From Candidatus Multivorans sp. (lineage in GTDB: Bacteria; Acidobacteriota; Thermoanaerobaculia; Multivoradales; Multivoraceae): DNA of 64,000 nucleotides. A model generated the notes under the pieces. It was not told where the DNA came from and searched no databases. It saw only the letters and a list, made by a program, of their open reading frames with translations. Shown in pieces: positions 1 through 64,000 of the stretch; the stretch's first letter is position 1; the number at the start of each line of letters is the position of its first letter. The DNA is taken from the NCBI GenBank assembly GCA_965224025.1, contig OZ245033.1, positions 4,448,001 to 4,512,000 of the forward strand, read 5' to 3'. The position numbers and the translations under genes are program-made.

Positions 1-75
1 TCCTACAACTAGCGCCTGCCCTGGGAACCCGGGCATCCTGCCCGCATCCGGCGCACAAGCGCCGCTCCGGGAGCC

Positions 76-405
76 CTACGCCAGAGCCTGGTTCAGCGCC
101 TCTTCATGGTAGCCCACGATCAGCGTGCTGCCGACGCGGACAATCGGCGCTCGCAGGTTGCCGGTAGGACCCAGCATCAGGTCGGCCGCGCCCTGATCGG
201 ACGCAGGAAGCTCGGTCTGCTTGCGGCCCTTGGCCACGTAGAGCTTTTCCGCATTTGCCAGTAGCGCTTCAGCATCCGCCCGTCCCAGCTTCCGGCTCGC
301 CGGGGTCCTGTCCGCAATCTCCGCGCCGCGTGCGTCCATCAACTTGGACGCTCTCTTGCAGCTCGTTCAGCCGTTGCGGTGGTAGTACCAGTCGACTCTG
401 CTCAT
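76..405 (-). CDS. ArsC/Spx-like thioredoxin-fold selenoprotein (Sec at codon 13, UxxC)
   Basis: ATG at 405 after the SD-like AAGGGAGG. Reads MSRVDWYYHRNG-TGA-TSCKRASK, in frame with the 76..342 ORF (LGPTGNLRAPIVRVGSTLIVGY, ArsC-like). The TGA at 369-367 occupies the first Cys position of CxxC. Confidence 0.85.
332..351 (-). promoter_or_regulatory. Putative bacterial SECIS hairpin
   Basis: GCGTCCA-AGTTGA-TGGACGC, a perfect 7-bp stem starting 15 nt after the in-frame UGA, with G in the first two loop positions. Confidence 0.65.
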
Positions 406-625
406 GTTGCCTCCCTTTCGGGTTGGTCGAGGGGACAGTCTACGAAAACCGGGAGGCCGAGCGGATGGGACTGACCGTCAGCAACGAAGAGATGCAGGCG
501 CAGCGAGACCGCCAGCATCGCGGCGGATGAGCCCAGGAAGGCACGGCGCGTCTGCCTCACCAGACGGAGCCTGGAGCCTGCGGCCGCTTTGGGCCTTCAG
601 CCGCGTGTGGCATCCTCGTTCGTTC

Positions 626-1531
626 ATGTCTGCAAACGACCCCAAGGGCGTTGTCCACCAGACCGCGAAGCCGGCGCAGCGCTACCTGGTGCCAGAGGGC
701 ACGAAGCGCTTCGATCCGCGGCAGTGGAACACGGCGCCGCCGCCCGACGCCCCGCGCCACAACGACCTACGCAAGTTGCGGCGGCGGGCGGTGCGCGACA
801 TCAGCCGTCAACAGAGACTGCTCTACGCCGAGAACCGCCACGCCCTGCTGCTCATCTTCCAGGCCATGGACGCGGCCGGCAAGGACAGCACGATCAACGC
901 CCTGCTCACGGGCGTCAATCCGGCGGGCTGCCAGGTGTTCAACTTCAAGCAGCCTTCAAGCGAGGAGCTCGATCACGACTTCCTGTGGCGCACCGCCCGC
1001 AGCCTGCCCGAGCGCGGCCGCATCGGCGTCTTCAACCGCAGCTACTACGAGGAGGTCCTCGTCGTCCGGGTCCATCCCGAATTGCTGGAGAAGCAGAACC
1101 TGCCCCACGTGGACTCGGGCGGCGTGTGGCAGCAACGCATGGAGTCGATCGTCGAGCACGAGCGGCACCTGGCGCGCAACGGCACCGTGATTCTCAAGTT
1201 CTTCCTCAACATCTCCCGCGACGAGCAGAAGGCGCGCTTCCTGCGCCGGCTCGACCGTCCCGACAAGCACTGGAAATTCGCGATCAGCGACGTGCGCGAA
1301 CGCGGTTTCTGGAACGAGTACATGAGCGCGTACGGCGAAGCGATCCGGTCCACCACGAGAAGCCACGCGCCGTGGTACGCGATCCCCGCCGACAGCAAGC
1401 CGTACATGCGCTGGGCAGTGGCGGACATCGTGCGCGACACGCTCGCCCGCCTCGACCTGCACAACCCCGAGCCGTCGCTCGCCGACCTGGCCATGTTCGA
1501 CGACATGCGGCGGCGACTCGAGAACGACTAA
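626..1531 (+). CDS. ppk2: Polyphosphate kinase 2 family polyphosphate:nucleotide phosphotransferase
   Basis: Motifs FQAMDAAGKDST, FKQPSSEELDHDFLWR, FNRSYYEEVLVVRVHP and APWYAIPAD. Start placed at ATG 626. Confidence 0.92.
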   Translation: MSANDPKGVVHQTAKPAQRYLVPEGTKRFDPRQWNTAPPPDAPRHNDLRKLRRRAVRDISRQQRLLYAENRHALLLIFQAMDAAGKDSTINALLTGVNPAGCQVFNFKQPSSEELDHDFLWRTARSLPERGRIGVFNRSYYEEVLVVRVHPELLEKQNLPHVDSGGVWQQRMESIVEHERHLARNGTVILKFFLNISRDEQKARFLRRLDRPDKHWKFAISDVRERGFWNEYMSAYGEAIRSTTRSHAPWYAIPADSKPYMRWAVADIVRDTLARLDLHNPEPSLADLAMFDDMRRRLEND

Positions 1532-1635
1532 ACGACCGTCCGCTCGGGTATCATTCGCCGCCTACACGATCTTGACTCCCGGGGCCCCCGACGCTCCGAA
1601 CGACACGGGTCCCGACGAGGACCGGAAAGGCCACC

Positions 1636-2040
1636 ATGAACCCCGCAAACGGGAAACTCCGCAACTACCTCCTGCTGGCGCTCGCCGCCGCCCTACTCGC
1701 CCTCGGCTGCAGCGCCTACGGCGCGCCCGCCCTGCCCGCCGCCGTCGGTTCCTGGAACATGTCGATCGAGACGCCGCTCGGCACCCAGACTCCGACCATC
1801 AACGTGACCGGCGACGCCAGCGGTCTGATGGTGGCGATGGCCTCCCCCGACGGCTCAGTGGACGCCACCGACGTCACCTTTGGCGAAGACGGCGCCCTGG
1901 GTTTCACGGTAGTTGTCCCCGCCGGAGGGCAGGACCTCACGCTGGTCTTCAGCGGCATGGTCGAAGGCGACTCGCTGAACGGCACCTTCGCCACCGACTT
2001 CGGCGACATGACCGCCACCGCGACGCGCGCCGTCGAGTAG
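1636..2040 (+). CDS. Secreted/lipoprotein, small beta-rich hypothetical protein
   Basis: SD GAAAGG, hydrophobic leader ending in lipobox-like LALGC, then a GSWNMSIETP...FSGMVEGDSLNGT beta-strand pattern. Confidence 0.75.
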   Translation: MNPANGKLRNYLLLALAAALLALGCSAYGAPALPAAVGSWNMSIETPLGTQTPTINVTGDASGLMVAMASPDGSVDATDVTFGEDGALGFTVVVPAGGQDLTLVFSGMVEGDSLNGTFATDFGDMTATATRAVE

Positions 2041-2087
2041 CCGAAGACCGCCTCGCACGCCGGCTGATTCAGTCGGCCCAGCCGGTC

Positions 2088-2117
2088 CGGGCCGGGATCT
2101 GACGCGATCCCGGCCCG
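2088..2117 (+). terminator. GC-rich stem-loop downstream of the lipoprotein gene
   Basis: CGGGCCGGGATC-tgacgc-GATCCCGGCCCG, a 12-bp perfect stem. There is no U-tract, so terminator function is uncertain. Confidence 0.35.
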
Positions 2118-2156
2118 CGCTGTGCTGGGCGCCCAGCGCCGCCTGAACGGGTCCGC

Positions 2157-2186
2157 TTGACAAATAGGACCGATTCAATCCACTAT
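2157..2186 (+). promoter_or_regulatory. Putative sigma70 promoter of the porin operon
   Basis: TTGACA (2157-2162), 18-nt spacer, CACTAT (2181-2186), lying in an AT-rich patch 8 nt before ATG 2195. Confidence 0.5.
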
Positions 2187-2194
2187 CCCCGGAG

Positions 2195-3559
2195 ATGAAA
2201 CGGCAACGCTTGCTCGTCGCGGCTCTGACGATGGCGCTCGGAACCGGGGCGGCAATAGCCCAGGAATCGACCGAAGACCGCCTCGACGTACTGGAACAGC
2301 AGGTCGCCGAACTGCGCCGGGCCATCGCGGAACTGGCCGCAGAGCCAGGGGACGAGCGCGTCGCCGAACTGGAAAGACGGATCGAGGTCCTGGCCGAAGA
2401 GATCGAGGAACTGACGCTCGGCGAGGCGGCGACGGGGAACGCCGAGGACGCGGAAAGCCTCTACGGCCTGGGCATCGCGGCCTCCAAGGTCTACCGCGTG
2501 GACGAAGGACTGTCGATCGGCGGCTACGGAGAGATGGTCTTCGAGAGCTACGCGAGCGAACGCGAGAGCGGCGAGCCGACCGGCTTCGGCGACGTGTTCG
2601 ACTTCCTGCGCGGGGTCTTCTACGTCGGCTACAAGTTCGACGACCGGTGGGTCTTCAACTCGGAGATCGAGTTCGAGCACGCCTCTACAGCCAAGTCCGG
2701 CAGCGCCTCCGTCGAGTTCGCGTACGTCGACTACCTTTGGAAGCCGCAGTTGAACTTCCGCACGGGGATCCTGCTGCTCCCGATGGGCTGGCTCAACGAA
2801 CTGCACGAGCCGACCTTGTTCCCGAGCGCGGAGCGTCCCTACGTAGAGCAGGTCCTGATCCCGAGTACCTGGCGCGAGAACGGCGCCGGCATCTTCGGCG
2901 ACGTGGGCCCCTTTGCCTACCGGAGCTACGTCGTCAACGGCCTGAAGGGCGCCAGCTTCACTTCGAATGGCCTGCGCGGCGGACGGCAGAAGGGCGCGAA
3001 GGCCCAGGCCGAGGACTTCGCCTGGACCGGACGGCTCGACTACACGGCGACCCCCGGCCTGATCCTCGGCGTTTCGGCCTACGTCGGGAACTCGGGCCAG
3101 GGACTGCTCGATCCCATGGGCCGCACGATCGACGCCCGCACCGAGATCCTCGACTTCCACTTCGACTGGAGCCACCGCGGTGTCCGGCTGCGCGGGCTGT
3201 GGGCGAAGGCCGAGGTCGGAGACGCTGCCCGTTTGAATGCCGCACTTGGCATTGCCGGCCGCGATTCGATCGGCGAACGGCTCGAAGGCCACTATCTCGA
3301 ACTGGCCTACGACGTTCTTGCGCACCGCGGCGGGCGCGCCTCCCTGTCGCCCTTCGTTCGGGTCGAGTCCATCGACACACAGGTCCGCGTTCCGGCCGGG
3401 TTCGAGAGGGACCCGATCTTCGACCGGGAGATCCTGACCTGGGGCGCCGCCTGGCAGCCCATCGACCGGCTCGTCTTCAAGGTCGGTTACCAAGACTGGA
3501 CCAACTCCGGCGGCACCGGGTTCGACGAGTGGAACCTGGCCATGGGCTACCTCTTCTAG
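2195..3559 (+). CDS. Outer-membrane porin (OprO/P-like) with N-terminal coiled coil
   Basis: Signal peptide, coiled coil, SIGGYGE, YVGYKFDDRWVFNSEIEFEH, VEFAYVDY, NELHEPT and C-terminal GYLF. Confidence 0.8.
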   Translation: MKRQRLLVAALTMALGTGAAIAQESTEDRLDVLEQQVAELRRAIAELAAEPGDERVAELERRIEVLAEEIEELTLGEAATGNAEDAESLYGLGIAASKVYRVDEGLSIGGYGEMVFESYASERESGEPTGFGDVFDFLRGVFYVGYKFDDRWVFNSEIEFEHASTAKSGSASVEFAYVDYLWKPQLNFRTGILLLPMGWLNELHEPTLFPSAERPYVEQVLIPSTWRENGAGIFGDVGPFAYRSYVVNGLKGASFTSNGLRGGRQKGAKAQAEDFAWTGRLDYTATPGLILGVSAYVGNSGQGLLDPMGRTIDARTEILDFHFDWSHRGVRLRGLWAKAEVGDAARLNAALGIAGRDSIGERLEGHYLELAYDVLAHRGGRASLSPFVRVESIDTQVRVPAGFERDPIFDREILTWGAAWQPIDRLVFKVGYQDWTNSGGTGFDEWNLAMGYLF

Positions 3560-3567
3560 CCAACGCC

Positions 3568-4221
3568 GTGTCCCGGGGAAGGAAACCCGGGCGGCGCGAT
3601 CCGCGCCGCCCGCGAACCGCTCCGGGGACCCGTCATCGGGTCCTCGGACGGCACATCGCCGCGCGGACGGCGGCGCTGACGGTTCTGCTCGCGCTGACTT
3701 CGGGCGCGCCGCAACCGGCAGGCGCCAAGGCCTTCCTGACCCGAAGCGAAGCCCTCGAACTCGCGTTCCCGGACTGCCGCATCATCCGGCAGACCCGCTA
3801 CCTCAAACCAGACCAGCGTCGGCGCGCGGCGGAACTGGCCGGCGCCGAAGTCGAGTCGCGACTGATCGTTCAGTACGCCGCGCTCTGCAACGGCGAGCCT
3901 GCCGGCGCCGCCTACTTCGACGTCCACCGCGTCCGCACCCTCGCCGAGACCCTCATGGTCGTCGTCGACGCCGAGGGCCACATCAAGACGCTCGAAATCA
4001 TGTCGTTCCTCGAGCCCGAGGAGTACATCCCCCGCCGCACCTGGTACGACCAGTTCCTCAGGCATCGGCTCGACGCGAGACTCCGGCTCAAACGGTCAAT
4101 CCACGCGGTTACCGGCGCCACGCTGACAGCGCGCGCCACGACGGATGCGGTCCGCAGGATCCTGGCGCTTGACCAGGTGCTCCGGGAAGCCCCGTCCCAA
4201 CCCGAAGGGCTGGTGCCGTGA
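3568..4221 (+). CDS. FMN-binding (flavinylated) exported protein
   Basis: C-terminal part of ORF 2647..4221. Has a signal peptide, FLEPEEY and the flavinylation-type motif AVTGATLT. Start uncertain (GTG 3568). Confidence 0.75.
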   Translation: MSRGRKPGRRDPRRPRTAPGTRHRVLGRHIAARTAALTVLLALTSGAPQPAGAKAFLTRSEALELAFPDCRIIRQTRYLKPDQRRRAAELAGAEVESRLIVQYAALCNGEPAGAAYFDVHRVRTLAETLMVVVDAEGHIKTLEIMSFLEPEEYIPRRTWYDQFLRHRLDARLRLKRSIHAVTGATLTARATTDAVRRILALDQVLREAPSQPEGLVP

Positions 4222-4691
4222 ACCGCCTCGCCGCCTGGACCGTTCACGCCTCGACCTTGCTGGTCGGCGGTACTGGGCTCGTGTACGCCTGGATGCGCTA
4301 CTTCACGGCGCCGGCCGACGAGTTCGCGATCGTCGGGCACCCCTGGCAGCCGCACGTCCAGCACCTGCACCTCTGGACGGCGCCCCTGCTCGTCTTTGGC
4401 ATCGGCCTGATCTGGCGCGACCACGTCTGGCGGCACTACCGGCATCGTGTCCGCGACCGCCGCCGCAGCGGCCTGTCGCTGCTGCTGGGGTGTGCCCCGA
4501 TGATCGTGTCCGGCTACCTGATCCAGACCGCCGTCGGCGAGCTCTGGCGGCAGACCTGGATCGCGATGCACCTGATCGCGTCAGCGCTGTTCCTTGTCGG
4601 CTACGGCGCCCACATGGTCAAACCGCTTCGCGCCAGTGTCCGCGGGTCTTCTGACCCGCGGAAAGGAACGCGCCGCGAAGCGGCGACCTAA
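4218..4691 (+). CDS. His-rich 4-TM membrane protein (DUF4405/cytochrome b-like)
   Basis: GTGA overlap with the upstream gene; four hydrophobic helices with His residues (TVH, HLH, DHVW, MHL, GAH). Confidence 0.65.
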   Translation: MNRLAAWTVHASTLLVGGTGLVYAWMRYFTAPADEFAIVGHPWQPHVQHLHLWTAPLLVFGIGLIWRDHVWRHYRHRVRDRRRSGLSLLLGCAPMIVSGYLIQTAVGELWRQTWIAMHLIASALFLVGYGAHMVKPLRASVRGSSDPRKGTRREAAT

Positions 4692-5242
4692 CCGGCCGGT
4701 CCGGTATCGCTTACGCGGCCGTCCTCGACGGCCGCGTGCTCACCCTGCTCGCCGTGGCCGCCGCCCGGCGGCCCGGGGTGCGGCGTGTTCGTCGTGATCA
4801 GGATGACCGAGATCAACATGCCGGCGATGCCGACCCAGAGCAGCGGACTCACCTCGAGCTGGCCCCGGCCGCGGTACAGCGTGTAGAGCGCGGTCACGGT
4901 GACCGCGCCGCCGAACACGACCGGCATCACCGCGTAGGGAATCCTCGCCCCGCCGCTGAACATGGCGAGCGTCAGCGAGAGCGCGCCGAGAGCACCCAGG
5001 GTACCCGCGTAGAGGCCCCAGACGCCGGACGGTCCGGTGAGTTCGAAGCTGTCGCCCATGACTCTCATGCCGATCAGACCGCCGACAATCGCGATCACCA
5101 GGTAGGCGATGCCGATGCCGACGTAGGGCTTGAAGGGAGACATCGTCTCGTCCACCAGGCGCGCCCGGCCCAGGACCGGGCCATAGAGCCCCCAGCACAG
5201 CGCGGTACCGAGGGCGAACAGGAAGGGGAGGAAGTTCTTCAT
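4688..5242 (-). CDS. Small multi-pass membrane protein (EamA/DMT-like)
   Basis: Five hydrophobic segments; motifs LCWGLYGP, PFKPYVGIG and VMPVVFGGA. Confidence 0.7.
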   Translation of the reverse strand: MKNFLPFLFALGTALCWGLYGPVLGRARLVDETMSPFKPYVGIGIAYLVIAIVGGLIGMRVMGDSFELTGPSGVWGLYAGTLGALGALSLTLAMFSGGARIPYAVMPVVFGGAVTVTALYTLYRGRGQLEVSPLLWVGIAGMLISVILITTNTPHPGPPGGGHGEQGEHAAVEDGRVSDTGPAG

Positions 5243-5342
5243 CGATGTCTCCAGGCGCGCTGTCAGGCTGAGAACGCCATTGCAGGCGCCAGCGCGAACG
5301 CCGCTTGAAAGGTCGTCTGATCTCAGATTCCGTCGCCGGAGG

Positions 5343-6857
5343 TTATCCCCTGAGCAGGGACACGGCAGCCGTCCGGCCCGGCAGACCGGTCACGCCGCCG
5401 CCTGGATGGCAACCGGCGCCGCCGAGCCACAACCCCTCGACCGGCAGGGCGTCGCCGGCCCACGCGCCCGCCGTGGGCCGCAGCCACAGGCTCTGGCCGG
5501 GGTTCATCTCGCCGTGGTGAAGCCCGCCCTCCGTGGCGCTGTACTCCGACTCGTAGTCCGCCGGAAGCAGCAAAGCGTGTTCCCGGATCAGGGCGCCGAC
5601 GCCCGGCGCCCAACGCTCAAGCTCGACCAGCATCCGGTCGACGAGTTCCGGACCGGCCGAAGCCCAGCCACCCTCGACTTCGAACGGGAGGTGGTGCGCC
5701 GTCGCCAACAGCAGGTGCCGCCCGGCGGGCGCCAGCGACGGGTCGAGCGTCGTCGGCAGCGCCGCTTCGATCCAGGGACGCTCCGGCAAGCGGCCGTACT
5801 TCGCCGCGTCGGCGGCGCGCTCGATTTCGTCCGGATCCCGCGCAAGCACGATCCGCCCGGTGAGAGCCGGCCGTTCCAGACCCTGAAACGGGGGCAGATC
5901 GTCGAGAGACAGCGCCAGCCGCGCCGCGGCGCCGCGATACTTCACCTTGAGCAGCCGGCGGACGAAGCGGGGTTCGAGTTGCGGCGCGCCGACCAGGTCG
6001 AGGAAGGTGGCGGTGGGGGTCGCGGTCGAGATCACGGCCCCGGCTTCGATCCGCTCACCGTCGGCCAATTGCACACCCGCGACTCGTCCCTTCTCCACCA
6101 GGATGCGGGAAACGACGGCGCCCGTCCGGAGCGCGGCGCCTGAGGCTGCGGCCGAAGCCGAGAGCGCCCCTGCCAGCCCCGCCGCGCCGCCCCGGGCCCG
6201 CACCACGGGCGCCAGGCGGTCGGACCCACCCAGAGCGCAGTGGTAGAGCAGCGGCCAGCCGGTACCGTTCGCGCGCGGTCCCATGCCGGTCGCCGGGAGC
6301 GCCAGACCGCACAGTCCCGCGGCCAGCGCCCGGTTCTCGAACCACTCGCGCAACAGCTCGTCGAGCGGCGCGGACACGAAGCGCAGCAGTTCCGGAGCGA
6401 TCAGCAGGCGTCCCATGTCGGCAAGTTCCGGCGGCCTGCACAGCAGCGGTTCGAGCGCCGCCGCCCGCTCCGCGAGTTCCCCGACGAACCGCGGCCAGGC
6501 GGCAGCGTCGCGGGAACTGGCCGCGGCGAGTCCCTCCGCGGTTCGGTCGACTTCAGGCCAGAGCACGACGGCGCGGGAGTCCCCGACCGCCGCGACCGCG
6601 GCCACCGCCGGCGCCTCGATCAGTTCCAGGCCGAAGCGTTGCAGTTCGAGTTCGTCGATCAGGGAGCGGCGGAACATCCCCAGGTCGTTAGTGCCTACGT
6701 CGACGCGGTGGCCGGGGATCAGCTCCCGGGTCGAGGCCAGCCCGCCGAGTTCGCTCTGCGCCTCGAGCAGCACGACTTCCCGCCCGGAGCGTGCGAGCAG
6801 AGCCGCGGCTACGAGACCATTGTGGCCCCCGCCGACGATCGCGACGCGGTCGCTCAC
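5343..6857 (-). CDS. Phytoene-desaturase-family FAD-dependent oxidoreductase (copy B)
   Basis: IVGGGHNGLVAAALL dinucleotide-binding motif, DAAKYG, GGLHHGEM and GAGCHPGGGVTGLPG. GTG start overlaps the upstream stop. Confidence 0.88.
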   Translation of the reverse strand: MSDRVAIVGGGHNGLVAAALLARSGREVVLLEAQSELGGLASTRELIPGHRVDVGTNDLGMFRRSLIDELELQRFGLELIEAPAVAAVAAVGDSRAVVLWPEVDRTAEGLAAASSRDAAAWPRFVGELAERAAALEPLLCRPPELADMGRLLIAPELLRFVSAPLDELLREWFENRALAAGLCGLALPATGMGPRANGTGWPLLYHCALGGSDRLAPVVRARGGAAGLAGALSASAAASGAALRTGAVVSRILVEKGRVAGVQLADGERIEAGAVISTATPTATFLDLVGAPQLEPRFVRRLLKVKYRGAAARLALSLDDLPPFQGLERPALTGRIVLARDPDEIERAADAAKYGRLPERPWIEAALPTTLDPSLAPAGRHLLLATAHHLPFEVEGGWASAGPELVDRMLVELERWAPGVGALIREHALLLPADYESEYSATEGGLHHGEMNPGQSLWLRPTAGAWAGDALPVEGLWLGGAGCHPGGGVTGLPGRTAAVSLLRG

Positions 6858-8575
6858 GGCGCCGCCGCTCCGTTCCCGCCGCGCCGCAGGTCGTCGAGGA
6901 TCCTGAGCGCCGCCAGCCGTCCCGGGCCCCCGGAGATGCCGCCGCCGAACTGCGTCGACGAGCCGCACAGGTAGTAGCCCGGCAACGGCGTCCGGAACGA
7001 CGCGGCAGCCGGATCGGGACGCAGCAGGAAGAGCTGCGACAGCCGCAACTCGCCGTGGAAGATATTGCCGCCGGGAATGCCCGCGATCGACTCGATGTCC
7101 GGCGGCACCCGCACCTGCCGGTGCAGCACCTGGTCCTCGATGCCCGGGGCGTACTCGGCCAGGGTCCGCACCACGGCATCGCCGAACGCGTCCCGCTGCT
7201 CGTCCCAGGTGGTTCCCGCCAGCTCGTAGGGCGCGTACTGCACGAAGCAGGACACCACGCACTTCCCCGGCGGCGCCATGTCCGGGTCGAGGACCGAGGG
7301 GATGATCATGTCGATGAACGGACGCTCCGAGAAGCCCCCGTACTTCGCGTCGTCGTAGGCGCGATCGATGTAGTCGAGACCGGGAGCGATCGTGATCCCG
7401 CCCGCGAGATGGGGGCCCGGCTCCGGCATGCACTCGAAACGAGGCAGCCCGTCGAGCGCCAGGTTGACCTTGCCGGCGCAGCCGCTGCTCTGCCACCGGG
7501 CGGCGCGGGCGAGAAGCCCCTCCCCCACTCCGCCGGGAACGTCGTCGGCTTCGAGCAACCTAGCCAGACTGACCTGGGGCGGCGCGGACGAGACGACGAC
7601 ATCGGCGGTCAGTTCGTCGCCGTTCGCAAGCACGACGCCACAGGCGCGGCCGTCCCGGGACAGCACACGGGCCACCGGGCAGTCCGTTCGGATCTCGGCG
7701 CCGTAGCCGCGCGCGGCCGACGCGATCGCGGCCGCGACGCCGCCGGTGCCGCCCTTCTGGAAACCCCACTCCCGGTACACGCCGTCGATCTCGCCCATGT
7801 AGTGGTGCAGCAGCACGTAGGCCGAGCCCGGCGTACGCGGCGACAGGAAGGACCCGATGATGCTCGAGGAGGAGAGCGCGGCCTTGAGCACGTCGCACTC
7901 GAACCACTGGTCCAGGAAGTCCGCCGAGCTCATCGTCAGCATCTGCAGGAAGGTGCGCATCCGGGCGGTCGGCAGGTCGAGGAAGTAGCGGGCTATGTCG
8001 GCCACTTCCTCGGACACCTCCGAGGCGATCTGCTCCGGCTCCTCGTCGACGTGGCCCGCGACCGCCGCCGCGAGTTCGTCGGGCGCGGCCCGCTGCAGCT
8101 TGAACATCAGGTGGCCCAGGCGCCGCATTTCGAGCTTGTACTCCGACAGGGCCTCGGCGTCGCGCCGCGAGTGGCGCGCGATGTTGTGGTACGTCCGCTG
8201 CGGGTCCGCCTCGCGCAGCAGGCAGTCGCCCCCCGGCAGCGGGTTGAGCGTGCTCGCCGTCGGCACCAGGAAGAGCCCGTGCCGGACCAGATCGAGTTCG
8301 TGGATGACCTCCGGCCGCAGCAGCGACACGAGGTACGAGAACACGCTGTACCGGAAGCCCGGAAACGCCTCCTCGCTCAGCGTGGCGCCGCCGATAACCT
8401 GCGCCCGCTCCAGCACCACGACATCCAGGCCGGCCCGGGCCAGGTAGGCCGCGGACACCAGACCGTTGTGACCGGCGCCGACGACGATCGCGTCGAAGCG
8501 GCCGCCGCGCCGGGCCGGATCGGATGCGGGCGAGACGCCCGCGTTCCCAGGTCCGGAACCGTGGCCGGCGCTCAC
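6854..8575 (-). CDS. Phytoene-desaturase-family FAD-dependent oxidoreductase (copy A)
   Basis: IVVGAGHNGLVSAAYLA, SYLVSLLRP, YVLLHHYMGE and GGNIFHGEL. GTGA overlap at 8572-8575. Confidence 0.9.
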   Translation of the reverse strand: MSAGHGSGPGNAGVSPASDPARRGGRFDAIVVGAGHNGLVSAAYLARAGLDVVVLERAQVIGGATLSEEAFPGFRYSVFSYLVSLLRPEVIHELDLVRHGLFLVPTASTLNPLPGGDCLLREADPQRTYHNIARHSRRDAEALSEYKLEMRRLGHLMFKLQRAAPDELAAAVAGHVDEEPEQIASEVSEEVADIARYFLDLPTARMRTFLQMLTMSSADFLDQWFECDVLKAALSSSSIIGSFLSPRTPGSAYVLLHHYMGEIDGVYREWGFQKGGTGGVAAAIASAARGYGAEIRTDCPVARVLSRDGRACGVVLANGDELTADVVVSSAPPQVSLARLLEADDVPGGVGEGLLARAARWQSSGCAGKVNLALDGLPRFECMPEPGPHLAGGITIAPGLDYIDRAYDDAKYGGFSERPFIDMIIPSVLDPDMAPPGKCVVSCFVQYAPYELAGTTWDEQRDAFGDAVVRTLAEYAPGIEDQVLHRQVRVPPDIESIAGIPGGNIFHGELRLSQLFLLRPDPAAASFRTPLPGYYLCGSSTQFGGGISGGPGRLAALRILDDLRRGGNGAAAP

Positions 8576-10089
8576 GAAGCGTCTCCCAGGGCGGCACCCA
8601 CCGCCGTCTTGCGCGCCGGGTTGAAGAACGGCCGTCTGGCGACCTGGGCACGGGCCCGGCGCCGTCCGTAGCCGACCGCGACCTCGACTTCCAGGGCGGT
8701 CCCGAGCGTCGCCACATCCGCCTGCACCGTCGCCAGGCCGATGTACTTCTTGAGCAGCGGCGAGAAGAACCGCGTCGTGCATTGCCCCACTTGCGAGCCC
8801 CCGGGCGTGAACACGGGCGTCGGTTCCCGCGAAGCCGGGTGACCGACCACCTGCGGCCGCAGATCGATCTCGGACCACAGCCGCTCCAGTTCGAACCAGT
8901 CGACTTCGAGCCCGACCATCGCCCAGGCCGGTCCCCGGTCGCGCTCCCGTTCCAGCGCCCGTCGGCCAACGAAGTCGGCCTGCTTGTCGAGCTTCACCGT
9001 GAAGCCCAGGCCCGCCTCGGCCGGAGTGACCTTGAGCACCTCGATCTCGGCGTGCAACGCCGACACGTAGTCGACGTCGATCAGCACCAGGCCCGCCTCG
9101 ACCCGCGCCATGTCGAGCGCGAGCAGTCCCGCCGGCCGCAGGCCGTGATCCGCCCCGGCGGCGGCGAGTGCATCCCAGAGGACCTCCGCGTGCTCCGCCG
9201 CGATCCAGAACTCGTAACCGAGGTCGCCGGTGTAGCCGGTGCGCGTCACGGTCACCGGAACGCCCCCGTCCTCGCCGGCCACGGCACCGAGCTCGGCGCC
9301 GGCGAGGTCGAAGTAGCGCATCCCGGCGAAGTCGACGCCCTGAACCGCCGCCTCGGCGATCGCCCGCGCCCGCGGTCCCTGGAGCGCGAGCACTCCCAGG
9401 TCGGCAGAGACATCCCGCACTTCGACCTCCATGCCGAGGCCGCAGTCCTCGAACCAGCGCAGGCACGGTTCCGCGGCGCTGACCAGGAACCGCTCGCGCT
9501 CCAGGCGCTGCACGTTGCCGTCCTGCAGCAGATGACCGTCCTCGTTGCACCACGACGTGTACATGACCCGGCCGACACGGCACTTCGTGAAGTCGCGCGT
9601 CATCGCCCGGTCGAGCACGCGTTCCGCGTCCGATCCGACCATCTCGTACTTGAACAGCGGCGACACGTCGATCAGGGCAGCCGTGTTGCGGACCGCCCAG
9701 TAGTCGCGATCCGGCGTCGGCTCGTAGTTCAGGGCGCACGTGTAGCCGGACCAGTCCCGCCAGGCGCCGCTCTCGCACAGGGCCTCCGTTCGACGGTGGA
9801 ACGGCGTCCGGAGCGGCTCCAGCAGCCGCAGGCCGTTGCGGCGGAACGGACGCTCGCCACCGCCGAAGCCGCCGTCAGGCAGCCACCGGTAGCCCTGCGT
9901 GTCCGGGTTGCGGCCAACCAGTCCCTCCGCCTCCAACACACCGAGCAGCCGGTGCGCCGTCGAAGGATGGAGTCCGTGCGCCGCGGCGAGGTCCGTCAGT
10001 CGATGCTCCGGCTGCTCCGCCGTGAACGACCGGTACAGCGACAGCGCCCGCTGAATGGCTTGCGTTCCCTGCGGAGCCCGGCGCGCCAT
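8572..10089 (-). CDS. IclR-type HTH fused to GcvT-family aminomethyltransferase
   Basis: N-terminal IclR HTH (GTQAIQRAL...LTDLAAAHGLHPSTAHRLLGVLEAEGLV) followed by GcvT motifs LRTPFH, DVSPLFKY, TRTGYTGDLGYE, ARVEAG and PFFNP. Confidence 0.88.
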   Translation of the reverse strand: MARRAPQGTQAIQRALSLYRSFTAEQPEHRLTDLAAAHGLHPSTAHRLLGVLEAEGLVGRNPDTQGYRWLPDGGFGGGERPFRRNGLRLLEPLRTPFHRRTEALCESGAWRDWSGYTCALNYEPTPDRDYWAVRNTAALIDVSPLFKYEMVGSDAERVLDRAMTRDFTKCRVGRVMYTSWCNEDGHLLQDGNVQRLERERFLVSAAEPCLRWFEDCGLGMEVEVRDVSADLGVLALQGPRARAIAEAAVQGVDFAGMRYFDLAGAELGAVAGEDGGVPVTVTRTGYTGDLGYEFWIAAEHAEVLWDALAAAGADHGLRPAGLLALDMARVEAGLVLIDVDYVSALHAEIEVLKVTPAEAGLGFTVKLDKQADFVGRRALERERDRGPAWAMVGLEVDWFELERLWSEIDLRPQVVGHPASREPTPVFTPGGSQVGQCTTRFFSPLLKKYIGLATVQADVATLGTALEVEVAVGYGRRRARAQVARRPFFNPARKTAVGAALGDAS

Positions 10090-10100
10090 GGGAAAGATGA

Positions 10101-10115
10101 TCTCACATCGTGGGA
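10101..10115. promoter_or_regulatory. Putative IclR-type operator
   Basis: TCTCAC-ATC-GTGGGA, a 15-bp near-palindrome 11 nt upstream of the HTH-GcvT start codon. Confidence 0.5.
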
Positions 10116-10176
10116 CGGCAAACGGCCACGACATCGAGTGCGAACGCACCTTCGGGCGGTCCGGTCGGCTACCGGT

Positions 10177-12945
10177 CTACCGGCCCCAGCGGTAGTGCAG
10201 GCGCGCGTAGTAGTAGCCGCCGCTCAGACCCCAGGGCGTGAACTGGCTGTAGGGAAGGCCGAACCGCGCGGCGAACAGGTCCATGCGGTCCGAGAACGTA
10301 TCGAACACGTTCTGGCCGCCGACGGAGAGCGTCGTGTCGCGCACCAGCGGGAAGCTGACCTCCAGGTCGAAGACGTAGCGGCCTCCGAGGACCGGCGCGT
10401 CGGCGCGGCGCACGGAGCGGGCGTCCAGGTGGTCGACCCACGATCCGAAATAGTGCAGGCGTCCGAGCAGGTCGACCGGTCCGATGCCCTGGTTGACGGC
10501 CAGGTTCCAGCGCGTCTTCGGCACGCCCCGTTCCAGGGCGAGCACGTCGCCGGGGCCGAGCAGGTCCGAGTCCTTCGTCACTTCCGTCTCCGTGTGATTC
10601 AGCGCCAGGCTGAACACCGTGTTGCCGCCCAACGCCGGCGGCGTCCAGGTCGAGACGATGTCGATCCCCTGGGTCCGCGACGAGAAGTCGTTGATGAAGA
10701 ACCGGAACGAGGACAGGGTGCGCGCCGAGGTAATCCCCTCCGACAGCAGCAGCGCGCGCTCTTCCGCGGCCAGCGTGAAGAACTGCGACAGGGCAAGCCG
10801 CCGGTCGACGTCGATGTGGAAGTAGTCCGCCGTCAACGTGAACGGCCCGGTGTCGACCACCAAACCCGCCGTCGCGTTGGTCGAGGTCTCGGGTTCGAGG
10901 GCTTGGCCGCCCCGGAACTGCGCGGCGCGGAAGGTCGACGGCACCGTGGCGCTGTCGACCAGATCGAGCGTTTCCGGGTTGATCGTCGACTGCACGTTGA
11001 ACACGTTCTGCTGGCCGGGCGTCGGAGCGCGGAAGCCGCTGCTGACGCCGCCGCGCACGGAAACCGTGTCGGCCAGGGCGTAGCGGGCCGAAAGCTTTCC
11101 GTTCGTCGTGTCGCCGAAGACATCGAAGTGCTCGAACCGGAGCGCGCCGCCGAGCGTCCAGCGGCCGTCCGGATCCCGTAACTCCAGGTCGCCGTAGACC
11201 GCCGCGTTGGCGCGGTTCCAGGTCCCGGCCGTGTAATCGGGGAACCCCGGAAAACCGTTGGAGCCGGAAACGAACCCCTGCGCGGCGTACGGTCCGACCT
11301 GCCACGACGGCACTTGGCCGGAGCGAATCGTGAAGCGCTCGTCACGCCACTCGGCGCCGCCGGCCACATGAAGGCTCTCGGTGACGGCGTAGGAGACGTC
11401 GAAGTTCAGGTTGACCTCGGCCTGCCGGTAGACACCCGGGTCGAAGTCGCGGGGACTCGCCGGACCCAGCGAGGCGTTCACTGTGTTGAACAGGAAGAAG
11501 TCCGCCTGGTGAGAGCCGTAGCTGGCGCTGGCGTCCCAGGTGAAACCGCCTTGCGTGGTCCGGCGCAGGCCGGCCACCGCTGATGTATCGGTCATCACGC
11601 CGCTGAAGTAGGGGGTGAAACCGCCCGGCGCGATCTCCTGGAAGGAGAAGCAGTTCGGGTCGGCGAACACCTGCGCCAGCGCGTGCTGATCGGGCCGGTC
11701 GTCGGTGATCGTCACGGTCGGGCAACCCGCCGATCCATCGCGCACGCCGTCCTGCGCGTCGAGCACGTCACCGATGAGCAGCGTGCGACCGCCGTCCAGG
11801 CTGAAGATGTTGGCGCGCGTATTGGGATTCCGGTAGTAGAAGCCCTGCGTCGCCGTCTTGTCGGCGTAGTTGGCATGCCCGTAGATCTGGATGCCGTTCG
11901 CGAGCAGCTTGCCGAAGTTGCCGAACAGCTTCAGGTCGTCCTCGTACTCCGAGTCGCCCCAGACCTGCGCCGGGTCGAGGACGTGCGTGTTGCCGGCGGC
12001 GATCAGCGCCGCCGCGTCGGCGCGCTGCACGCTGCGGCTGGTCGGGTCGGCGTTGCCGTACTCCATGCTCAGATGCGCGAACCCGTTCTCCCCCAGCGGC
12101 AGGCCGATGTCGCCGGCGATCGTGTACGCCTCGCCGTCGCCCGCGCCGTAGACGCCGCTCTTCACCTCCAGGCTGCCGCCCGACGGGTCGTCCTTGAGCA
12201 GGAAGTTCATCACGCCCGCGATCGCGTCGGAGCCGTACTGCGCCGAGGCGCCGTCGCGCAGCACCTCGACCTGGCGCAGCGCGGTCGCGGGGATTGTCGA
12301 GATGTCCGGCCCCTGGGTGCCGTCGGTGACGCCTCCGAACCAGACCAGAATCGCCGAGCGATGCCGGCGCTTGCCGTTCACGAGTACCAGCGTGTGGTCG
12401 TGAGCCAGGTTGCGCAGACTGGCCGGCCGCACCAGCGACGCGGCGCCGCTGATCGGATGGGTCGCGACGTTGAACGAGGGCACCAGGTTCCGCAACAGGT
12501 AGTCGAGCGAGCTGGCGCCCTGGCTGACGACATCCTCGACCGGGATGGCGTCGATCGGAACGGAGGACTCGGTCACCGACCGCGGCCGCGAGCGGCTGCC
12601 GACCACCACCAATTGCTCGTCGAACTCCGCGACCAGCTCCACCGCGAGGGTCGTCGGCGCCCCGGCCTCGACCGCCACGCCGCGGCGCACGACCTCGTGG
12701 AAGCCGGACAGCGTCAGCTTCACGTCGTACAGGCCCGGCAGGAGACCGTCGATAGAGAACACGCCCTCGCTGTCGGTGACGACGACTTCGACCGGTCCCC
12801 AGGACTCCACGCTCCGCGCCTCCACGGTGACGCCGGGCAGCGCGACACCGGCAGCCGCCACGATGCCTTCGATGCCGGCTTCCCTGGCCTGGACGGCGCC
12901 CGGCGCCGCAAGCGCGGTCAACAAGGCAATGCGGAGGCCTCTCAC
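10177..12945 (-). CDS. TonB-dependent receptor with N-terminal carboxypeptidase-regulatory-like domain
   Basis: Signal peptide from GTG 12945 (start uncertain), VVVGSR, plug motifs LVLVNGKRRH and VEVLRDGASAQYGSDAIAGVMN, SSGFRAP, C-terminal YYARLHYRW. Confidence 0.9.
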   Translation of the reverse strand: MRGLRIALLTALAAPGAVQAREAGIEGIVAAAGVALPGVTVEARSVESWGPVEVVVTDSEGVFSIDGLLPGLYDVKLTLSGFHEVVRRGVAVEAGAPTTLAVELVAEFDEQLVVVGSRSRPRSVTESSVPIDAIPVEDVVSQGASSLDYLLRNLVPSFNVATHPISGAASLVRPASLRNLAHDHTLVLVNGKRRHRSAILVWFGGVTDGTQGPDISTIPATALRQVEVLRDGASAQYGSDAIAGVMNFLLKDDPSGGSLEVKSGVYGAGDGEAYTIAGDIGLPLGENGFAHLSMEYGNADPTSRSVQRADAAALIAAGNTHVLDPAQVWGDSEYEDDLKLFGNFGKLLANGIQIYGHANYADKTATQGFYYRNPNTRANIFSLDGGRTLLIGDVLDAQDGVRDGSAGCPTVTITDDRPDQHALAQVFADPNCFSFQEIAPGGFTPYFSGVMTDTSAVAGLRRTTQGGFTWDASASYGSHQADFFLFNTVNASLGPASPRDFDPGVYRQAEVNLNFDVSYAVTESLHVAGGAEWRDERFTIRSGQVPSWQVGPYAAQGFVSGSNGFPGFPDYTAGTWNRANAAVYGDLELRDPDGRWTLGGALRFEHFDVFGDTTNGKLSARYALADTVSVRGGVSSGFRAPTPGQQNVFNVQSTINPETLDLVDSATVPSTFRAAQFRGGQALEPETSTNATAGLVVDTGPFTLTADYFHIDVDRRLALSQFFTLAAEERALLLSEGITSARTLSSFRFFINDFSSRTQGIDIVSTWTPPALGGNTVFSLALNHTETEVTKDSDLLGPGDVLALERGVPKTRWNLAVNQGIGPVDLLGRLHYFGSWVDHLDARSVRRADAPVLGGRYVFDLEVSFPLVRDTTLSVGGQNVFDTFSDRMDLFAARFGLPYSQFTPWGLSGGYYYARLHYRWGR

Positions 12946-13223
12946 GGCCCAGTCGACGCGACGCGCGTCATGGTCGCGTGCTTGGCGCCCGGCCTTCCCG
13001 AGGGAACGGTGGGCACGGCGCAGAGGGGCTGGCGCGGCACGGCCGGATGATGGCACATCGACGGCGCCAGGATTCGTCTCATGATCCCTTGCAAGGCGCC
13101 CCGGCCGCTGGACGACCGCGCCTCCAGCCGGGGCCCTTCGCCACCCGCGAGAGTGAGGCGCCCGTCGGGCCGGTAGGTCCACGCGCGCCGGGCCCGGGCC
13201 TGAGGCCATGGAGCGGATTCCGC

Positions 13224-14558
13224 TTATCTCGCCGCCTGCACCGTGAACGGCACCCGAAACCCTGGACAACCCGCGTCGCTATACCAGGCCGTGCCCTCCT
13301 GCACCAAGTCGAGGACGAGGACGTAGGCGCCCGGACCTTCGGGAGGGCGAATACGCATGGCCACCGACACCTCTTCCCCCGGGGCCACAACCCGGGGCAA
13401 CCGGCTCCGCAATCCGTCCAGATCGACTACGGCGCCGCGCCGATTGAGCCAGTGGTAACTCGCGTGATCGGGCGCGTCGTTGCACTCGCTCGAAAGCCGA
13501 CGCCAGCTCCTGTTCCTGAACGTCACTTCCACTTGGAATTCGACACCAGCCTCCGCCTCGGATGGGCCTTCGAACGCGACCCACTGCACGTCGTGCGCGC
13601 CACGCACCTCGTCGACCCACTCAACGCCGGGAGGCCTGGCCGGGAGCGGGCGCCGCTGACCGGCTGCGCCCCGCTCAGCGTAGATCACGAGGTGCTTCGC
13701 GAACAGATCGAGATCCCGCTCTCGCAGAACGTCGTCCACCCGCGCGTAGAGTTCGTAGGTAAGCCGTCCGAAATGGCGCCTGATGTCCGTGTCGAGATCG
13801 GGTGATCCCGGATATGCCTCCAGCCCGGCCACCGTGCCACGAATCGTGAGGCCGTAGCCGGCGAAGAAGGCCTCGAAGTCCCCGACCGCGTAGCGGTGTT
13901 CGATCGGTTCTTCCACGAGCGCGGCAACCGGCGCCGGTTCGAGAGAAGCAGGCGACCGCTCGCCCGTCGCGGAGGCAATGCGGGCGCGGATGCCGTCCAG
14001 GTCTCGCGCGAGCCAGTCGAAGTCGAGTTCTCTGCTCCAGCTTCCTTTCCAGTCCCCACGCGGCTCGATCAAGAGGAACCTCTTCGACCACGCGCCGAGG
14101 CGACTGACGAGGGTCTGCGGATCGGTCAGGTGATGGAAGGCGTCGAACATCGTGACAAGGTCGACTGGCTCAGCCGGCGCGTAGCGCTCGACATCCGCGA
14201 CCTCGAACGTCGCGTTGGCGAGACCCAGCGCCTCCGCATGCTCCTTCGCCCGGGCAATCCCGGCGTCGCTGTGGTCCACGCCCACGAAGGCGACGTCCGG
14301 GAGCCTCCGCGCCAGCTCGCACGTGATCTCTCCGGGGCCGCATCCCAGATCCAGAACCGACCGTGACGCCGCGACATATGGCTCGCAAAGGTCCGCGAAG
14401 CGCCGAATCGTCACATAGCCGGGATAGGCGTCACGAAACGGGTCGAACCGCTGGGCCCCGAAAAGGGCATCGTGAAAGGCCCGGTCGCGGTCGGGCGACC
14501 AGCGCTGCCAGAAGGTTCGTGCGCGACGCAGGATTCGGCGTAGGAGTCGCGTGAGCAT
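13224..14558 (-). CDS. Class I SAM-dependent methyltransferase with C-terminal Ig-like domain
   Basis: VLDLGCGPGE, GVDHS and FHHL. The C-terminal FRNRSWRRL...SYHW...PGAYVLVLDLVQEGTAWY resembles an NBR1/Wzt-C-type Ig fold. Confidence 0.8.
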   Translation of the reverse strand: MLTRLLRRILRRARTFWQRWSPDRDRAFHDALFGAQRFDPFRDAYPGYVTIRRFADLCEPYVAASRSVLDLGCGPGEITCELARRLPDVAFVGVDHSDAGIARAKEHAEALGLANATFEVADVERYAPAEPVDLVTMFDAFHHLTDPQTLVSRLGAWSKRFLLIEPRGDWKGSWSRELDFDWLARDLDGIRARIASATGERSPASLEPAPVAALVEEPIEHRYAVGDFEAFFAGYGLTIRGTVAGLEAYPGSPDLDTDIRRHFGRLTYELYARVDDVLRERDLDLFAKHLVIYAERGAAGQRRPLPARPPGVEWVDEVRGAHDVQWVAFEGPSEAEAGVEFQVEVTFRNRSWRRLSSECNDAPDHASYHWLNRRGAVVDLDGLRSRLPRVVAPGEEVSVAMRIRPPEGPGAYVLVLDLVQEGTAWYSDAGCPGFRVPFTVQAAR

Positions 14559-14630
14559 GGTTGCGGCGCAACGGTAGCCTAGCTGACTTCCCGTTCCGGC
14601 TCGCCGCGGAATTCTCTGTAGGATGCCTCC

Positions 14631-15782
14631 ATGAACCCCCGTAAGGCGCCCCGCCCGCTAGAGGGACGGCTGTACACCGACCCGGCCATCTTCGACGAGG
14701 AGATGGAGCGCATCTTCTCGCGCATGTGGGTGTGCGGGGGGCGGCTCGAGGAGCTGGACGAACCGGGGCGCTTCGTGACCCGCGAGGTCGGCGGCGAATC
14801 GATCGTCGCCGTGCGGACCGCGGCTGCCAGTGGCGGCGCCGGGGCAACCGGCAACGGAAGCGCGCCCGGAACAGCCGCCGGCGTCGGCTCTGCCCAGGGA
14901 TTGGCCGCCTTCTTCAACGTCTGCCGTCACCGGGGGTCGCGGGTCGTCGATGAGTGCGCGGGCCGGGCCAAGGTTTTCCAGTGCCCTTACCACGCCTGGA
15001 CCTACGGTCTCGACGGGCGCCTGGTCGGCGCGCCGCACATGGGCCGCGACTTCGACGCCAAGGGCGCCGGCCTGGTGCCGGTGCGCATCGAGGCGCTGAA
15101 CGGCTTCTTCTACCTGTCCCTGCCGGTCGACGGGCCCCCGCTCGCCGAGGTGACCGCCGACCTGCCCGACATCTCTCGCTTCACGCTCGACCGGCTGGTC
15201 CGCGGCGACCGCCACGAGTACGAGGCGCAGGCGAACTGGAAGATCCTGTGCGAGAACTACAACGAGTGCTACCACTGCGCGGTCGTCCACCCGGAGCTGA
15301 ACCGGGTGTCGGACTACCGCAACGGCGGCAACCTGGAAACCGGCCGCTTCTTCGTCGGCGGTCCGATGACCTTGAATGAGGGCTGCGACACGATGACGGC
15401 GACCGGGCGCAGCGACCGCCCCGACCTGCCCGCCATCGAACTCCCCGACCGGACCTCGGTCCAGTACTACCACGTGTACCCCAACCTGCTGATCAGCCTG
15501 CACCGGGACTACGTGGTGACCCACACGCTGTGGCCGATCGAGGCGGGCCGCACCAGGATCGTCTGCGAGTGGCTGTTCGACCCCGACGTGGCCGCGGCCC
15601 CCGGTTTCGACCCCAGCGACGCCGTGGACTTCTGGCATGTCGTCAACAGACAGGACTGGAACGTCTGCGCGCGCACGCAGTTGGGCGTCGCGTCCCGCGG
15701 CTACCTCCCCACCGCCTACGAAGAGAGTGAAGCCTGCGTTCAGGTCTTCGACGGCTGGTACCTGGACCAGATGGGCCTGTGA
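14631..15782 (+). CDS. Rieske non-heme iron oxygenase alpha subunit (GbcA/choline monooxygenase-like)
   Basis: Rieske motif CRHRG...CPYHAWTY, mononuclear iron site NWKILCENYNECYHC...VH, and QDWNVC. Confidence 0.92.
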   Translation: MNPRKAPRPLEGRLYTDPAIFDEEMERIFSRMWVCGGRLEELDEPGRFVTREVGGESIVAVRTAAASGGAGATGNGSAPGTAAGVGSAQGLAAFFNVCRHRGSRVVDECAGRAKVFQCPYHAWTYGLDGRLVGAPHMGRDFDAKGAGLVPVRIEALNGFFYLSLPVDGPPLAEVTADLPDISRFTLDRLVRGDRHEYEAQANWKILCENYNECYHCAVVHPELNRVSDYRNGGNLETGRFFVGGPMTLNEGCDTMTATGRSDRPDLPAIELPDRTSVQYYHVYPNLLISLHRDYVVTHTLWPIEAGRTRIVCEWLFDPDVAAAPGFDPSDAVDFWHVVNRQDWNVCARTQLGVASRGYLPTAYEESEACVQVFDGWYLDQMGL

Positions 15783-15841
15783 GCCGGCGCTCCCGGCCGA
15801 CGCCAACTCCGCCACCAGAGCGCCTGCACTGAAGGCCGCCC

Positions 15842-17266
15842 ATGTGGCTCCGTGAACACGCGCTGATCCTCGTCCTGTTCGCCCTCTACACGGGCGTACT
15901 GGTTCACCACGCGCTGATCGGCCAGCGCCGGACGCGCGATCTCGCCGATTTCCTGGTCGGCGGCCGCTCGCTCGGCGGCATCATCCTGGGCGTCTCATTC
16001 TTCGCCACCTACGCCAGCACGAACAGCTTCATCGGTTTCGCCGGCAGGGCCTACGCCTCGGGCATCGCCTGGCTCCTGATCGTCCCCACCGCAGTCATCC
16101 TGTCCTTCGTCGCCTGGGCGTGGCTGGCGCCGCGGCTGCGCGGCGTCACCGAGACGCTCGGCTCGGTAACGATTCCGGACTACATCGGCTTCCGCTTCAA
16201 CAGCCGGCCGGCCCGCTTCGTCGCCGCCCTGATCGTCATCTTCTCGAGCTTCCTGTACATGACCGCGGTGTTCAAGGGCATCGGCTCGCTGTTGGTCGAG
16301 CTGCTGGATCTGAGCTACGGCTTGTCGCTCTTCGTCGTCGTGCTGATCGTCTGCCTCTACACGATGATCGGCGGCTTCCATTCCGTGGCGCGGACCGACT
16401 TCCTCCAGGGCATGCTGATGACGATGGCGGCGGTGCTGATGTTCTTCCTCATCACCCGCGCCGCCGGCGGCATCGGCCGTCTCGCCGACCTGGCGCAGAT
16501 CGGCGACGGCTCGCTCGTCCGTTGGGACACGGCGCAACCCCTCGGGATGCTGATCGGCGTCGTCTTCGCCTCGACCGTCAAGCTGGTCGTCGAACCGCGC
16601 CAGCTCTCCCGTTTCTACGCCCTGGAGACCGAGAGCGCCGCGAAGAGCGGCCTGGTCGTGTCGACCCTGAGCTTCCTGATCGTGTTCAGCCTGCTGGCGC
16701 CGCTCGGGCTCTACGCCCACTTCGTCGTCGGCCAGGGCGTCGCCGACACGGACCAGGTCATTCCCATGATGCTGAGCGACCCGGCCATCTTCCCGCCGGT
16801 GGTCCAGGCCCTCCTGTTCCTGGCCCTGGTTTCGGCGGCCATGTCCTCGCTCGACAGCGTCCTTCTGGTCATGGCCTCCACAGCGCAGCGCGACCTGCTC
16901 GGCCTGCTCGTCCCCGCCGACGACCGCCACGCCATCCGCAACACCCGCATCTGCGTCGTGCTCTTTGCCGCCATCACCGCGATTCTCGCGATCGACCCGC
17001 CCGGCGGCATCGTCGAGTTGACGTCCTTCTCAGGCGCCCTCTACGCCGCCTGCTTCCTGCCCTCCCTTGCCCTGGGCCTTACCTGGCGCCGCGGCAACGG
17101 CGCGGCGGCTCTGTGGTCCTTCGCCGCCGGCGGCGGGACCCTGGGGCTCTGGATGCTGCTCGACATCCAGGGCATGCACGCGGTGTTCCCGGCGATGGCG
17201 ATTTCGTTCGCGGCCTACTGCGTCGCCGCCTTGGCGGCGCCGGAGGCGAAGGGGTTGTTTGGGTAA
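15842..17266 (+). CDS. Sodium:solute symporter (SSS) family transporter
   Basis: DFLVGGRSLG, STNSFIG, TIPDY, GGFHSVARTD and SAAMSSLDS; about 13 TM segments. Confidence 0.92.
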   Translation: MWLREHALILVLFALYTGVLVHHALIGQRRTRDLADFLVGGRSLGGIILGVSFFATYASTNSFIGFAGRAYASGIAWLLIVPTAVILSFVAWAWLAPRLRGVTETLGSVTIPDYIGFRFNSRPARFVAALIVIFSSFLYMTAVFKGIGSLLVELLDLSYGLSLFVVVLIVCLYTMIGGFHSVARTDFLQGMLMTMAAVLMFFLITRAAGGIGRLADLAQIGDGSLVRWDTAQPLGMLIGVVFASTVKLVVEPRQLSRFYALETESAAKSGLVVSTLSFLIVFSLLAPLGLYAHFVVGQGVADTDQVIPMMLSDPAIFPPVVQALLFLALVSAAMSSLDSVLLVMASTAQRDLLGLLVPADDRHAIRNTRICVVLFAAITAILAIDPPGGIVELTSFSGALYAACFLPSLALGLTWRRGNGAAALWSFAAGGGTLGLWMLLDIQGMHAVFPAMAISFAAYCVAALAAPEAKGLFG

Positions 17267-17274
17267 GGACCCAT

Positions 17275-17520
17275 ATGCGATTCATAGACGCCTTCGAGGC
17301 CAAGACCCATCTCTTCCGCCTCCTCAATGCTGCCGAGAAGGGTGAGGTCATCACCATCACCAAGCGGGGGCGGCCTGTTGCGCGGCTCATGCCGACCGCG
17401 CCGGTAGATTGCAGACGGGCCGCAAGAGCCGTATCCAACCTTCGCGCACTGCGCCGGCAGATCGGCTGGTCCGGGACGGTCGACGAAATCCTCGCCCTCC
17501 GCGATGCCGGGCGCCGATGA
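17275..17520 (+). CDS. Phd/YefM-family antitoxin
   Basis: FEAKTHLFRLL...GEVITITKRGRPVARL...ILALRDAGRR. Confidence 0.88.
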   Translation: MRFIDAFEAKTHLFRLLNAAEKGEVITITKRGRPVARLMPTAPVDCRRAARAVSNLRALRRQIGWSGTVDEILALRDAGRR

Positions 17521-17624
17521 GCGCTCCCGTACTCGACTGCTCCGTCGCCTGCGCTCGGCTGCTTGACGACGAGATCACGGAGGCCGAGCATGCGGCCCAA
17601 GACGCCGGAGCAACACCAGAGTAG
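17517..17624 (+). pseudogene. Truncated VapC/PIN toxin remnant
   Basis: ATGA overlap with the antitoxin. MSAPVLDCSVA...LLDDE resembles a PIN N-terminus but stops after 35 aa. Confidence 0.65.
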
Positions 17625-17639
17625 GGGGATCGCACCGAT

Positions 17640-19179
17640 GTGCGAGGACCAGTGACGATCCGAGTAACGAAGGGCGGCTCTCGGTCCGCTGGAGGCCGAA
17701 CCACGTCAGTCATCGCAATCGTCGGCGTTGTTTTCGGAGCCATTGCCGTTGTGTTGGGTGCCGCCGTTCTCGTCTCCGCCAACGACGCACCTCCGCTGGT
17801 TGTCGCTGCGGTTGCCGCGTTGACCGCGGGCGCGGGGGGATACATGCTGGCGTCGGCAGGAGCGGCATTCCGCCGACGCCGGGCGTTGCGTAGAGACGGT
17901 GACGAGACAGTGAAGCCGACCGGACCGCCCGCCGTTCCACGTCAATCCAAGTCACTGTTGGAGAACCAAGTGCTCGACAAGGCGGTGGCCGAGATCGTTC
18001 CCCTACATGGCCAGGAGCTAGCAGTCGTTGACCTCGGCTACTCCATCAGTCCCCAGTTCGTCGAGGCGCTCAGCCGGCGCACATTGGAGTACGGCAAGCC
18101 GGTCAAGACCGGGCGGTCCCCTGGGAACCGCGTGCCTTCCCATCGCCGGCGCCGGCGCGGCCATCTCTTCGTCCCTGGCTGCCGGCAACGTCTTTCTCGC
18201 CACCGCGAATCCGGCCACGCTGATGCCGTTGGGGCACGGCGTCGGATCCGCGGTCATGGCCGCAACCGGTGGCGGCATTGTGGGGCAGGCGCCCTTCATT
18301 GCCGCCAGCGGCGCCCTGATTCCTGTGGTGGCGCCGATCCTGCTGTTCACTACGTTCTCTTCAATGATGATGTCGGTCCGGTTCGACCGAATTGAAAGAG
18401 CATTGGTTGGCATCTCGGAGACCCTCCACGAGTTGCTGAAGCTCGAGATGTCCGAGGACCTTGCGCGCTTCCTGAGCGCCACTGAACGCCTGAGTGACAT
18501 CCAAGAGGAGTACCGCAATGGTCCCGGCTTCACCGTTGAGATGAAGATGCGACTCGCACTCGTCGAAAGGGATGTGAACATCCTGCGCCACAAACACCAC
18601 ATTCTTGCCACGCACAGAGTCGACGGGGTTCTCGCAGCGAAGCTCTCAGAGACCCAGAAGAGACTCTTCGTCGCGTCGAGCATCGCGGACGCCCAGGTCG
18701 ATCAGCTCCGACTCCTGCTCGCTCTCCAAGACAACCCGGCCGATGCGACAAGGAGCCGCTCCGCCCTCGAGAAGAAGGTGGCGAGGTACGAAGACGACTT
18801 CCGCACCTTGGCGGACAACAGCCCGACAAGGAAGTTCCGCGAAGGGCTGAAGAACTCGCTCGATGACATGGGCTGGTGGAAGAAGAACGTCTTCAAGAAA
18901 GGTGACGCCAAGGCCATCAAGGCTGCCATTGAGGAAATCGAGACTGACGTCGATCTTTCGCCTTGGGCCGAAGAAGCCGACAGCGACACCGGAACCCGAG
19001 CAGATCCGGCCGGGGTCTACTCGATGATCTTCTGGCGAGACGACAGAGGCAAGGGCGAACTCAATGCCTGGTACACGGCCGACTACGAGCTCAAGATTCC
19101 CGAGCTGGCGCCTACTCCGGACAGCACGAGCCAGCACAGCGACTACGACGTTCTCGAATTCCCGCGGGAACAGGAGTGA
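17640..19179 (+). CDS. Hypothetical membrane/coiled-coil protein, frameshifted near 18111
   Basis: The 17640 frame (2 TMs ...GKPVKT) joins the 18028 frame (GGPLGTA...) if one G of GGG at 18111 is removed. Visibly lower GC. Confidence 0.6.
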
Positions 19180-19204
19180 CCGCCGACAGGGGCGGGCAGG
19201 GAAG

Positions 19205-19570
19205 TCAGTGCGCAGGCGTCGGCGGCCCGAACTCCCGCTCCACCGCGGCCCAGAGTCCGTCGATGTCCAATTCGACGCCGGGCACGGCTGGGGATGTCCA
19301 GGATCCGCCAGCCTGCACATGAACTACGAAGCGCTCGCCGTTGTTCACGAGTATCTCGATGGTTCGCGCCGCGGGATCGACGAGCCAGTACTCCCTCACA
19401 CCCGCTTCGGCGTAGCGGTTCAGCTTGAGCAGCCGGTCCATACGCGCCGTGCTGGAAGAGAGCACCTCGACCACCAAGTCCGGAGCGCCCTCGATCCAGT
19501 CCTGGAGAATCTCCCGGCGCTCCGGCGAGACATACAGAACATCGGGCTGCGCCACGGTGTGATCGGCTAG
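19205..19570 (-). pseudogene. Uma2-family endonuclease, 5'-truncated
   Basis: VAQPDVLYV, GAPDLVVEVLSSST and YAEAGVREYWLVDP; no credible N-terminal part. Confidence 0.75.
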
Positions 19571-19673
19571 GTGATGCGGAGCGGCCGGCAACGCCGTACA
19601 AGCAGCCAGATGCCGGCGAGGACGCCGGCGCACCCAGTGGTGTGCGTCCGCCGCAACCGAGTTGGCTACCGCC

Positions 19674-20774
19674 CTAACGACGCCGGTTCTTCTTCGCCTT
19701 CTGCACCGACCTGTAGTACGCGCCCAACCGGCGATCCTCGGCACGACGGGACACCTCGTCGCGCCGCTGTTCGAGGCGTCGCTGTTCTTCCCGGAGGTCG
19801 TTGTAGTTGCGCAGCCGAGCCGGTTCCAGTGAGCCGTCCCGGATCGCGGCCCGGACGGCGCAGCCGGGCTCCTGGCCGTGGTCGCAGTCGCGGAAGCGGC
19901 ATCCGCGCGCCAGTTCCTCGATGTCGTCGAAGGTCTCCTCCAGGCTGCTCTCGTCGTCCGCCCAGAGCTGGAGTTCGCGGATGCCCGGGTTGTCGATCAG
20001 GAGGCCGCCGCCGGGCAGTTGAACCAGGCGCCGATGGGTCGTCGTGTGGCGTCCGCGGTCGTCGCCTTCGCGGACCGGCGCGGTGCGCATCACCTCCTCG
20101 TCGCAAAGGGCGTTGAGAAGGGTCGACTTGCCGGCGCCGGACGAGCCGACCATGGCCACCGTACGGCCGGACGCAAGGTGAGCTGCCAGAGGCTTCAGGT
20201 TCTCGCCAGCCAGCGCGTTGACCGCGACGACGATCGTTCCCGGTGACGCGTCCGCGGCCTGCTCCCGCATCGCTTCCGGATCGTCGACGAGGTCGGCCTT
20301 GGTCAGGACGACGACCGGCTCGGCGCCGCTCTCCGTGGCCATGGCGACGAAGCGCTCGAGGCGCCGCAGGTTGAAGTCGCCGTCGAGGCCCATGACCAGG
20401 AACACGGCGTCCAGGTTCGCGGCCACGACCTGCTCCTCGGTGCGCGCGCCGGCGGCCTTGCGCGAGAGCCGGCTGCGCCGGGCCAGCACGTGGACGATCC
20501 GCGGGTCGACGCCCATAGCCGGCGCGGCCTCGACGACGACCCAGTCACCGATGGCCGGGGCGCCCGCTGGTCCGCGCCGGACCCGTTTCAGCAGGCGTGC
20601 GTCGATCTCGCCGTCTGTGGCGACGACCTGGAACACCCCACGCGATATCGAGACCACGCGCGCCGGGAACAGGTGCTCGGGCGCGGACGCTGACTTGAGG
20701 AACCGGCGGTAGGAGTCGGCGAAGTCGGGCGCCCAGCCCCAGGCTTCCAGCCCAGCTTCGTTCACTCCGGCCAC
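19674..20774 (-). CDS. rsgA: Ribosome small subunit-dependent GTPase A
   Basis: IGDWV, VAANLD, LTKADL, GSSGAGKSTLLN, GRHTTT, DNPGIRE and the zinc site CRFRDCDHGQEPGCAV. Confidence 0.95.
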   Translation of the reverse strand: MAGVNEAGLEAWGWAPDFADSYRRFLKSASAPEHLFPARVVSISRGVFQVVATDGEIDARLLKRVRRGPAGAPAIGDWVVVEAAPAMGVDPRIVHVLARRSRLSRKAAGARTEEQVVAANLDAVFLVMGLDGDFNLRRLERFVAMATESGAEPVVVLTKADLVDDPEAMREQAADASPGTIVVAVNALAGENLKPLAAHLASGRTVAMVGSSGAGKSTLLNALCDEEVMRTAPVREGDDRGRHTTTHRRLVQLPGGGLLIDNPGIRELQLWADDESSLEETFDDIEELARGCRFRDCDHGQEPGCAVRAAIRDGSLEPARLRNYNDLREEQRRLEQRRDEVSRRAEDRRLGAYYRSVQKAKKNRRR

Positions 20775-21694
20775 TACGTGATCCGCCGCTTGGGATCGAA
20801 CGTGTCGCGCAGCCAGTCGCCGAGCAGGTTCGACGCCAGGCAGGACGCCATGATCGCCAGGCCCGGCATGGTGATCAGCCACCAGGCGACCTCGATGAAG
20901 TTGCGGCCGTCGGCCAGCATGCCGCCCCAGGACACCTGCGGCGGCTGAATTCCCAGACCGAGGAAGCTCAGGCCCGCCTCGAAGACGATCACGCTGCCGA
21001 ACTGCAGCGTGGCCAGCACCAGGAGCGTGTTCAGGACGTTCGGGGTCAGGTGCCGGATCAGGATCATGGGACTCGAGACTCCCGCCACCTTGGCGACGGT
21101 GATGAAGTCCCGCTCGCGAAGGCTCAGAACCTCGCCGCGCACGATCCGCGCGTACCAGGTCCAGTAGGTCAGAACGATGATCGTGATCACCATCCCCTCG
21201 CCCGGCGGCAGGACGGCGGCGAACAGCATCGCGAGCGGAATGGCCGGAATCGACATCTGGATGTCGATGAGGCGCGAGATCAGCGCATCGGCGACGCCGC
21301 CGAAGTAACCGGCGGAGATGCCCAGCGCCGCCCCCAGGCCGCCGGAGAGCGCGATCGCGTAGGCGGCCACCGTCACCGAGACGCGGGCGCCGGCGATGAT
21401 CCGGCTCAGGATGTCGCGACCCAGCATGTCGGTACCGAGCGGATAGGTGAGGCTGCCGCCTGAGCGCCAGAACGGCGGCGTCATCGACTCGGCGAGTGCG
21501 ATTTCGGAGGCCTCGTGGGGCGCCAGCCACGGTCCGGCCACCGCGCAAAGAAGAACCAGACCGAGCACAGCGCACGAGACGACGGGAACCCTGGTGGCGC
21601 GTCCTCGCGCCGCCAGCGTCACAGTCCGAACGCCCGTCTTAGGGCGGTCGGATGTCATCCGCCGCTGGTGGACGGCGCCAAGCCGATCAGCCAT
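20774..21694 (-). CDS. Peptide/nickel ABC transporter permease (DppC-like)
   Basis: PLGTDMLGRDILSR, ARIVRGEVL, EAGLSFLGLG and SWGGML. Confidence 0.92.
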   Translation of the reverse strand: MADRLGAVHQRRMTSDRPKTGVRTVTLAARGRATRVPVVSCAVLGLVLLCAVAGPWLAPHEASEIALAESMTPPFWRSGGSLTYPLGTDMLGRDILSRIIAGARVSVTVAAYAIALSGGLGAALGISAGYFGGVADALISRLIDIQMSIPAIPLAMLFAAVLPPGEGMVITIIVLTYWTWYARIVRGEVLSLRERDFITVAKVAGVSSPMILIRHLTPNVLNTLLVLATLQFGSVIVFEAGLSFLGLGIQPPQVSWGGMLADGRNFIEVAWWLITMPGLAIMASCLASNLLGDWLRDTFDPKRRIT

Positions 21695-22603
21695 GCCGGA
21701 TCCTCGGGTCGATCAGCCCGTAGCTCAGGTCGACCAGGAGGTTCACGACGACGAAGATGACCGCCGAAAGCAGGACTCCGGCCTGCACGACCGGGAAGTC
21801 GCGGGCGAACACCGCGTCGACCACGGTGCGGCCGACGCCCGGCCAGGCGAACACGACCTCGATCACGAAGGCGCCGCCGAGCATGTTGGCGAAGTAGACG
21901 CCGATCATCGTAGCCAGGGGCACCGCCGCGTTGCGGAGCGCGTAGCGCCAGATCACGGTGCGCTCCGGCAGGCCCATCACCCGTCCCGTGCGGATGTAGT
22001 CGCTGTCGAGGATGTCCAGCATCGACGAGCGCAGCGTGCGGGTCATCGCCGCGACCGGGTACCAGCCGAGGGCGATCGCCGGCAGCACGAGGTGAAGCGG
22101 CCCGCCGCGGCCGAAAGCCGGCAGCCACTGGAGCCGCACTGCCAGGTACAGGATGAGCAGCAGACCGACCCAGAAGCCGGGCATCGCCTGGCCGAGAAGC
22201 GCCAGCACCTTCGCCGCCCTGTCAACCCAGCGGCCACGATAGACGCCGACAAGACGCCCAGGGGCACGGCCAGCAGAAGCGCGAACACGAGCCCCGCGAA
22301 GGCCAGTTCGAGGGTCGCCGGCAGGCGCTCGAGCAGCAGCGGCATCGCCGGCGCCTGCCACTGGTACGACTCGCCGAAGTCGCCGCTGAACGCGTCGCGC
22401 AGGAAGACGAGGAACTGCACCGGCAGCGGGCGGTCGAGCCCCAACGCCTCGCGCATCGCCGCGAAGTCCTCCTCGCTCGCCTCCATCGGCAGCAGGAGGG
22501 CCACCGGATCGCCGGCCAGGCGCTGCGCCACGAAGACAATGAGCAGAGCCCCGAGTACCGCGACCGCTCCCTGCCAGAGCCGGCGGATCAGGTAGGCGCG
22601 CAT
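21687..22603 (-). CDS. Peptide/nickel ABC transporter permease (DppB-like), frameshifted near 22245
   Basis: The N-half (MRAYLIRRL, GLDRPLPVQF, GDFGESY, RLPATLEL) and C-half (MPGFWVG, LVLPAIAL, VFAWPGVG, IDPRIR) lie in different frames. Confidence 0.85.
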
Positions 22604-22616
22604 CGCTCCGACGTCG

Positions 22617-24212
22617 TCAACGAACCGGCGTTTCCCTGCTTGCGGGCTTCGCCAGGCCGATCTCCCGCATCATGCGCCAGTTCGCTTGCGGCCAGGGCAC
22701 AAAGCGCACCGTGTCGCGCCACGCCAGGGTCACGAGCGGCCGGTAGGTCGGAATGCCGCCCGCGACCCGCTCGTGCTTGAGTCGCGCAATCTCCCGAAGC
22801 AGAGCCTCCTTCGCCTCCGGCTCGACGGTCACGCGCAGAGTCTCCACCATCTTGTCCAGATCGGGATCGTCGTGGTACGAGTACCAGCCCCAGCCATCGC
22901 CGTACGAGTGCAGGTGGCCGGACCATGCGTCGGTCGGATCGCCCAACGTGCCGTGACCCCACATCCAGCTCGCGATGCCGTCCATCTCCGGGCGGGCGTC
23001 GCGGCGGCCGAGGTTGATCCAGGCGCCGTACTCGAGCTGGACGATCCGGCAGCGGATGCCCGCCGCCGTCAGGTAGGCGAACATCGCCTCGCCGACCTCC
23101 TTCAGGTACGGCTCGCGCGGCGTGGTCAGGTTGTAGCAGTTCAGGTTGACGCCGCGGCCGTACCCGGCCTGCCGCAACAGCTCGCGCGAGCGATCCGGGT
23201 CGAAAGCGTAAGGCGCGAGCGCGGGGTCGTGCCCCGGCGCGCCCGGCGTCAATTGCGCGGTCCGGATGCCCTGGCCGTGGAGGATGTACTGGACGATCGC
23301 GTCGAAGTCGATCGCGTGGGCCACCGCCCGGCGCACCCGGACATCGGCCAGCGGGCTCCTCGAGTCGAGGGCGTTCAGGGCCAGGAACAGGTTGTTCGCG
23401 GTCGGAAGCGACGCCACCTCCACCCCGGGCATCCGCTCGAAGTCGGCGACCTGGGCTGGAGGCACCGCGTCGATCCAGTCGACGGCGCCGGTCTTGAAGG
23501 CGGCCACCCGGGTCGTGTCCTCGGGGATGATCTTGATCGTCAGGCGGCGGATGCTCGGCAGCGAATCCGGCTTCCAGTAGTCGTCGAACCGCTCCACCAC
23601 GATCTCTTCGCGCAGCTTGCGCGACACGAACTTCCACGGCCCCGTGCCGATCGGATGCGCTTGCACGCCGTCGTTGCCGACTTCCTCGTAGTAGCCCCGC
23701 GGAATCGCCCACAGGTCGAGGTTCAGGGGCAGCAGCGCCGAGTCCGGCAGGCCCTTGAAGACGATCTCCAGTTCGTAGTCGCCCAGCACCCGCACGTCAT
23801 CCACATGCCGCCACCGGCCCGCCTGACGCGAGAGGCTCGGGTCGCGCTGGCGGAGATAGCAGTACCGGAGATCGTGCGCCGTCAGTTCCTCCCCGTTGTG
23901 GAATCGGACGCCGCGCCGCAACTCGACGCCGATGAGCCACACCCCGTCGCGCTCGAACAGCCGCCACGACTCTGCCAGCCAGCTCCGCTGCCTGAGGTCC
24001 GGGCCGGTGGCCAGCAACTGCTCGTAGAACAGCGCCATGAAGTACTGGTCGACGCCGGCCGAGGTCCTCGTCGGATCGATCTGCGTCGGCTCGGCGGCGA
24101 ACGCGACCACGACGTGAGCATCGTCGGCCGCGTCGCCGTTCTGGGCTGCGAGATGCAGGGGCAGCAGGCAGGCGGCCGTCAGACAGGCCGCCGGTACCGC
24201 TCCAGGTCGCAT
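22617..24212 (-). CDS. ABC transporter substrate-binding protein, family 5
   Basis: LAESW, LRRGVRFHNGEELTAHD, PIGTGPWKF and DVRVRRAVAHAID. Confidence 0.93.
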   Translation of the reverse strand: MRPGAVPAACLTAACLLPLHLAAQNGDAADDAHVVVAFAAEPTQIDPTRTSAGVDQYFMALFYEQLLATGPDLRQRSWLAESWRLFERDGVWLIGVELRRGVRFHNGEELTAHDLRYCYLRQRDPSLSRQAGRWRHVDDVRVLGDYELEIVFKGLPDSALLPLNLDLWAIPRGYYEEVGNDGVQAHPIGTGPWKFVSRKLREEIVVERFDDYWKPDSLPSIRRLTIKIIPEDTTRVAAFKTGAVDWIDAVPPAQVADFERMPGVEVASLPTANNLFLALNALDSRSPLADVRVRRAVAHAIDFDAIVQYILHGQGIRTAQLTPGAPGHDPALAPYAFDPDRSRELLRQAGYGRGVNLNCYNLTTPREPYLKEVGEAMFAYLTAAGIRCRIVQLEYGAWINLGRRDARPEMDGIASWMWGHGTLGDPTDAWSGHLHSYGDGWGWYSYHDDPDLDKMVETLRVTVEPEAKEALLREIARLKHERVAGGIPTYRPLVTLAWRDTVRFVPWPQANWRMMREIGLAKPASRETPVR

Positions 24213-24368
24213 GCAGGGAACCTACCCCAAGGGCGACGGTCGCCACACTCAACCGCTGGACAAGGCGTCGAGCACGGAAGAGAATGAGCCCTACAACCTC
24301 TTCGATTCATTTGACTTCGGTCTCGGCGGCGGTGTCCGTCATGCGGTCTGCCGCTGCGCTCCTTCGAC

Positions 24369-25064
24369 GTGCGCTCCCATCGCCATACTCCCTTCGCACG
24401 GTGCCGAATCGCGCTCGTACTCGCCGCCTTGCTGGTCGCACCGGCGACCGCCCAGCTTGTCGAACGAGTGGTCGACGGCGACACGATCATCGTGGAGGGC
24501 ATCGGCAGCGTCCGCCTGATCGGCGTCGACACGCCGGAAACCGTCCACCCGAATCGGCCGGTCGAGTTCTTCGGCAAGGAAGCCAGCGCCTTCACGCAGA
24601 GGATGCTCGAGGGCAAACGCGTCCGGCTCGAGTACGACCAGGAGCGGCAGGACCGGTATGGCCGGACTCTGGCCTACGTCTACCTCCCCGACGGCACGTT
24701 CGCGAACGAGGAGATCATCCGCCGCGGCTACGGCCACGCCTACACCCGCTTCCCCTTCCGCCACCTGGAGCGGTTCCGCCAATTCGAGCTGGAAGCGAGG
24801 ACGAACCGACGCGGCCTGTGGGGGACCGCCGTCGGTGGGAGCGCCGGCAGTTCCGGCAGCACCGGTCGCTCATCGGCTGGAGATTCCCAAGTTGCACCGG
24901 CCGGCGTTCCCAGAACCGTCTACGTCACGAAGACCGGCGCCAAGTACCATCTGGACGGCTGCCGTTTCCTGAGCAAGAGCAGGATCCCGATGCCGCGGGA
25001 CGAGGCTGTGCAACGCTACGAACTGTGCGGCGTCTGCGCCGCGCGGCTGCGGTCGAAACGGTAG
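24369..25064 (+). CDS. Secreted thermonuclease (SNase) with C-terminal Cys/His metal-binding motif, copy 1
   Basis: Signal peptide; VVDGDT, VRLIGVDTPE, DRYGRTLAYV, RGLWG; then YVTKTGAKYH...C...CGVC. Confidence 0.9.
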   Translation: MRSHRHTPFARCRIALVLAALLVAPATAQLVERVVDGDTIIVEGIGSVRLIGVDTPETVHPNRPVEFFGKEASAFTQRMLEGKRVRLEYDQERQDRYGRTLAYVYLPDGTFANEEIIRRGYGHAYTRFPFRHLERFRQFELEARTNRRGLWGTAVGGSAGSSGSTGRSSAGDSQVAPAGVPRTVYVTKTGAKYHLDGCRFLSKSRIPMPRDEAVQRYELCGVCAARLRSKR

Positions 25065-25126
25065 CGAGAACTGGCCCAACCACTTTGAGGCCACTCATGA
25101 GTTGACCCCAACGTGGTACGTTCTGG

Positions 25127-25192
25127 AGTGGCGCAGCTTCCATGTGCCCCTTGCGGGCAGCCCTTGCGACTGCCCGGGGAAGGTGCGCCACT
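25127..25192. repeat. Nested imperfect inverted repeat (long hairpin)
   Basis: Nested stems AGTGGCGCA/TGCGCCACT, CTTCC/GGAAG and CGGGCAG/CTGCCCG. Confidence 0.6.
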
Positions 25193-25338
25193 GCCTTGGT
25201 AGCGGAGTCGGGTCACCACACTGGTGAACGGGGTACGCTCGCAGGCTCCCATCCCGGCTCTCGCGACGAGGCAAACACGCACAGTTCCCGTCTCTCCCGC
25301 TGCCGTCGGCAGACGGGCGCCGCCTACGGCACGTTCGT

Positions 25339-26077
25339 AATCGCGACGAGGCGCGGTTCGCCGATCGACGTGATCGGCGCATCGGACCTCGCCGTGCGGA
25401 ACACCGAGGGCACACGGCAGCGCCTCCTGAACGCTGACCAGGTCGTCTACCTTGCATCAGGCCGCGACGCGGCCCCGCGGCAAGGAGATCGAGCGGGGCT
25501 CGGACCACCTGCCGGATGTCGTCCTGGAGGTGGACTACAGCACCGACGCGAGTCGGCGCAAGCTCGGCATCTACGAGTCCTGGGGCTTCCCGGAGGTCTG
25601 GATCGAAGTGCCGGACGCCAGTTGGAGCTACCGCCCCAAGTCCCGGCGGTCCGGCGTGACGGTTCACTTACTGGAGGGCGGCCGGTACGTCGAGGCGGCG
25701 TCGAGCCGGGCATTCCCCGGCTGGACGGCCGAGGAGATCCACCGGGCGCTCAACGAGTCCGCGGTGTCAGCCACGACCGTCGACGTGCTGCGGCGGGTAG
25801 CCGACGCGCTCGCAGCGGTCGCGGGAACGGGTCCCGACGACGACCCCCTCTTGCACCGGGAGCTGAGAGCCGAGCTGAGAGCCGCGCCGAGGAGCGCCTG
25901 GACATCGTGCGGAGCGCGGTACGCGATGCGTTCGCCGCGCGCGCTCTGGCGATCACGCCAGCTCTGCGGACGTGGCTCGACGAAGTCGACCAGGCCCCGG
26001 ACGCGGCCGCGATCATCCGCCTGGCCTAGGAAAGCCGCGACGCGGACGACTTCGTGCGCCGCGCCCGGTTCCGACCG
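25339..26077 (+). pseudogene. Degenerate Uma2-family endonuclease
   Basis: GSPID...ADQVVYL, then PDVVLEVDYSTD...KLGIYESWGFPEVWIEVP. Frameshifts near 25451 and 25858, a stop at 26027, and no start. Confidence 0.7.
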
Positions 26078-26168
26078 GCACCCGAGACGCCTGAGAGCTT
26101 CGCCGAAACCCCTCTGGTAGCCGAGCCCGAGCCGCCGCTGCAAGCGGGTCGGTGGCGGCGATTCCGGG

Positions 26169-26795
26169 TCAGGACGTAACAGGAAGACCGAAGAGCCGTG
26201 GCTTGAAGTCCGGCTCGTTCACGATGCTGGCGCTGCTGCCCGTCGCGCGGATCACGAGCAGTCCCTTCCGCATCGCGTAGCGAATGGTCCCCTCGTGCGC
26301 CTTCAGGTACGCCACCGCTCCGAACAACCGCCGGGCCCGATAGCCCCGGAACAGCCTGGGAAGTTCGTCCAGCAACTCCACGAAGTCCGCAATGTGCTCG
26401 GGCTTCAGCGTCGTCTTGACCTCCACGGCGACCGCCTCTTCTCCGTTGGCGGCGAACAGGTCCACCTCCCGCAGCTTCGGATCCCGGGACAATCGAATCC
26501 GGGAGGCCACCGCTTCCACCTCCACGTTGCGCTCCTGGAGCAGCCTCACCAGGTCCCCTTCGACGAGCGATTCCATCAGCCGACCCCACTGGCTCGTGAA
26601 CAGATCCTCGGCGCGGCGCAGACTGCGCTCCGTTTTCCGCGCCTCGACCCGCAACTCCTCCATCTGCTTGCGAGCCTTCTTCCGGTACTCCTTCTCCGCC
26701 TTCTCGTTCTCCTTCTGGCGAAGCGCGACCTGGCGAAGAATCTCCCAGATCTCCTCCGGCGTGGCCGGGCGACGTTCGGTTTCCGTAGCGCTCAT
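26169..26795 (-). CDS. DUF3782-like coiled-coil + PD-(D/E)XK nuclease-fold protein, copy 1
   Basis: EEIWEIL coiled coil, QWGRLMESLV, EVDLFAANGEEAVAVEVKTTL, GAVAYL and GLLVIRATGSSA. Confidence 0.8.
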   Translation of the reverse strand: MSATETERRPATPEEIWEILRQVALRQKENEKAEKEYRKKARKQMEELRVEARKTERSLRRAEDLFTSQWGRLMESLVEGDLVRLLQERNVEVEAVASRIRLSRDPKLREVDLFAANGEEAVAVEVKTTLKPEHIADFVELLDELPRLFRGYRARRLFGAVAYLKAHEGTIRYAMRKGLLVIRATGSSASIVNEPDFKPRLFGLPVTS

Positions 26796-27057
26796 GGACA
26801 ACTCCCAGCGTGATTCTAGATTGGGCGGACGCCCGTGCGCCACCGCATCGCCGTCGATCGCGGCGCCAGGGCGCACCTGGTCCCTCTTCTGACATGGACG
26901 GAAAGCCGTGGCGGCACCCGGTATCAGCGCGCGGCCCAGCCTGGACAAGACGCCCGGCCGCCGACAGAATGCACCGGTCCAAACCGTCCAATCTTCTTGA
27001 CTTCGGGCTCGTCGGCGGTGACGCCCTGCATGGATGCCGCCGTTGCGCCCTCGCGAA

Positions 27058-27723
27058 GTGCATCCCTTGCTCCGCCATCCATTCGCCGTCCGCTGCGGAA
27101 TTGCGTTCCTGTTCGGCGTCCTGGCCGCCGCCGCAGTGCCAGGCCAACTGGTGGAGCGAGTCGTCGACGGCGACACGATCATCGTCGAAGGCGTGGGCCG
27201 GGTCCGCCTGATCGGCGTCGACACGCCGGAGACCGTCCACCCGAACCGGCCGGTCGAGTTCTTCGGCAAGGAGGCGAGCGCCTTCACGAAGCGGCTTCTC
27301 GAGGGGAAGCAGGTGCGGCTCGAGTACGACCAGGAGCGGACCGACCGTTACGGCCGCACCCTGGCCTACGTGTACCTGGCCGACGACACATTCGTGAACG
27401 CGGAGATCATCCGCCGCGGCTACGGCCACGCCTACACGCGTTTCCCCTTCCAGCACACGGAAGCGTTCCGCCAGTTCGAGCGAGAGGCCCGGAACAACCG
27501 GAGAGGCCTGTGGGGCGACGCGGTAGGCGGCTCGAACCCACGCGCCTCTGCCTCACCCGAAACACGGCGGTCCGCCGGCGGAACCGGCACGGTCTACGTG
27601 ACCCGCACCGGTCGCAAGTACCACAAGGAAGGCTGCCGCTTCCTGAGCAAGAGCAAGATCCCGATGAAGCGAAACGAAGCAGTGGAACGTTACGAACCCT
27701 GCGGCGTCTGCAAGCCGGACTGA
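27058..27723 (+). CDS. Secreted thermonuclease (SNase), copy 2
   Basis: Core nearly identical to copy 1; GTG 27058 aligns with the copy-1 start. Confidence 0.9.
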   Translation: MHPLLRHPFAVRCGIAFLFGVLAAAAVPGQLVERVVDGDTIIVEGVGRVRLIGVDTPETVHPNRPVEFFGKEASAFTKRLLEGKQVRLEYDQERTDRYGRTLAYVYLADDTFVNAEIIRRGYGHAYTRFPFQHTEAFRQFEREARNNRRGLWGDAVGGSNPRASASPETRRSAGGTGTVYVTRTGRKYHKEGCRFLSKSKIPMKRNEAVERYEPCGVCKPD

Positions 27724-27745
27724 CGCCGGCGGCGGCCCGGCTTCC

Positions 27746-27782
27746 ACACGGGCGGTTGACGCCGGAGCGGCAGTGCCGCGAC
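27746..27782 (+). repeat. 37-bp direct repeat, copy 1
   Basis: ACACGGGCGGTTGACGCCGGAGCGGCAGTGCCGCGAC, 34/37 identical to 29415-29451. Confidence 0.8.
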
Positions 27783-27804
27783 GCGGGGCGCGGACCGACT
27801 CGCC

Positions 27805-28395
27805 TCAGGAGAAGGCGCGGGGTCTGAAGTCCGGGTCGTTCACGATGCTGGCGCTGCTGCCGGTGGCCCGGATCACGAACAGGCCCCGGCGTTCCGCCTG
27901 CCGGACCACCGATTCGTCCGCCTCCAGGTACGCCACGGCCCCGTAGATCCGGTGACCGCCGTATGCCGGCAGCCACTCCCGGAACCGCGCCATCTTCTCC
28001 TCGAAGCGCTTCACGTCGCGCGGTCTCAGCGTCGTCTTGACCTCGACGGCAACCGCCTCCGTACCGTTCGCCGCCAGGATGTCCAACTCGAAATGCTCGC
28101 CGTTCCGACTCGCGGCAACTCTCTGCGTCGTCATCTCCACCGCTATCCCCCGCTGCTGGAGCAGCGGCACGAGATCGCCCTGCACCAGGCTCTCCATCAG
28201 CCGCCCCCACTGCGACGTGAACATGTCTTCCGCCTTCTTCAGCCGCCGGTCCGTCTCCCGCGTCTCCTCCCGGAGCTTCTCCCACTCCCTGCGGGCGGTC
28301 CTCTCGCCTTCCTTCTGGCGCGCCGCTTCCTGGCGGAGAATCTCCCAGATCTCCTCCAGTGTAGCTGGGCGATGTTCAGTCTGCGCGACGCTCAT
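27805..28395 (-). CDS. DUF3782-like coiled-coil + PD-(D/E)XK nuclease-fold protein, copy 2
   Basis: Paralog of 26169..26795: ELDILAANGTEAVAVEVKTTL and IYGAVAYL. Confidence 0.8.
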   Translation of the reverse strand: MSVAQTEHRPATLEEIWEILRQEAARQKEGERTARREWEKLREETRETDRRLKKAEDMFTSQWGRLMESLVQGDLVPLLQQRGIAVEMTTQRVAASRNGEHFELDILAANGTEAVAVEVKTTLRPRDVKRFEEKMARFREWLPAYGGHRIYGAVAYLEADESVVRQAERRGLFVIRATGSSASIVNDPDFRPRAFS

Positions 28396-28588
28396 GGGCA
28401 ATGCTCCTGACGTCATTCTAGATCCGGGTCGAGCGGGTAGCACGCGCGCCACGGCATCGCGGTCGAGGGACGGCGACGCGAAGCACTTGCTCCCTTTCTG
28501 AGAAGGACGGAGACACGCTGAAAGACCCGGCGGCCCTCGGCCAACCCTGGAGTCAACCGGAGCCCGGGGAACCGGGTAGCATGGCCCC

Positions 28589-28816
28589 ATGGACTGGCGA
28601 GAGCACATCACCGTCGACCCCGAGATCTGCCATGGAAGAGCCTGCATCACCGGTACCCGAGTGCTCGTTACCGTGGTACTCGACAACGTGGCGGCCGGCC
28701 TGAGTCCGGAGGAAATCGCGCAGAGCTACCCTTCGATCACCACGCGTTCCGTACGCGCAGCCATGTGCTATGCGGCGGAACTGGCGAAGGAGAGGGTGGT
28801 GGCTTTCTCCGGCTGA
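28589..28816 (+). CDS. DUF433-family antitoxin-like protein
   Basis: ITVDPEICHGRACITGTRVLV...EEIAQSYPSI...AAMCYAAEL. Confidence 0.9.
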   Translation: MDWREHITVDPEICHGRACITGTRVLVTVVLDNVAAGLSPEEIAQSYPSITTRSVRAAMCYAAELAKERVVAFSG

Positions 28817-28931
28817 GTTCCAGAATGCGATTCTCCCGACGACGTGACAACATTGGCACGCGACGAGGTCGCCTGGAAACCAGGGAGAACCGCTCGCTAT
28901 CGGACGTTGCGAGTCACCGAGGACATAGACC

Positions 28932-29156
28932 ATGACGAGCCCAAGAGTGGCCGACCTGACGGTAGGCGAGTTCAGAGAACTCTGCCGGGATACGTTCGCG
29001 CAGGTCGTGGAAGAGGTTCTGGACGATCCGGATCGCGGGCGGGCGCTGCATGACGACGTTGCGAAGAGGCTTGAACGCTCGCTCGCCGAAGTCGACGCCG
29101 GTGGAACCACCGCTAGCCACGCGGAAGTCGCTGAGAGACTCCGAACTTCCCGGTGA
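28932..29156 (+). CDS. Putative antitoxin
   Basis: SD GAGGA; RVADLTVGEFRELC...DPDRG.L; overlaps the downstream RelE-like gene. Confidence 0.75.
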   Translation: MTSPRVADLTVGEFRELCRDTFAQVVEEVLDDPDRGRALHDDVAKRLERSLAEVDAGGTTASHAEVAERLRTSR

Positions 29157-29428
29157 CGGACGACGTTGTCTGGACGGCGGACGCCGAAGCAGACCTTCAT
29201 CGACTGGACGCCGCGGCGGCGGACCGGATCATGGCGAAGATACGGTGGCTGGCGGAGAACGCCGACAGCGTCAGAGTAGAGACATTGGCGGGCCGCTGGC
29301 GAGGTGTCCGCAAGCTCCGAGTAGGGAGCTACCGCGTTCTCTACACTCGCGATTCGGTTGCAAGACGGATTGTCGTCCACATCGTCGGGCATCGCCGGGA
29401 GATCTACAAGTCCAACACGGGCGGTTGA
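29153..29428 (+). CDS. RelE/ParE-family toxin
   Basis: AEADLHRLD...KLRVGSYRVLY...IVGHRREIYK. Confidence 0.9.
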   Translation: MTDDVVWTADAEADLHRLDAAAADRIMAKIRWLAENADSVRVETLAGRWRGVRKLRVGSYRVLYTRDSVARRIVVHIVGHRREIYKSNTGG

Positions 29429-29451
29429 CGCTGGAGCGGCAGGGCTGCGAC
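29415..29451 (+). repeat. 37-bp direct repeat, copy 2
   Basis: ACACGGGCGGTTGACGCTGGAGCGGCAGGGCTGCGAC. Confidence 0.8.
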
Positions 29452-29475
29452 CGGCGAGACTTGCGAGCCAACGCG

Positions 29476-30531
29476 CTAGCGGGCCCCGCCGCGCCGCAGG
29501 CCCGCAGGCAGGCCACCGGTCGGGTTCGCGTTCTTGTAGAACCGGGACTCGAGCACCTGCATCCGCCGTTTGTAGATCTCCTTCTGGTCCGCCGCGACGC
29601 GGTCGAACGCTCTGACGAAGAACCGGCACTGACGTTCGACGCTCCACTGGTAGACGGGGAGGGTCTGGCGCAGAAACTCGGCTTCCGTGAGTAGCCGGCT
29701 CGTCTGGACCGACCCCACCGGTAGTTGCTTCCGCGCGGCCTCGTGTTCGGGGGCCCGGGCGGGAGCCACGATGAAGCCGCCGGGCGCCAACGCGACATCG
29801 AACAGGTAGGCGACCGTGCCGTTGCCGTCGTACCAGCAGCTCGGGTGATCCAGTCCGCCGCCTCCCCGTGCCGCCGCCTGCGCCTCCAGCCTCTCGATCC
29901 GCTCCCGGGCTCGATCGAGCTGCTCGGCAAGAACAGCCGGATCCGCACCAGCGGCCTCCATCTCGTCCCGGCTTTCGATCGCCTCGCGAACTTCCGCCGG
30001 AGACATGCCGCGCCGCGCGGCCGCGTTCAGCGCCCCTGCCATTTCGCGCAGTTCGCCCGGCGTCGCCTCGACGCCCGCCCCCTTCATTGCCTGTTCGAGT
30101 TCGGCGTGGGCGTCGGCCGTCTCCACCGCGCGATGCGCCGACAGCAGCTCCTCGGCTTCGGCCGGCGACATGCGGCCGATCTCCGACTCCTGGATCCCTG
30201 CGACGACCTCCTGCACCGACGGCTCGGGAAACGCGGTCTCGATCTCGCGCACGAGCTCCCGCCAACTGTCCGCGTCCTCGTGCTCGTTCATCCGCTCCCG
30301 CAACACGGACCGGAGAACCACCGGATCCTCCGGCAACGCCTCGTCCTGGAACAGAGTCTCGATCTGCTCGTAGCGCACCAGCCTCTGTTCAGCCTCCTCG
30401 CGCCTTTCCGACTCACGCGCCAGCAAAGCGGCCAGCGCCAGCAGCAGCACGAAGATGATCAGGATGGCGATCTCGGCCATGGTCAGACCGAGGACGAGGC
30501 CCCGCGGGAACGTCCGCCCGCGGTTCGTCAC
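29476..30531 (-). CDS. MotB/ExbD-like single-TM protein with coiled-coil stalk and Cys-pair C-terminal domain
   Basis: GTG start overlaps the upstream stop. LTMAEIAILIIFVLLL resembles MotB TYADL.TLL..FF; C-terminal PSCWY...CRFFV. Confidence 0.65.
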   Translation of the reverse strand: MTNRGRTFPRGLVLGLTMAEIAILIIFVLLLALAALLARESERREEAEQRLVRYEQIETLFQDEALPEDPVVLRSVLRERMNEHEDADSWRELVREIETAFPEPSVQEVVAGIQESEIGRMSPAEAEELLSAHRAVETADAHAELEQAMKGAGVEATPGELREMAGALNAAARRGMSPAEVREAIESRDEMEAAGADPAVLAEQLDRARERIERLEAQAAARGGGGLDHPSCWYDGNGTVAYLFDVALAPGGFIVAPARAPEHEAARKQLPVGSVQTSRLLTEAEFLRQTLPVYQWSVERQCRFFVRAFDRVAADQKEIYKRRMQVLESRFYKNANPTGGLPAGLRRGGAR

Positions 30532-31733
30532 CAGGTGCCCCAGCCCTGCGCCCGCCGCCGCTCTCGCACCTCCTCTTCGGCCACGGCATCGAGCCGGTCC
30601 GCCATCCGCAGCAGAGACCGGTTCATCGCCTCCATGCGCTCCGGCGCAGCGTGCAACTGGCGCCTCGCGGCAGCGAGCTCGCTCACGACCGCGCGCGTCC
30701 CCTCGCTGTACCGGTCGATGTGGGCTCGCAGCGACACGAGCGCGTCCGTGGCGTTCCGGAAGCCGTTCGCCGCCCGCGCGTTCGCCTGCGAGAAGCGACG
30801 GTTCTCTTCGAGGATCTCCGCCAGCCGCGCCACCGCGCTCTGGTTCTGCTCCATGACCCGCAATTGACCGGCCTCCAGTCGCCGCAAGCCCTCCGCCACG
30901 GACAGGAACTCCCTCGCCAGACCCTGGAACTGCCGCGATGTCGGCTCGATGAGTTCCTCGATGAACTCGCGCCGGAAGTCGACGGAGCGGAAGTGTTCCA
31001 GCATCTGCCGAAGCGAGTCGTTCACGCCCTGCGCCTCGGAAACGAACAGTTCCCGCTGGGCCTGGATGTCCGCAACCGCCGCGGCGGCGGACGCATCGAC
31101 CTGGGCGACACGCTCCCGGAGCGCCCCGAACCTCGCGGCGCCCCCTTCGAGCTCTTCGATCTGTCCTTCGAGCGCCGTGCCGGCGGCGCTCACACCCTGG
31201 TCCAACTGCTGGAACACCCGCTTGGCCTCGGTCCGGAACTGCCGGAACTCGTCGATCGAGTACTCCATCTCCGCTCGCAGGCGGCGATTCGCGCGCGCCA
31301 GGTCCTCGCGGGCCCGCGTCTCGGCATCGGTCGTTGCTTCGTCCCGCGGCTGATTCAGGAGGATGCGGCCCGCGAGCCCGAGGATCGTGCTGGTCAGTGC
31401 GAGACCGAAGTTCGTGATGATCGCGCTCGTCGCTCCCTCCGTGTTGAACTGGTAGAGCGAGATGGCCAGCGAGATCAGGGTGTAGAGAAAGCCGAGGTAG
31501 TAGAAGTTGTCCCCCGCGAACTCGACCCGCGGACGCAGATCGGGCCACTCGACCAGCAGCAGGGCATAGCTCCCCATCAGCAGGACCGGCAGGACGACCG
31601 CGAGGATCGGACTGTCGCTGAGTGACTTCATCAACAGGATGGCTACTGCGCCACCGAGAAAGAAGCCCAGGAACAGACCGCGGCCGCTCGGCAACTCGGG
31701 TCCAGCGGGCAGGCGGCGGGACCCAGGCGCCAT
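30528..31733 (-). CDS. MotA/TolQ/ExbB-like 4-TM protein with long C-terminal coiled-coil tail
   Basis: YYLGFLYTLISL...FGLALTSTILGL matches the channel helices (LGLLGT...ALITT.GL); helical tail of roughly 250 aa. Confidence 0.7.
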   Translation of the reverse strand: MAPGSRRLPAGPELPSGRGLFLGFFLGGAVAILLMKSLSDSPILAVVLPVLLMGSYALLLVEWPDLRPRVEFAGDNFYYLGFLYTLISLAISLYQFNTEGATSAIITNFGLALTSTILGLAGRILLNQPRDEATTDAETRAREDLARANRRLRAEMEYSIDEFRQFRTEAKRVFQQLDQGVSAAGTALEGQIEELEGGAARFGALRERVAQVDASAAAAVADIQAQRELFVSEAQGVNDSLRQMLEHFRSVDFRREFIEELIEPTSRQFQGLAREFLSVAEGLRRLEAGQLRVMEQNQSAVARLAEILEENRRFSQANARAANGFRNATDALVSLRAHIDRYSEGTRAVVSELAAARRQLHAAPERMEAMNRSLLRMADRLDAVAEEEVRERRRAQGWGTW

Positions 31734-32575
31734 CAGTTCACGCCGTCGATGCGGGCGACCCGATTCAGAGTGCCTCCCTGGTTTTCGATCCACCGCTCCC
31801 AGAAGTCAATCAGGCCGCGGGTGTCGTCCAGACGCTGGTGGGCGGCGCGTTGCACGAACAGGACCTCGACCGCGGTGCCCCGCAGGTCGGTGGCCAGAGC
31901 AACGGCGCCGGCCGTCGCAGCGAACGCGTCGTAGTCGACCGCCTGGCGGAAGAATGAGAGGTTGTCCGTGTTCTGCATCAGGTCCGACACGAGGATCAGA
32001 CGTTTCGGAAGGTCCGCGTACTCGTGCCGGCCGAGAACGGAAACCGCCACGCTCTGCACGCTCTCCATGAGCGGCGACGCGGGCGCCTCCTCGCGGCCGA
32101 GGAGGTCCCCGAAGAGATTCTCGAGCGGCCGCTCGAACCGCTCCTCGAGGCGGCGCCGGATCAGGCGCGGGTTCTCGGTCCACTCGCTTGCCGCCTCGGG
32201 ATCGCCGGGGTGACAGACGGACAGCAACGGGTCGCCGATCTCACTGCCCACCGGCTTCGCCTCGTAGGCCAGGACCATCTCGTCTTCCCGGCTCTTCGAA
32301 ACGTACTCGTCGAGATGCGCGAGCACATCGGCGCGGCTGATCGCGCCGACCCGATCCGTCACGTCGACGAGGATCGCGGTCAGAGCCGCGGGGCCACTCT
32401 CCGGACAACCCGTTTCGGGGTCACGGTCCGGCGGCTTCGGCGCGAAGATCGTGTAGCGCGCGCCGACGGCCAGCAGAACGAGCAGGACGACCGCGATCGT
32501 TCCACCAAGAAGCGCGTCTCTCGGCGAGAGGTCTCCGCGCCGGGAGCGGCGACGCCGGCGTCTACGAGCCGGCAT
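31733..32575 (-). CDS. Single-TM VWA-like protein
   Basis: N-terminal TM; AILVDVTD (MIDAS-like), SPLMES and RLILVSDLMQNT. Confidence 0.65.
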   Translation of the reverse strand: MPARRRRRRRSRRGDLSPRDALLGGTIAVVLLVLLAVGARYTIFAPKPPDRDPETGCPESGPAALTAILVDVTDRVGAISRADVLAHLDEYVSKSREDEMVLAYEAKPVGSEIGDPLLSVCHPGDPEAASEWTENPRLIRRRLEERFERPLENLFGDLLGREEAPASPLMESVQSVAVSVLGRHEYADLPKRLILVSDLMQNTDNLSFFRQAVDYDAFAATAGAVALATDLRGTAVEVLFVQRAAHQRLDDTRGLIDFWERWIENQGGTLNRVARIDGVN

Positions 32576-33950
32576 CGACCGCGGGCACCTGACCGGGCGA
32601 ACGTGTGCGAGAGATCGAACCCTCCAGGTCCAGCCGCGACTGCGTCTGCTCCCACTCCTCGTGCACGCGGTGGAGCGCGGCCTCGTACTGCCGGTTCAGG
32701 GGATCCAGATCCACCTCCTCGACCACACCGGCGTCGCGGCGTTCCCGGTGGGGCGCCGGCGGCGCCATCGTCCAGGGCGTGGCGTGGGCCTCGGGATGGC
32801 CACGATCGAAACGCACCGAACGGTTCGCTTCCCGGTACTCCTCGATCAGCATGGTCCCGAAGCGCTGCAACTGCTCGACATGAGCGTCGAATGCCGCCAG
32901 CAGCTTCGCCTCGCTCTCCGCCGCGCGCCGCCGCTCGACAGGCTGGCTCTTCGCCTGGTGGGCCGTACGCCGGATGGCGTCGAGGCCCTCTTCGCGGATC
33001 GTCCGCAACTGATCGACCACGTCCTGCCAGAGGTCGTCGTAGTCGGCGCGGGCGTCCTCCATCTTGCGGTGCTTCCGGGAGTAGCCGGGATAGGCATCGC
33101 CGAAGAGCTTGCGGCCGTCGAAGAAAGCGACGCCGGAGAAGAAGAAGCCGAGCACGAAGAGAAGCCACGACTCCGCGTCTTGCAGCCCCAGCGGCGAGGC
33201 CTGGAAGCGGCTCAGGGCCTCGGCGCCGATGTTCTCGCTCAGATCGGCCGAGGCGTCCCGGAAGTGCGCGAGTCCCAGGTTGAGCACGAGCGCAGTGCCG
33301 AGCCAGCCGAGGATGCCGAGCACGCCCACTCCCTTGAGGAGGAGGCTGATATGGCTTACATAGCGACTGACGGGTCCGAAGAAGAGGGCCGGCAACACCA
33401 GGTTCACGACGCTGAAGCCGAGCGCCAGACCCCATCCGCCGACCAGCCCGCCCTCGCTGCCTACGGCAAGGAACGCGCCGTTCAGACCGCTCTCGATGAC
33501 GAACAACAGAACCACGAGTCCGACCAGGATCGCCGTCGTGCGTGAACTCACGTAGTCCGGCTCCCGGTCCAGCCCGTTGCGGTGCTTGAAGTCGAAGAAG
33601 TCGCGCCGCTTGCGCTCGAACTCGTGCAGGCTCGCCTTGAGTACCTGCAGTTCGCTCTGCTCGACCTCCCGGAACTCGGTCGCCGCCTTGCGCGACGACG
33701 ACTCCAGGTCACCGGCGAGCACCGCCTGGTCGAGCTGGTCCAGGTGGCGGTCGACCTGCTCGAGCTGCGCATCGAGCGCCTGGACCGCCTCCTTCTTCTT
33801 CGCCTCGATGAACTCCTCGATCTCGGTCTGACCAGGATCCTCCGCCGCCTCGAGGGGCGGCATCCCCCGTTCGCCGGCCCGGCGCCCCAACCGCTCCGGC
33901 TCGATCTCCGCGCGCAGATCCTCGATCAAGAGTTCCGGGAAGGCCTTCAT
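32562..33950 (-). CDS. 4-TM membrane protein with N- and C-terminal coiled coils
   Basis: Four TMs (IESGLNGAF, GGLVGGW, NLGLAHFR, SWLLF) followed by DAYPGY and a helical tail. Confidence 0.8.
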   Translation of the reverse strand: MKAFPELLIEDLRAEIEPERLGRRAGERGMPPLEAAEDPGQTEIEEFIEAKKKEAVQALDAQLEQVDRHLDQLDQAVLAGDLESSSRKAATEFREVEQSELQVLKASLHEFERKRRDFFDFKHRNGLDREPDYVSSRTTAILVGLVVLLFVIESGLNGAFLAVGSEGGLVGGWGLALGFSVVNLVLPALFFGPVSRYVSHISLLLKGVGVLGILGWLGTALVLNLGLAHFRDASADLSENIGAEALSRFQASPLGLQDAESWLLFVLGFFFSGVAFFDGRKLFGDAYPGYSRKHRKMEDARADYDDLWQDVVDQLRTIREEGLDAIRRTAHQAKSQPVERRRAAESEAKLLAAFDAHVEQLQRFGTMLIEEYREANRSVRFDRGHPEAHATPWTMAPPAPHRERRDAGVVEEVDLDPLNRQYEAALHRVHEEWEQTQSRLDLEGSISRTRSPGQVPAVDAGS

Positions 33951-35599
33951 CGCCGGTTTGGGGAGTTCCCTACCTCCACCGGCAGCGCGAAGGTGAACAG
34001 GGCCTGGCCGGCGGCGATCGTCACGTGCTGCTGCCCGGCGGCCTCGTAGCTGATCGGAGCCGCGAAGACGTTGCCGCCCAGCCGGCGATGCCAGAGCTCC
34101 TCGCCCGTCTCAGCGTCGAGGGCGTAGAAGATGCCGGCCACGCTGCCGCCGAACACGAGACCGCCCTTCGTGGCGAGCAGGCCGGACGTGGAACGGGGCT
34201 GGACCTGGTACTCCCACTTGCGATCGCCGGTGAGCGGATCGATCCCTCGCACCGCGCTGACGTACTGGTCGCCAGGCCCGGCCGGCTTGCCGTAGCCGCC
34301 GACGAAGAGTTCGCCTTCTTCGTACTCTGCCTCGGCCATGTAGTAGAGCATCTCCGCGTCGTAGGCCTGGATGTAGAAGAGGCCGGTGTCGGGACTGTAG
34401 GTGGGCGAGAACCAGTTCGCGGCGCCGCCGATCGTCGGTGCGACGAGGGTTCCCTCCTCGCTCGGGAACATGTTCGGTACCCGGATCGGCCGGCCGGTGT
34501 CCTGATCGATCCCTTCGGCCCAGGTCTGGCGCGCGAACTCGCGCGCGAACAGGAACTCGCCGGTCTCGCGGTCCAGCAGGTAGAAGAAAGCGTTCCGGTT
34601 GGCGAAGGCCAGCAGCTTGCGCTGCCGGCCCTGGTACTCGGCATCGAACAGGATCGGCACCTGGCAGGCGTCCCAGTCGTGGACGTCGTGGGGCGTGAAC
34701 TGGAAGGCCCAGACGATCTCGCCGCTGTCCGGGCGAATCGCCAGCATGGAATCGGAGTGCAGGTTGTCGCCTTCGCGTACCTCGCCGTTCCAGTCCGGCC
34801 CGGGATTGCCGGTACCCCAGTAGAGCAGGTCGAGTTCGGGGTCGTACGAACCGGTCATCCAGGTCGGGGCGCCGCCGGTCTTCCAGGAGTCACCCTCCCA
34901 GGTGTCATGGCCCGGTTCGCCCGGTCCCGGAATCGTATGGGTCCGCCAGCGAAGTTGGCCGGTGGCCGCGTCGTAGGCGTCGAGAAAGCCCCGGATGCCG
35001 TACTCGCCGCCACCGATCCCGGTGATCACCAGATCGCGGACGACCATCGGCGCCGCCGTGATCGAGTGCCCCGAGCGCGGGCTGCCCACCTCCGTGTTCC
35101 AGATCACGGCGCCCGTCTTCGCGTCCAGCGAAACCAGGTGCGCGTCGATCGTGCCCATGTAGAGCCGGTCGCCACGAACCGCAACCCCCCGGTTTTGCTT
35201 GCGGCAGCAGAGTGCGAGTTGATCCGGCAGCTCGTGAACGTAGGACCAGTACCGCTGGCCAGTGCGCGCGTCGAGCGCCCGCACGACGTTGTCCGGCGTC
35301 GTCGCGTACATCACCTCGTCGATCACCAGCGGCGTCGTCTCCACCCGCCCGAGGGTCGGCAGTTGGTGGACCCAGCGGAGTTGGAGCTTCGACGCATTCG
35401 AGCGGTCGATCTGATCGAGGCGGCTGAAGCGTTGGCTTTCGTACTGGCCCGAGTACATGAGCCAGTTGCCCGGCTCGTCCGACGCCGCCTTCAACCGTTC
35501 GTAAGACACCTCGCTCTGAGCGGAGACGCCCAGCGCAGCAAACAGGAGCGGCAACGCGGAACGGACGGCGGCCTTCGTCTTCGACTCGATCATCACCAC
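33947..35599 (-). CDS. PQQ-dependent alcohol dehydrogenase (methanol/ethanol family)
   Basis: RFSRLDQI, vicinal CC (LCCRKQNRG), GGEYGIRG, WGTGNPGPDW and TPHDVHDWD. Confidence 0.93.
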   Translation of the reverse strand: MVMIESKTKAAVRSALPLLFAALGVSAQSEVSYERLKAASDEPGNWLMYSGQYESQRFSRLDQIDRSNASKLQLRWVHQLPTLGRVETTPLVIDEVMYATTPDNVVRALDARTGQRYWSYVHELPDQLALCCRKQNRGVAVRGDRLYMGTIDAHLVSLDAKTGAVIWNTEVGSPRSGHSITAAPMVVRDLVITGIGGGEYGIRGFLDAYDAATGQLRWRTHTIPGPGEPGHDTWEGDSWKTGGAPTWMTGSYDPELDLLYWGTGNPGPDWNGEVREGDNLHSDSMLAIRPDSGEIVWAFQFTPHDVHDWDACQVPILFDAEYQGRQRKLLAFANRNAFFYLLDRETGEFLFAREFARQTWAEGIDQDTGRPIRVPNMFPSEEGTLVAPTIGGAANWFSPTYSPDTGLFYIQAYDAEMLYYMAEAEYEEGELFVGGYGKPAGPGDQYVSAVRGIDPLTGDRKWEYQVQPRSTSGLLATKGGLVFGGSVAGIFYALDAETGEELWHRRLGGNVFAAPISYEAAGQQHVTIAAGQALFTFALPVEVGNSPNRR

Positions 35600-36471
35600 T
35601 ACTTCGGCCGCAGTGAGTAGAGGTAGGCCACCAGATCGTCAAGATCCCGTCCGCGGAAGAAACTGCCGAGCGGCGGCATCAGCGACTCCTCGGGTTTCTC
35701 GATCGCTGTCAGGTCCGTCTTCTGGAAGGACCTGAGGTTCTCGAACTCATCGAAGAGCTGGATCGAGTAGCGGTCCTCGTTGCGCAACACGCCGCGCACG
35801 ATGCCGCCTTCGCTGGTTCGCACTTCGACGGTGCGGTAGTCATCGTCCATCGCCTCCGAGGGGTCGGCGATCGAGGCACGGATGTGCGCCGGCGCCCGCC
35901 GCCAACCCAGATCGCTGAGGTCGGGGCCGAGCCGGCCGCCCGATCCGTTCAGGCGGTGGCAATCGGAGCAGGAGCCCCGGCTCAGGTACAGACTTCGCCC
36001 TCGCCTCGGATCACCCGGCAGATCTTCGTCGCCGCCAATCCGGCTGAGCGAGCCTATGTAGGACACGACCTGCCAGATCTTCTTGTCCGGCTGATAGATG
36101 CCGCCCATGCCCGTGTTCGGGATGCCGGTCAGGATGTTGCGGAACAAGGCGGCATCGCTGCTGCCGTGCCGGAACACGCCGCGGGTGAGGTCGGGCCCGT
36201 CGCCGCCGGTACCGTCCGCTCCGTGGCAGAGCGAGCAACTGCGCCGGAACACACGGGCACCGGCCTCGATATCGGCCTCGGCGGTGTGGGGATTCTCCTG
36301 AACGCGACCCTGAAGCGCTCGCGAGAGGACGTTCTGAGCGGAGACCGGGTTGCCGCATACGATGACCAGGGCGAAGAGAGCCCCCCCGAAAGCTCCCCGG
36401 CAACGGCCGAATGGACATCGTCCAGGCTCTGCTCCGGCGCTCCTGGCAGGTGTCAATTCGACCGGAAACAT
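35599..36471 (-). CDS. Di-heme cytochrome c with putative heme-binding domain
   Basis: CSLCH and CSDCH, GPDLT, GIPNTGM, GPDLSD, SLMP and DLVAYL. Confidence 0.88.
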   Translation of the reverse strand: MFPVELTPARSAGAEPGRCPFGRCRGAFGGALFALVIVCGNPVSAQNVLSRALQGRVQENPHTAEADIEAGARVFRRSCSLCHGADGTGGDGPDLTRGVFRHGSSDAALFRNILTGIPNTGMGGIYQPDKKIWQVVSYIGSLSRIGGDEDLPGDPRRGRSLYLSRGSCSDCHRLNGSGGRLGPDLSDLGWRRAPAHIRASIADPSEAMDDDYRTVEVRTSEGGIVRGVLRNEDRYSIQLFDEFENLRSFQKTDLTAIEKPEESLMPPLGSFFRGRDLDDLVAYLYSLRPK

Positions 36472-36644
36472 GGCGGTGAGCGTAGCACCAGGATCAGGCC
36501 GAAGGCTGCAACCCGGCGCCCGGAGTGGCGTATAGTCGGGTACTGCGCACGCCACATCGGACGCACCAGCGCTCCAAGTCGTAGACGCATCCAGCATCCG
36601 CAAGGTTGCATGAAGACCTTCCACCCGACTCTCAAGGACACGAC

Positions 36645-38219
36645 ATGAACCGCACCCCCTACCGCGTTCTCGCGGCAACGACCATGGTCATCGGACCGCT
36701 CGTCCTGCCGGCGACGGGCCTCGCCCGGAACCTGGACCAGCCCACCTTCGTGGACGACATTGCGCCCATCCTCCACGAGAACTGCGTCTCCTGCCATCAG
36801 CCGGATGAGATCGCGCCGATGGCGCTGCGGACCTACCGCGAGGCCCGACCGTGGGCGAAGTCCATCGCGCGCGCCGTCGAGAACCGCGAGATGCCCCCCT
36901 GGGACGCCGACCCCGGATTCGGCCCGTGGAAGAACGACATCTCCCTGAGCGCCACCGAGATCGCCGCGATCACGCGGTGGGTCGCTTCGGGCGCACCGCG
37001 GGGCGACGGCGATGAACCCGTCTACGAACAGCCCGCCGAGCAAGCCGAGTGGGCGTTCGGCGAACCGGACTGGGTCTACGAGTTCGACCCCTTCGATGTC
37101 GCCGCCGACGGCCCGGACGAGTTCGCCGTCATTCCAATCGCGCCCGGCTTCGACGAGGACCGCTGGATTCGTGCCGTGGAAGTCCAGCCCGGTGACCGCG
37201 AGGTGCTCCATCACTTCATCCTGTGGCGGGCATCCGAGGCCAGCACGGACGTCCAGGACGCCTGGATCGACGGTTGGGCCGCCGGCGCCGGGCCGACGGA
37301 ACTCCCGGCCGGCACCGCCCGCTTCCTGGCCAAGGGGCGCGGACTGCTCGGCGACTTCCACTACCACCCGAACGGCACCGCCTCGACCGACAAGACCCGC
37401 ATTGGCGTCTGGTTCGCCGAGCCCGAAGATGTCGAGAAGGAACTGATCAACCTTTGGGTGATGAACGCCACCTTCAAGATCCCGGCCGGCGACCCCAACT
37501 ACGAGGCGAGCGCAAGCCATGTCTTCTCGGAAGATGTCGTCGTCCGCTCCCTCGCGCCGCACATGCACTACCGCGGCAAGGACATGAGCTACACCGCCTA
37601 CCTGCCTGACGGCGAGGAGCGGGAGCTGCTCAGCGTCAGCCGGTTCGACTTCAACTGGCAAACCGGCTACGAGTTCGACGAGCCCCTGGCGCTTCCGGCC
37701 GGCACCCGCATCGAGGTTGTGGCCCATTGGGACAACTCGGAGGACAATCCGAACAACCCCGACCCGACGGTCAACGTCACCTGGGGAACCGAATCGACGG
37801 ACGAGATGCTGATCGGCTTCGTCGACTACGTGGCCGCGGAAGGCGTGAGCCCCCAGCCCGCCAGCGCGGTGATCGCCAAGCTGGCCGAGTTGGGGATGAC
37901 CGATCCGGGGCAGGCTTGGCGCTTCGACATCACCCGCCAACCAGGCCAGGGGCCCGAAGCGACCGCCATGCTCCTGCCCCGCGACGGCAGGCCGGGCGGC
38001 TGGTTCGTCCAGTTCGGCACCCTCGTGCTGCCGGCGCCGATCGTCGACATCGTCTGGGACGGCAACAACGTGACCGCCACCGCGGAGACGCCCGGCAACA
38101 CGATGCAACTCAAGGGTTCCATCCAGGAGGACGGCACGCTCCGGATGCACATGGGACCGGGCGAGATGATCGGTACGCCGGCCGAGAACGAGACGCCGTT
38201 CACCCTGGCGGGCCAGTGA
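36645..38219 (+). CDS. Cytochrome c + copper type II monooxygenase (PHM/DBH)-like secreted protein
   Basis: SD AAGGA; CVSCH, MPPW, VLHH, FHYH, PHMHYRGK, FNWQ and DEM. Confidence 0.85.
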   Translation: MNRTPYRVLAATTMVIGPLVLPATGLARNLDQPTFVDDIAPILHENCVSCHQPDEIAPMALRTYREARPWAKSIARAVENREMPPWDADPGFGPWKNDISLSATEIAAITRWVASGAPRGDGDEPVYEQPAEQAEWAFGEPDWVYEFDPFDVAADGPDEFAVIPIAPGFDEDRWIRAVEVQPGDREVLHHFILWRASEASTDVQDAWIDGWAAGAGPTELPAGTARFLAKGRGLLGDFHYHPNGTASTDKTRIGVWFAEPEDVEKELINLWVMNATFKIPAGDPNYEASASHVFSEDVVVRSLAPHMHYRGKDMSYTAYLPDGEERELLSVSRFDFNWQTGYEFDEPLALPAGTRIEVVAHWDNSEDNPNNPDPTVNVTWGTESTDEMLIGFVDYVAAEGVSPQPASAVIAKLAELGMTDPGQAWRFDITRQPGQGPEATAMLLPRDGRPGGWFVQFGTLVLPAPIVDIVWDGNNVTATAETPGNTMQLKGSIQEDGTLRMHMGPGEMIGTPAENETPFTLAGQ

Positions 38220-38868
38220 GAACAACCCGGTCCAGGAAGGCTGGGTCGGCGCCTGGGCCGCGGGTTTCGCGCCCCAGCACTTCCCGCCCGGCACCGGCCG
38301 CCTGTTGCCGAAGGGCCGCGACCTGATCGGCGACTTCCACTATCACCCGACCGGCGAGGCGGCGACCGACAGGACCCGCGTCGCCCTCTGGTTCGCGGAG
38401 CCGGAGGAAGTCGAGAGGGAGTTGGTCAATCTCTGGATCATGAACAGCACGTTCCACATCCCCGCCGGTGAAGCGGACTACCGGGCGCAGGCGACCCACG
38501 TCTTCGACCAGGACGTCGTGGTCCGCTCGCTAACGCCCCACATGCACTACCGCGGCAAGTCGATGACCTACACCGCCTTCCTGCCAAACGGCGAGCAGAG
38601 GGAGCTGCTGAGCGTCAGCCGCTACGACTTCAACTGGCAGACGTCCTACGACCTGGCCGAGCCGCTCCGGCTCCCCGCCGGCACGCGGATCGAGGTGCGG
38701 GCTTCGTTCGACAACTCGGCCGAGAACCCGTACAACCCGGACCCGACCGTGGACGTCACCTGGGGCGCCGAGTCGACCGACGAGATGCTGATCGGCTTCA
38801 TCGACTACGTCGCCGCCGACAGCGGCGCCGCCAAGGCGGCGACCCCGGCGGGCCCCGCCGGGCAGTGA
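38206..38868 (+). pseudogene. 5'-truncated paralog of the upstream monooxygenase-like gene
   Basis: The frame reads WRASENNPVQEGW...FHYH...PHMHYRGK...DEMLIGF; the CxxCH N-terminal half is missing. Confidence 0.75.
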
Positions 38869-39872
38869 GCCCTTCGCCGGCCTCTGTCGTCGCGCTTCTG
38901 GTCGCGGTGACGACGCTCGGCTGTGGCGCGAACGAGGCAGCTCCGGCCGGCGACGTGACCGAGACGCCACCGCCGGAAGCGGCGCCGGAGTTCACCACCC
39001 CGATCGTCTTCCAGCGATTCGCGAACACCGGCGCCACGCCCACCGTCCCCGGCTTCTACGGCGGCGCCGACATCTGGATCATGGAGGGAGACGGCAGCGG
39101 AGTTCGTCTGGTGCGCAAGGGCGTTCCGCAGCACCTGGACCACCCCTCGTTGACCTTCGACCTCGAGAGCGTGGTCTACGCCGAGTTCACCGACGCCGAC
39201 GCCGGCGTCGAGGCCGGCGCCCGCATCTTCCGCGAGGATCTGTCGACCGGCGAGCGCGAGGTGCTGCGCGAGGTCGAGGGCTGCGCCGTGCACCACGCGA
39301 GCATCTCGCCGATCACCCGGCAGCTCACCTACACGCGGAACTGTCCTGACGGCGACGGCTTCAACAAGGGGCTGATCACCGAGTTCGGCGACCGACGCCA
39401 GCTCGATGCCGCGAACACGACAGCGCTCGACGTCGGCAACGGCGTCGGTCTCCAGCGCGCCATCGTGTTCCAGGCCGAGAGCGAGCCCGAGAACGGCGAG
39501 CGACGGATGGAGATCGCGATCATCCGCTTCGACGGCTACGGCCAGGGCACCTACACCGCGCTCACCGACCGCGAGCACCGCCATCGTCGACCCGCCGTGT
39601 CACCCGACGGCCGGACGATCGCCTGGCAAACGAACCGGACCGGACCGACGGACGACATCTTCCTGGCCGACATCAACGGCTCGAACCAGCAGCGCCTGAC
39701 CATGTCCGACGCCAACGACGGCCACCCGTACTTCTCCCGCGACGGCCGCTGGATCGTCTTCGAGTCGGACCGCTCCGGGAACTGGGAGATCTGGAAAATC
39801 GAGATCGAGACAGGCGAGGTCGTGCAACTGACGGACGACCCGGCCTACGTCAGCACGCGGCCGCGCTGGTGA
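38865..39872 (+). CDS. TolB-like/PD40 beta-propeller lipoprotein
   Basis: Lipobox TLGC; PAVSPDGRTIAW, PYFSRDGRWIVFESDRSGNWEIW and C-terminal PRW. Confidence 0.85.
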   Translation: MSPSPASVVALLVAVTTLGCGANEAAPAGDVTETPPPEAAPEFTTPIVFQRFANTGATPTVPGFYGGADIWIMEGDGSGVRLVRKGVPQHLDHPSLTFDLESVVYAEFTDADAGVEAGARIFREDLSTGEREVLREVEGCAVHHASISPITRQLTYTRNCPDGDGFNKGLITEFGDRRQLDAANTTALDVGNGVGLQRAIVFQAESEPENGERRMEIAIIRFDGYGQGTYTALTDREHRHRRPAVSPDGRTIAWQTNRTGPTDDIFLADINGSNQQRLTMSDANDGHPYFSRDGRWIVFESDRSGNWEIWKIEIETGEVVQLTDDPAYVSTRPRW

Positions 39873-40025
39873 AACGAAGAGGACGGTTCCACACGCTGTC
39901 AGCAAGTCGGGGCGTGCTCCAGTTTCGGAGGCCGTCGACTTCGGTAACGTAGCGGGCGAGAGTCGCGTCGTGAGCCGAGCCCCTACACGAAGCGTCGCCC
40001 GGCAGGACGCGGGAGCGGTGGTGCT

Positions 40026-43000
40026 ATGAGCGCTGACTCCAAGGGCCGCGACCTTTTCATCGTCGACAACAGCGTCTCCGGCTGGACCGGGCTCCGCTAC
40101 CTACAGGAGTGGTCCGGTATCGCGAAGGCGTTCGACATCGCGACTGGCTACTTCGAGATCGGCGCTCTCCTCGCCCTCGACGGCAAGTGGCAGGGACTCG
40201 ACAAGATCCGGATCCTGATGGGCGCCGAGACCACCCATCGGACGCGACAGGCACTCCTTGAGGCCGTCCGCAAGCAGAGGCTCTGCGGCGACTCGATGAG
40301 AGCATCGAGGAAGACAAGCTGCCCAACCCGTTCCTGCGCGGGACTCCGGCAATCGTCGACGCTCTCCGCTCAGGCCAAATCGAGTGCCGTGTCTACGACC
40401 AAGCCAAGTTCCACGCCAAGGCGTACATCACTCACGCTAAGTTCGAGGTCATGGGTGCCCAGGCGTTGGTGGGTTCCAGCAACTTCACGCGCCCCGGCCT
40501 CGGCAAGAACGTCGAGCTGAACGTTCAGGTTCAGAGCGCCCGTGAGGTCGCTCAGCTCCAGGAGTGGTTCGAGACGCACTGGAACGAGGCGCGAGAGGTC
40601 ACCGACGACGTTGTCCAAACTATCTCCCGCCATACCCGCCTCTACTCGCCGTTTGACGTCTACGCGAAGGCTCTGCAGCAGTACTTTCGGGGGCACGAAC
40701 TGACCGAAGCCGAGTGGGAACAGTCACGATCACGGGTGTTCCAGCAACTCGACCGCTACCAGAAAGAGGCCTACTGGGCCCTGATGAAGATCGCACGGCA
40801 GCACGGCGGCGCGTTCCTCTGCGACGGCGTCGGTCTCGGTAAGACGTTCGTCGGCCTGATGTTGATCGAGCGGCTCATCTTGCACGAGGGTAAGAGGGTA
40901 GTGCTGTTCGCACCCAAGGCCACGAAGGAGGGTGTTTGGGAGCCCCACTTACGCCGCTGGCTTGATCACGTTGGCGGCTTCGGCGGCGGCGAAGACTTCA
41001 GCAACCTGGCCGTCTTCAGTCACACCGACCTCGGCAGAAAGGGCGACTTCCCGACGCGATTCGAACGGATCACGGAACTTGCCGATGTCGTGGTCATCGA
41101 CGAGGCCCACCACTTCCGCAACCCGGGCCGCCGAGGGGATCCCGAGAAGGGTATCGAGCCATCGCGCTACTACCAGCTATTCAACCTCCTCGACAACGAG
41201 GAACGCGCCAAGACGGTGTTCATGTTGACGGCGACGCCCATCAACAATCGACTGAGTGACTTCCGCCACATGACCGAGCTCTTCAGCCGCCGCGAAGAGG
41301 CCTACTTCGCACGCACGCTTGGCGTCAACCACCTGCGGGCGCACTTCAACCAGATGGAGAAAACGCTCCGCGGTCGACTCGGTCATGACGCCGCGGACGC
41401 CGCCGATCACATGACCGAGGCCCAGGACATCCTCTTCACTGACGCCTTCTTCCGCGAGCTCGTCGTCCAGAGGAGCCGCGCGTACGCGAAAGCAAGCCAG
41501 AAGCAAGAACGCGATGAACCAGCCACTTTCCCCGACCGGCAGGCGCCCCAGGTAGCGGAGTACTCGATCCGCACGACTTACGGGCAGATGCTCGACCTCT
41601 TCGAGAAGGCGTTCGCGAAACAGAACCCACTCTTCACGCTACCGATGTACTACCCACTGCATTGGTACAGGGGGGCCGACGCCAACATCGATCCGTTCGA
41701 GGAGAACCGCCAGAAGCAGGTCGTAGGACTCATCCGGACCAACTTCCTCAAGCGCTTCGAGAGCTCGGTCGCTGCCTTCGAGCTCTCCTGCGAACGCCTG
41801 CTCCAGAAGCTGCTCGCTTTCCTCGAGGTACACAGCGAGACCGACTCCGAGAGGAACAGCCTCGAGCGCTGGAAGGCGCAGCACGCGGACGACCTCGGCC
41901 ACAGCCAGCGGCAGCGGCAGCTCTGGGGCGATTCCGACGAAGCGGACGATGAAGACGTTGTGCCCCAGGAGCTGCTCGACGCGGTCGAAGGCCTCGAGCG
42001 GACGGAGTACAACGTCGAAGAGATACTGACCGAGACCTTCATCGACCTCGGAGAGATCGTGAAGTTCCTGAACGAGGCCCGCCGATTCGAGCCGAAGCAC
42101 GACGACAAGTTGAAGAAGCTCATCCGCCTGCTGAAGTCGAAGGAACTCGCCGACCAAAGGTCCTGATCTTCACCGAGTTCGCCGACACGGCCCGCTACCT
42201 CAAACGCCACTTGGACCAAGCTGGCATTGAGGGCGTCGAGCAAGTGGACAGCGCCACTAAGAAGAACCGCTCAGAAGTCATCCAGAACTTCGCGCCCTAC
42301 TACAACGGCCTCTCTTCCCCCGAGCTCGCCGAACAGCGCCGCCAAGAGACCCGGGTCCTCATCTCCACGGACGTCCTTTCCGAAGGTCTCAACCTCCAGG
42401 ACGCCTCCCGGATGATCAACTACGACATCCACTGGAACCCCGTCCGCCTGATGCAACGCATCGGCCGAGTAGACAGGCGCATGGACCCGGTTGTCGAAGA
42501 CCGGCTCGTGGCCGACCATCCCGAGGCAGGCGCGTCGCGGGGAAGGGTCTGCTTCTGGAACTTCCTCCCACCCGCGGAACTCAACGAGATCCTCTCGCTC
42601 TACAAACGGGTTACGCAGAAGACCCTGCTGATCTCCAAGACCCTCGGCATCGAGGGGAAGAAGCTCCTCACGCCGGACGATGACTACGACGCGCTGAAGG
42701 AGTTCAACCACGCCTACGAAGGCTCTCGAACTGCTGTCGAGGACATGCACCTCGAGTATCAGGAACTGCTCCAAGCCGACCCTGAGTTGGATGCGCGTCT
42801 GGCTCGCTTCCCCGGAGCGATCTTCAGCGGCCGCAGGCGCCCGGCGAAGGGTGTGCGGGGCGTCTTCTTCTGTTACGCGCTCCCCGCCCTCGACAAGGAG
42901 AAGAACGAGTTCACGCAGGAGGCCGGTACCACGGACTGGTACCTCTACGACCTCGACCGCGAGAACATCCTGGACGAACCGCGGGACATTGTGGCGAGTA

Positions 43001-43170
43001 TCCGCTCGAAAGTCCGGACGAAGCGCCGGTGCACCACGGAAGAGAAGACGCTCCTGGACATGCGCAGACGGGTCGAGAGGCACATCAAGAACGGCTACCT
43101 GAAGCGCCGGGACGCCCCCGCTGGTGTCAAGCCACGCCTTCACTGCTGGATGGAACTCAACGAGGATTGA
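40026..43170 (+). CDS. PLD-domain + SNF2-like helicase (defence-associated), two frameshifts
   Basis: DIATGYF, HAKAY...GSSNFT (PLD), DGVGLGKT, DEAHHFRN, TATPINN, STDVLSEGLNLQ and QRIGRVDR. Frame changes near 40275 and 42158. Confidence 0.85.
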
Positions 43171-43174
43171 GTCG

Positions 43175-46100
43175 ATGCTGACCAACCACCGCGAACGCCT
43201 CGCCGGTATCCGGCGGTTCGACCAACTCGTCCGCTATCTCCGAAAGGACCTAGGCTGGCCCATCGTCTCGGACGACTTCCAGGCTCTTCCAGACGACCTG
43301 ACATTTGACTACACGGCGGAGGAGCTCGGGATCGATGCGAAGAACGCCGCAAAGATCCAGGAGATCAAACGTCTGCGCCCGCTCGTGGTCGGCCAACCCT
43401 GGGGCGTGTTCTTCGTCAAGTTCGCACCAAAACGCCTGCCCGTCGTAGCGCTTCGGCGGATCCTCCGACAAGTGGCGCAAAGGAGCCGTCCCTCGGCCAA
43501 CACGCCCGAGCGCCAAATGTGGGCAGCCGACGACCTGCTCTTCGTCTCGAACTACGGCGCGGGGGACGCGCGGCAGATCGCCTTCGCCCACTTCTCGGAG
43601 CCAAAGAGCCGACGCGACCTGCCCACACTTAAGGTCCTCGGCTGGGACAACTTGGATACTGGGCTTCACCTTGATGCCGTCGCTCGCGCTCTACGCAACC
43701 ACTTGACCTGGCCCGAGGACGAGGGCGACGCCGAAGCCTGGCGCGCCCAGTGGCGCACCGCCTTCGCACTTCGCCACCGTGAAGTCATCACGACCTCGCA
43801 GGAGCTCTCCCAGCGACTCGCAGAACTGGCCCGGGCAATCCGGGACCGCGCCACGACGGCGCTCTCGATCGAGAGTGAGTCAGGACCGCTCACCCAGCTT
43901 ATGGAGGCGTTCCGAGCTGCTCTCGTTCACGACCTGGACCGGGCTGGCTTCGCCGACATGTACGCCCAGACCATCGCCTACGGCCTGCTCTCCGCCCGCA
44001 TCACCGACCCCGAACGACCCACCGCAGACGACTTCGCTTCCCACATGAGGACCAACCCGTTTCTGCGAGAACTGCTGACGTCCTTTCTCCGCGCGGGGGG
44101 ACGGCGCGACACCGCCGGCGGCTACGGCCTCGACTTCGACGAACTGGGCGTTTCTGAGGTGGTGGAACTCCTCGACGAAGCGAAGATCGAAGCTGTGCTA
44201 CGAGACTTCGGCGACAGGAATCCTCAAGAAGACCCGGTCATCCACTTCTACGAGCACTTCCTCGCCTCCTACGACAAGGAGCAGAAGGTAAAGCGCGGCG
44301 TCTTCTACACGCCGCGCCCCGTCGTCTCCTACATCGCGCGCTCGGTGCACGAACTCCTGCGCACGGAGTTCGGCCTCGCGGACGGCCTCGCCGACACCAC
44401 CACATGGGGCGAGATGGCCGAACGCCACGAGGGCCTGGAGATCCCTAACGGCACACCGCCGAATCAGGCTTTCGTTCAGATCCTCGACCCAGCCACCGGC
44501 ACCGGCACGTTCCTCGTCGAGACGATCGACCTGATCCACAAGACAATGGCCGACAGGTGGAAGGCTCAAGGGCACGGTCCGAGGGCCATCGAGAGCTCTT
44601 GGAGCAAGTACGTCCCCGAACACCTCCTGCCCCGGCTGCACGGCTACGAGCTCCTCATGGCACCGTACGCCATTTCCCACCTCAAGATCGGCCTAAAGCT
44701 CCGGGAGACCGGCTACCGATTCGAGAAGGCCGTGCGTGCGCAGGTCTACCTGACGAACGCGCTGGAGCCGCCGGCGCATGCTCAGATCCCTATCGGCTTT
44801 CTGCCAGCGCTGGCCCATGAGGCCGCCGCCGTCCGCGACGTCAAGCGTCTGCGGCAATTCACGGCAATCATCGGGAATCCACCCTACGCCCAATACAGCT
44901 CGAATCTCCAGGACTTCGCCAAAGACCACATCGAAAGATTCAGGTACACCGGGGGAATCCGGACTCGCGCCCGCAACCCTCTCCAACTTGAGCGCAACCT
45001 GAACGACGACTACGTCAAGTTTCTTGGGTTCTCCGCGAGCGCCCTTCAAAGCGCGCCCGGCGTTCTCGGCTTCATCACCAACAGAATGTTCTTGGAGTCC
45101 GAGTCGCTCGTCGGCCTGCGAGAGTGGGTCAGTACACACTTCCGGAGCGCCTTCTTCCTGGATCTTCGCGGCAGCAGCGAGGAATCTCGTCGCGTTCCGC
45201 GACTAGCGGACGATCAGAATGTCTTCGAGATCCGGCAGGGCGTTGCTGTCTCTTTGCTAGTCAGCAGAGCTGGCATCGAGTCCGCCAGAGGCGCCACTGA
45301 CGAACCCGCCACGTTCGCCAGCGAGCCGTCGGTCCTGTCTCGCACAAGTACCAAGCCCTCGCCAACAGCCTCGGCGTCCGTCATTCCGGCTGGACGAAGC
45401 TCGCGCCGAGAGCACCGACGTGGCGACTGGACCTGGACGGTGAAGTTCCCGCAGCATCAGAGGCGAGCGCCAAGAGCCGCCTCCGCGCCTTCTCTCTCGA
45501 CCGTGTGTTCCGGGAGTTTTCGACTCTTGTAGCCAGCAACCGAGACCACTTGGTGGTTGCTTTCGACCGTGCCGAGGTGCTCGCCAACGCTACCAGCGTG
45601 CAGGCCTTTAGGGGAACTGACAAGGAACTATGTGACCATTTTTCTATTACTGCCAAGAAAGGTTGGAACATCGCGGCGGCTCGGCAGAAGCTCGCGGAAG
45701 TCGAGTCGATAGACGAATACGTCCAGGAGATCGAGTACCGCCCCTTCGATCGGCGCTTCATCTTCTTCCATCCAAGTCTGGTCTGGCAAACGGCACCTGT
45801 GTGCTCGCGGAACGTATCGGAGCGGACGAACAACCGTCTGCTGATTTCTCTAGGGAAGAACAGGGCAGACACGGCCAACGGCCAGTGGGTTAGCGGTGGC
45901 CTAGCGGACAAGAGTGTGGTCACGACGCGCGACAACGCGTCGGGGTTCCCCTTGTACCTGTACGCCGACAAGGGCAGTCGGGCGGTCCTGGACTTGGCGG
46001 ATACGAAGGACGAAGCGTGGCCCAACTTCCGGCGGGAGTTTATCGAGGGGATCTGCAGTGAGTTGGATCTGCCACCGGACGGCCCCTTCGGGCTGCCAAC

Positions 46101-47193
46101 TGGCATTCTCCCAGAGGACATCCTTCACTTCATCTACGCCTTGTTGCAGGCGCCGAGCTACCGGACGTACTGGCACCGCGAACTGGTTACAGGGTTTCCG
46201 CTCGTACCACTGCCGCCATCCCACGGACTCTTCAGGGACTTGGCACAGCGGGGATCGAGCTTGGCGGCCCTACACCTGCTCGCGTCCCCGAAGCTCGCCG
46301 ACACAACTACGGACTATGCCGGCCCCAGAGCCCCCGAGGTCGACCAGGTCGGCTGGTGTGAGGGCACAGTCTGGCTCGACGCTCTGAAGACCCTCGCCCG
46401 CAAGGGGCACCGAGCCACACAGGCCGGCACGATCGGCTTCCACGGAGTGCCCGAGGAAGTCTGGGATTTCCACATCGGCGGCTATCAGGTCTGCCACAAG
46501 TGGCTCAAGGACCGGAAGGGACGCACGCTCTCGGACGAGGACATCGCCCACTACCAGAGGATCGTCGTCGCCCTGAACGAGACGATCCAGATCATGGCGG
46601 AGATCGACAAGGTCATCGAGGACCACGGCGGTTGGCCCACAGCCTTCGAGCCCCGGTCGGCAACAGGCACAGATGCAGCGGAAGTGACGAAGGTCTTGCC
46701 GTTCCAGCCACGGAAAGTCGAGCCAGCGCCCGAGGACCGCTACGTCACCTGCGTGCCGCTCGTGCCGCTCGAGGCGGCAGCCGGCAGCTTCAGTGCCCAG
46801 CAGCTCGTCGAGGAGGACGCCGGATTCGAGTGGGCTGAAGTGCGGTCGCGCCACAGGTTGCGCCCAGGTATGTTCGTAGCCCAGGTCGTCGGCAGGTCTA
46901 TGGAGCCCACCGTCCCCGACGGCTCCTGGTGCCTTTTCCGGGGGCCCGTGGAGGGTTCCCGGCAGGGCAAGACCGTGTTGGTCCAACTTCGCGACGCCAC
47001 CGACCCGGAGACGGGGCAGCACTACACCGTCAAGAGCTACAGAAGCGAGAAAGCGAAGCGCGGCGAGTCCTGGCGCCACGAGAGGATCACCCTTGAACCC
47101 GCCAACCCGGAGTTCGAGTCGATCGTGCTCTTGGGTGCGGAGGAAGACGAACTGCAGGTCATCGCGGAACTGGTAGAGGTGCTGACGGACTGA
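43175..47193 (+). CDS. N6-adenine DNA methyltransferase with Type ISP-like TRD and C-terminal S24 peptidase; frameshift at about 45300-45345
   Basis: [54 protein letters not shown]; then AAAG...GRSMEP...TVK. Confidence 0.85.
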
Positions 47194-47258
47194 CCCGCGG
47201 TACCGTGCCGCCGACACTTGGCTTGCATCTCCGCCCCCAGCACCTGAATCCATGGCGG

Positions 47259-47537
47259 TCAGTTCACGCCAACGCGAATCTCCCCGACAAGGGCGATAAG
47301 AGCGGCTGCCAAGCCAGCGGCGTCAGCAGGAGAAAGCTCAAAGCCGATTCCAGGGTCAGTATCGCTGGAAGGCTGAACAACCTGTGCAGGTCTACCGGCT
47401 GCCACCCGCCGCTGCAGATCGCGAGCAAACTGCTCAGCTTGGTTGAGTTCAAACACCACGTCAACGACCTCCCCGGTCTCCGGGTCCGACAGTTCTAGGC
47501 GCGCACGTTGTCCGTCGCGGTAGAGCGCAGGCTTCAC
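47259..47537 (-). CDS. Hypothetical protein
   Basis: GTGA overlap with the upstream ORF; no recognisable motif. Confidence 0.4.
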   Translation of the reverse strand: MKPALYRDGQRARLELSDPETGEVVDVVFELNQAEQFARDLQRRVAAGRPAQVVQPSSDTDPGIGFELSPADAAGLAAALIALVGEIRVGVN

Positions 47538-48187
47538 GGGTCTAGCATCCTGGCGTTGGCGACCATCGCCACCGCGTGCTCATCGCAAGTGACGGCTTGG
47601 TCTGTGCTTCGGTACTCCGCGAGCACCTGCTCTCGGACACGCCAACGGTCCTGAGCGTAGAACCGCGCTGAGCCCCTGAGCGCGTTCACGAGGTCGTTCG
47701 GCAACCCGGCGCACTCGGTCCCGCGATCAGGCGCGTAGGCCCAAGCCAAATCCTCGGCCCACTTCGAGCATGGAACACGGATTCCCCGGTTTGCTGCTGT
47801 ACGAAAGTCGTCGACGATCCGTTCTCTGTACTCCTCTCGGCTCGGGGCCCGCACTGCCAGGCGCCGGTAGCCGCCCACAGCCCCTGGCACAGGCAGGTTG
47901 ACGTCCAGCGCACCGAGGATCTGGCCAGCGATGGCTTGGCCCAACATCCGGTTCTGGGCGTGCTGTGCGAGTAGCTGTTCTTGGTTGACGATGGCGAAGC
48001 CATGACGCAGGACATCGATCGTCTGCGCGGACACGGCGGCGCAATCGTCAAGGCTGTTCGCGACCCGGTGTTCCTTCCGCTCGGCTATCCGCTGCTGGGC
48101 CCGCTCCAAGCCCGCGCGCGCCTGTGCCTCCGCGAGACCAGCGCAGACGAACGACGCGATCGCTGCTACGACGATGATCCTCCCCAT
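47534..48187 (-). CDS. Hypothetical secreted protein
   Basis: SD GAGGGG; signal peptide ending in AEA; several Cys residues. Confidence 0.6.
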   Translation of the reverse strand: MGRIIVVAAIASFVCAGLAEAQARAGLERAQQRIAERKEHRVANSLDDCAAVSAQTIDVLRHGFAIVNQEQLLAQHAQNRMLGQAIAGQILGALDVNLPVPGAVGGYRRLAVRAPSREEYRERIVDDFRTAANRGIRVPCSKWAEDLAWAYAPDRGTECAGLPNDLVNALRGSARFYAQDRWRVREQVLAEYRSTDQAVTCDEHAVAMVANARMLDP

Positions 48188-48236
48188 GGCAGTCCCCTCT
48201 CAGACCTTCTAGTGCACTGAATGCCATGATGCGCGC

Positions 48237-48464
48237 ATGCGCATCACGGTGACCATAGACGATGACGTACCGGCGGTGGCCAAAGTGCTGGGCGCGCGAA
48301 AGGGCTGCAGCCTGGGCAGCGCTCCGTCGGAACTTGCTCGGGACGGATTCAGGAGCGCCAGCCCCTTCCAAAAGGACGAAGACGCTACCGTCTTCGCCAT
48401 CCCCATCGATGCGGAGACCATCGCCAACGAGGACGTGTACCGATCACTAGTCGACTGGCCGTAG
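48237..48464 (+). CDS. VapB/CopG-like antitoxin (probably degenerate)
   Basis: MRITVTIDDDV...SLGSA.SELAR, an RHH-type pattern. Confidence 0.7.
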   Translation: MRITVTIDDDVPAVAKVLGARKGCSLGSAPSELARDGFRSASPFQKDEDATVFAIPIDAETIANEDVYRSLVDWP

Positions 48465-48470
48465 AACGAG

Positions 48471-48506
48471 CTGCTGGACGTGAACGTCCTCATCGAGCTC
48501 CCCTAG
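48471..48506 (+). pseudogene. VapC/PIN N-terminal remnant
   Basis: LLDVNVLI followed by a stop, directly after the antitoxin. Confidence 0.55.
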
Positions 48507-48542
48507 GTCCCAACTAGGGGCACCACGCTGCCGCGCGAGCGG

Positions 48543-48959
48543 TCAGGCGCCTTCGCCCGCCAAACGCAGTTCGTAGGGGTTCGTTACCGACAGGCCGCCC
48601 AGTGCCGCGAGCATCTCAAGAGGGTCGTCGGAGTTGATGCCCTTCATGGCTTCCTGGACGTCCTTCCGGCTGGTTGGCGGTTTCCGCACTTCAAAGAAGG
48701 GCCACAGGACCACACTCTTGTAGTTGCGGTCCTTCTTCGGGAACGCTGAGATCGGCGGCCCCGTGTACTCGGGCTCATAGCGAAAGACGAACGCACCATC
48801 TTCGCAAGACAGTTCCCCGATCAGCTCCCGCCCGTGCGCCCTGCTCCGCCGGACGACCTGAAGCCTCTTCCCCGTCGACTCGGGTGGCGCGACGCGCTGG
48901 CGACGAATCCCTGAAGCCCGAAGTAGTTGGTCCAAGGCCCTTTGAACTGACTTGCTCAT
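48543..48959 (-). CDS. HipA N-terminal-domain (HipS-like) protein
   Basis: IGEL...FVFRY...ISAFP...Y.S..LWPFF..R.P...DPLEMLA.LG; ATGA overlap with the kinase gene. Confidence 0.75.
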   Translation of the reverse strand: MSKSVQRALDQLLRASGIRRQRVAPPESTGKRLQVVRRSRAHGRELIGELSCEDGAFVFRYEPEYTGPPISAFPKKDRNYKSVVLWPFFEVRKPPTSRKDVQEAMKGINSDDPLEMLAALGGLSVTNPYELRLAGEGA

Positions 48960-49993
48960 GGCCGATCCTCCTCACGCAGCCGGCGAATCCGAAACTCCAG
49001 CAGGTCCACGATGAGCCTCAGGCGTCGTTGGGTGATGATGCGCCGGAAGCGTCGCTGCAGCATCCTCTCGATCGTCGGAACGGACACCGCGTCGAAGACG
49101 GCCCGCATCGCCGGGAAGAGATCCGGGTGTTCCCGCGCGATTCCCGTCACAAGTCCGAAGTGATTCTGGCTCACCGCTCCTCCCACCGAGAGAATCGGCC
49201 GCGAACGAAGAGCATACCGTTCGACGAACCCCTGTCCCTGACGCTCCGCTTGCCGGGCCAAGTCGGCATCGGAGTGATTGACGAAGAGACCCCGGGCCGT
49301 GTCGAAGATCGGCGCGAATCGCACAGGAGCGCCGCCCGGGTCGAGGGACTCCAGGACTCCCCAGTTCATGCCGTGGCGATCCGGTGCTCCGACGAACGCA
49401 TCGAACGCGAGCATCTTGACGAAGTCCACCGCAAGCGCGCCCGAGTCCTCGCCATAGAGCGCCTTCAGAATCGTCAGCATGTTCCCCACCGTGTAGAACT
49501 GTCGCTCCTCCTTCCGGTCGGCAAGCCCAAAGGTGGCGGCCACCTCCTCCTGTGTCGAGTCGAAGTAGGCAGCGGCAAGCTCGATGCCATGGCGCAGCGC
49601 CTCGTGTTCGACGTGCACGAAGTCGCGAGAGAGAAACCGCACGTCGTCCTTCGCCACCCGAACGAGCCGCGACCGGGCCATCCGCACCGGGAGCATCGCC
49701 CCAACCTTCGAGATGATCTCCTCCGTGACGCACTCGCGAGCGTCAGCCTGGAACCGCCCCTTCTTCGCGATGTAGCCGCAATCACCAAGTGATGGGCTGT
49801 GACGACCCGCTGTCCTTCCAACCACGCGCGGAGCACCGTATGCCAGGTAGTCCTTCGGCACCGTGCCGATCAGGGACACCTCGCCGAAGGGAACAAGCCT
49901 CCAGCCGCCAGGCTTCAGGAGAGGAATGGCCCGGACGTTCACCTCCGCCCGGCTCGGCGTGGTGGTGAAGCGGTCCCTGCGCCGCCATGCCAC
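48956..49993 (-). CDS. HipA-family Ser/Thr kinase (HipT/CtkA-like, no N-terminal coupling domain)
   Basis: YIAK, ECVTE, FDAFVGAPDRHGMNWG and FAPIFDTARGL. Confidence 0.85.
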   Translation of the reverse strand: MAWRRRDRFTTTPSRAEVNVRAIPLLKPGGWRLVPFGEVSLIGTVPKDYLAYGAPRVVGRTAGRHSPSLGDCGYIAKKGRFQADARECVTEEIISKVGAMLPVRMARSRLVRVAKDDVRFLSRDFVHVEHEALRHGIELAAAYFDSTQEEVAATFGLADRKEERQFYTVGNMLTILKALYGEDSGALAVDFVKMLAFDAFVGAPDRHGMNWGVLESLDPGGAPVRFAPIFDTARGLFVNHSDADLARQAERQGQGFVERYALRSRPILSVGGAVSQNHFGLVTGIAREHPDLFPAMRAVFDAVSVPTIERMLQRRFRRIITQRRLRLIVDLLEFRIRRLREEDRP

Positions 49994-50020
49994 GGCCCCT
50001 CTCGCCTGCTCTTGCCGCCG

Positions 50021-50992
50021 CTACTCGACCCGCGACAACAACCACCACTTCATCGTCGTCGCGACGAGGTCGGCCGCGTCCTCCTGCACGAAGTGGTTCG
50101 CGCCCGGCACGGTGACCAGGGTCAGGTCGCTGTCCAGCCAGTCCCAGGTGTTGTTCAGGCCGTCCGAGTGGAGCGCCGTGTCGTCCAGGCCATGGAACTG
50201 GAGCACCGGCATGCCCAGACGGGGCAACTCCTGTCCCGGCGCCTGGCCGATGCCGCCACCACCTTCGCGCGGGTAGTTCTGCTTGTAGTAGGCGAGCATC
50301 GCGTCGAAGTCGGAGCGTTCGAAGGCGGCTTCGTAGTGCTTCTTCGCCTCGGGATCCTGCACCCAGAACGCGAGGGTCTGCGGGTTCATCGGCATACCGA
50401 ACAGGATGTCCGGGTCGCTGGCGCTGCCTTCCTGGAACTTGCGGGCGTAGCCGCTGTTCGCCTGCTGCTCCTGGTTGTTCGCCAGTTCCCGGGCCATGCC
50501 GTTCGGATGCGGCAGGTTCAGGATGATCAGCCGCTCCGTCATCTGGGGCACATGAAACGCGAATTGCCAGGCGACCGCGCCGCCCCAGTCGTGCCCGACG
50601 ATCGTCGCCTTGTCGCGGCCCAGGTGCCGGATCACCGCCGCCACGTCGCCGACCAGGTAGCGCATGTCGTAGTTCTCTTCGCCGTCGGGCGAGTCGCTCT
50701 TGTTGTAGCCGCGCTGGTCGATCGCGACGACCTGGAAGTCGCTCGACAGCGCCTCCATCTGGTGGCGCCACGAGTACCAGAAGTCCGGGAAGCCGTGGAT
50801 CATGACGACCAGGGGACCCTCGCCGATCGTGGCGTAGTGGATCTTCACGCCGTCGGAATCGGCGTAGCCGTGCTCCACGCGGTCCATCAGGTCACTGCCC
50901 ATCGCCGCTCCCCCGGTCATCGCCAGCAGTAGAACGGAGACGGCAACAACCAGCCACCCCCTCCAGGTCGTCGTGTCGGCCAGTCGTTTCAT
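50021..50992 (-). CDS. Secreted alpha/beta hydrolase (epoxide hydrolase-like)
   Basis: [25 protein letters not shown] and HFVQ. Confidence 0.92.
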
Positions 50993-51118
50993 GCTCGTTC
51001 TCCTCAGCTCATCGATGTCGTTGCCGTCGCGTCATTGTACGCGCGTGCTCCCTCGTCGTTGCACTCGGCCAGTTCCATCCGCGTCGACGAAGCGGGTCCG
51101 CTGCGAATGCTCCCAGGT

Positions 51119-53182
<2,064 letters not shown>

Positions 53183-53226
53183 TCGACTCCTCCCGCTCAG
53201 TCGCTCACGCGTTGACGTAGACCTGC

Positions 53227-54219
53227 TCAGGCGTTGACGTCGATGACCACCCTGCCACGGGTCTGACCCGCCAGGATCGACGCCGCCAGTTCCTCGATCC
53301 TGCTCATCGGCTCGACCGACGTCATCTCGGACAACAGGTCGGCCGGAAGCTCCGCCGCCAGCCGGCGCCATGCCTCCCGGCGCAGCTCCATCGGCGCCAT
53401 CACGGAGTCGACGCCAGCGAGAACGACGCCGCGCAGAATGAAGGGGTAGACGCTCGACGGCAGGTCCATGCCGCCGGCCAGTCCGCAGGCGGCAACGCAG
53501 CCGCCGTAGCGGGTCTGGGCGATCAGGTTCGCCAGCGTCGCCGAGCCGACGACGTCGACCGCGCCGGCCCAGTTCTCCCGGCCGATCGGCCGCGGCTTGG
53601 CGGCCAGCGTGTCGCGGGCGATGACGTCGGCCGCACCCAGACTGCTCAGGTAGTCGTGTTCCGCCTCGCGCCCCGTGGAGGCGATCACCCGGTAGCCGGC
53701 CCGGGCCAGCAGGGCCACCGCCACCGAGCCCACGCCACCGGCGGCGCCGGTCACCACGACGTCGCCGCTCTCCGGCGTCACACCGTGATCCCGCAGCGCC
53801 ATGACGCACAGCATCGCCGTGTACCCGGCCGTTCCGATCGCCATCGCCTGCTGGTTGGTGAAGGCGTCCGGCACCGGGACCAGCCATTCCGACTTCATCC
53901 GCGCCCGCTGCGAGTAGCCGCCCCAGTGGCTCTCGCTCAGCCCGTAGCCGTTGACCAGCACCCGGTCGCCCGGCGAGAACGAATCCGAATCGGACTCGGC
54001 CACTGTTCCCGCCAGATCGATGCCGCAGACCATCGGCACCGACCGGCAGATCGGCGCGGCGCCCGTGATCGCCAGCCCGTCTTTGTAGTTCAGGGTGGAG
54101 TACTCGACATCAACCAGCACGTCGTGCTCGGGCAGGTCGGCCAGCGTCAGGTCACGCAGGCCGGCGGTGTGCTGGTCGTCGACCCTGTCGACGACGACCG
54201 CTCGAAAGGTGTCGCTCAT
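53227..54219 (-). CDS. acuI: Acryloyl-CoA reductase / YhdH-family MDR oxidoreductase
   Basis: YSTLNYKDGL, AMAIGTAGYTAML, VTGAAGGVGS and PFILRGV.L.GVDSV. Confidence 0.88.
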   Translation of the reverse strand: MSDTFRAVVVDRVDDQHTAGLRDLTLADLPEHDVLVDVEYSTLNYKDGLAITGAAPICRSVPMVCGIDLAGTVAESDSDSFSPGDRVLVNGYGLSESHWGGYSQRARMKSEWLVPVPDAFTNQQAMAIGTAGYTAMLCVMALRDHGVTPESGDVVVTGAAGGVGSVAVALLARAGYRVIASTGREAEHDYLSSLGAADVIARDTLAAKPRPIGRENWAGAVDVVGSATLANLIAQTRYGGCVAACGLAGGMDLPSSVYPFILRGVVLAGVDSVMAPMELRREAWRRLAAELPADLLSEMTSVEPMSRIEELAASILAGQTRGRVVIDVNA

Positions 54220-54278
54220 TCTCGGAATGTCCCTCGGTTGTGGGTTCAGGTAGCCGCGAGGGTTCTATCATTCCGGGT

Positions 54279-55631
54279 ATGAGATTCCCGAAGCCGTTTC
54301 ACCTGCTCCTCACCGCCCTGCTCATTCTCGCTGCGCCCTCCGCAGGCCCGGCCGGCGCCAGCGAGCGGGCGCGCATGGCGCCCGCAACCGGCGACCCGTC
54401 CGACACCTGGCCGCGCTGGCGCGGACCGAGCGGCCAGGGCGACGTCACGGGCAGCGGCTACGTCGACCGCTGGGGGCCTGACGAGAACGTGCGCTGGAAG
54501 GTTCCGGTACCGGGCAGCGGCAACTCCTCGCCGATCGTCTGGGGCGATGCGCTGTTCCTGACCACCGCCGAGGCGGCCGGCGCCAAGCGCTCGGTGCTCG
54601 CCTTCGACCGGGCAACTGGTGAGCGGCTCTGGACCACCGCGGCGCCCAACGCGAACCCCGAACGCGCCTATCCCAAGAACGGACACGCCTCCTCGACCCC
54701 GACAACCGACGGCGAGCGGGTCTACGCCTACTTCGGCAACCACGGCCTGCTGGCGCTCGACATGGACGGGAAGATGGTCTGGCACAAGTCGTTCGGTGAG
54801 TTGAACGCCTTTCATGGCACCGCCTCGTCACCCCTGCTGCTAGGCGACAGGCTGATCCTCGTCCAGGAGCAGCAGCGTTCCGCGTCCTTCATCGCCGCCT
54901 TCGACCGCCGCACGGGCGAAGAGCTGTGGCGTACGGAGCGGGACACCCAGGTCGGCTGGAGTTCGCCTGCCGCCGTCTCCGTGACCACCGACGACGGGGA
55001 AGAGCGCGACGAGATCGTCGTCAACAGCCAGCACCACGTGATCGCCTACGCGCCGGAGGACGGCCGGGAGCTGTGGCGAGCCGGCGGCACCACTTTCGAG
55101 GTCATCCCAAGCCCCGTCGTCGGCCACGACCTGCTGTTCAGCACCTCGGGCCGCGCCGGCCCGACCCTGGCGATCCGCCCCGGCGGCGACGGCGACGTGA
55201 CGGACAGCCGCATCGTCTGGACCGCGGCCAAGGGTTCGCCCTTCGTCGTCGCGCCGATGCTGGTCGGCGACTACCTCTACATGGTCAACGACATGGCGAG
55301 CGTGATCACCGTCTACGAGGCGAAGACCGGCGAAGTCGTCTGGCAGGAACGCCTCGGCGAACGGATGCGCGAGGGATTCTCCGCCGCGCCGGTCGCCTTC
55401 GACGGCAAGATCTTCTTCACCAACGACAACGGCGAGACCTTCGTGATCAAGGAGGGGCCGGACTTCGAGCTTCTCCACGTCAACCGCATCGGCGAACGGA
55501 CGATCGCCTCGCCCGCCCTGGTCGGCGGCGTCTGGTACATCCGCACCGGCGGTCACCTTTGGGCGATCGCGGGCGAAGGCGCGGAACAGCTACGGCCTTT
55601 CCAGGCTCAGGGACACCCAAGCGACCGCTGA
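54279..55631 (+). CDS. PQQ-like beta-propeller (BamB-like) secreted protein
   Basis: WPRWRGP, GNSSPIVWGD, ASSTPTTDG, SSP repeats and HLWAI. Confidence 0.9.
   Translation: MRFPKPFHLLLTALLILAAPSAGPAGASERARMAPATGDPSDTWPRWRGPSGQGDVTGSGYVDRWGPDENVRWKVPVPGSGNSSPIVWGDALFLTTAEAAGAKRSVLAFDRATGERLWTTAAPNANPERAYPKNGHASSTPTTDGERVYAYFGNHGLLALDMDGKMVWHKSFGELNAFHGTASSPLLLGDRLILVQEQQRSASFIAAFDRRTGEELWRTERDTQVGWSSPAAVSVTTDDGEERDEIVVNSQHHVIAYAPEDGRELWRAGGTTFEVIPSPVVGHDLLFSTSGRAGPTLAIRPGGDGDVTDSRIVWTAAKGSPFVVAPMLVGDYLYMVNDMASVITVYEAKTGEVVWQERLGERMREGFSAAPVAFDGKIFFTNDNGETFVIKEGPDFELLHVNRIGERTIASPALVGGVWYIRTGGHLWAIAGEGAEQLRPFQAQGHPSDR
55378..55567 (+). repeat. 3' segment of the propeller gene, duplicated at 59833-60004
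   Basis: TCTCCGCCGCGCCGGT...TTCACCAA...CTCCACGTCAACCG.ATCGGCGAACGGACGAT...TGGGCGAT is present in both copies. Confidence 0.85.
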
Positions 55632-56014
55632 ACCCGCGCCCACCTCTACAAGGTAGCCACGGTTCGGCACCGAAGTGCTTTGGTCGCCGCTATGGCCCCT
55701 TCAGCTTCGCCCCTCAGTTCGTAGGTCAGCCCGCCACGGCACGTCCCTCTGTACCGGCGTTGACGCCCAAGCGCCGGAGATGACCTTCCTGTGACGAATC
55801 GGTAACTGACTAGCTTCACGCTACGGATCTTGATCACTGTGGCGGGGGCCCTGCTTTCACGGTCGACCCAGAAACAGGAGACATCAGCTTCAACCACGAC
55901 GGCTACGTGTACATCCTCTCCTGCATGTGAGCTACACTGTCACGCCGGGTTGGACAACCGTCACAATGGCGCACCGGCAAGGGCTTCACGCCCCCGTCAT
56001 AGCCCCCGCGCCGT

Positions 56015-59000
56015 ATGTGGTTGACTGGCAACCGCCAGCGCAGCGTAGTTCCTGGCGCGAACTGGACTCTAATGAGGCTTTGTAGGCTACACATCCTTTT
56101 ACGAACCACGCTTCTTGCGGCGTTCTTTGTCGCCTATGGCTCTCCGGTGAAAGGAGAGGGCGAGTTCACCGTGCGATTGGCCGAAAGGCTTGGTGCCGGC
56201 GGCGCTAGCAGCATGGTTTCGCTCTACGAACCGTGTGCGTCCTACGACTGCGGCGTCGAACTCCTCACCGGCATGCCGAAGCTCCGGCCTGAATTCAGGA
56301 GGCCCTTCGAAGCCGGTCGACTGTTTCGCGGAGTAGCGCCCGAGGGAGATATTTGGTGGGTGGTCGTCGAAAGCCAGGGTCATATGCCGATGGCGTTGCT
56401 ATGGCGGCCGCCCGTGGCAGTCGGTGATTTACCACCCGCGCCGGTGGTCAGCGCTGCGATGTGCTCCATCGATGTGCGCGACGGCGACGGTCGCGCCATC
56501 GAAGGCGCGATAGCTCTTCCCCGTGGCGTTGGCGTGCCGACGGAGTCACGCCCTTCTCTGTTCAACGACTGGCGCCCGTGGTCCCCGCCTTCCGTGGCGA
56601 ACGAACAAGGCAGGATCGTACTCCGGGTTCCATCCGAAGCCAGCCTGCCGTTCCTGGTGGGTGCGCGAGACCACGGATTCAAGAGAGGGATTTGCTCACG
56701 GGACAGCCACTCAACTGTCGTACTCCCGAAACGGCAGACCCGCATGCTTGAAGTGTTCACAACGGAGGGCGAGCCCTTGGCGGCTGCGCTGGCCAGATCT
56801 GCGGACGGTTGGCCCTTGGCAGTCACCGATGAAGACGGGCGCCTTGAGCTGCCGACAGCCGAGAAAGGCCTGGTCGAGAGCAGCGGGCCGAGCCTAAGCG
56901 GGCTCTGGTTCGAAACCACTGCCGGCGCCGTTTACGACGTCACCGGTCAGCGTGCAGATCGGGTTTCTGTGGCGTCCGTCTCCAACACCTACCAAGGTAC
57001 GATCTATCTTGTGCCCATCCCGCCGGAGTTCGTGGCGAGTCGCGCCTCGGTGTCTGGCACTTCCGATGTCCAGTATTGGCGCCAGCGAAGTCCGCCGTGG
57101 CCCGCTGTAGACCAGCGAGCCGCATCTCCGCTAAGGCAGGCAACGAACGGTCAGTACCGCGAAGTGCTTCTACCGGAGGAGGCTCTCTGGTTTTCCGCTC
57201 CGGGCCGCGCATACGAGTACTGCCGGGCAAAATCCCTTGACAACAACGGCCCCCGACGAGAGACCAAAGACGGTGCACCATGCCCGCAGATGTTGCCGGC
57301 GCGCTCTGTGAACGGAAGGGTCGTGGACGACGCGGGCGCTCCGATACCCGATGCAGAGATTCTCCTAGACTGGACTCAAGGAACCACGGCCGGCACTCCC
57401 ACAGTGATTGAGGGCATGGCCATGGGTTCTCCAACTGCGTCGCTGCTGCTCCTTCGCTCCGGAGCGAACGGCAGCTTCCACAGCGACCGGGTGGGCGTTC
57501 GGGTCACAGCAGCAAGACCGTTCAGGGACTTTGCGGGCATCAGGGTTAGGGGCGAGGGCTACCTCCCAGTGACATGGGGAAACATCCAGCGCTTCGAGAA
57601 AGGCCCCGGCCGCTATGAAGTTCCCCTTCAGCGGGGCGTTCCGGTCACTGGACGGATACTGGATCCACGGACGGATACACCGATAGAAGGTGCGGAGATC
57701 GCTCTGGGACGCTTCGCGTCCTCCGGCTACACCCTCGCGCTTGGACCGTTGGACCGAGAGTACAGCCCCTATGGGAACGCCGTCCGATTCACTCGAACCG
57801 TTGCGGACGGCTCCTTTAGACTCATGAGCTGGCTTGGCCAATGGGATCTTCTGGTCCGAGCAGCGGGTCGGGTTCAACACCAAGTCAAAGGCTTTGAACT
57901 GGGACCCCAGGGACTCGATCTCGGCATCATTCGGCTTGAACGGGGCTTCGAGATCGAGGGCATCGTCCACGACGGCTCGCGGAACCCTATACCGTCGGCT
58001 CGAGTTGAAGTGGCCGGTATTCGAACCGAAGGTGCGTTCGGTCGCGATCGATCCGGCCCCGACCGACGCTTCAACGAAGCGGCGATCGTAGTGAGCGCTC
58101 AAGATGGCCGTTTCGTCGCTACGGGCTTGGCGGAAGACTCATATGTGAATCTACGCGTACGGGCAAGCGGCTTCGCGGAGAAGATCGTCGAGAAACGGTC
58201 GCCGACGACAACGCGACTCTTGGAAATCGCACTCGAACCGGAGGCTGTGATCGCGGGGAGGGTGACCCTCGACGGTGGTCCAGTTTCCGGGCGTGTCAGG
58301 CTCTTCGAGCCACGAAGGCCGTTCCCGATTCGATCGCTTGACGTCGACGAAGACGGCGAGTTCGAGTTTGCCGGTGTCGGAGCTAACCGATACAGCCTCG
58401 AAGTCAAGGTAGGGCGACCTGACATCGAGCCTTGGCGATCGGCGGTCGAAGCAAGAGCGGGGCACGTGACAGAGGTCGCCGTCACGTTGGAGGCGAAGCC
58501 GGGGGATCGGACCTTGTTCGGAACGGTCGCAGAGAAGGGAATAGGCGTGCCCAACGTTGAAGTACGCGCCAGCGGCTTGAGAACCGTGACGGACGGAAGT
58601 GGTCGCTACGAAATCCACGGCCTGCGGCCTGGTTTTCACAGCGTTGCCGCGGACCGCGGCAACGAATCGTCTCCCTCGATTGAATCAGTGCGAATCCGCG
58701 ACCGCACGGCGCGGCTCGACTTTGACTTCAGCGAGGCTCGAACCCAAGGAACCGCGTACTGGAGTGACAACTCCCCGGTCGCATTGACGAAGTTGCGGTT
58801 CTTCGGCGGCCGTCCGGTAGTGATAGTGGAGACCGATGCCGGCGGCACATTCGATGTGTATCTAGAACACGGGCAGTACATCGTGTCCACGGTCCCCGAC
58901 GACGGCGACCCTGTGGCCAGTCGGCAACGTCTGAACGTCACGGGACCGGAATCCGACCTCCGGATTGTCTTCGGTCGTCAGAGGATCGCGGGCAGTGTGG

Positions 59001-59728
59001 TGGGACTGACCAAGCAGGAACTGGGACGCCTTAGAGTCGAAGCAGTGAACCTGGACGACCTAGACACCCGCCCGGCCAAGGTCGACTCGTCGGGGCACTA
59101 CGTCATTGAGCGCATCGACAGTGGGCGCTGGAACGTGGTCGGGACCGTTGGCGCTGCGGAGCGGCGCGCCTCACGGGAGGTACTAGTGGGCCGGGACCAC
59201 GTCGAGGTCAACCTAGAGTTCAAACGTCTTCTTGGCCTCAGTGGAGTTGTACGGCTGGACGGCATACCGCTCAACTCAACGCGAGTCATCCTAGCGAAGG
59301 ATCTCGTCTGGGCAGAAATGCGACAAACATGGACGGTGGATGACGGGAGCTTCCACTTCAGCGACCTTGAACGGGGACACTACAGAATCGGCGTTGGCGC
59401 CAGCATCCGCGACGCTCGGCTCAGCAGCGACGAGCACATGGTGATCGACCTCGGTAGCGGGTGAATCCGCGGTATGGTCCTGGACCCAGAGACATCGGTG
59501 CCGAAGGCAGGCGCCCGGGTGCGTCTCTGGCCCGCTTTGGCCACGCAGTCAGAGGCGACCCAACTCGGCGTGATCTTGCAGACCTTCACCGACACAGCCG
59601 GCGAGTTCGCGTTCGATCAAGTGCCTGAAGGAGAGTGGGCGGTGGAGAGCCTGGAGATCCCAGGTTCGCGTGTAACCGTGCAAGTCGCGCCTGGTGCCTT
59701 GGCAACGGTGCTGTTGCCAAGACCGTGA
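56015..59728 (+). CDS. Large protein with repeated carboxypeptidase-regulatory-like domains, interrupted by an in-frame TGA at 59462-59464
   Basis: Repeated G.V.D..G.PI..A.V / TD.DG.F units. The frame continues after the TGA (SG*IRGMVLDPET) to 59728. Start uncertain; visibly lower GC. Confidence 0.75.
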
Positions 59729-59832
59729 GCAAGGCTCCCTACTACGGCCGCAGCCGGTGAGGCACTCGTGTCACCTCGACGACGCAACCGCGGTTCGGCA
59801 ACGAGGCGGCTACCCGATCGCGGAGACGGCCG

Positions 59833-60004
59833 TCTCCGCCGCGCCGGTGGCCACAGACGGCGAGATTCCTTCACCAAGGAAGGACCGAACTTCGAGATCC
59901 TCCACGTCAACCGGATCGGCGAACGGACGATTGCCTCGGCCGCCCTCGTCGGGGGCGTCTGGCACATCCGCACCGACGGGCATCTGTGGGCGATAGGAGG
60001 CTAG
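59833..60004 (+). pseudogene. Degenerate duplicate 3' end of the beta-propeller gene
   Basis: Encodes KEGPNFEILHVNRIGERTIASAALVGGVWHIRTDGHLWAIGG*, with an internal deletion of about 27 nt relative to copy 1. Confidence 0.8.
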
Positions 60005-60006
60005 GG

Positions 60007-60762
60007 CTAGGGCTTCAGCCGGCGGTGGACCCTGGCGACGTCGACCATGTAGCCACGGTTCGGTAGCGCGGCGGCGCGCTCGATCGCGGCGGCGGCCTTC
60101 TCCACTTCACCGATCAGCTCGTAGTAGAGCCCGAGGTACAGGTCGGCGTAGAAGCGTGCACCCACGCCTTCCGCCGTTGCCGCAGCCTCGACCTCATCGA
60201 CCAAACCTTCGCCCCGGAACAGAGCGTCGATCTCCTTCATCGGGCGGCGAGCATCCGGGCCTACCGGCAGCATCGCCCCCCGCGCGGTCTCCAGGCCGTC
60301 CTCGGCGGCCACGCAGAGCAGGTGCCAGACCGCGTTCTCGACATCGTTCGGGTTGACCAGCCGGTGGCGCTCGAACTGGCCACGGCAGTCATCGAAGCGT
60401 CCGGCGTAGTAGTACGAGATGCCGCGTTGCCACAGGTAAGGATCCTGGGACGGCTCAAGGTCGACGACCTGGTCGAAGTCCTCGATCGAGGCCTCGATCC
60501 GGCCGGCCTTGAAGCGCGCCGAGCCGCGCAGCAGGTAGAGCCGCCAGTCGCGCGGCTCGACTGCGAGCGCCCGGTCGTAGCCGGCGATGGCCGCCTCGTA
60601 CTCGCCCCGGGACTCGTGAAGGCTCGCCTGGCGGACGAGCATGGAGGCGCTGGGCTCGGCGTGGTGTCCGGCTGGCTGCTGGCCGAAGCCGCCCGTCGCA
60701 GTGGCGAGCAGAAACGCGGCCGTCAGCGCCGAGACGAGGTGGAGGGCTGTGGTGCGCCTCAT
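60007..60762 (-). CDS. TPR protein (NlpI-like)
   Basis: Signal peptide; TPR helices, PYLWQRGISYYY, NPNDVENAVWH and FYADLYLGLYYE. Confidence 0.85.
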   Translation of the reverse strand: MRRTTALHLVSALTAAFLLATATGGFGQQPAGHHAEPSASMLVRQASLHESRGEYEAAIAGYDRALAVEPRDWRLYLLRGSARFKAGRIEASIEDFDQVVDLEPSQDPYLWQRGISYYYAGRFDDCRGQFERHRLVNPNDVENAVWHLLCVAAEDGLETARGAMLPVGPDARRPMKEIDALFRGEGLVDEVEAAATAEGVGARFYADLYLGLYYELIGEVEKAAAAIERAAALPNRGYMVDVARVHRRLKP

Positions 60763-60859
60763 CGATGGGACTCTACCGGGCGAGGGAATCCGGCTACACT
60801 TCGCGCGTTTCGGCTACAGCCACATCACGACAAGACGACGATAGGGAAGGGAATCCACC

Positions 60860-61738
60860 ATGGGTCTGCTCGACGGAAAGGTTGCACTCGTTACAGGCGC
60901 CGGCGGCGGTCTGGGCCGCACCCACGCGCTGTTGCTGGCGCGGGAAGGCGCCGCGGTCGTGGTCAACGATCTCGGCGGAGCGAGGGACGGCACCGGCGCC
61001 GGGACCGCGATGGCGGATCAGGTCGTCCAGGAGATCAAGGACGCGGGCGGCCGGGCGGTCGCCGACTACGGTTCCGTCTCGGACGCCGACGCCGCTCGGG
61101 CGATGGTTCAGCGTGCCGTGGACGAGTTCGGCAAGCTCGACATCGCGATCAACAACGCCGGCATCCTGCGCGACAAGTCGTTCAAGAACATGACCGACGA
61201 GATGTGGGACATCGTCCTCGACGTCCACCTCCGCGGCACCTACCTCGTCACGAAGGCCGCCTACGACCAGATGATCGATCAGGAGTCCGGTGGCCGCATC
61301 ATCATGACGAGTTCGACTTCCGGCCTGCTCGGCAACTTCGGCCAGACGAACTACGGCGGCGCCAAGGCCGGGATGGCCGGCTTCATGCGCTGCCTGGCTC
61401 TAGAGGGCGCGAAGTACGGCGTCACGGTGAACCTCCTCGCTCCCGCCGCCTGGTCCCGCCTGACCGAGGACATCATGCCGGAGGCGACGGCCGAGCCGCT
61501 GGCGCCGGAGAAGGCGTCGCCCGCCGTGGTCTGGCTCTGCAGCGACGACGCAGCCGACATCACCGGCCGTATCTTCGCGGTCGGCGGCAACACCGTGACC
61601 CTGCTGGCCTGGCAGTCGCTCGAGATCGCCCGCCGGCAGAACAACCAGGAGCCCTGGAGCGTCGCAGCGATCGGCGAGAAGATCCGCGCCGCGTCCGCCG
61701 ACTTCCCCAAGCCGGTCCGCTTCCAGGACCTGATGTAG
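60860..61738 (+). CDS. SDR-family oxidoreductase (MFE-2/3-hydroxyacyl-CoA dehydrogenase-like)
   Basis: VTGAGGGLG, VVNDLG, NNAGILRD and GNFGQTNYGGAK. Confidence 0.93.
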   Translation: MGLLDGKVALVTGAGGGLGRTHALLLAREGAAVVVNDLGGARDGTGAGTAMADQVVQEIKDAGGRAVADYGSVSDADAARAMVQRAVDEFGKLDIAINNAGILRDKSFKNMTDEMWDIVLDVHLRGTYLVTKAAYDQMIDQESGGRIIMTSSTSGLLGNFGQTNYGGAKAGMAGFMRCLALEGAKYGVTVNLLAPAAWSRLTEDIMPEATAEPLAPEKASPAVVWLCSDDAADITGRIFAVGGNTVTLLAWQSLEIARRQNNQEPWSVAAIGEKIRAASADFPKPVRFQDLM

Positions 61739-61835
61739 CCCGCCGGAAGGCCGGCGACCCCGCCAACTGAGGCCGCCGACACCTCCACGCGCACCTCCTT
61801 GCCCCCGCGGTTGCAACGTTGGGCGTCGGTAAGCG

Positions 61836-61867
61836 TAGAATGATGATCAATATGACCATTATGGTCA
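61836..61867 (+). promoter_or_regulatory. -10 box and palindromic operator upstream of the sulfite reductase
   Basis: TAGAAT at 61836-61841 and the perfect palindrome TGACCAT-T-ATGGTCA at 61853-61867. Confidence 0.6.
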
Positions 61868-61944
61868 CGAATACGCCGGCCCCGCCCACCCCGCGCCTCG
61901 GAACGGGCAAACCGATTCCCGAAAGAACAAGCGAGAACCGACCG

Positions 61945-64000
61945 ATGAGCCAGCTAACCGCCGACTCCACCGCCACCTGGGAGGCCGCACTCCAAGGCCG
62001 CATCCCGCCCCACCTCAGCGAAGAGATCGAGATCTTCGAGACCCAGATCGCGCAGAAGCGCCAGGGCAAGATCGACGACAAGGTCTTCGCCGAGACCCGC
62101 CTGCGCCGCGGCGTCTACGGCCAGCGCTATGACAACGGCCAGCGTCACGACGGCACAGGTAGCCGGACCCTGGAGTTCCCCTGCGACGACCTGACCAAGG
62201 GTCCCAACACCGTCTGGGATGCCCCCGGCATGCTGCGGATCAAGATCCCGTTCGGCGCCATGAACGCCGAGCAGATGGAAGTGCTCGCCGACCTCGCGGA
62301 GGAGTACTCGGACGGCATCGCCCACGTCACTACCCGCCAGGACATCCAGCTCCACTTCATCCACATCGACGACACGCCGGACATCATGCGGCGCCTGGCC
62401 GCGGTCGGCATCACCACGCGGGAGGCCTGCGGCAACTCGGTACGCAACGTCACCGCATGCCCCCTGGCCGGCGTCTGCCGCGACGAGCCGTTCGATGTTT
62501 CGCCCTATGCCCACGCTCTGACGTACTTCCTGCTCGGACACAAGGACGCCCAGGACTTCGGCCGCAAGTTCAAGATCGCCTTCTCGGGCTGCGAGCAGCA
62601 CGCCTGCGGCCTCGCGAACATGCACGACCTCGGCGTGGTCGCCCAGGTGCGGCCGGGCGCCTCCCCGAACGGCGCCAGCGCAGAGATGGAGCGTGGCTTC
62701 AAGGTCTACGTCGGCGGCGGCCTGGGCGCGGTTCCGCACCAGGCCAAGGTGCTGCGCGAGTTCGTGCGCGAGGACGAACTCCTGCCCCTGGCGCAAGCCG
62801 TCTGCCGGGTCTTCGGCCGCCTGGGCGAGAAGCGGAACCGGGCGCGGGCGCGGGTCAAGTTCCTGGTCGCCAAGCTGGGCATCGAGGAATTCACGCGCCT
62901 GGTCGACGAGGAACTCGCGGTCCTTCCCGCCGACGACCAGTGGACCGCCTATCTCGACGACCTCGCGATCACCGACGAGGCGCCAGCGCGGCCGGGCGCG
63001 AAGCTCGAACCCGGGCCGCGCCCCGAGGGCTTCGCCGAATGGCTGGCCACGAACGTCCAGCGGCAACGCCAGGAGGGCTACGTCACCGTCGCCATCAACC
63101 CGCCCCTCGGCGACCTGACCTCTCCCCAGATGCGCGCACTCGCCGACACGGCCCGGCGCTACAACGGCGGTCTGGTGCGGAACACGGTGGAGCAGAACAT
63201 CGTGCTCCGGAACATCAGCGAAGCGGACCTGCCGGTCCTTTACGTGGATCTCCGGAGCGAGAGTCTGGGCGCACCGGGCGCCTCCTCCCTGGTCGACGTC
63301 ACCTCCTGCCCCGGCACCGACACCTGCAAGTTGGGAATCTCGTCCTCCCGGGGACTCGCGGGTGAGCTGCGCAAGCGGATCGCCGCCTCCATCAAGACGG
63401 CCGGCGTGCTCGCCGACGAGGCGGTAAAGGACCTGCGGATCAAGGTCTCCGGCTGCTTCAACTCCTGCGGCCAGCATCACGTCGCGGACATCGGCTTCTA
63501 CGGCGTGAGCCGCAAGAGCGACGGCCGCACGGTGCCCCACTTCCAGGTCATCCTGGGCGGCCAATGGAGCGAGAACGCAGGCGCCTACGGGCTCGCCGTC
63601 GTCGCTGTGCCGGCGAAGCGCATCCCGGAGACCGTCGAGCGGATCGCCGGCCTCTACGTCGCCGAGCGCGAGAAGGGCGAGAGCTTCCAGGAGTTCATCG
63701 CCCGAGTGGGCAAGGCGCGAATCCGCCAGCTTCTGGACGACCTGACCAAGCTGCCGACCTACCTCGAGGACCGGAGTCTCTACTCCGACTGGGGCGATCC
63801 GCGCGAGTACACGATCGGCGACCTCGGCGTCGGCGAGTGCGCGGGCGAGGTCGTGACCGCGGTCGAGTTCGGCCTCTCGGCCGCCGAGCGCGAGGTCTTC
63901 CAGGCCATGCTGGAACTGGACCGCGGAGCAGCCGAGGCCGCTGCCGCCAAGGCTTACGCCGCGATGCTGCAGGCAGCGCGGGCGCTGATCACGACCGGGA
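61945..64000 (+). CDS. Ferredoxin-dependent sulfite/nitrite reductase (siroheme, 4Fe-4S), partial
   Basis: Not in the ORF track because it runs off the window. RLRRGVYGQR, HVTTRQDIQLH, CGNSVRNVTAC, RKFKIAFSGC, CPGTDTC and SGCFNSCGQHH. Confidence 0.93.
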   Translation, partial: MSQLTADSTATWEAALQGRIPPHLSEEIEIFETQIAQKRQGKIDDKVFAETRLRRGVYGQRYDNGQRHDGTGSRTLEFPCDDLTKGPNTVWDAPGMLRIKIPFGAMNAEQMEVLADLAEEYSDGIAHVTTRQDIQLHFIHIDDTPDIMRRLAAVGITTREACGNSVRNVTACPLAGVCRDEPFDVSPYAHALTYFLLGHKDAQDFGRKFKIAFSGCEQHACGLANMHDLGVVAQVRPGASPNGASAEMERGFKVYVGGGLGAVPHQAKVLREFVREDELLPLAQAVCRVFGRLGEKRNRARARVKFLVAKLGIEEFTRLVDEELAVLPADDQWTAYLDDLAITDEAPARPGAKLEPGPRPEGFAEWLATNVQRQRQEGYVTVAINPPLGDLTSPQMRALADTARRYNGGLVRNTVEQNIVLRNISEADLPVLYVDLRSESLGAPGASSLVDVTSCPGTDTCKLGISSSRGLAGELRKRIAASIKTAGVLADEAVKDLRIKVSGCFNSCGQHHVADIGFYGVSRKSDGRTVPHFQVILGGQWSENAGAYGLAVVAVPAKRIPETVERIAGLYVAEREKGESFQEFIARVGKARIRQLLDDLTKLPTYLEDRSLYSDWGDPREYTIGDLGVGECAGEVVTAVEFGLSAAEREVFQAMLELDRGAAEAAAAKAYAAMLQAARALITTG

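Follow-up and report, generated by a model that had tools for sequence, protein, structure and literature searches.

PutA, BirA and NadR are enzyme–regulator fusions, and RbkR is reportedly another. We know of no such fusion that contains an IclR helix-turn-helix (HTH) or a folate-binding domain. According to the description of BzdR, a further member of this class, enzyme–regulator fusions are few and their origin is argued mostly from engineered chimeras (PMC3602430). Here we describe a gene that joins an IclR-type winged HTH to a folate-binding domain of the aminomethyltransferase (AMT) family. It lies in a window of 64,000 nucleotides, the whole stretch of DNA that was analysed, whose numbering is used throughout (Table 1). 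Like BzdR, RbkR, PutA, BirA and NadR, the protein combines a DNA-binding domain with an enzyme fold and is encoded beside the operon that it would control. Those proteins are built from other HTH classes and enzymes, and the fusion differs from them in that an unfused operon with its operator is extant.

IclR regulators of known structure (TtgV, 2xro; TM0065, 1mkm; PP_2609, 9e6a) have the winged-HTH fold in common with the fusion. It differs from them in having no IclR_C effector and tetramerization domain, a decayed connecting helix and a C-terminal folate enzyme of 400 residues. IclR group-1 operators follow the motif GKTYCRYW3RYGRAMC, span 15–17 bp and lie most commonly at −22 (PMC8222616); their CAC-N3-GTG core resembles the candidate operator described below, whose centre at −19 is close to that position. 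The main text of that study contains neither "fused" nor "fusion"; in its supplement (file 4) GcvT is listed only as a regulated gene, in two regulogs.

The AMT domain resembles the tetrahydrofolate (THF) domain of the TMAO demethylase Tdm (9q59, 9q5a; PMC13619132) and the folate domains of DMGO, DMGDH and sarcosine oxidase. In Tdm the N-terminal partner is a demethylase, whereas in the fusion it is a DNA-binding domain and the oxidising partners are separate genes. The gene set of the locus is that of a module of an unfused AMT and two CrtO-like flavoproteins (with a Rieske oxygenase and a transporter), but an HTH on the AMT is confined to the family of the source organism. Literature searches, judged at record level, returned no publication on an IclR-HTH::AMT fusion, and literature searches for genes of the source lineage likewise returned none.

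Table 1. Features of the fusion locus, in window coordinates
Feature	Position	Strand	Remarks
Fusion gene, IclR HTH and folate-binding AMT-family domain (Tdm C-terminal-like)	8572..10089	-	505 aa, single open frame, ATG at 10089
IclR winged HTH, residues 9–70	9880..10065	-	
Linker, residues 71–93	9811..9879	-	pLDDT mostly <50; fusion point near residues 90–93
Predicted THF-binding AMT domain, residues 94–495	8605..9810	-	keeps R165, F260, F363, R493, D190, E293, Y177
Candidate operator TCCCAC-GAT-GTGAGA	10101..10115	-	centre 19 nt before ATG; degenerate form of relatives' operator
Putative −10 element GATCAT, inferred leaderless promoter	10097..10102	-	7 nt before ATG; overlaps right arm of operator
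Second copy of TGTG(A/C)(G/C)ATCAT, at TonB-receptor promoter	13047..13057	-	right half-site only
FAD oxidoreductase 1, CrtO/CrtI-like	6854..8575	-	start overlaps fusion stop
FAD oxidoreductase 2, paralogue of 1	5343..6857	-	start overlaps oxidoreductase 1 stop
184-aa hydrophobic conserved protein	4688..5242	-	no Pfam match; downstream in 22 loci
TonB-dependent receptor, upstream	10177..12945	-	open frame extends to 13269
Rieske oxygenase alpha subunit, divergent	14631..15782	+	TAGGAT 6 nt before ATG
Sodium:solute symporter, downstream of Rieske gene	15842..17266	+	

Architecture and descent of the fusion

Pfam assigns HTH_IclR to residues 11–61 (44.8 bits, cut-off 22), GCV_T to 108–363 and GCV_T_C to 418–489, and finds no IclR_C (PF01614) in the protein. 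IclR_C is also absent from the source genome and was found in none of 42 genus genomes, which leaves no canonical IclR to compete for the site. The single frame and the Pfam and fold matches bear out the preliminary description of an IclR-like HTH joined in frame to an intact GcvT-family domain, which takes the place of the usual effector domain. Positions 9830–9900, singled out there as a stretch whose read support matters, are spanned by two independent contigs: one from run X1, which may be the source sample, extends over 9751–9931 with no differences, and one from run X3, belonging to another study, covers 9297–10091. No RNA run was listed among the sequencing runs that contain the sequence. 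In 34 of 37 genome loci the encoded protein aligns with the fusion from residue 1 on (73–91%), and other genera of one Thermoanaerobaculia family carry it as well. The fusion is real and is neither an assembly artefact nor unique to this assembly.

HTH_IclR and GCV_T occur together in 36 of the 120 protein clusters among those listed, the query included. A library of representatives contained one fused member (P0082) within the best 150 matches; P0134 and P0139 carry unrelated extensions. Most AMTs recovered by a metagenome scan were unfused, with the profile of the fusion HTH matching only L037 and L041 among loci L035–L127, and two region searches using the N-terminus failed to pick up distant fusions.

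A model of residues 1–95 has as best matches the IclR-family winged HTHs 3r4k, 9e6a and 2o0y (rmsd 1.2–4.7). At the recognition helix, residues H41, P42, S43, T44, H46 and R47 do not vary among 35 of 35 close relatives; the helix reads HPSTAHR in the fusion as against NKxTAxR in full-length IclR relatives. Over pooled pairs of 35 sequences, dN/dS is 0.053 for residues 40–58, 0.205 and 0.136 for the parts of the AMT domain and 0.54 for the linker. Purifying selection on the HTH is thus strong, and the recognition helix is the most constrained part of the fusion. The joining stretch, earlier termed a "Gly-rich linker", is Gly/Pro-rich and aligns as a decayed IclR connecting helix (GG..RRNGLR against GGRALRANNLR). 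Decay of this helix characterizes the source genus, and several distant fusions retain a YRLG..helix pattern. A homodimer prediction for residues 1–100 scored 0.27 against a mark of 0.42 and was counted neither for nor against dimerization.

Operons of Chloroflexota keep the parts unfused, in the order mttB, IclR, AMT and two flavoproteins. A full-length IclR gene directly precedes an unfused AMT gene in 5 of 17 Chloroflexota loci and in L041. In the tree, 16 fused rows group with one unfused sequence in a single clade (96/96), nested within a 100/100 clade together with IclR-adjacent AMTs. The fusion has a single origin, and the most probable event behind it is that the IclR effector domain was deleted. 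Members of at least four genera of the family retain it, at about 50% identity; in one descendant, L144, the HTH has since been lost, leaving a plain AMT. Unfused IclR and AMT with a strong operator, helix-keeping fusions, helix-less fusions and an HTH-less descendant make up a natural series. With the pre-fusion state of separate IclR, enzyme and strong operator extant in Chloroflexota, the birth of a trigger enzyme could, if the fusion is indeed one, be replayed stepwise.

The folate-binding domain and its gene neighbourhood

The closest solved relative of the AMT domain is Tdm's THF-binding domain at the C terminus (E 7.8e-55), and its three-domain fold is complete (Foldseek match to 1yx2, E 5e-35, TM 0.86 by target). 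The four named THF contacts of Tdm, R480, F582, F672 and K782, have counterparts in R165, F260, F363 and R493, F260 being matched by motif and not by a printed alignment. D190 and E293, aligned to D96 and E195 of 1woo, are present in all 20 fusions. Both Tdm and the fusion are without N112 and R227 of T-protein (1woo numbering), which have a catalytic role there; in the fusion these align to S204/A205 and L325. With these two residues replaced and with scores under the GcvT cut-offs (TIGR00528, 166.6 against 235.85; NF001567, 204 against 300), the protein is not GcvT proper. Nor is it a TMAO demethylase, as the N-terminal Zn demethylase domain is missing and the NCBIfam Tdm match, confined to Tdm residues 388–760, reaches 268 bits against a cut-off of 1100. 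The fusion is the sole close AMT of its kind in the genome, and a separate GcvT-like gene lies elsewhere.

GTGA stop/start overlaps at 8575–8572 and 6857–6854 couple the fusion to the two FAD oxidoreductases, the first of which we take to be of the COG1233 type. The proposal that the fusion is the first gene of a coupled operon thus stands as to coupling. Its first place holds only in part, as the fusion often does not lead its operon: the TonB-receptor gene on the same strand ends 87 nt upstream, no terminator-like site was found between the two genes, and in 19 of 35 close relatives the receptor stop lies 0–12 nt before the fusion start. The best NCBIfam match of the divergent Rieske protein is GbcA, at 187 bits under a cut-off of 670. 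Of 118 clustered loci, 82 contain the flavoprotein cluster and 48 the Rieske cluster.

Candidate operator and promoter

The palindrome noted before the fusion gene is present 11 nt upstream of the ATG, imperfect with five of six pairs, and is the sole match in the genome at one mismatch or fewer to the pattern used. In Chloroflexota, a palindrome (G/T)TTCAY-N3-RTGAAC precedes the first gene in five of five extended operons, and the form KTTCAC-AWT-RTGAAM resembles the candidate in the window. With a scoring matrix built from 11 operator sites of the relatives, the window site ranks 21st of 3734 gene upstream regions (top 0.6%), and the best match falls at −18/−19 in 13 of 13 palindrome-bearing relatives (4.6–11.7 bits). 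The window site itself reaches 4.6 bits, where the training sites reach 14–24, and at 447 positions in the genome the score is as high. The published IclR consensus alone fails to single the site out, since a 13/17 match occurs in 147 of 3734 upstream regions and a 10/11 core match in 71.

Conservation of the palindrome is partial: of 35 close relatives, 13 have it in full and 22 do not, and it is missing before all four other-genus fusions. Its left arm is missing in 3 of 16 relatives with their own promoter and in genome G427, at 23 of 23 TonB-receptor promoters (≤1.3 bits) and before the four other-genus fusions (≤−4.4 bits). The reading of the palindrome as the gene's own operator gains from its resemblance to the operator, found independently, of the closest full-length IclRs, whose target is the unfused form of this operon, and loses from its right arm, which doubles as a promoter element. 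A candidate operator resembling that of relatives lies at the −10 position in part of the genus.

A sigma-70 scan of positions 4000–15000 gave no promoter-like sites; the enriched leaderless element of the source genome is TAnnnT. T−17 and G−16 are kept in 16 and 15 of 16 internal promoters, respectively, and each in 22 of 23 TonB-receptor promoters. Among 342 other promoters of the leaderless type, TGTG at −17 to −14 is present in 1. TonB-receptor promoters also show an alternative palindrome (TGATG-TGC-CATCA) with its centre shifted 4 nt rightwards; because it does not look IclR-like and has a variable left arm, it was rejected as the main operator.

Proposed regulation and alternative readings

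Our preferred reading, to which we give a little less than an even chance, is that the fusion is a bifunctional enzyme–repressor: a still-active, C1-capturing enzyme, as predicted, that represses its own N-demethylation locus. In an amine-demethylation operon, an IclR gene that immediately preceded the AMT gene would have lost its effector domain by deletion. The AMT domain would still work as the folate partner of the Rieske oxygenase and the two coupled flavoproteins and, in the manner of the C-terminal domain of TMAO demethylase, would trap as 5,10-methylene-THF the C1 unit that N-demethylation releases. The HTH would bind the CAC-RAT-GTG site, or the right half-site at the TonB-receptor promoter, and so block the leaderless promoter. 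In place of the effector domain, repression might be tuned by the enzyme domain's state (its load of folate or C1, its oligomer, or its capture by the flavoproteins). This is the weakest step. The flexible linker and the decayed connecting helix offer no obvious allosteric path. Also weighing against the reading are the low score of the window site, the missing left arms, HTH constraint that is equal without the palindrome, a recognition helix unlike that of the relatives and the failure to find a second site. At the level of sequence, the architecture, the single origin, the unfused arrangement, the purifying selection on the HTH and the folate-contact residues can be regarded as established.

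The more specific proposal of a one-component regulator that uses a working folate enzyme as sensor, reads C1 load and controls an undescribed amine-demethylation pathway is possible but doubtful. If the folate domain does tune DNA binding, the IclR HTH would gain a sensor chemistry new to it, that of THF or C1 load. Operator and ligand would also help to approach the substrate of the AMT–flavoprotein–Rieske module, which is widespread but uncharacterised. DNA-binding and enzyme domains lie in one conserved chain, as in a trigger enzyme, and the possibility that this enzyme turns off its own genes is open to experiment.

An unlikely but credible alternative is that the repressor is blind to ligand, the HTH binding the site, the enzyme domain being no more than a carrier that dimerises, and simple negative feedback setting the level of the operon. 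The constrained HTH and the operator-like site agree with it, and a variable, low-confidence linker is unlikely to transmit an allosteric signal; retention across the four or more genera is probably better explained by a sensing link. We think it similarly unlikely that the HTH has another job (contacting a protein, scaffolding a dimer, tethering to DNA without specificity or acting on distant targets) and that the palindrome is a decaying operator relic kept in part by the promoter. This would account for the patchy distribution of the full site, for a right arm at the extended −10 position, for the failure to find a regulon and for HTH constraint that is equal without the site (dN/dS 0.046 in the 19 abutting relatives, 0.054 in the 13 with the palindrome). 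Against it, 13–14 of 16 relatives retain the left arm's A/T bases, whereas only 1 of 159 fourfold sites keeps an A/T so well; unrelated upstream DNA abuts the left edge of the arm in several loci; and the recognition helix shows no variation in its surface residues.

It is improbable that AMT catalysis has been lost and that the domain, as a dedicated sensor, only binds folate or a pathway intermediate. BzdR offers a precedent (PMC3602430), and Q189 is found in 20 of 20 fusions where 48 of 59 unfused relatives have D. Q189 also occurs in two unfused proteins outside the fusion clade, however, and D190 and E293 are intact; furthermore, no second AMT copy could stand in, the gene is still coupled to the flavoproteins, and L144 remained an AMT after losing its HTH. 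Activation in place of repression is more improbable still. Some IclR proteins are activators, and the non-consensus base at −12, G/C for T in 16 of 16 internal promoters (the −10 pattern used for aligning them required it) as against the genomic TAnnnT, could mark a weak promoter switched on by the fusion. The site, however, spans −25 to −11, where polymerase binds, and G at −12 is also explicable as an operator base. An assembly artefact or recent chance deletion, contradicted by independent genomes and contigs and with nothing found in its favour, has a negligible probability.

A regulon search with one mismatch allowed gave matches in 31 of 42 genus genomes. Twelve near-match loci away from the fusion were examined and none proved a second operator site, 11 being coding sequence (FDDVR/FHDVR-type codons) and one lying near a small gene in a single genome. 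An exact second pattern matched 12 of the 42 genomes, and 10 of its 13 places are fusion-type sites. The matches of this pattern include two TTCCACTTTGTGGGA loci.

Architecture, spread and origin of the fusion

The fusion protein combines HTH_IclR (residues 11-61), GCV_T (108-363) and GCV_T_C (418-489) Pfam domains. In AlphaFold models, a linker of low confidence separates the winged HTH from a full T-protein fold. The noted union of an IclR-like HTH and an intact GcvT-family fold in one frame is confirmed. The usual IclR effector domain, which the HTH was said to accompany no longer, is absent by domain search. The proposed coupled operon is also confirmed: the fusion is followed by a CrtO-like FAD oxidoreductase gene and then by a second FAD oxidoreductase gene, with a stop/start overlap at each of the two junctions. 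On the same strand, a TonB-dependent receptor gene lies 87 nt upstream, followed by a SAM methyltransferase gene and a divergent Rieske oxygenase with a symporter.

Features of the locus, in window coordinates
Feature	Position	Strand	Remarks
Fusion ORF	10089-8572	-	505 aa
SAM methyltransferase gene, inserted	13224-14558
Palindrome	10115-10101		5/6 pairs match
TTTCCCA over start codon	10089-10095	-	5 nt after palindrome
Fusion codons 5-8	10066-10077		unusual A/T-ending codons
Rieske-to-fusion interval	10090-14630
Duplicated remnant of Rieske 5' end and promoter	13047-13110		about 44 nt, 80% identical
Hydrophobic protein	4688-5242	-	184 aa; no Pfam or NCBIfam match
Conserved genes after PPK2 gene	1636-4691	+	opposite strand; mostly no Pfam matches

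In 22 loci, the hydrophobic protein is encoded after the two flavoproteins. The conserved genes after PPK2 encode a 134-aa lipoprotein-like product, a 454-aa secreted or outer-membrane-like product and two small proteins. The A/T-ending codons at the fusion 5' end are conserved (GGA codon 8 in 35/35 relatives, GCT codon 5 in most), explained either by an effect on translation at the 5' end or by a DNA/RNA element inside the gene.

An artefact unique to this assembly is ruled out. Both domains occur in 36 of 120 listed clusters (28 close, 8 at about 50% identity). The match begins at residue 1 in 34 of 37 genome loci, with titles including Candidatus Multivorans, a genus living in sponges, and Thermoanaerobaculia; contigs from two studies span the junction. 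Among 401 phylum genomes, the full-length matches listed are the ten of the fusion's genus; a further 497 weaker matches fall outside that list. Of 401 class genomes, 117 contain a strong match, and matches including the HTH are confined to the fusion's family (the genus plus genomes G704, G724, G680 and G480); the unpublished genome G024 is counted only in these two tallies. In G484, of the same family, the aminomethyltransferase-family (AMT) domain is unfused.

A tree was built of 51 AMT domains, picked from 79 rows and 5 additions; in it, the 16 fused rows and the G484 sequence form a single clade (support 96/96). This unfused AMT (locus L144) sits on a long branch nested within the clade, and its HTH was probably lost secondarily. 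The fused AMTs group with IclR-adjacent AMTs in a 100/100 clade, separate from the seven unfused AMTs with which their class is represented in the tree.

In metagenome locus L041, mttB, a full-length IclR, an unfused AMT and a flavoprotein are consecutive genes. Related full-length IclRs are present in 15 of 301 genomes of the class containing a Promineifilaceae record; they immediately precede the AMT in 5 of 17 loci, and two flavoproteins follow it in all five extended loci. Fusion residues 1-95 share 40-47% identity with these IclRs, and the alignment extends through the connecting helix up to the start of the first AMT motif. Because of this extent, the gene adjacency and the shared clade, the fusion was most likely born when the effector domain and the gap between the two genes were lost in frame. 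The donor is likely a Chloroflexota operon, whose mttB-IclR-AMT-two flavoproteins regulon seems undescribed so far.

Enzyme domain and HTH

D190 and E293 of the fusion align with T-protein D96 and E195, residues of known role. Among solved structures, the THF-binding domain of TMAO demethylase (Tdm) is the closest relative, and all four of its named THF contacts have counterparts in the fusion. According to PMC13619132, that domain binds THF and converts formaldehyde to methylene-THF. Residue 189 is Q in 20/20 fusions versus D in 48/59 unfused proteins. Overall, the enzyme domain looks intact, and a sensor built on a dead enzyme is improbable. An assignment as GcvT was rejected, since scores fall below GcvT cut-offs and the genome has a separate GcvT-like gene.

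We found no second copy of the AMT in the genome; therefore, the fusion probably still performs the pathway's job. From the neighbours (GbcA-like Rieske, MttB, transporters) we infer a role of the locus in N-demethylation. Elsewhere in the genome, a sarcosine-oxidase-like cluster that includes a 1081-aa subunit with a GcvT domain (G000:C1:1906486-1911190) could act downstream in the pathway.

Across 35 close relatives, pooled, non-independent pairs give a dN/dS of 0.187 over the whole HTH and 0.053 over its residues 40-58; the AMT has 0.205 and 0.136, and the linker 0.54. H41, P42, S43, T44, H46 and R47 are invariant; S43, T44, H46 and R47 align with TtgV S48, T49, Q51 and R52, DNA-contacting residues according to PMC8222616. 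Judged by this conservation, the HTH is still alive. Its constraint is no lower in the 19 relatives lacking the internal promoter. A search of 42 genus genomes found no IclR_C domain (control: 8/14).

The palindrome and the proposed mechanism

The palindrome lies where the preliminary description placed it. Promoters of leaderless type precede 342 of 3734 predicted genes of this genome: TAnnnT stands 6-10 nt ahead of the ATG (42-64 genes per spacing versus 0-26 at spacings outside this range), with G enriched at -14. The palindrome spans -25 to -11 of one such promoter with the variant GATCAT. Full-length IclR relatives have TTTCACAATGTGAAA-like palindromes adjoining their -10 elements, found before the first gene in 5/5 unfused operons. 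An operator matrix was built from 11 of 15 hits, dropping one coding hit and three duplicates; its seed was noticed partly through likeness to our own motif. It ranks the window palindrome 21st of 3734 upstream regions, at 4.6 bits versus 14-24 for training sites, with 447 genome positions equally good.

The expected conservation in homologs holds partly. The left arm is present in 13 relatives, all with the best matrix position at -18/-19, and, among 16 loci with their own promoter, 13-14 retain its A/T bases, a level matched by 1/159 fourfold sites. The palindrome is absent from 19 of 35 relatives, in which the fusion directly adjoins the receptor gene end and has lost its internal promoter, and from three more relatives, G427 and 4/4 other-genus fusions. 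At the TonB-receptor promoter, located by a pattern with fixed -10, 23 loci (including 16 of these 19) have the right half only. This TGTG half, kept at both internal and receptor promoters, occurs in 1/342 other leaderless-type promoters and is thus no general promoter feature; TGTG(A/C)(G/C)ATCAT has three copies in the genome, two at the fusion locus. Either half-sites or changed spacing are used after connecting-helix loss, or the HTH does something else.

The likeliest reading, at a little short of an even chance, is a folate-linked C1 trap that represses its own locus. The enzyme domain would trap the C1 unit of the locus, the HTH would repress it, and the enzyme's state would tune repression in stead of the lost effector domain. 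This working mode would be of the enzyme-repressor kind of PutA, BirA and RbkR; the fusion is neither a canonical IclR nor GcvT nor Tdm. Feedback blind to any ligand is unlikely, and so, to the same degree, is a different HTH role with the palindrome as a relic, although pattern searches of genus genomes yielded no second HTH target. An activator is the least likely alternative.

A search of openly available literature found no description of the fusion, nor does the main text of the IclR survey (PMC8222616) mention one; in its five supplements GcvT appears only as a regulated gene. Passages of P2TF yielded no mention.

Boxes and rearrangements around the promoter

In Chloroflexota operators (L167-L171, before the first operon gene), a third box, TGAAC/TGAAA, lies about 5 nt ahead of the palindrome, an arrangement resembling the three-box IclR sites in PMC8222616; loci L160-L163 have tandem sites 20 nt apart. 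In the window, TTTCCCA is a possible third box, present in only 2/16 own-promoter loci.

The Rieske-to-fusion interval is a rearrangement hot spot, in the window and in loci L001-L034. Loci differ in whether the TonB receptor is intact, broken or deleted, and other genes have been inserted; the fusion junction is of at least four types (0, 6, 11-12 nt, own promoter), which are intermingled across the tree. The Rieske remnant precedes the TonB receptor and flanks the SAM methyltransferase insertion; near it, the receptor's usual start codon is out of frame.

Follow-up and report, generated by a model that had tools for sequence, protein, structure and literature searches.

To our knowledge, a handful of ion-driven 5:2 motor families have been described (flagellar, Ton, Tol, gliding/T9SS and Zorya), and each of them opened a field. 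The axle helices of MotB, ExbD and TolR use an aspartate, and the tail of Escherichia coli ZorA is about 500 amino acids long. According to PMC11946911, the axle acidic residue of ZorB is D26, and that paper is also our source for the ZorAB features used here as precedent. Membrane-tethered vWA proteins encoded beside TolQR-like motors have likewise been proposed as force transducers (PMC12204202). That paper describes two families. In the first, an SHLS helix is combined with a linker of about 100 residues, and there is a TPR neighbour; in the second, which has no TolR gene, the vWA protein itself bears the axle helix with its Asp.

Here, we analyse a row of four genes in a window of 64,000 nucleotides, the whole stretch of DNA under study. 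With moderate confidence, we read it as an inner-membrane module of four genes that has spread horizontally, has a cryptic relative of the 5:2 ion motors at its core and has a likely role in envelope conflict or defence. The genes, in order of transcription, are:

g1, 32562-33950, minus strand, open reading frame of 462 amino acids, four-pass membrane protein

g2, 31733-32575, minus strand, open reading frame of 280 amino acids, vWA-like protein

g3, 30528-31733, minus strand, open reading frame of 401 amino acids with an ATG start, candidate channel (ring) subunit

g4, 29476-30531, minus strand, open reading frame of 351 amino acids with a GTG start, candidate axle subunit

A first-pass annotation of this DNA had described four overlapping or coupled minus-strand genes at 29476-33950, and our reading frames, coordinates and junctions all match it. 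Read directly in the sequence, the overlaps are 14 nt for g1/g2 (ATG...TAG), 1 nt for g2/g3 (TGATG) and 4 nt for g3/g4 (GTGA). Upstream, a PQQ-dehydrogenase gene (33947-35599), absent from the earlier description, overlaps the start of g1 as ATGA. The synteny check proposed at the time found the four genes co-conserved elsewhere: a complete g1-g4 row was called in 73 of 80 related loci from many phyla, with identical order in 73 of 73, and the remaining seven loci are incomplete, cut by contig ends. Median junctions across related loci are -14, -1 and -1 nt, mostly overlapping, and among 55 diverse loci the only widely recurring families are g1-g4 themselves, each found at 48-55 loci. The shared order and the presence in 73 of the 80 loci mark the row as more than chance, and we conclude that g1-g4 form a genuine co-conserved module without a named family.

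None of the four genes reaches a Pfam, NCBIfam or PADLOC cut-off. NCBIfam (June 2026) holds no model for any of them, and PADLOC-DB v2.0.0 (2023) gave no match for g2 or g4, only a weak LeoBC match for g1 and only sub-threshold ZorA matches for g3. In RefSeq, three of the four proteins are called 'hypothetical protein' in six of six plasmids, the exception being one g3 named 'methyl-accepting chemotaxis protein', while PGAP calls g4 an 'OmpA family protein' in four of the six plasmid copies; annotation pipelines thus leave the module genes unnamed except for OmpA-type copies of g4. Full-text literature searches found no description of the row, in keeping with the earlier reading of the operon as a candidate new system. 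The row might still be catalogued, for example as a Zorya subtype or among the candidate systems of a newer defence database, and be missing from the libraries searched. The PADLOC release dates from 2023, and the g2 family is large (3343, 2405 and 1208 clusters at 50% identity for E ≤ 1e-3, 1e-10 and 1e-30), so others may have noted the module. Set against the PADLOC, NCBIfam, RefSeq and literature results just given, we regard this as very improbable. By the 2405 clusters at E ≤ 1e-10, the module is also common.

The candidate ring subunit g3 carries the first part of the motor reading. Its AF2 model, of low quality (mean pLDDT 60.4, pTM 0.32), has four helices (18-38, 42-62, 72-97 and 101-126) followed by two long helices, and the resulting TM domain is compact (residues 18-126, about 110 amino acids), with loops of 3-9 residues. 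In 37 sequences, T85 and T116 never vary, and the motifs YYLGFLYT and FGxAxxxT vary little or not at all. This agrees with the first-pass picture of a four-TM protein with Thr-bearing last two helices, whose threonines would line the pore. The long coiled-coil tail, put at ~250 aa by that annotation, is equally evident: over about 270 residues, predicted cytoplasmic, there is a strong 3.50-residue hydrophobic period (heptad power 141, against a shuffle mean of 18.8, s.d. 11.5) that 0 of 500 shuffles reach. One feature of g3 runs against a motor: between helices, where known ring subunits have a cytoplasmic domain, it has loops of 3-9 residues.

When g3 TM domains were scanned alone, MotA_ExbB (PF01618) was the top Pfam family, matched sub-threshold at E ≤ 1 by 21 of 37 diverse members (best E 7.4e-4), with the next family at 7 of 37. 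The g3 of the window scores E 0.006 and 16.8 bits, below the gathering cut-off of 22.9 bits. Nine of the 13 PADLOC families matched sub-threshold by g3 are ZorA models, and NCBIfam exbB2 and Pfam both align residues 74-121, again sub-threshold. By motif regex, the two threonines lie 31-32 residues apart in 25 of 37 g3 sequences; of 30 ExbB/TolQ sequences scanned, 20 matched the regex, and 18 of these have a spacing of 33. Alignment of the g3 TM profile with 30 ExbB/TolQ sequences by hhalign gave P 0.022 and a probability of 2%, and a PDB profile search with the TM domain gave 0 matches at E ≤ 10. In a Foldseek search of 350,542 chains with the g3 model (mean pLDDT 60.4), the best match was a chain of a type II ZorAB complex (E 0.36, prob 0.93, target TM-score 0.54), and ZorAB, ExbBD, TolQRA or PomAB chains made up 12 of the 48 matches listed. 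The best chain is of the motor kind anticipated earlier, but none of the matches reached E ≤ 0.001.

The second part comes from g4, in which a helical linker joins a single TM helix to a C-terminal alpha/beta domain (about 230-340). A conserved motif, FPRG-x3-GLTMAE, contains Glu20 at the cytoplasmic end of the TM helix, invariant in 37 of 37 and 64 of 64 sequences; an acidic residue of this kind, Glu instead of Asp, also speaks against the motor reading. The C-terminal domain has two invariant cysteines and is modelled with pLDDT 93-98; in the fold search with g4, none of the PDB matches reached E ≤ 0.001, and the matches listed include no OmpA-like chain. An OmpA-like peptidoglycan-binding domain had been reported as lacking. 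That is correct for this copy, which has no PF00691, but not for the family, since five of 37 g4 orthologues carry PF00691 behind the same N-terminus, replacing the new C-terminal domain, in line with the PGAP name of the plasmid copies. The OmpA domain in some orthologues strengthens the MotB reading of g4. What stands of the earlier MotB-like single-TM assignment is thus the one helix, the invariant Glu20 and the OmpA swap; the N-terminus compared with ExbD/TolR by hhalign did no better than controls, and at E ≤ 0.01 the 37 orthologues gave no MotB_plug or ExbD Pfam match.

Taken as a pair, g3 and g4 resemble MotA/ExbB/ZorA and MotB/ExbD/ZorB, a resemblance that is partly supported, by weak signals that agree and none of which is significant alone. 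The uncharacterised motor family postulated by the first-pass annotation fares accordingly: it has no named family and the MotA and ZorA signals concur, but no single homology test is significant. Could the complex instead be no motor at all, but a membrane scaffold or signalling complex in which g3 and g4 converged on short TM motifs? Every motor-specific similarity lies below significance, no solved ring subunit is as small as the g3 TM domain (about 110 aa, short loops, low-confidence model), and weak profile matches are common for hydrophobic helices that contain small or polar residues; g3, too, matches other membrane families. We nevertheless think this unlikely, because PF01618 is matched three times as often as the next family, three profile libraries align the same two g3 helices, ZorAB, ExbB and TolQ chains recur among the fold matches listed, and some members of the partner family, g4, independently show the MotB combination of an acidic TM residue with an OmpA domain.

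The motor candidates are encoded with two further membrane proteins. The first-pass annotation described g2 as a single-TM, VWA-like protein with the motifs DVTD and SDLMQN. Both motifs are present and conserved, D71, D74 and D198 being invariant in 33 sequences along with two cysteines, C57 and C121. A single N-terminal TM helix, preceded by 8 K/R in 15 residues and predicted to be N-in, leads after about 20 residues into a globular alpha/beta domain, predicted periplasmic and vWA-like in appearance; the TM region itself is not conserved and has no His and no acidic residue. The vWA assignment is modestly supported by the top ESM Atlas cluster (0.93, named 'VWFA domain-containing protein') and by an hhalign comparison with 28 VWA_2 domains (P 0.0098, 108 columns aligned, three motifs in order). 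Against it, 0 of 33 orthologues match any Pfam family at E ≤ 0.01, and the metal-site pattern is altered, to D71-x-T-D74 ... S167 ... S197-D198 from the DxSxS...T...D of vWA domains. A vWA partner for a motor had been put forward as new, and the pairs of vWA and TolQR-like genes described in PMC12204202 mean that the combination is not unprecedented, although the module differs from both families there: g2 has no SHLS/His TM helix, no long linker and no Asp-bearing axle helix.

A further alternative is an ion-driven force transducer of the envelope whose role is physiological and not defensive. The motor of g3 and g4 would then drive g2 in the way that TolQR drives TolA and ExbBD drives TonB, perhaps for outer-membrane upkeep, for adhesion, or for uptake and digestion of extracellular DNA with an exported nuclease. 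The proposal of inner-membrane-tethered vWA transducers beside TolQR-like genes (PMC12204202) favours it, as does the predicted N-in topology of g2 with its periplasmic vWA-like domain. However, the g2 TM helix lacks a conserved His or SHLS-type motif, and the stretch of about 20 residues between helix and domain is too short to bridge the periplasm in the manner of TolA and TonB. A force transducer would also leave g1 and the long g3 tail unexplained.

In g1, four hydrophobic segments (about 140-277) are flanked by large N- and C-terminal helical domains, predicted cytoplasmic. The four-pass architecture annotated earlier is retained, but the coiled coils on both sides are unconfirmed, as the overall heptad signal of the flanking domains is not significant (equalled or exceeded in 66 and 176 of 500 shuffles). 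An alignment of 30 sequences shows conserved polar residues in the membrane part (E153, N157 and R231), followed by D285, P288 and the motifs DDPYPGYG and YREAN. Among 30 orthologues at E ≤ 0.01, any single Pfam family is matched by at most two; g1 has no sequence relative in the PDB and, by hhalign, no detectable relation to ExbB or to g3.

Beyond the four genes, a pair of nucleases lies nearby:

27034-27723, plus strand, SNase/thermonuclease-family nuclease (PF00565, E 1.8e-28), predicted exported, candidate accessory partner

24369-25064, plus strand, second SNase-family paralogue (PF00565, E 5.2e-26)

A search of the whole 5.14-Mb genome gave two PF00565 matches, both within 5 kb of g4. 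Of 25 close relatives, 16 have an SNase homologue directly downstream of g4 in convergent orientation; in the window, TA and nuclease-fold genes stand between g4 and the SNase at 27034-27723. More widely, the analysed flanks of 28 of 80 loci contain an SNase-like ORF, four of six plasmid copies have an SNase gene next to the row, and 28 of 29 such ORFs near the row have a hydrophobic, signal-like N-terminus. This recurrent linkage to an exported SNase is a new observation that the first-pass annotation missed, and it yields a concrete hypothesis on where the system acts: a four-gene module with a frequently adjacent exported nuclease may be an envelope defence machine.

The genomic distribution bears on both the defence reading and the force transducer. 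The row is carried by 24 plasmid records, 11 of them conjugative, and one plasmid copy is a cassette flanked by IS elements. Hosts range from sponge-associated Acidobacteriota to Rhizobium plasmids and streamlined Pelagibacter genomes, and plasmid pRL11 of Rhizobium johnstonii 3841 (genes RL_RS31080-31100) offers a cultivable, genetically tractable carrier. The module is widespread, horizontally spread and mobile. Across the phylum it is patchy (9 of 301 genomes, 3 of 185 genera); it is present in six of six genomes of the genus and fixed after the PQQ dehydrogenase in 25 of 25 close relatives there. Neighbours are mixed, with R-M, TA, transposase or Fic genes at some loci and housekeeping genes at others, and no g2 match was found in 50,697 phage records. 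Both observations count against a defence role, as do the weak LeoBC match of g1 and the lack of PADLOC matches for g2 and g4. So does the fixed position in the genus, which would fit a housekeeping envelope role too, and the presence in all six genomes, the occurrence in Pelagibacter and the export of the nuclease also favour a force transducer. Patchy spread, plasmids and IS, TA and R-M neighbours fit an accessory trait better, and overall we consider the force transducer somewhat unlikely.

For the favoured reading, an envelope conflict or defence module, the data establish the conservation of the genes, their motifs, the domain swap in g4 and the nuclease linkage; beyond these we infer the following assembly, together with ion use, topology and the defence role. 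The outer ring would be formed by g3, its minimal four-helix domain bearing invariant threonines on the last two helices as in MotA/ExbB/TolQ/ZorA and its heptad coiled-coil tail reaching into the cytoplasm as in ZorA. The axle would be g4, with an invariant Glu at the place of the proton-carrying Asp of MotB/ExbD/TolR/ZorB, anchored to the wall by its periplasmic domain, which in some orthologues is of OmpA type and in this copy is a new domain with cysteines. The vWA-like domain of g2, tethered at the periplasmic membrane face, would be the likely binding or sensing part, four-pass g1 with its large cytoplasmic domains the likely output or effector partner of the g3 tail, and the exported SNase a frequent fifth partner. 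Most likely, such a system would couple a periplasmic event to ion flow. A bolder version, in which a new and widespread Glu-axle, minimal-ring motor is wired to a vWA sensor, a four-pass partner and an SNase, and meets incoming DNA of phages or plasmids not in the cytoplasm but already at the envelope or in the periplasm, we put forward tentatively and think rather doubtful. As a motor, the module would extend the 5:2 families by one whose ring protein is unusually small, whose axle carries a Glu and whose periplasmic anchors are interchangeable.

Compared with MotAB/PomAB, the OmpA-bearing g4 orthologues share the MotB architecture of acidic TM residue, linker and OmpA domain; in contrast, no flagellar genes were found near the row, g3 lacks the torque-generating cytoplasmic domain, and the g4 orthologues lack the MotB and ExbD profile matches. 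The likeness to ExbBD-TonB and TolQR-TolA lies in a ring subunit with two Thr-bearing helices about 31-33 residues apart, in a g4 axle helix ('SMADIAFLLIIF') that resembles, by eye, the phylum's own ExbD ('TMAEIAILIIF'), and in a third single-pass protein with a periplasmic domain, g2, encoded alongside. However, g3 and g4 score under every curated threshold, hhalign is not significant, g2 has no TonB- or TolA-like linker or SHLS/His helix, and the genome has its own ordinary ExbB/TolQ genes elsewhere. With the vWA transducers, as described in PMC12204202, the module shares an inner-membrane-anchored vWA-fold protein encoded beside 5:2-type motor genes, whereas g2 shows neither family's feature, a separate axle gene exists, g3 is no recognisable tolQ, and g1 is additional.

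Zorya differs in its partners and in detail. No ZorC/ZorD, ZorE or ZorF/ZorG was found in the PADLOC scan of g1-g4 or among the top families of 146 neighbour ORFs, in agreement with the first-pass annotation for ZorC/D/E, and the partners g1 and g2 are instead membrane proteins. In g3 there are four packed helices, no cytoplasmic domain close to the membrane and a tail of about 270 aa, g4 has Glu instead of Asp in the axle helix, and the linked SNase is predicted to be exported whereas ZorD acts in the cytoplasm. What the module shares with Zorya is a ring-type g3 with a long cytoplasmic coiled-coil tail, as ZorA has (PMC11946911), weak ZorA profile matches with a ZorAB chain as the best fold match, a single-pass g4 whose TM helix bears an acidic residue and some of whose orthologues carry an OmpA-type wall-binding domain, and further genes of unrelated function in the same operon.

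The row comprises four coupled genes, g1 to g4, in a window of high G+C content (0.62-0.72) from a 5.14-Mb genome in three contigs, whose named relatives are Thermoanaerobaculia or 'Candidatus Multivorans' MAGs of the Acidobacteriota. Direct reading of the DNA confirmed the junctions claimed in the first-pass annotation, namely a 14-nt overlap between g1 and g2, TGATG at g2/g3 and GTGA at g3/g4. Upstream, the stop of a PQQ-dehydrogenase gene overlaps the start of g1 as ATGA. The GTG start of g4 is correct because RGRTFPRGLVLGLT, which precedes an internal ATG, is part of a family-wide conserved motif. Simple promoter and terminator scans gave nothing useful.

The gene row and the genes before it
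33947-36678, PQQ-dependent dehydrogenase and a further ORF (35599-36678, cytochrome c-like by eye)
within 29476-33950, minus strand, g1, four-segment membrane protein, 462 aa
within 29476-33950, minus strand, g2, single-TM vWA-like protein, 280 aa
within 29476-33950, minus strand, g3, candidate ring subunit, 401 aa
within 29476-33950, minus strand, g4, candidate axle subunit, 351 aa, GTG start

Searching one genome per species with the peptide pattern YYLGFLYT returned 100 stretches; a g3 relative is encoded in 89 of them, of which 80 were retained. These loci come from Acidobacteriota, Alpha- and Gammaproteobacteria, Desulfobulbaceae, Latescibacterota and Nitrospirales, and also from a Bdellovibrio-like bin, Pelagibacter, Cyanobium and a Methylomicrobium plasmid. 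The four genes are conserved together well beyond the window: gene calling recovered the full set at 73 of the 80 loci, in identical order each time (73/73), and the remaining seven loci stop at a contig edge. Median junctions across loci were -14, -1 and -1 nt, and clustering the ORFs of 55 diverse loci revealed wide recurrence only for the g1-g4 families (48-55 loci each). Among 1.84 billion cluster representatives, a g2 profile matched 3343, 2405 and 1208 clusters (50% identity) at E ≤ 1e-3, 1e-10 and 1e-30, respectively, and the best 150 of them have a uniform length of about 240-300 aa.

In keeping with the earlier description of an uncharacterised operon, none of g1-g4 passed a curated threshold in Pfam, NCBIfam (June 2026) or PADLOC-DB v2.0.0. 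Database relatives of g3 (76) and of the g4 C-terminus (103) are all unnamed or 'hypothetical', and RefSeq labels g1-g3 in six plasmid copies 'hypothetical protein' with one exception. That exception, g3 of locus L119 (plasmid pRltTA1B, 6663-8012), is annotated 'methyl-accepting chemotaxis protein', probably a mis-annotation due to its coiled-coil tail. We found no description of the row in the main texts covered by full-text literature searches or in passages of PMC12505986.

The first-pass annotation had matched the last two helices of g3 to the channel helices of MotA/ExbB/TolQ. A weak AlphaFold2 model (mean pLDDT 60.4, pTM 0.32) places helices at residues 18-38, 42-62, 72-97 and 101-126, with connecting loops of 3-9 residues and two long helices after them. 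Matches from the profile libraries fall on the third and fourth helices, which harbor the invariant residues Y78, Y79, L80, G81, F82, L83, Y84 and T85 (third) and F109, G110, A112, T116, G119 and R123 (fourth). Pfam MotA_ExbB aligns g3 76-121 with profile positions 55-102 (E 0.006; 16.8 bits, below the cut-off of 22.9), NCBIfam exbB2 aligns residues 74-121, and the PADLOC ZorA2 alignment begins at residue 79. When 37 diverse g3 TM domains were scanned singly, PF01618 matched 21 and the next family seven, and ZorA models made up nine of the 13 PADLOC families matched. By motif regex, the two threonines lie 31-32 residues apart in 25 of 37 g3 sequences, as compared with 33 in 18 of the 20 regex-matched ExbB/TolQ sequences of the phylum (30 scanned).

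Structure comparison pointed the same way, below significance: the top fold match of g3 is a type II ZorAB complex chain (E 0.36, prob 0.93, TM-score 0.54 on the target), and 12 of the 48 fold matches listed are ZorAB, ExbBD, TonB-ExbBD, TolQRA or PomAB chains, with nothing at E ≤ 0.001. Against this likeness, hhalign with 30 ExbB/TolQ sequences gave P 0.022, which was not significant. A g3 TM profile had no match among PDB sequences, and the full-length profile returned coiled-coil noise along with one ZorA chain, whose E value was 1.3e-4 and whose domain score was poor. In the ESM Atlas, the TM domain scored at best 0.88, against unnamed clusters; a cluster in which 13% of members carry PF01618 (0.85) serves as a lead only. 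A complex prediction with four g3 TM domains and two g4 N-termini, which is not the native 5:2 stoichiometry, gave a score of 0.03 and a mark of 0.32 and bears neither way.

The clearest feature of g3 is its coiled-coil tail, a ZorA-like trait. In the window's copy the tail is 274 aa long, compared with a range of 74-879 aa (median 280) across 79 loci. A, R, E, L and Q are frequent in it and Pro occurs three times; its hydrophobic period is 3.50 residues (power 141 versus 18.8, sd 11.5, for shuffles; reached by 0/500). In Zorya, according to PMC11946911, the tail is a pentameric coiled coil whose truncations abolish defence. The longest g3 tail, 879 aa, belongs to a 1002-aa orthologue in locus L033 (7953-10961), where g4 sits about 0.9 kb farther downstream than usual. 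In a close relative, L016 (7551-10019), g3 and g4 read as one 822-aa ORF without the g4 TM motif, through deletion, gene fusion or misassembly.

All g4 orthologues open with [YF][RP]RG-x3-G-[LF]-T-x-x-E and continue into a hydrophobic helix, and the Glu is invariant (37/37 and 64/64 sequences). MotB, ExbD and TolR have an essential Asp at the corresponding place. ZorB has D26 there (PMC11946911). By eye, 'TMAEIAILIIF' in g4 resembles 'SMADIAFLLIIF' in ExbD of the same phylum; this stays a visual likeness because hhalign cannot tell a helix so short from controls, and alignment of the g4 N-terminus to ExbD/TolR was not significant. Seven of 37 orthologues combine the same N-terminus with a C-terminal domain bearing a GHTD...NLD...RRIEIR pattern; Pfam calls OmpA in five of the 37 (best E 3.1e-8), and PGAP names g4 'OmpA family protein' in four of six plasmids. 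The earlier statement that the system has no OmpA-like domain holds for the window's g4 and fails for part of the family. The swap of C-terminal domains yields the MotB/ZorB architecture and is the strongest single argument for g4 as an axle subunit. Taking g3 and g4 together, we somewhat favor a motor-type pair.

The C-terminal domain of the window's own g4 is a compact alpha/beta fold (about 230-340, pLDDT 93-98), and this type of domain has an invariant Cys pair (C232, C302) and the motifs PSCW and CRFFVR. Its paired cysteines and N-in topology argue for a periplasmic location. The fold search gave nothing at E ≤ 0.001 and no solved relative, and hhalign found the two kinds of g4 C-terminal domain unrelated (P 0.32). 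Ribosomal protein uS11, the top fold match (E 0.16, prob 0.28), was taken as chance.

In g2, eight of the 15 residues preceding the single helix are K/R, so the globular part should be periplasmic. That part contains two invariant Cys and the motifs TAxLxD-x-TD, SPIMExIQ and LIxVSDLLQH. Its proposed vWA-like fold receives modest support from sequence comparison: the top ESM Atlas cluster (0.93) is 'VWFA domain-containing protein', a VWA_2 cluster scores 0.86, and hhalign against 28 VWA_2 domains aligned 108 columns, in which the three metal-site motifs keep their order (P 0.0098). Pfam gave no such support, matching none of 33 orthologues at E ≤ 0.01, and the PDB sequences returned only ORC1 (E 0.5). 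The metal site is altered, with D-x-T-D in place of D-x-S-x-S. The main alternative to a role in conflict or defence is a physiological one, as a force transducer. Such a function has already been proposed for membrane-tethered vWA proteins beside TolQR-like motors (PMC12204202); g2, however, has neither defining trait of those vWA families.

The four hydrophobic segments of g1 are flanked by large end domains that their positive charges place in the cytoplasm. The first helix holds invariant E153 and N157, and invariant R231 follows the third; together with the motifs DDPYPGYG and YREAN, these suggest a functional membrane core. The coiled coils described on both sides of g1 were not confirmed, as the end domains have no long-range heptad signal. 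No relatives of g1 were found in Pfam (any single family matched at most two of 30 orthologues at E ≤ 0.01) or among PDB sequences, and hhalign found it unrelated to ExbB and g3.

An exported thermonuclease-family nuclease (SNase, PF00565) is a candidate fifth partner of the row, loosely attached. After g1-g4 it is the commonest genuine family nearby (12/55 diverse loci), and a local HMM found it within the flanks examined in 28 of 80 loci, at most 700 nt from the row in 19 of these, with side and strand varying. Of 25 close relatives, 16 have the nuclease gene downstream of g4, several of them in direct convergent orientation. It adjoins the row in four of six plasmid copies; in the cassette RL_RS31080-31100 on pRL11 of Rhizobium johnstonii 3841 it starts 1 nt past the end of g4. 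SNase is also the top Pfam family (7) among 146 nearest-neighbor ORFs from 41 loci, which include Endonuclease_1 (2) and Excalibur (2) as well. A signal-like hydrophobic N-terminal stretch begins 28 of 29 SNase ORFs near the row, and the only two PF00565 matches in the 5.14-Mb genome both lie within 5 kb of g4.

Genes on the g4 side of the row
24369-25064, SNase paralogue (PF00565)
25452-26120, Uma2-family gene
26169-27287, Hjc-like PD-(D/E)XK nuclease-fold paralogue
27034-27723, SNase paralogue (PF00565)
27805-28686, Hjc-like PD-(D/E)XK nuclease-fold paralogue
28589-29428, DUF433 gene and ParDE pair

The stretch 24369-28686, with its SNase pair, Hjc-like pair and Uma2 gene, looks like a duplicated block. 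Other nearest neighbors across loci are mixed, comprising resolvase, transposase, PIN, R-M genes, SoFic, a GajB-like helicase and many housekeeping genes. The PQQ dehydrogenase precedes the row in 25 of 25 close relatives in the window's clade; it was rejected as a module member, occurring in only one of 55 distant loci, far off and on the opposite strand.

We read the row as an accessory module that is mobile between lineages and now fixed in the window's genus. By g2 profile, it is present in nine of 301 genomes and three of 185 genera of the phylum (a tally that takes in the unpublished G024, without a match), in all six genomes of the window's genus (the window's included) and in none of six other genera of the order. 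It occurs in 24 plasmid records (Rhizobium 12, Paracoccus 6, Sinorhizobium 3, Microvirga 2, Tistrella 1), 11 of them conjugative, and in no phage record; in one plasmid, IS elements border the five-gene cassette. A g2 tree of 56 rows, which omitted 20 of the 25 close relatives, clustered the phyla (two changes for Acidobacteriota, eight for Pseudomonadota) with some exceptions, among them Thalassospira inside a Latescibacterota/Acidobacteriota clade. The tree shows some inter-phylum mixing, which is not proof of transfer by itself. 'Mycobacterium sp. KBS0706' falls inside the Inquilinus clade, and the copies in Dehalococcoidia and Spartobacteria bins hardly differ from those of Methylococcaceae; the labels of loci L075, L060, L062 and L039 look like wrong taxonomy or very recent transfer. 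Within the window, G+C drops to 0.62-0.64 at 40001-50000 and 56001-60000 (0.67-0.72 elsewhere); the first of these stretches holds the ORFs at 40026-43170, and this may be another acquired region.

In the mechanism we propose, g3 and g4 would assemble in the inner membrane as a ring-and-axle unit, with an ion path through Glu20 of g4 and the Thr ring of g3. With the axle anchored to the wall by the C-terminal domain of g4, ion flow would rotate g3 together with its tail; g2 would offer a binding or sensing surface on the periplasmic face, and g1 and the g3 tail would make up the cytoplasmic side. The exported nuclease suggests that the target is nucleic acid at the envelope. A conflict or defence role for the module is a tentative reading that we hold somewhat less likely than not; the combined statement we hold to be evenly balanced.

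In outline, such a module would work like Zorya and Ton/Tol, and it falls outside each of them. Its g3 scores under the PF01618 cut-off and has none of the cytoplasmic domain of known ring subunits, and the row is without the ZorC-G partner genes of Zorya. The axles of Zorya and Ton/Tol use Asp, whereas g4 uses Glu; MotB and ZorB carry an OmpA domain that the window's g4 copy lacks, and g2 lacks the SHLS helix of the vWA force transducers (PMC12204202). We place the row among the motor-based envelope systems as a probably undescribed variant, with three partner proteins of no named family.
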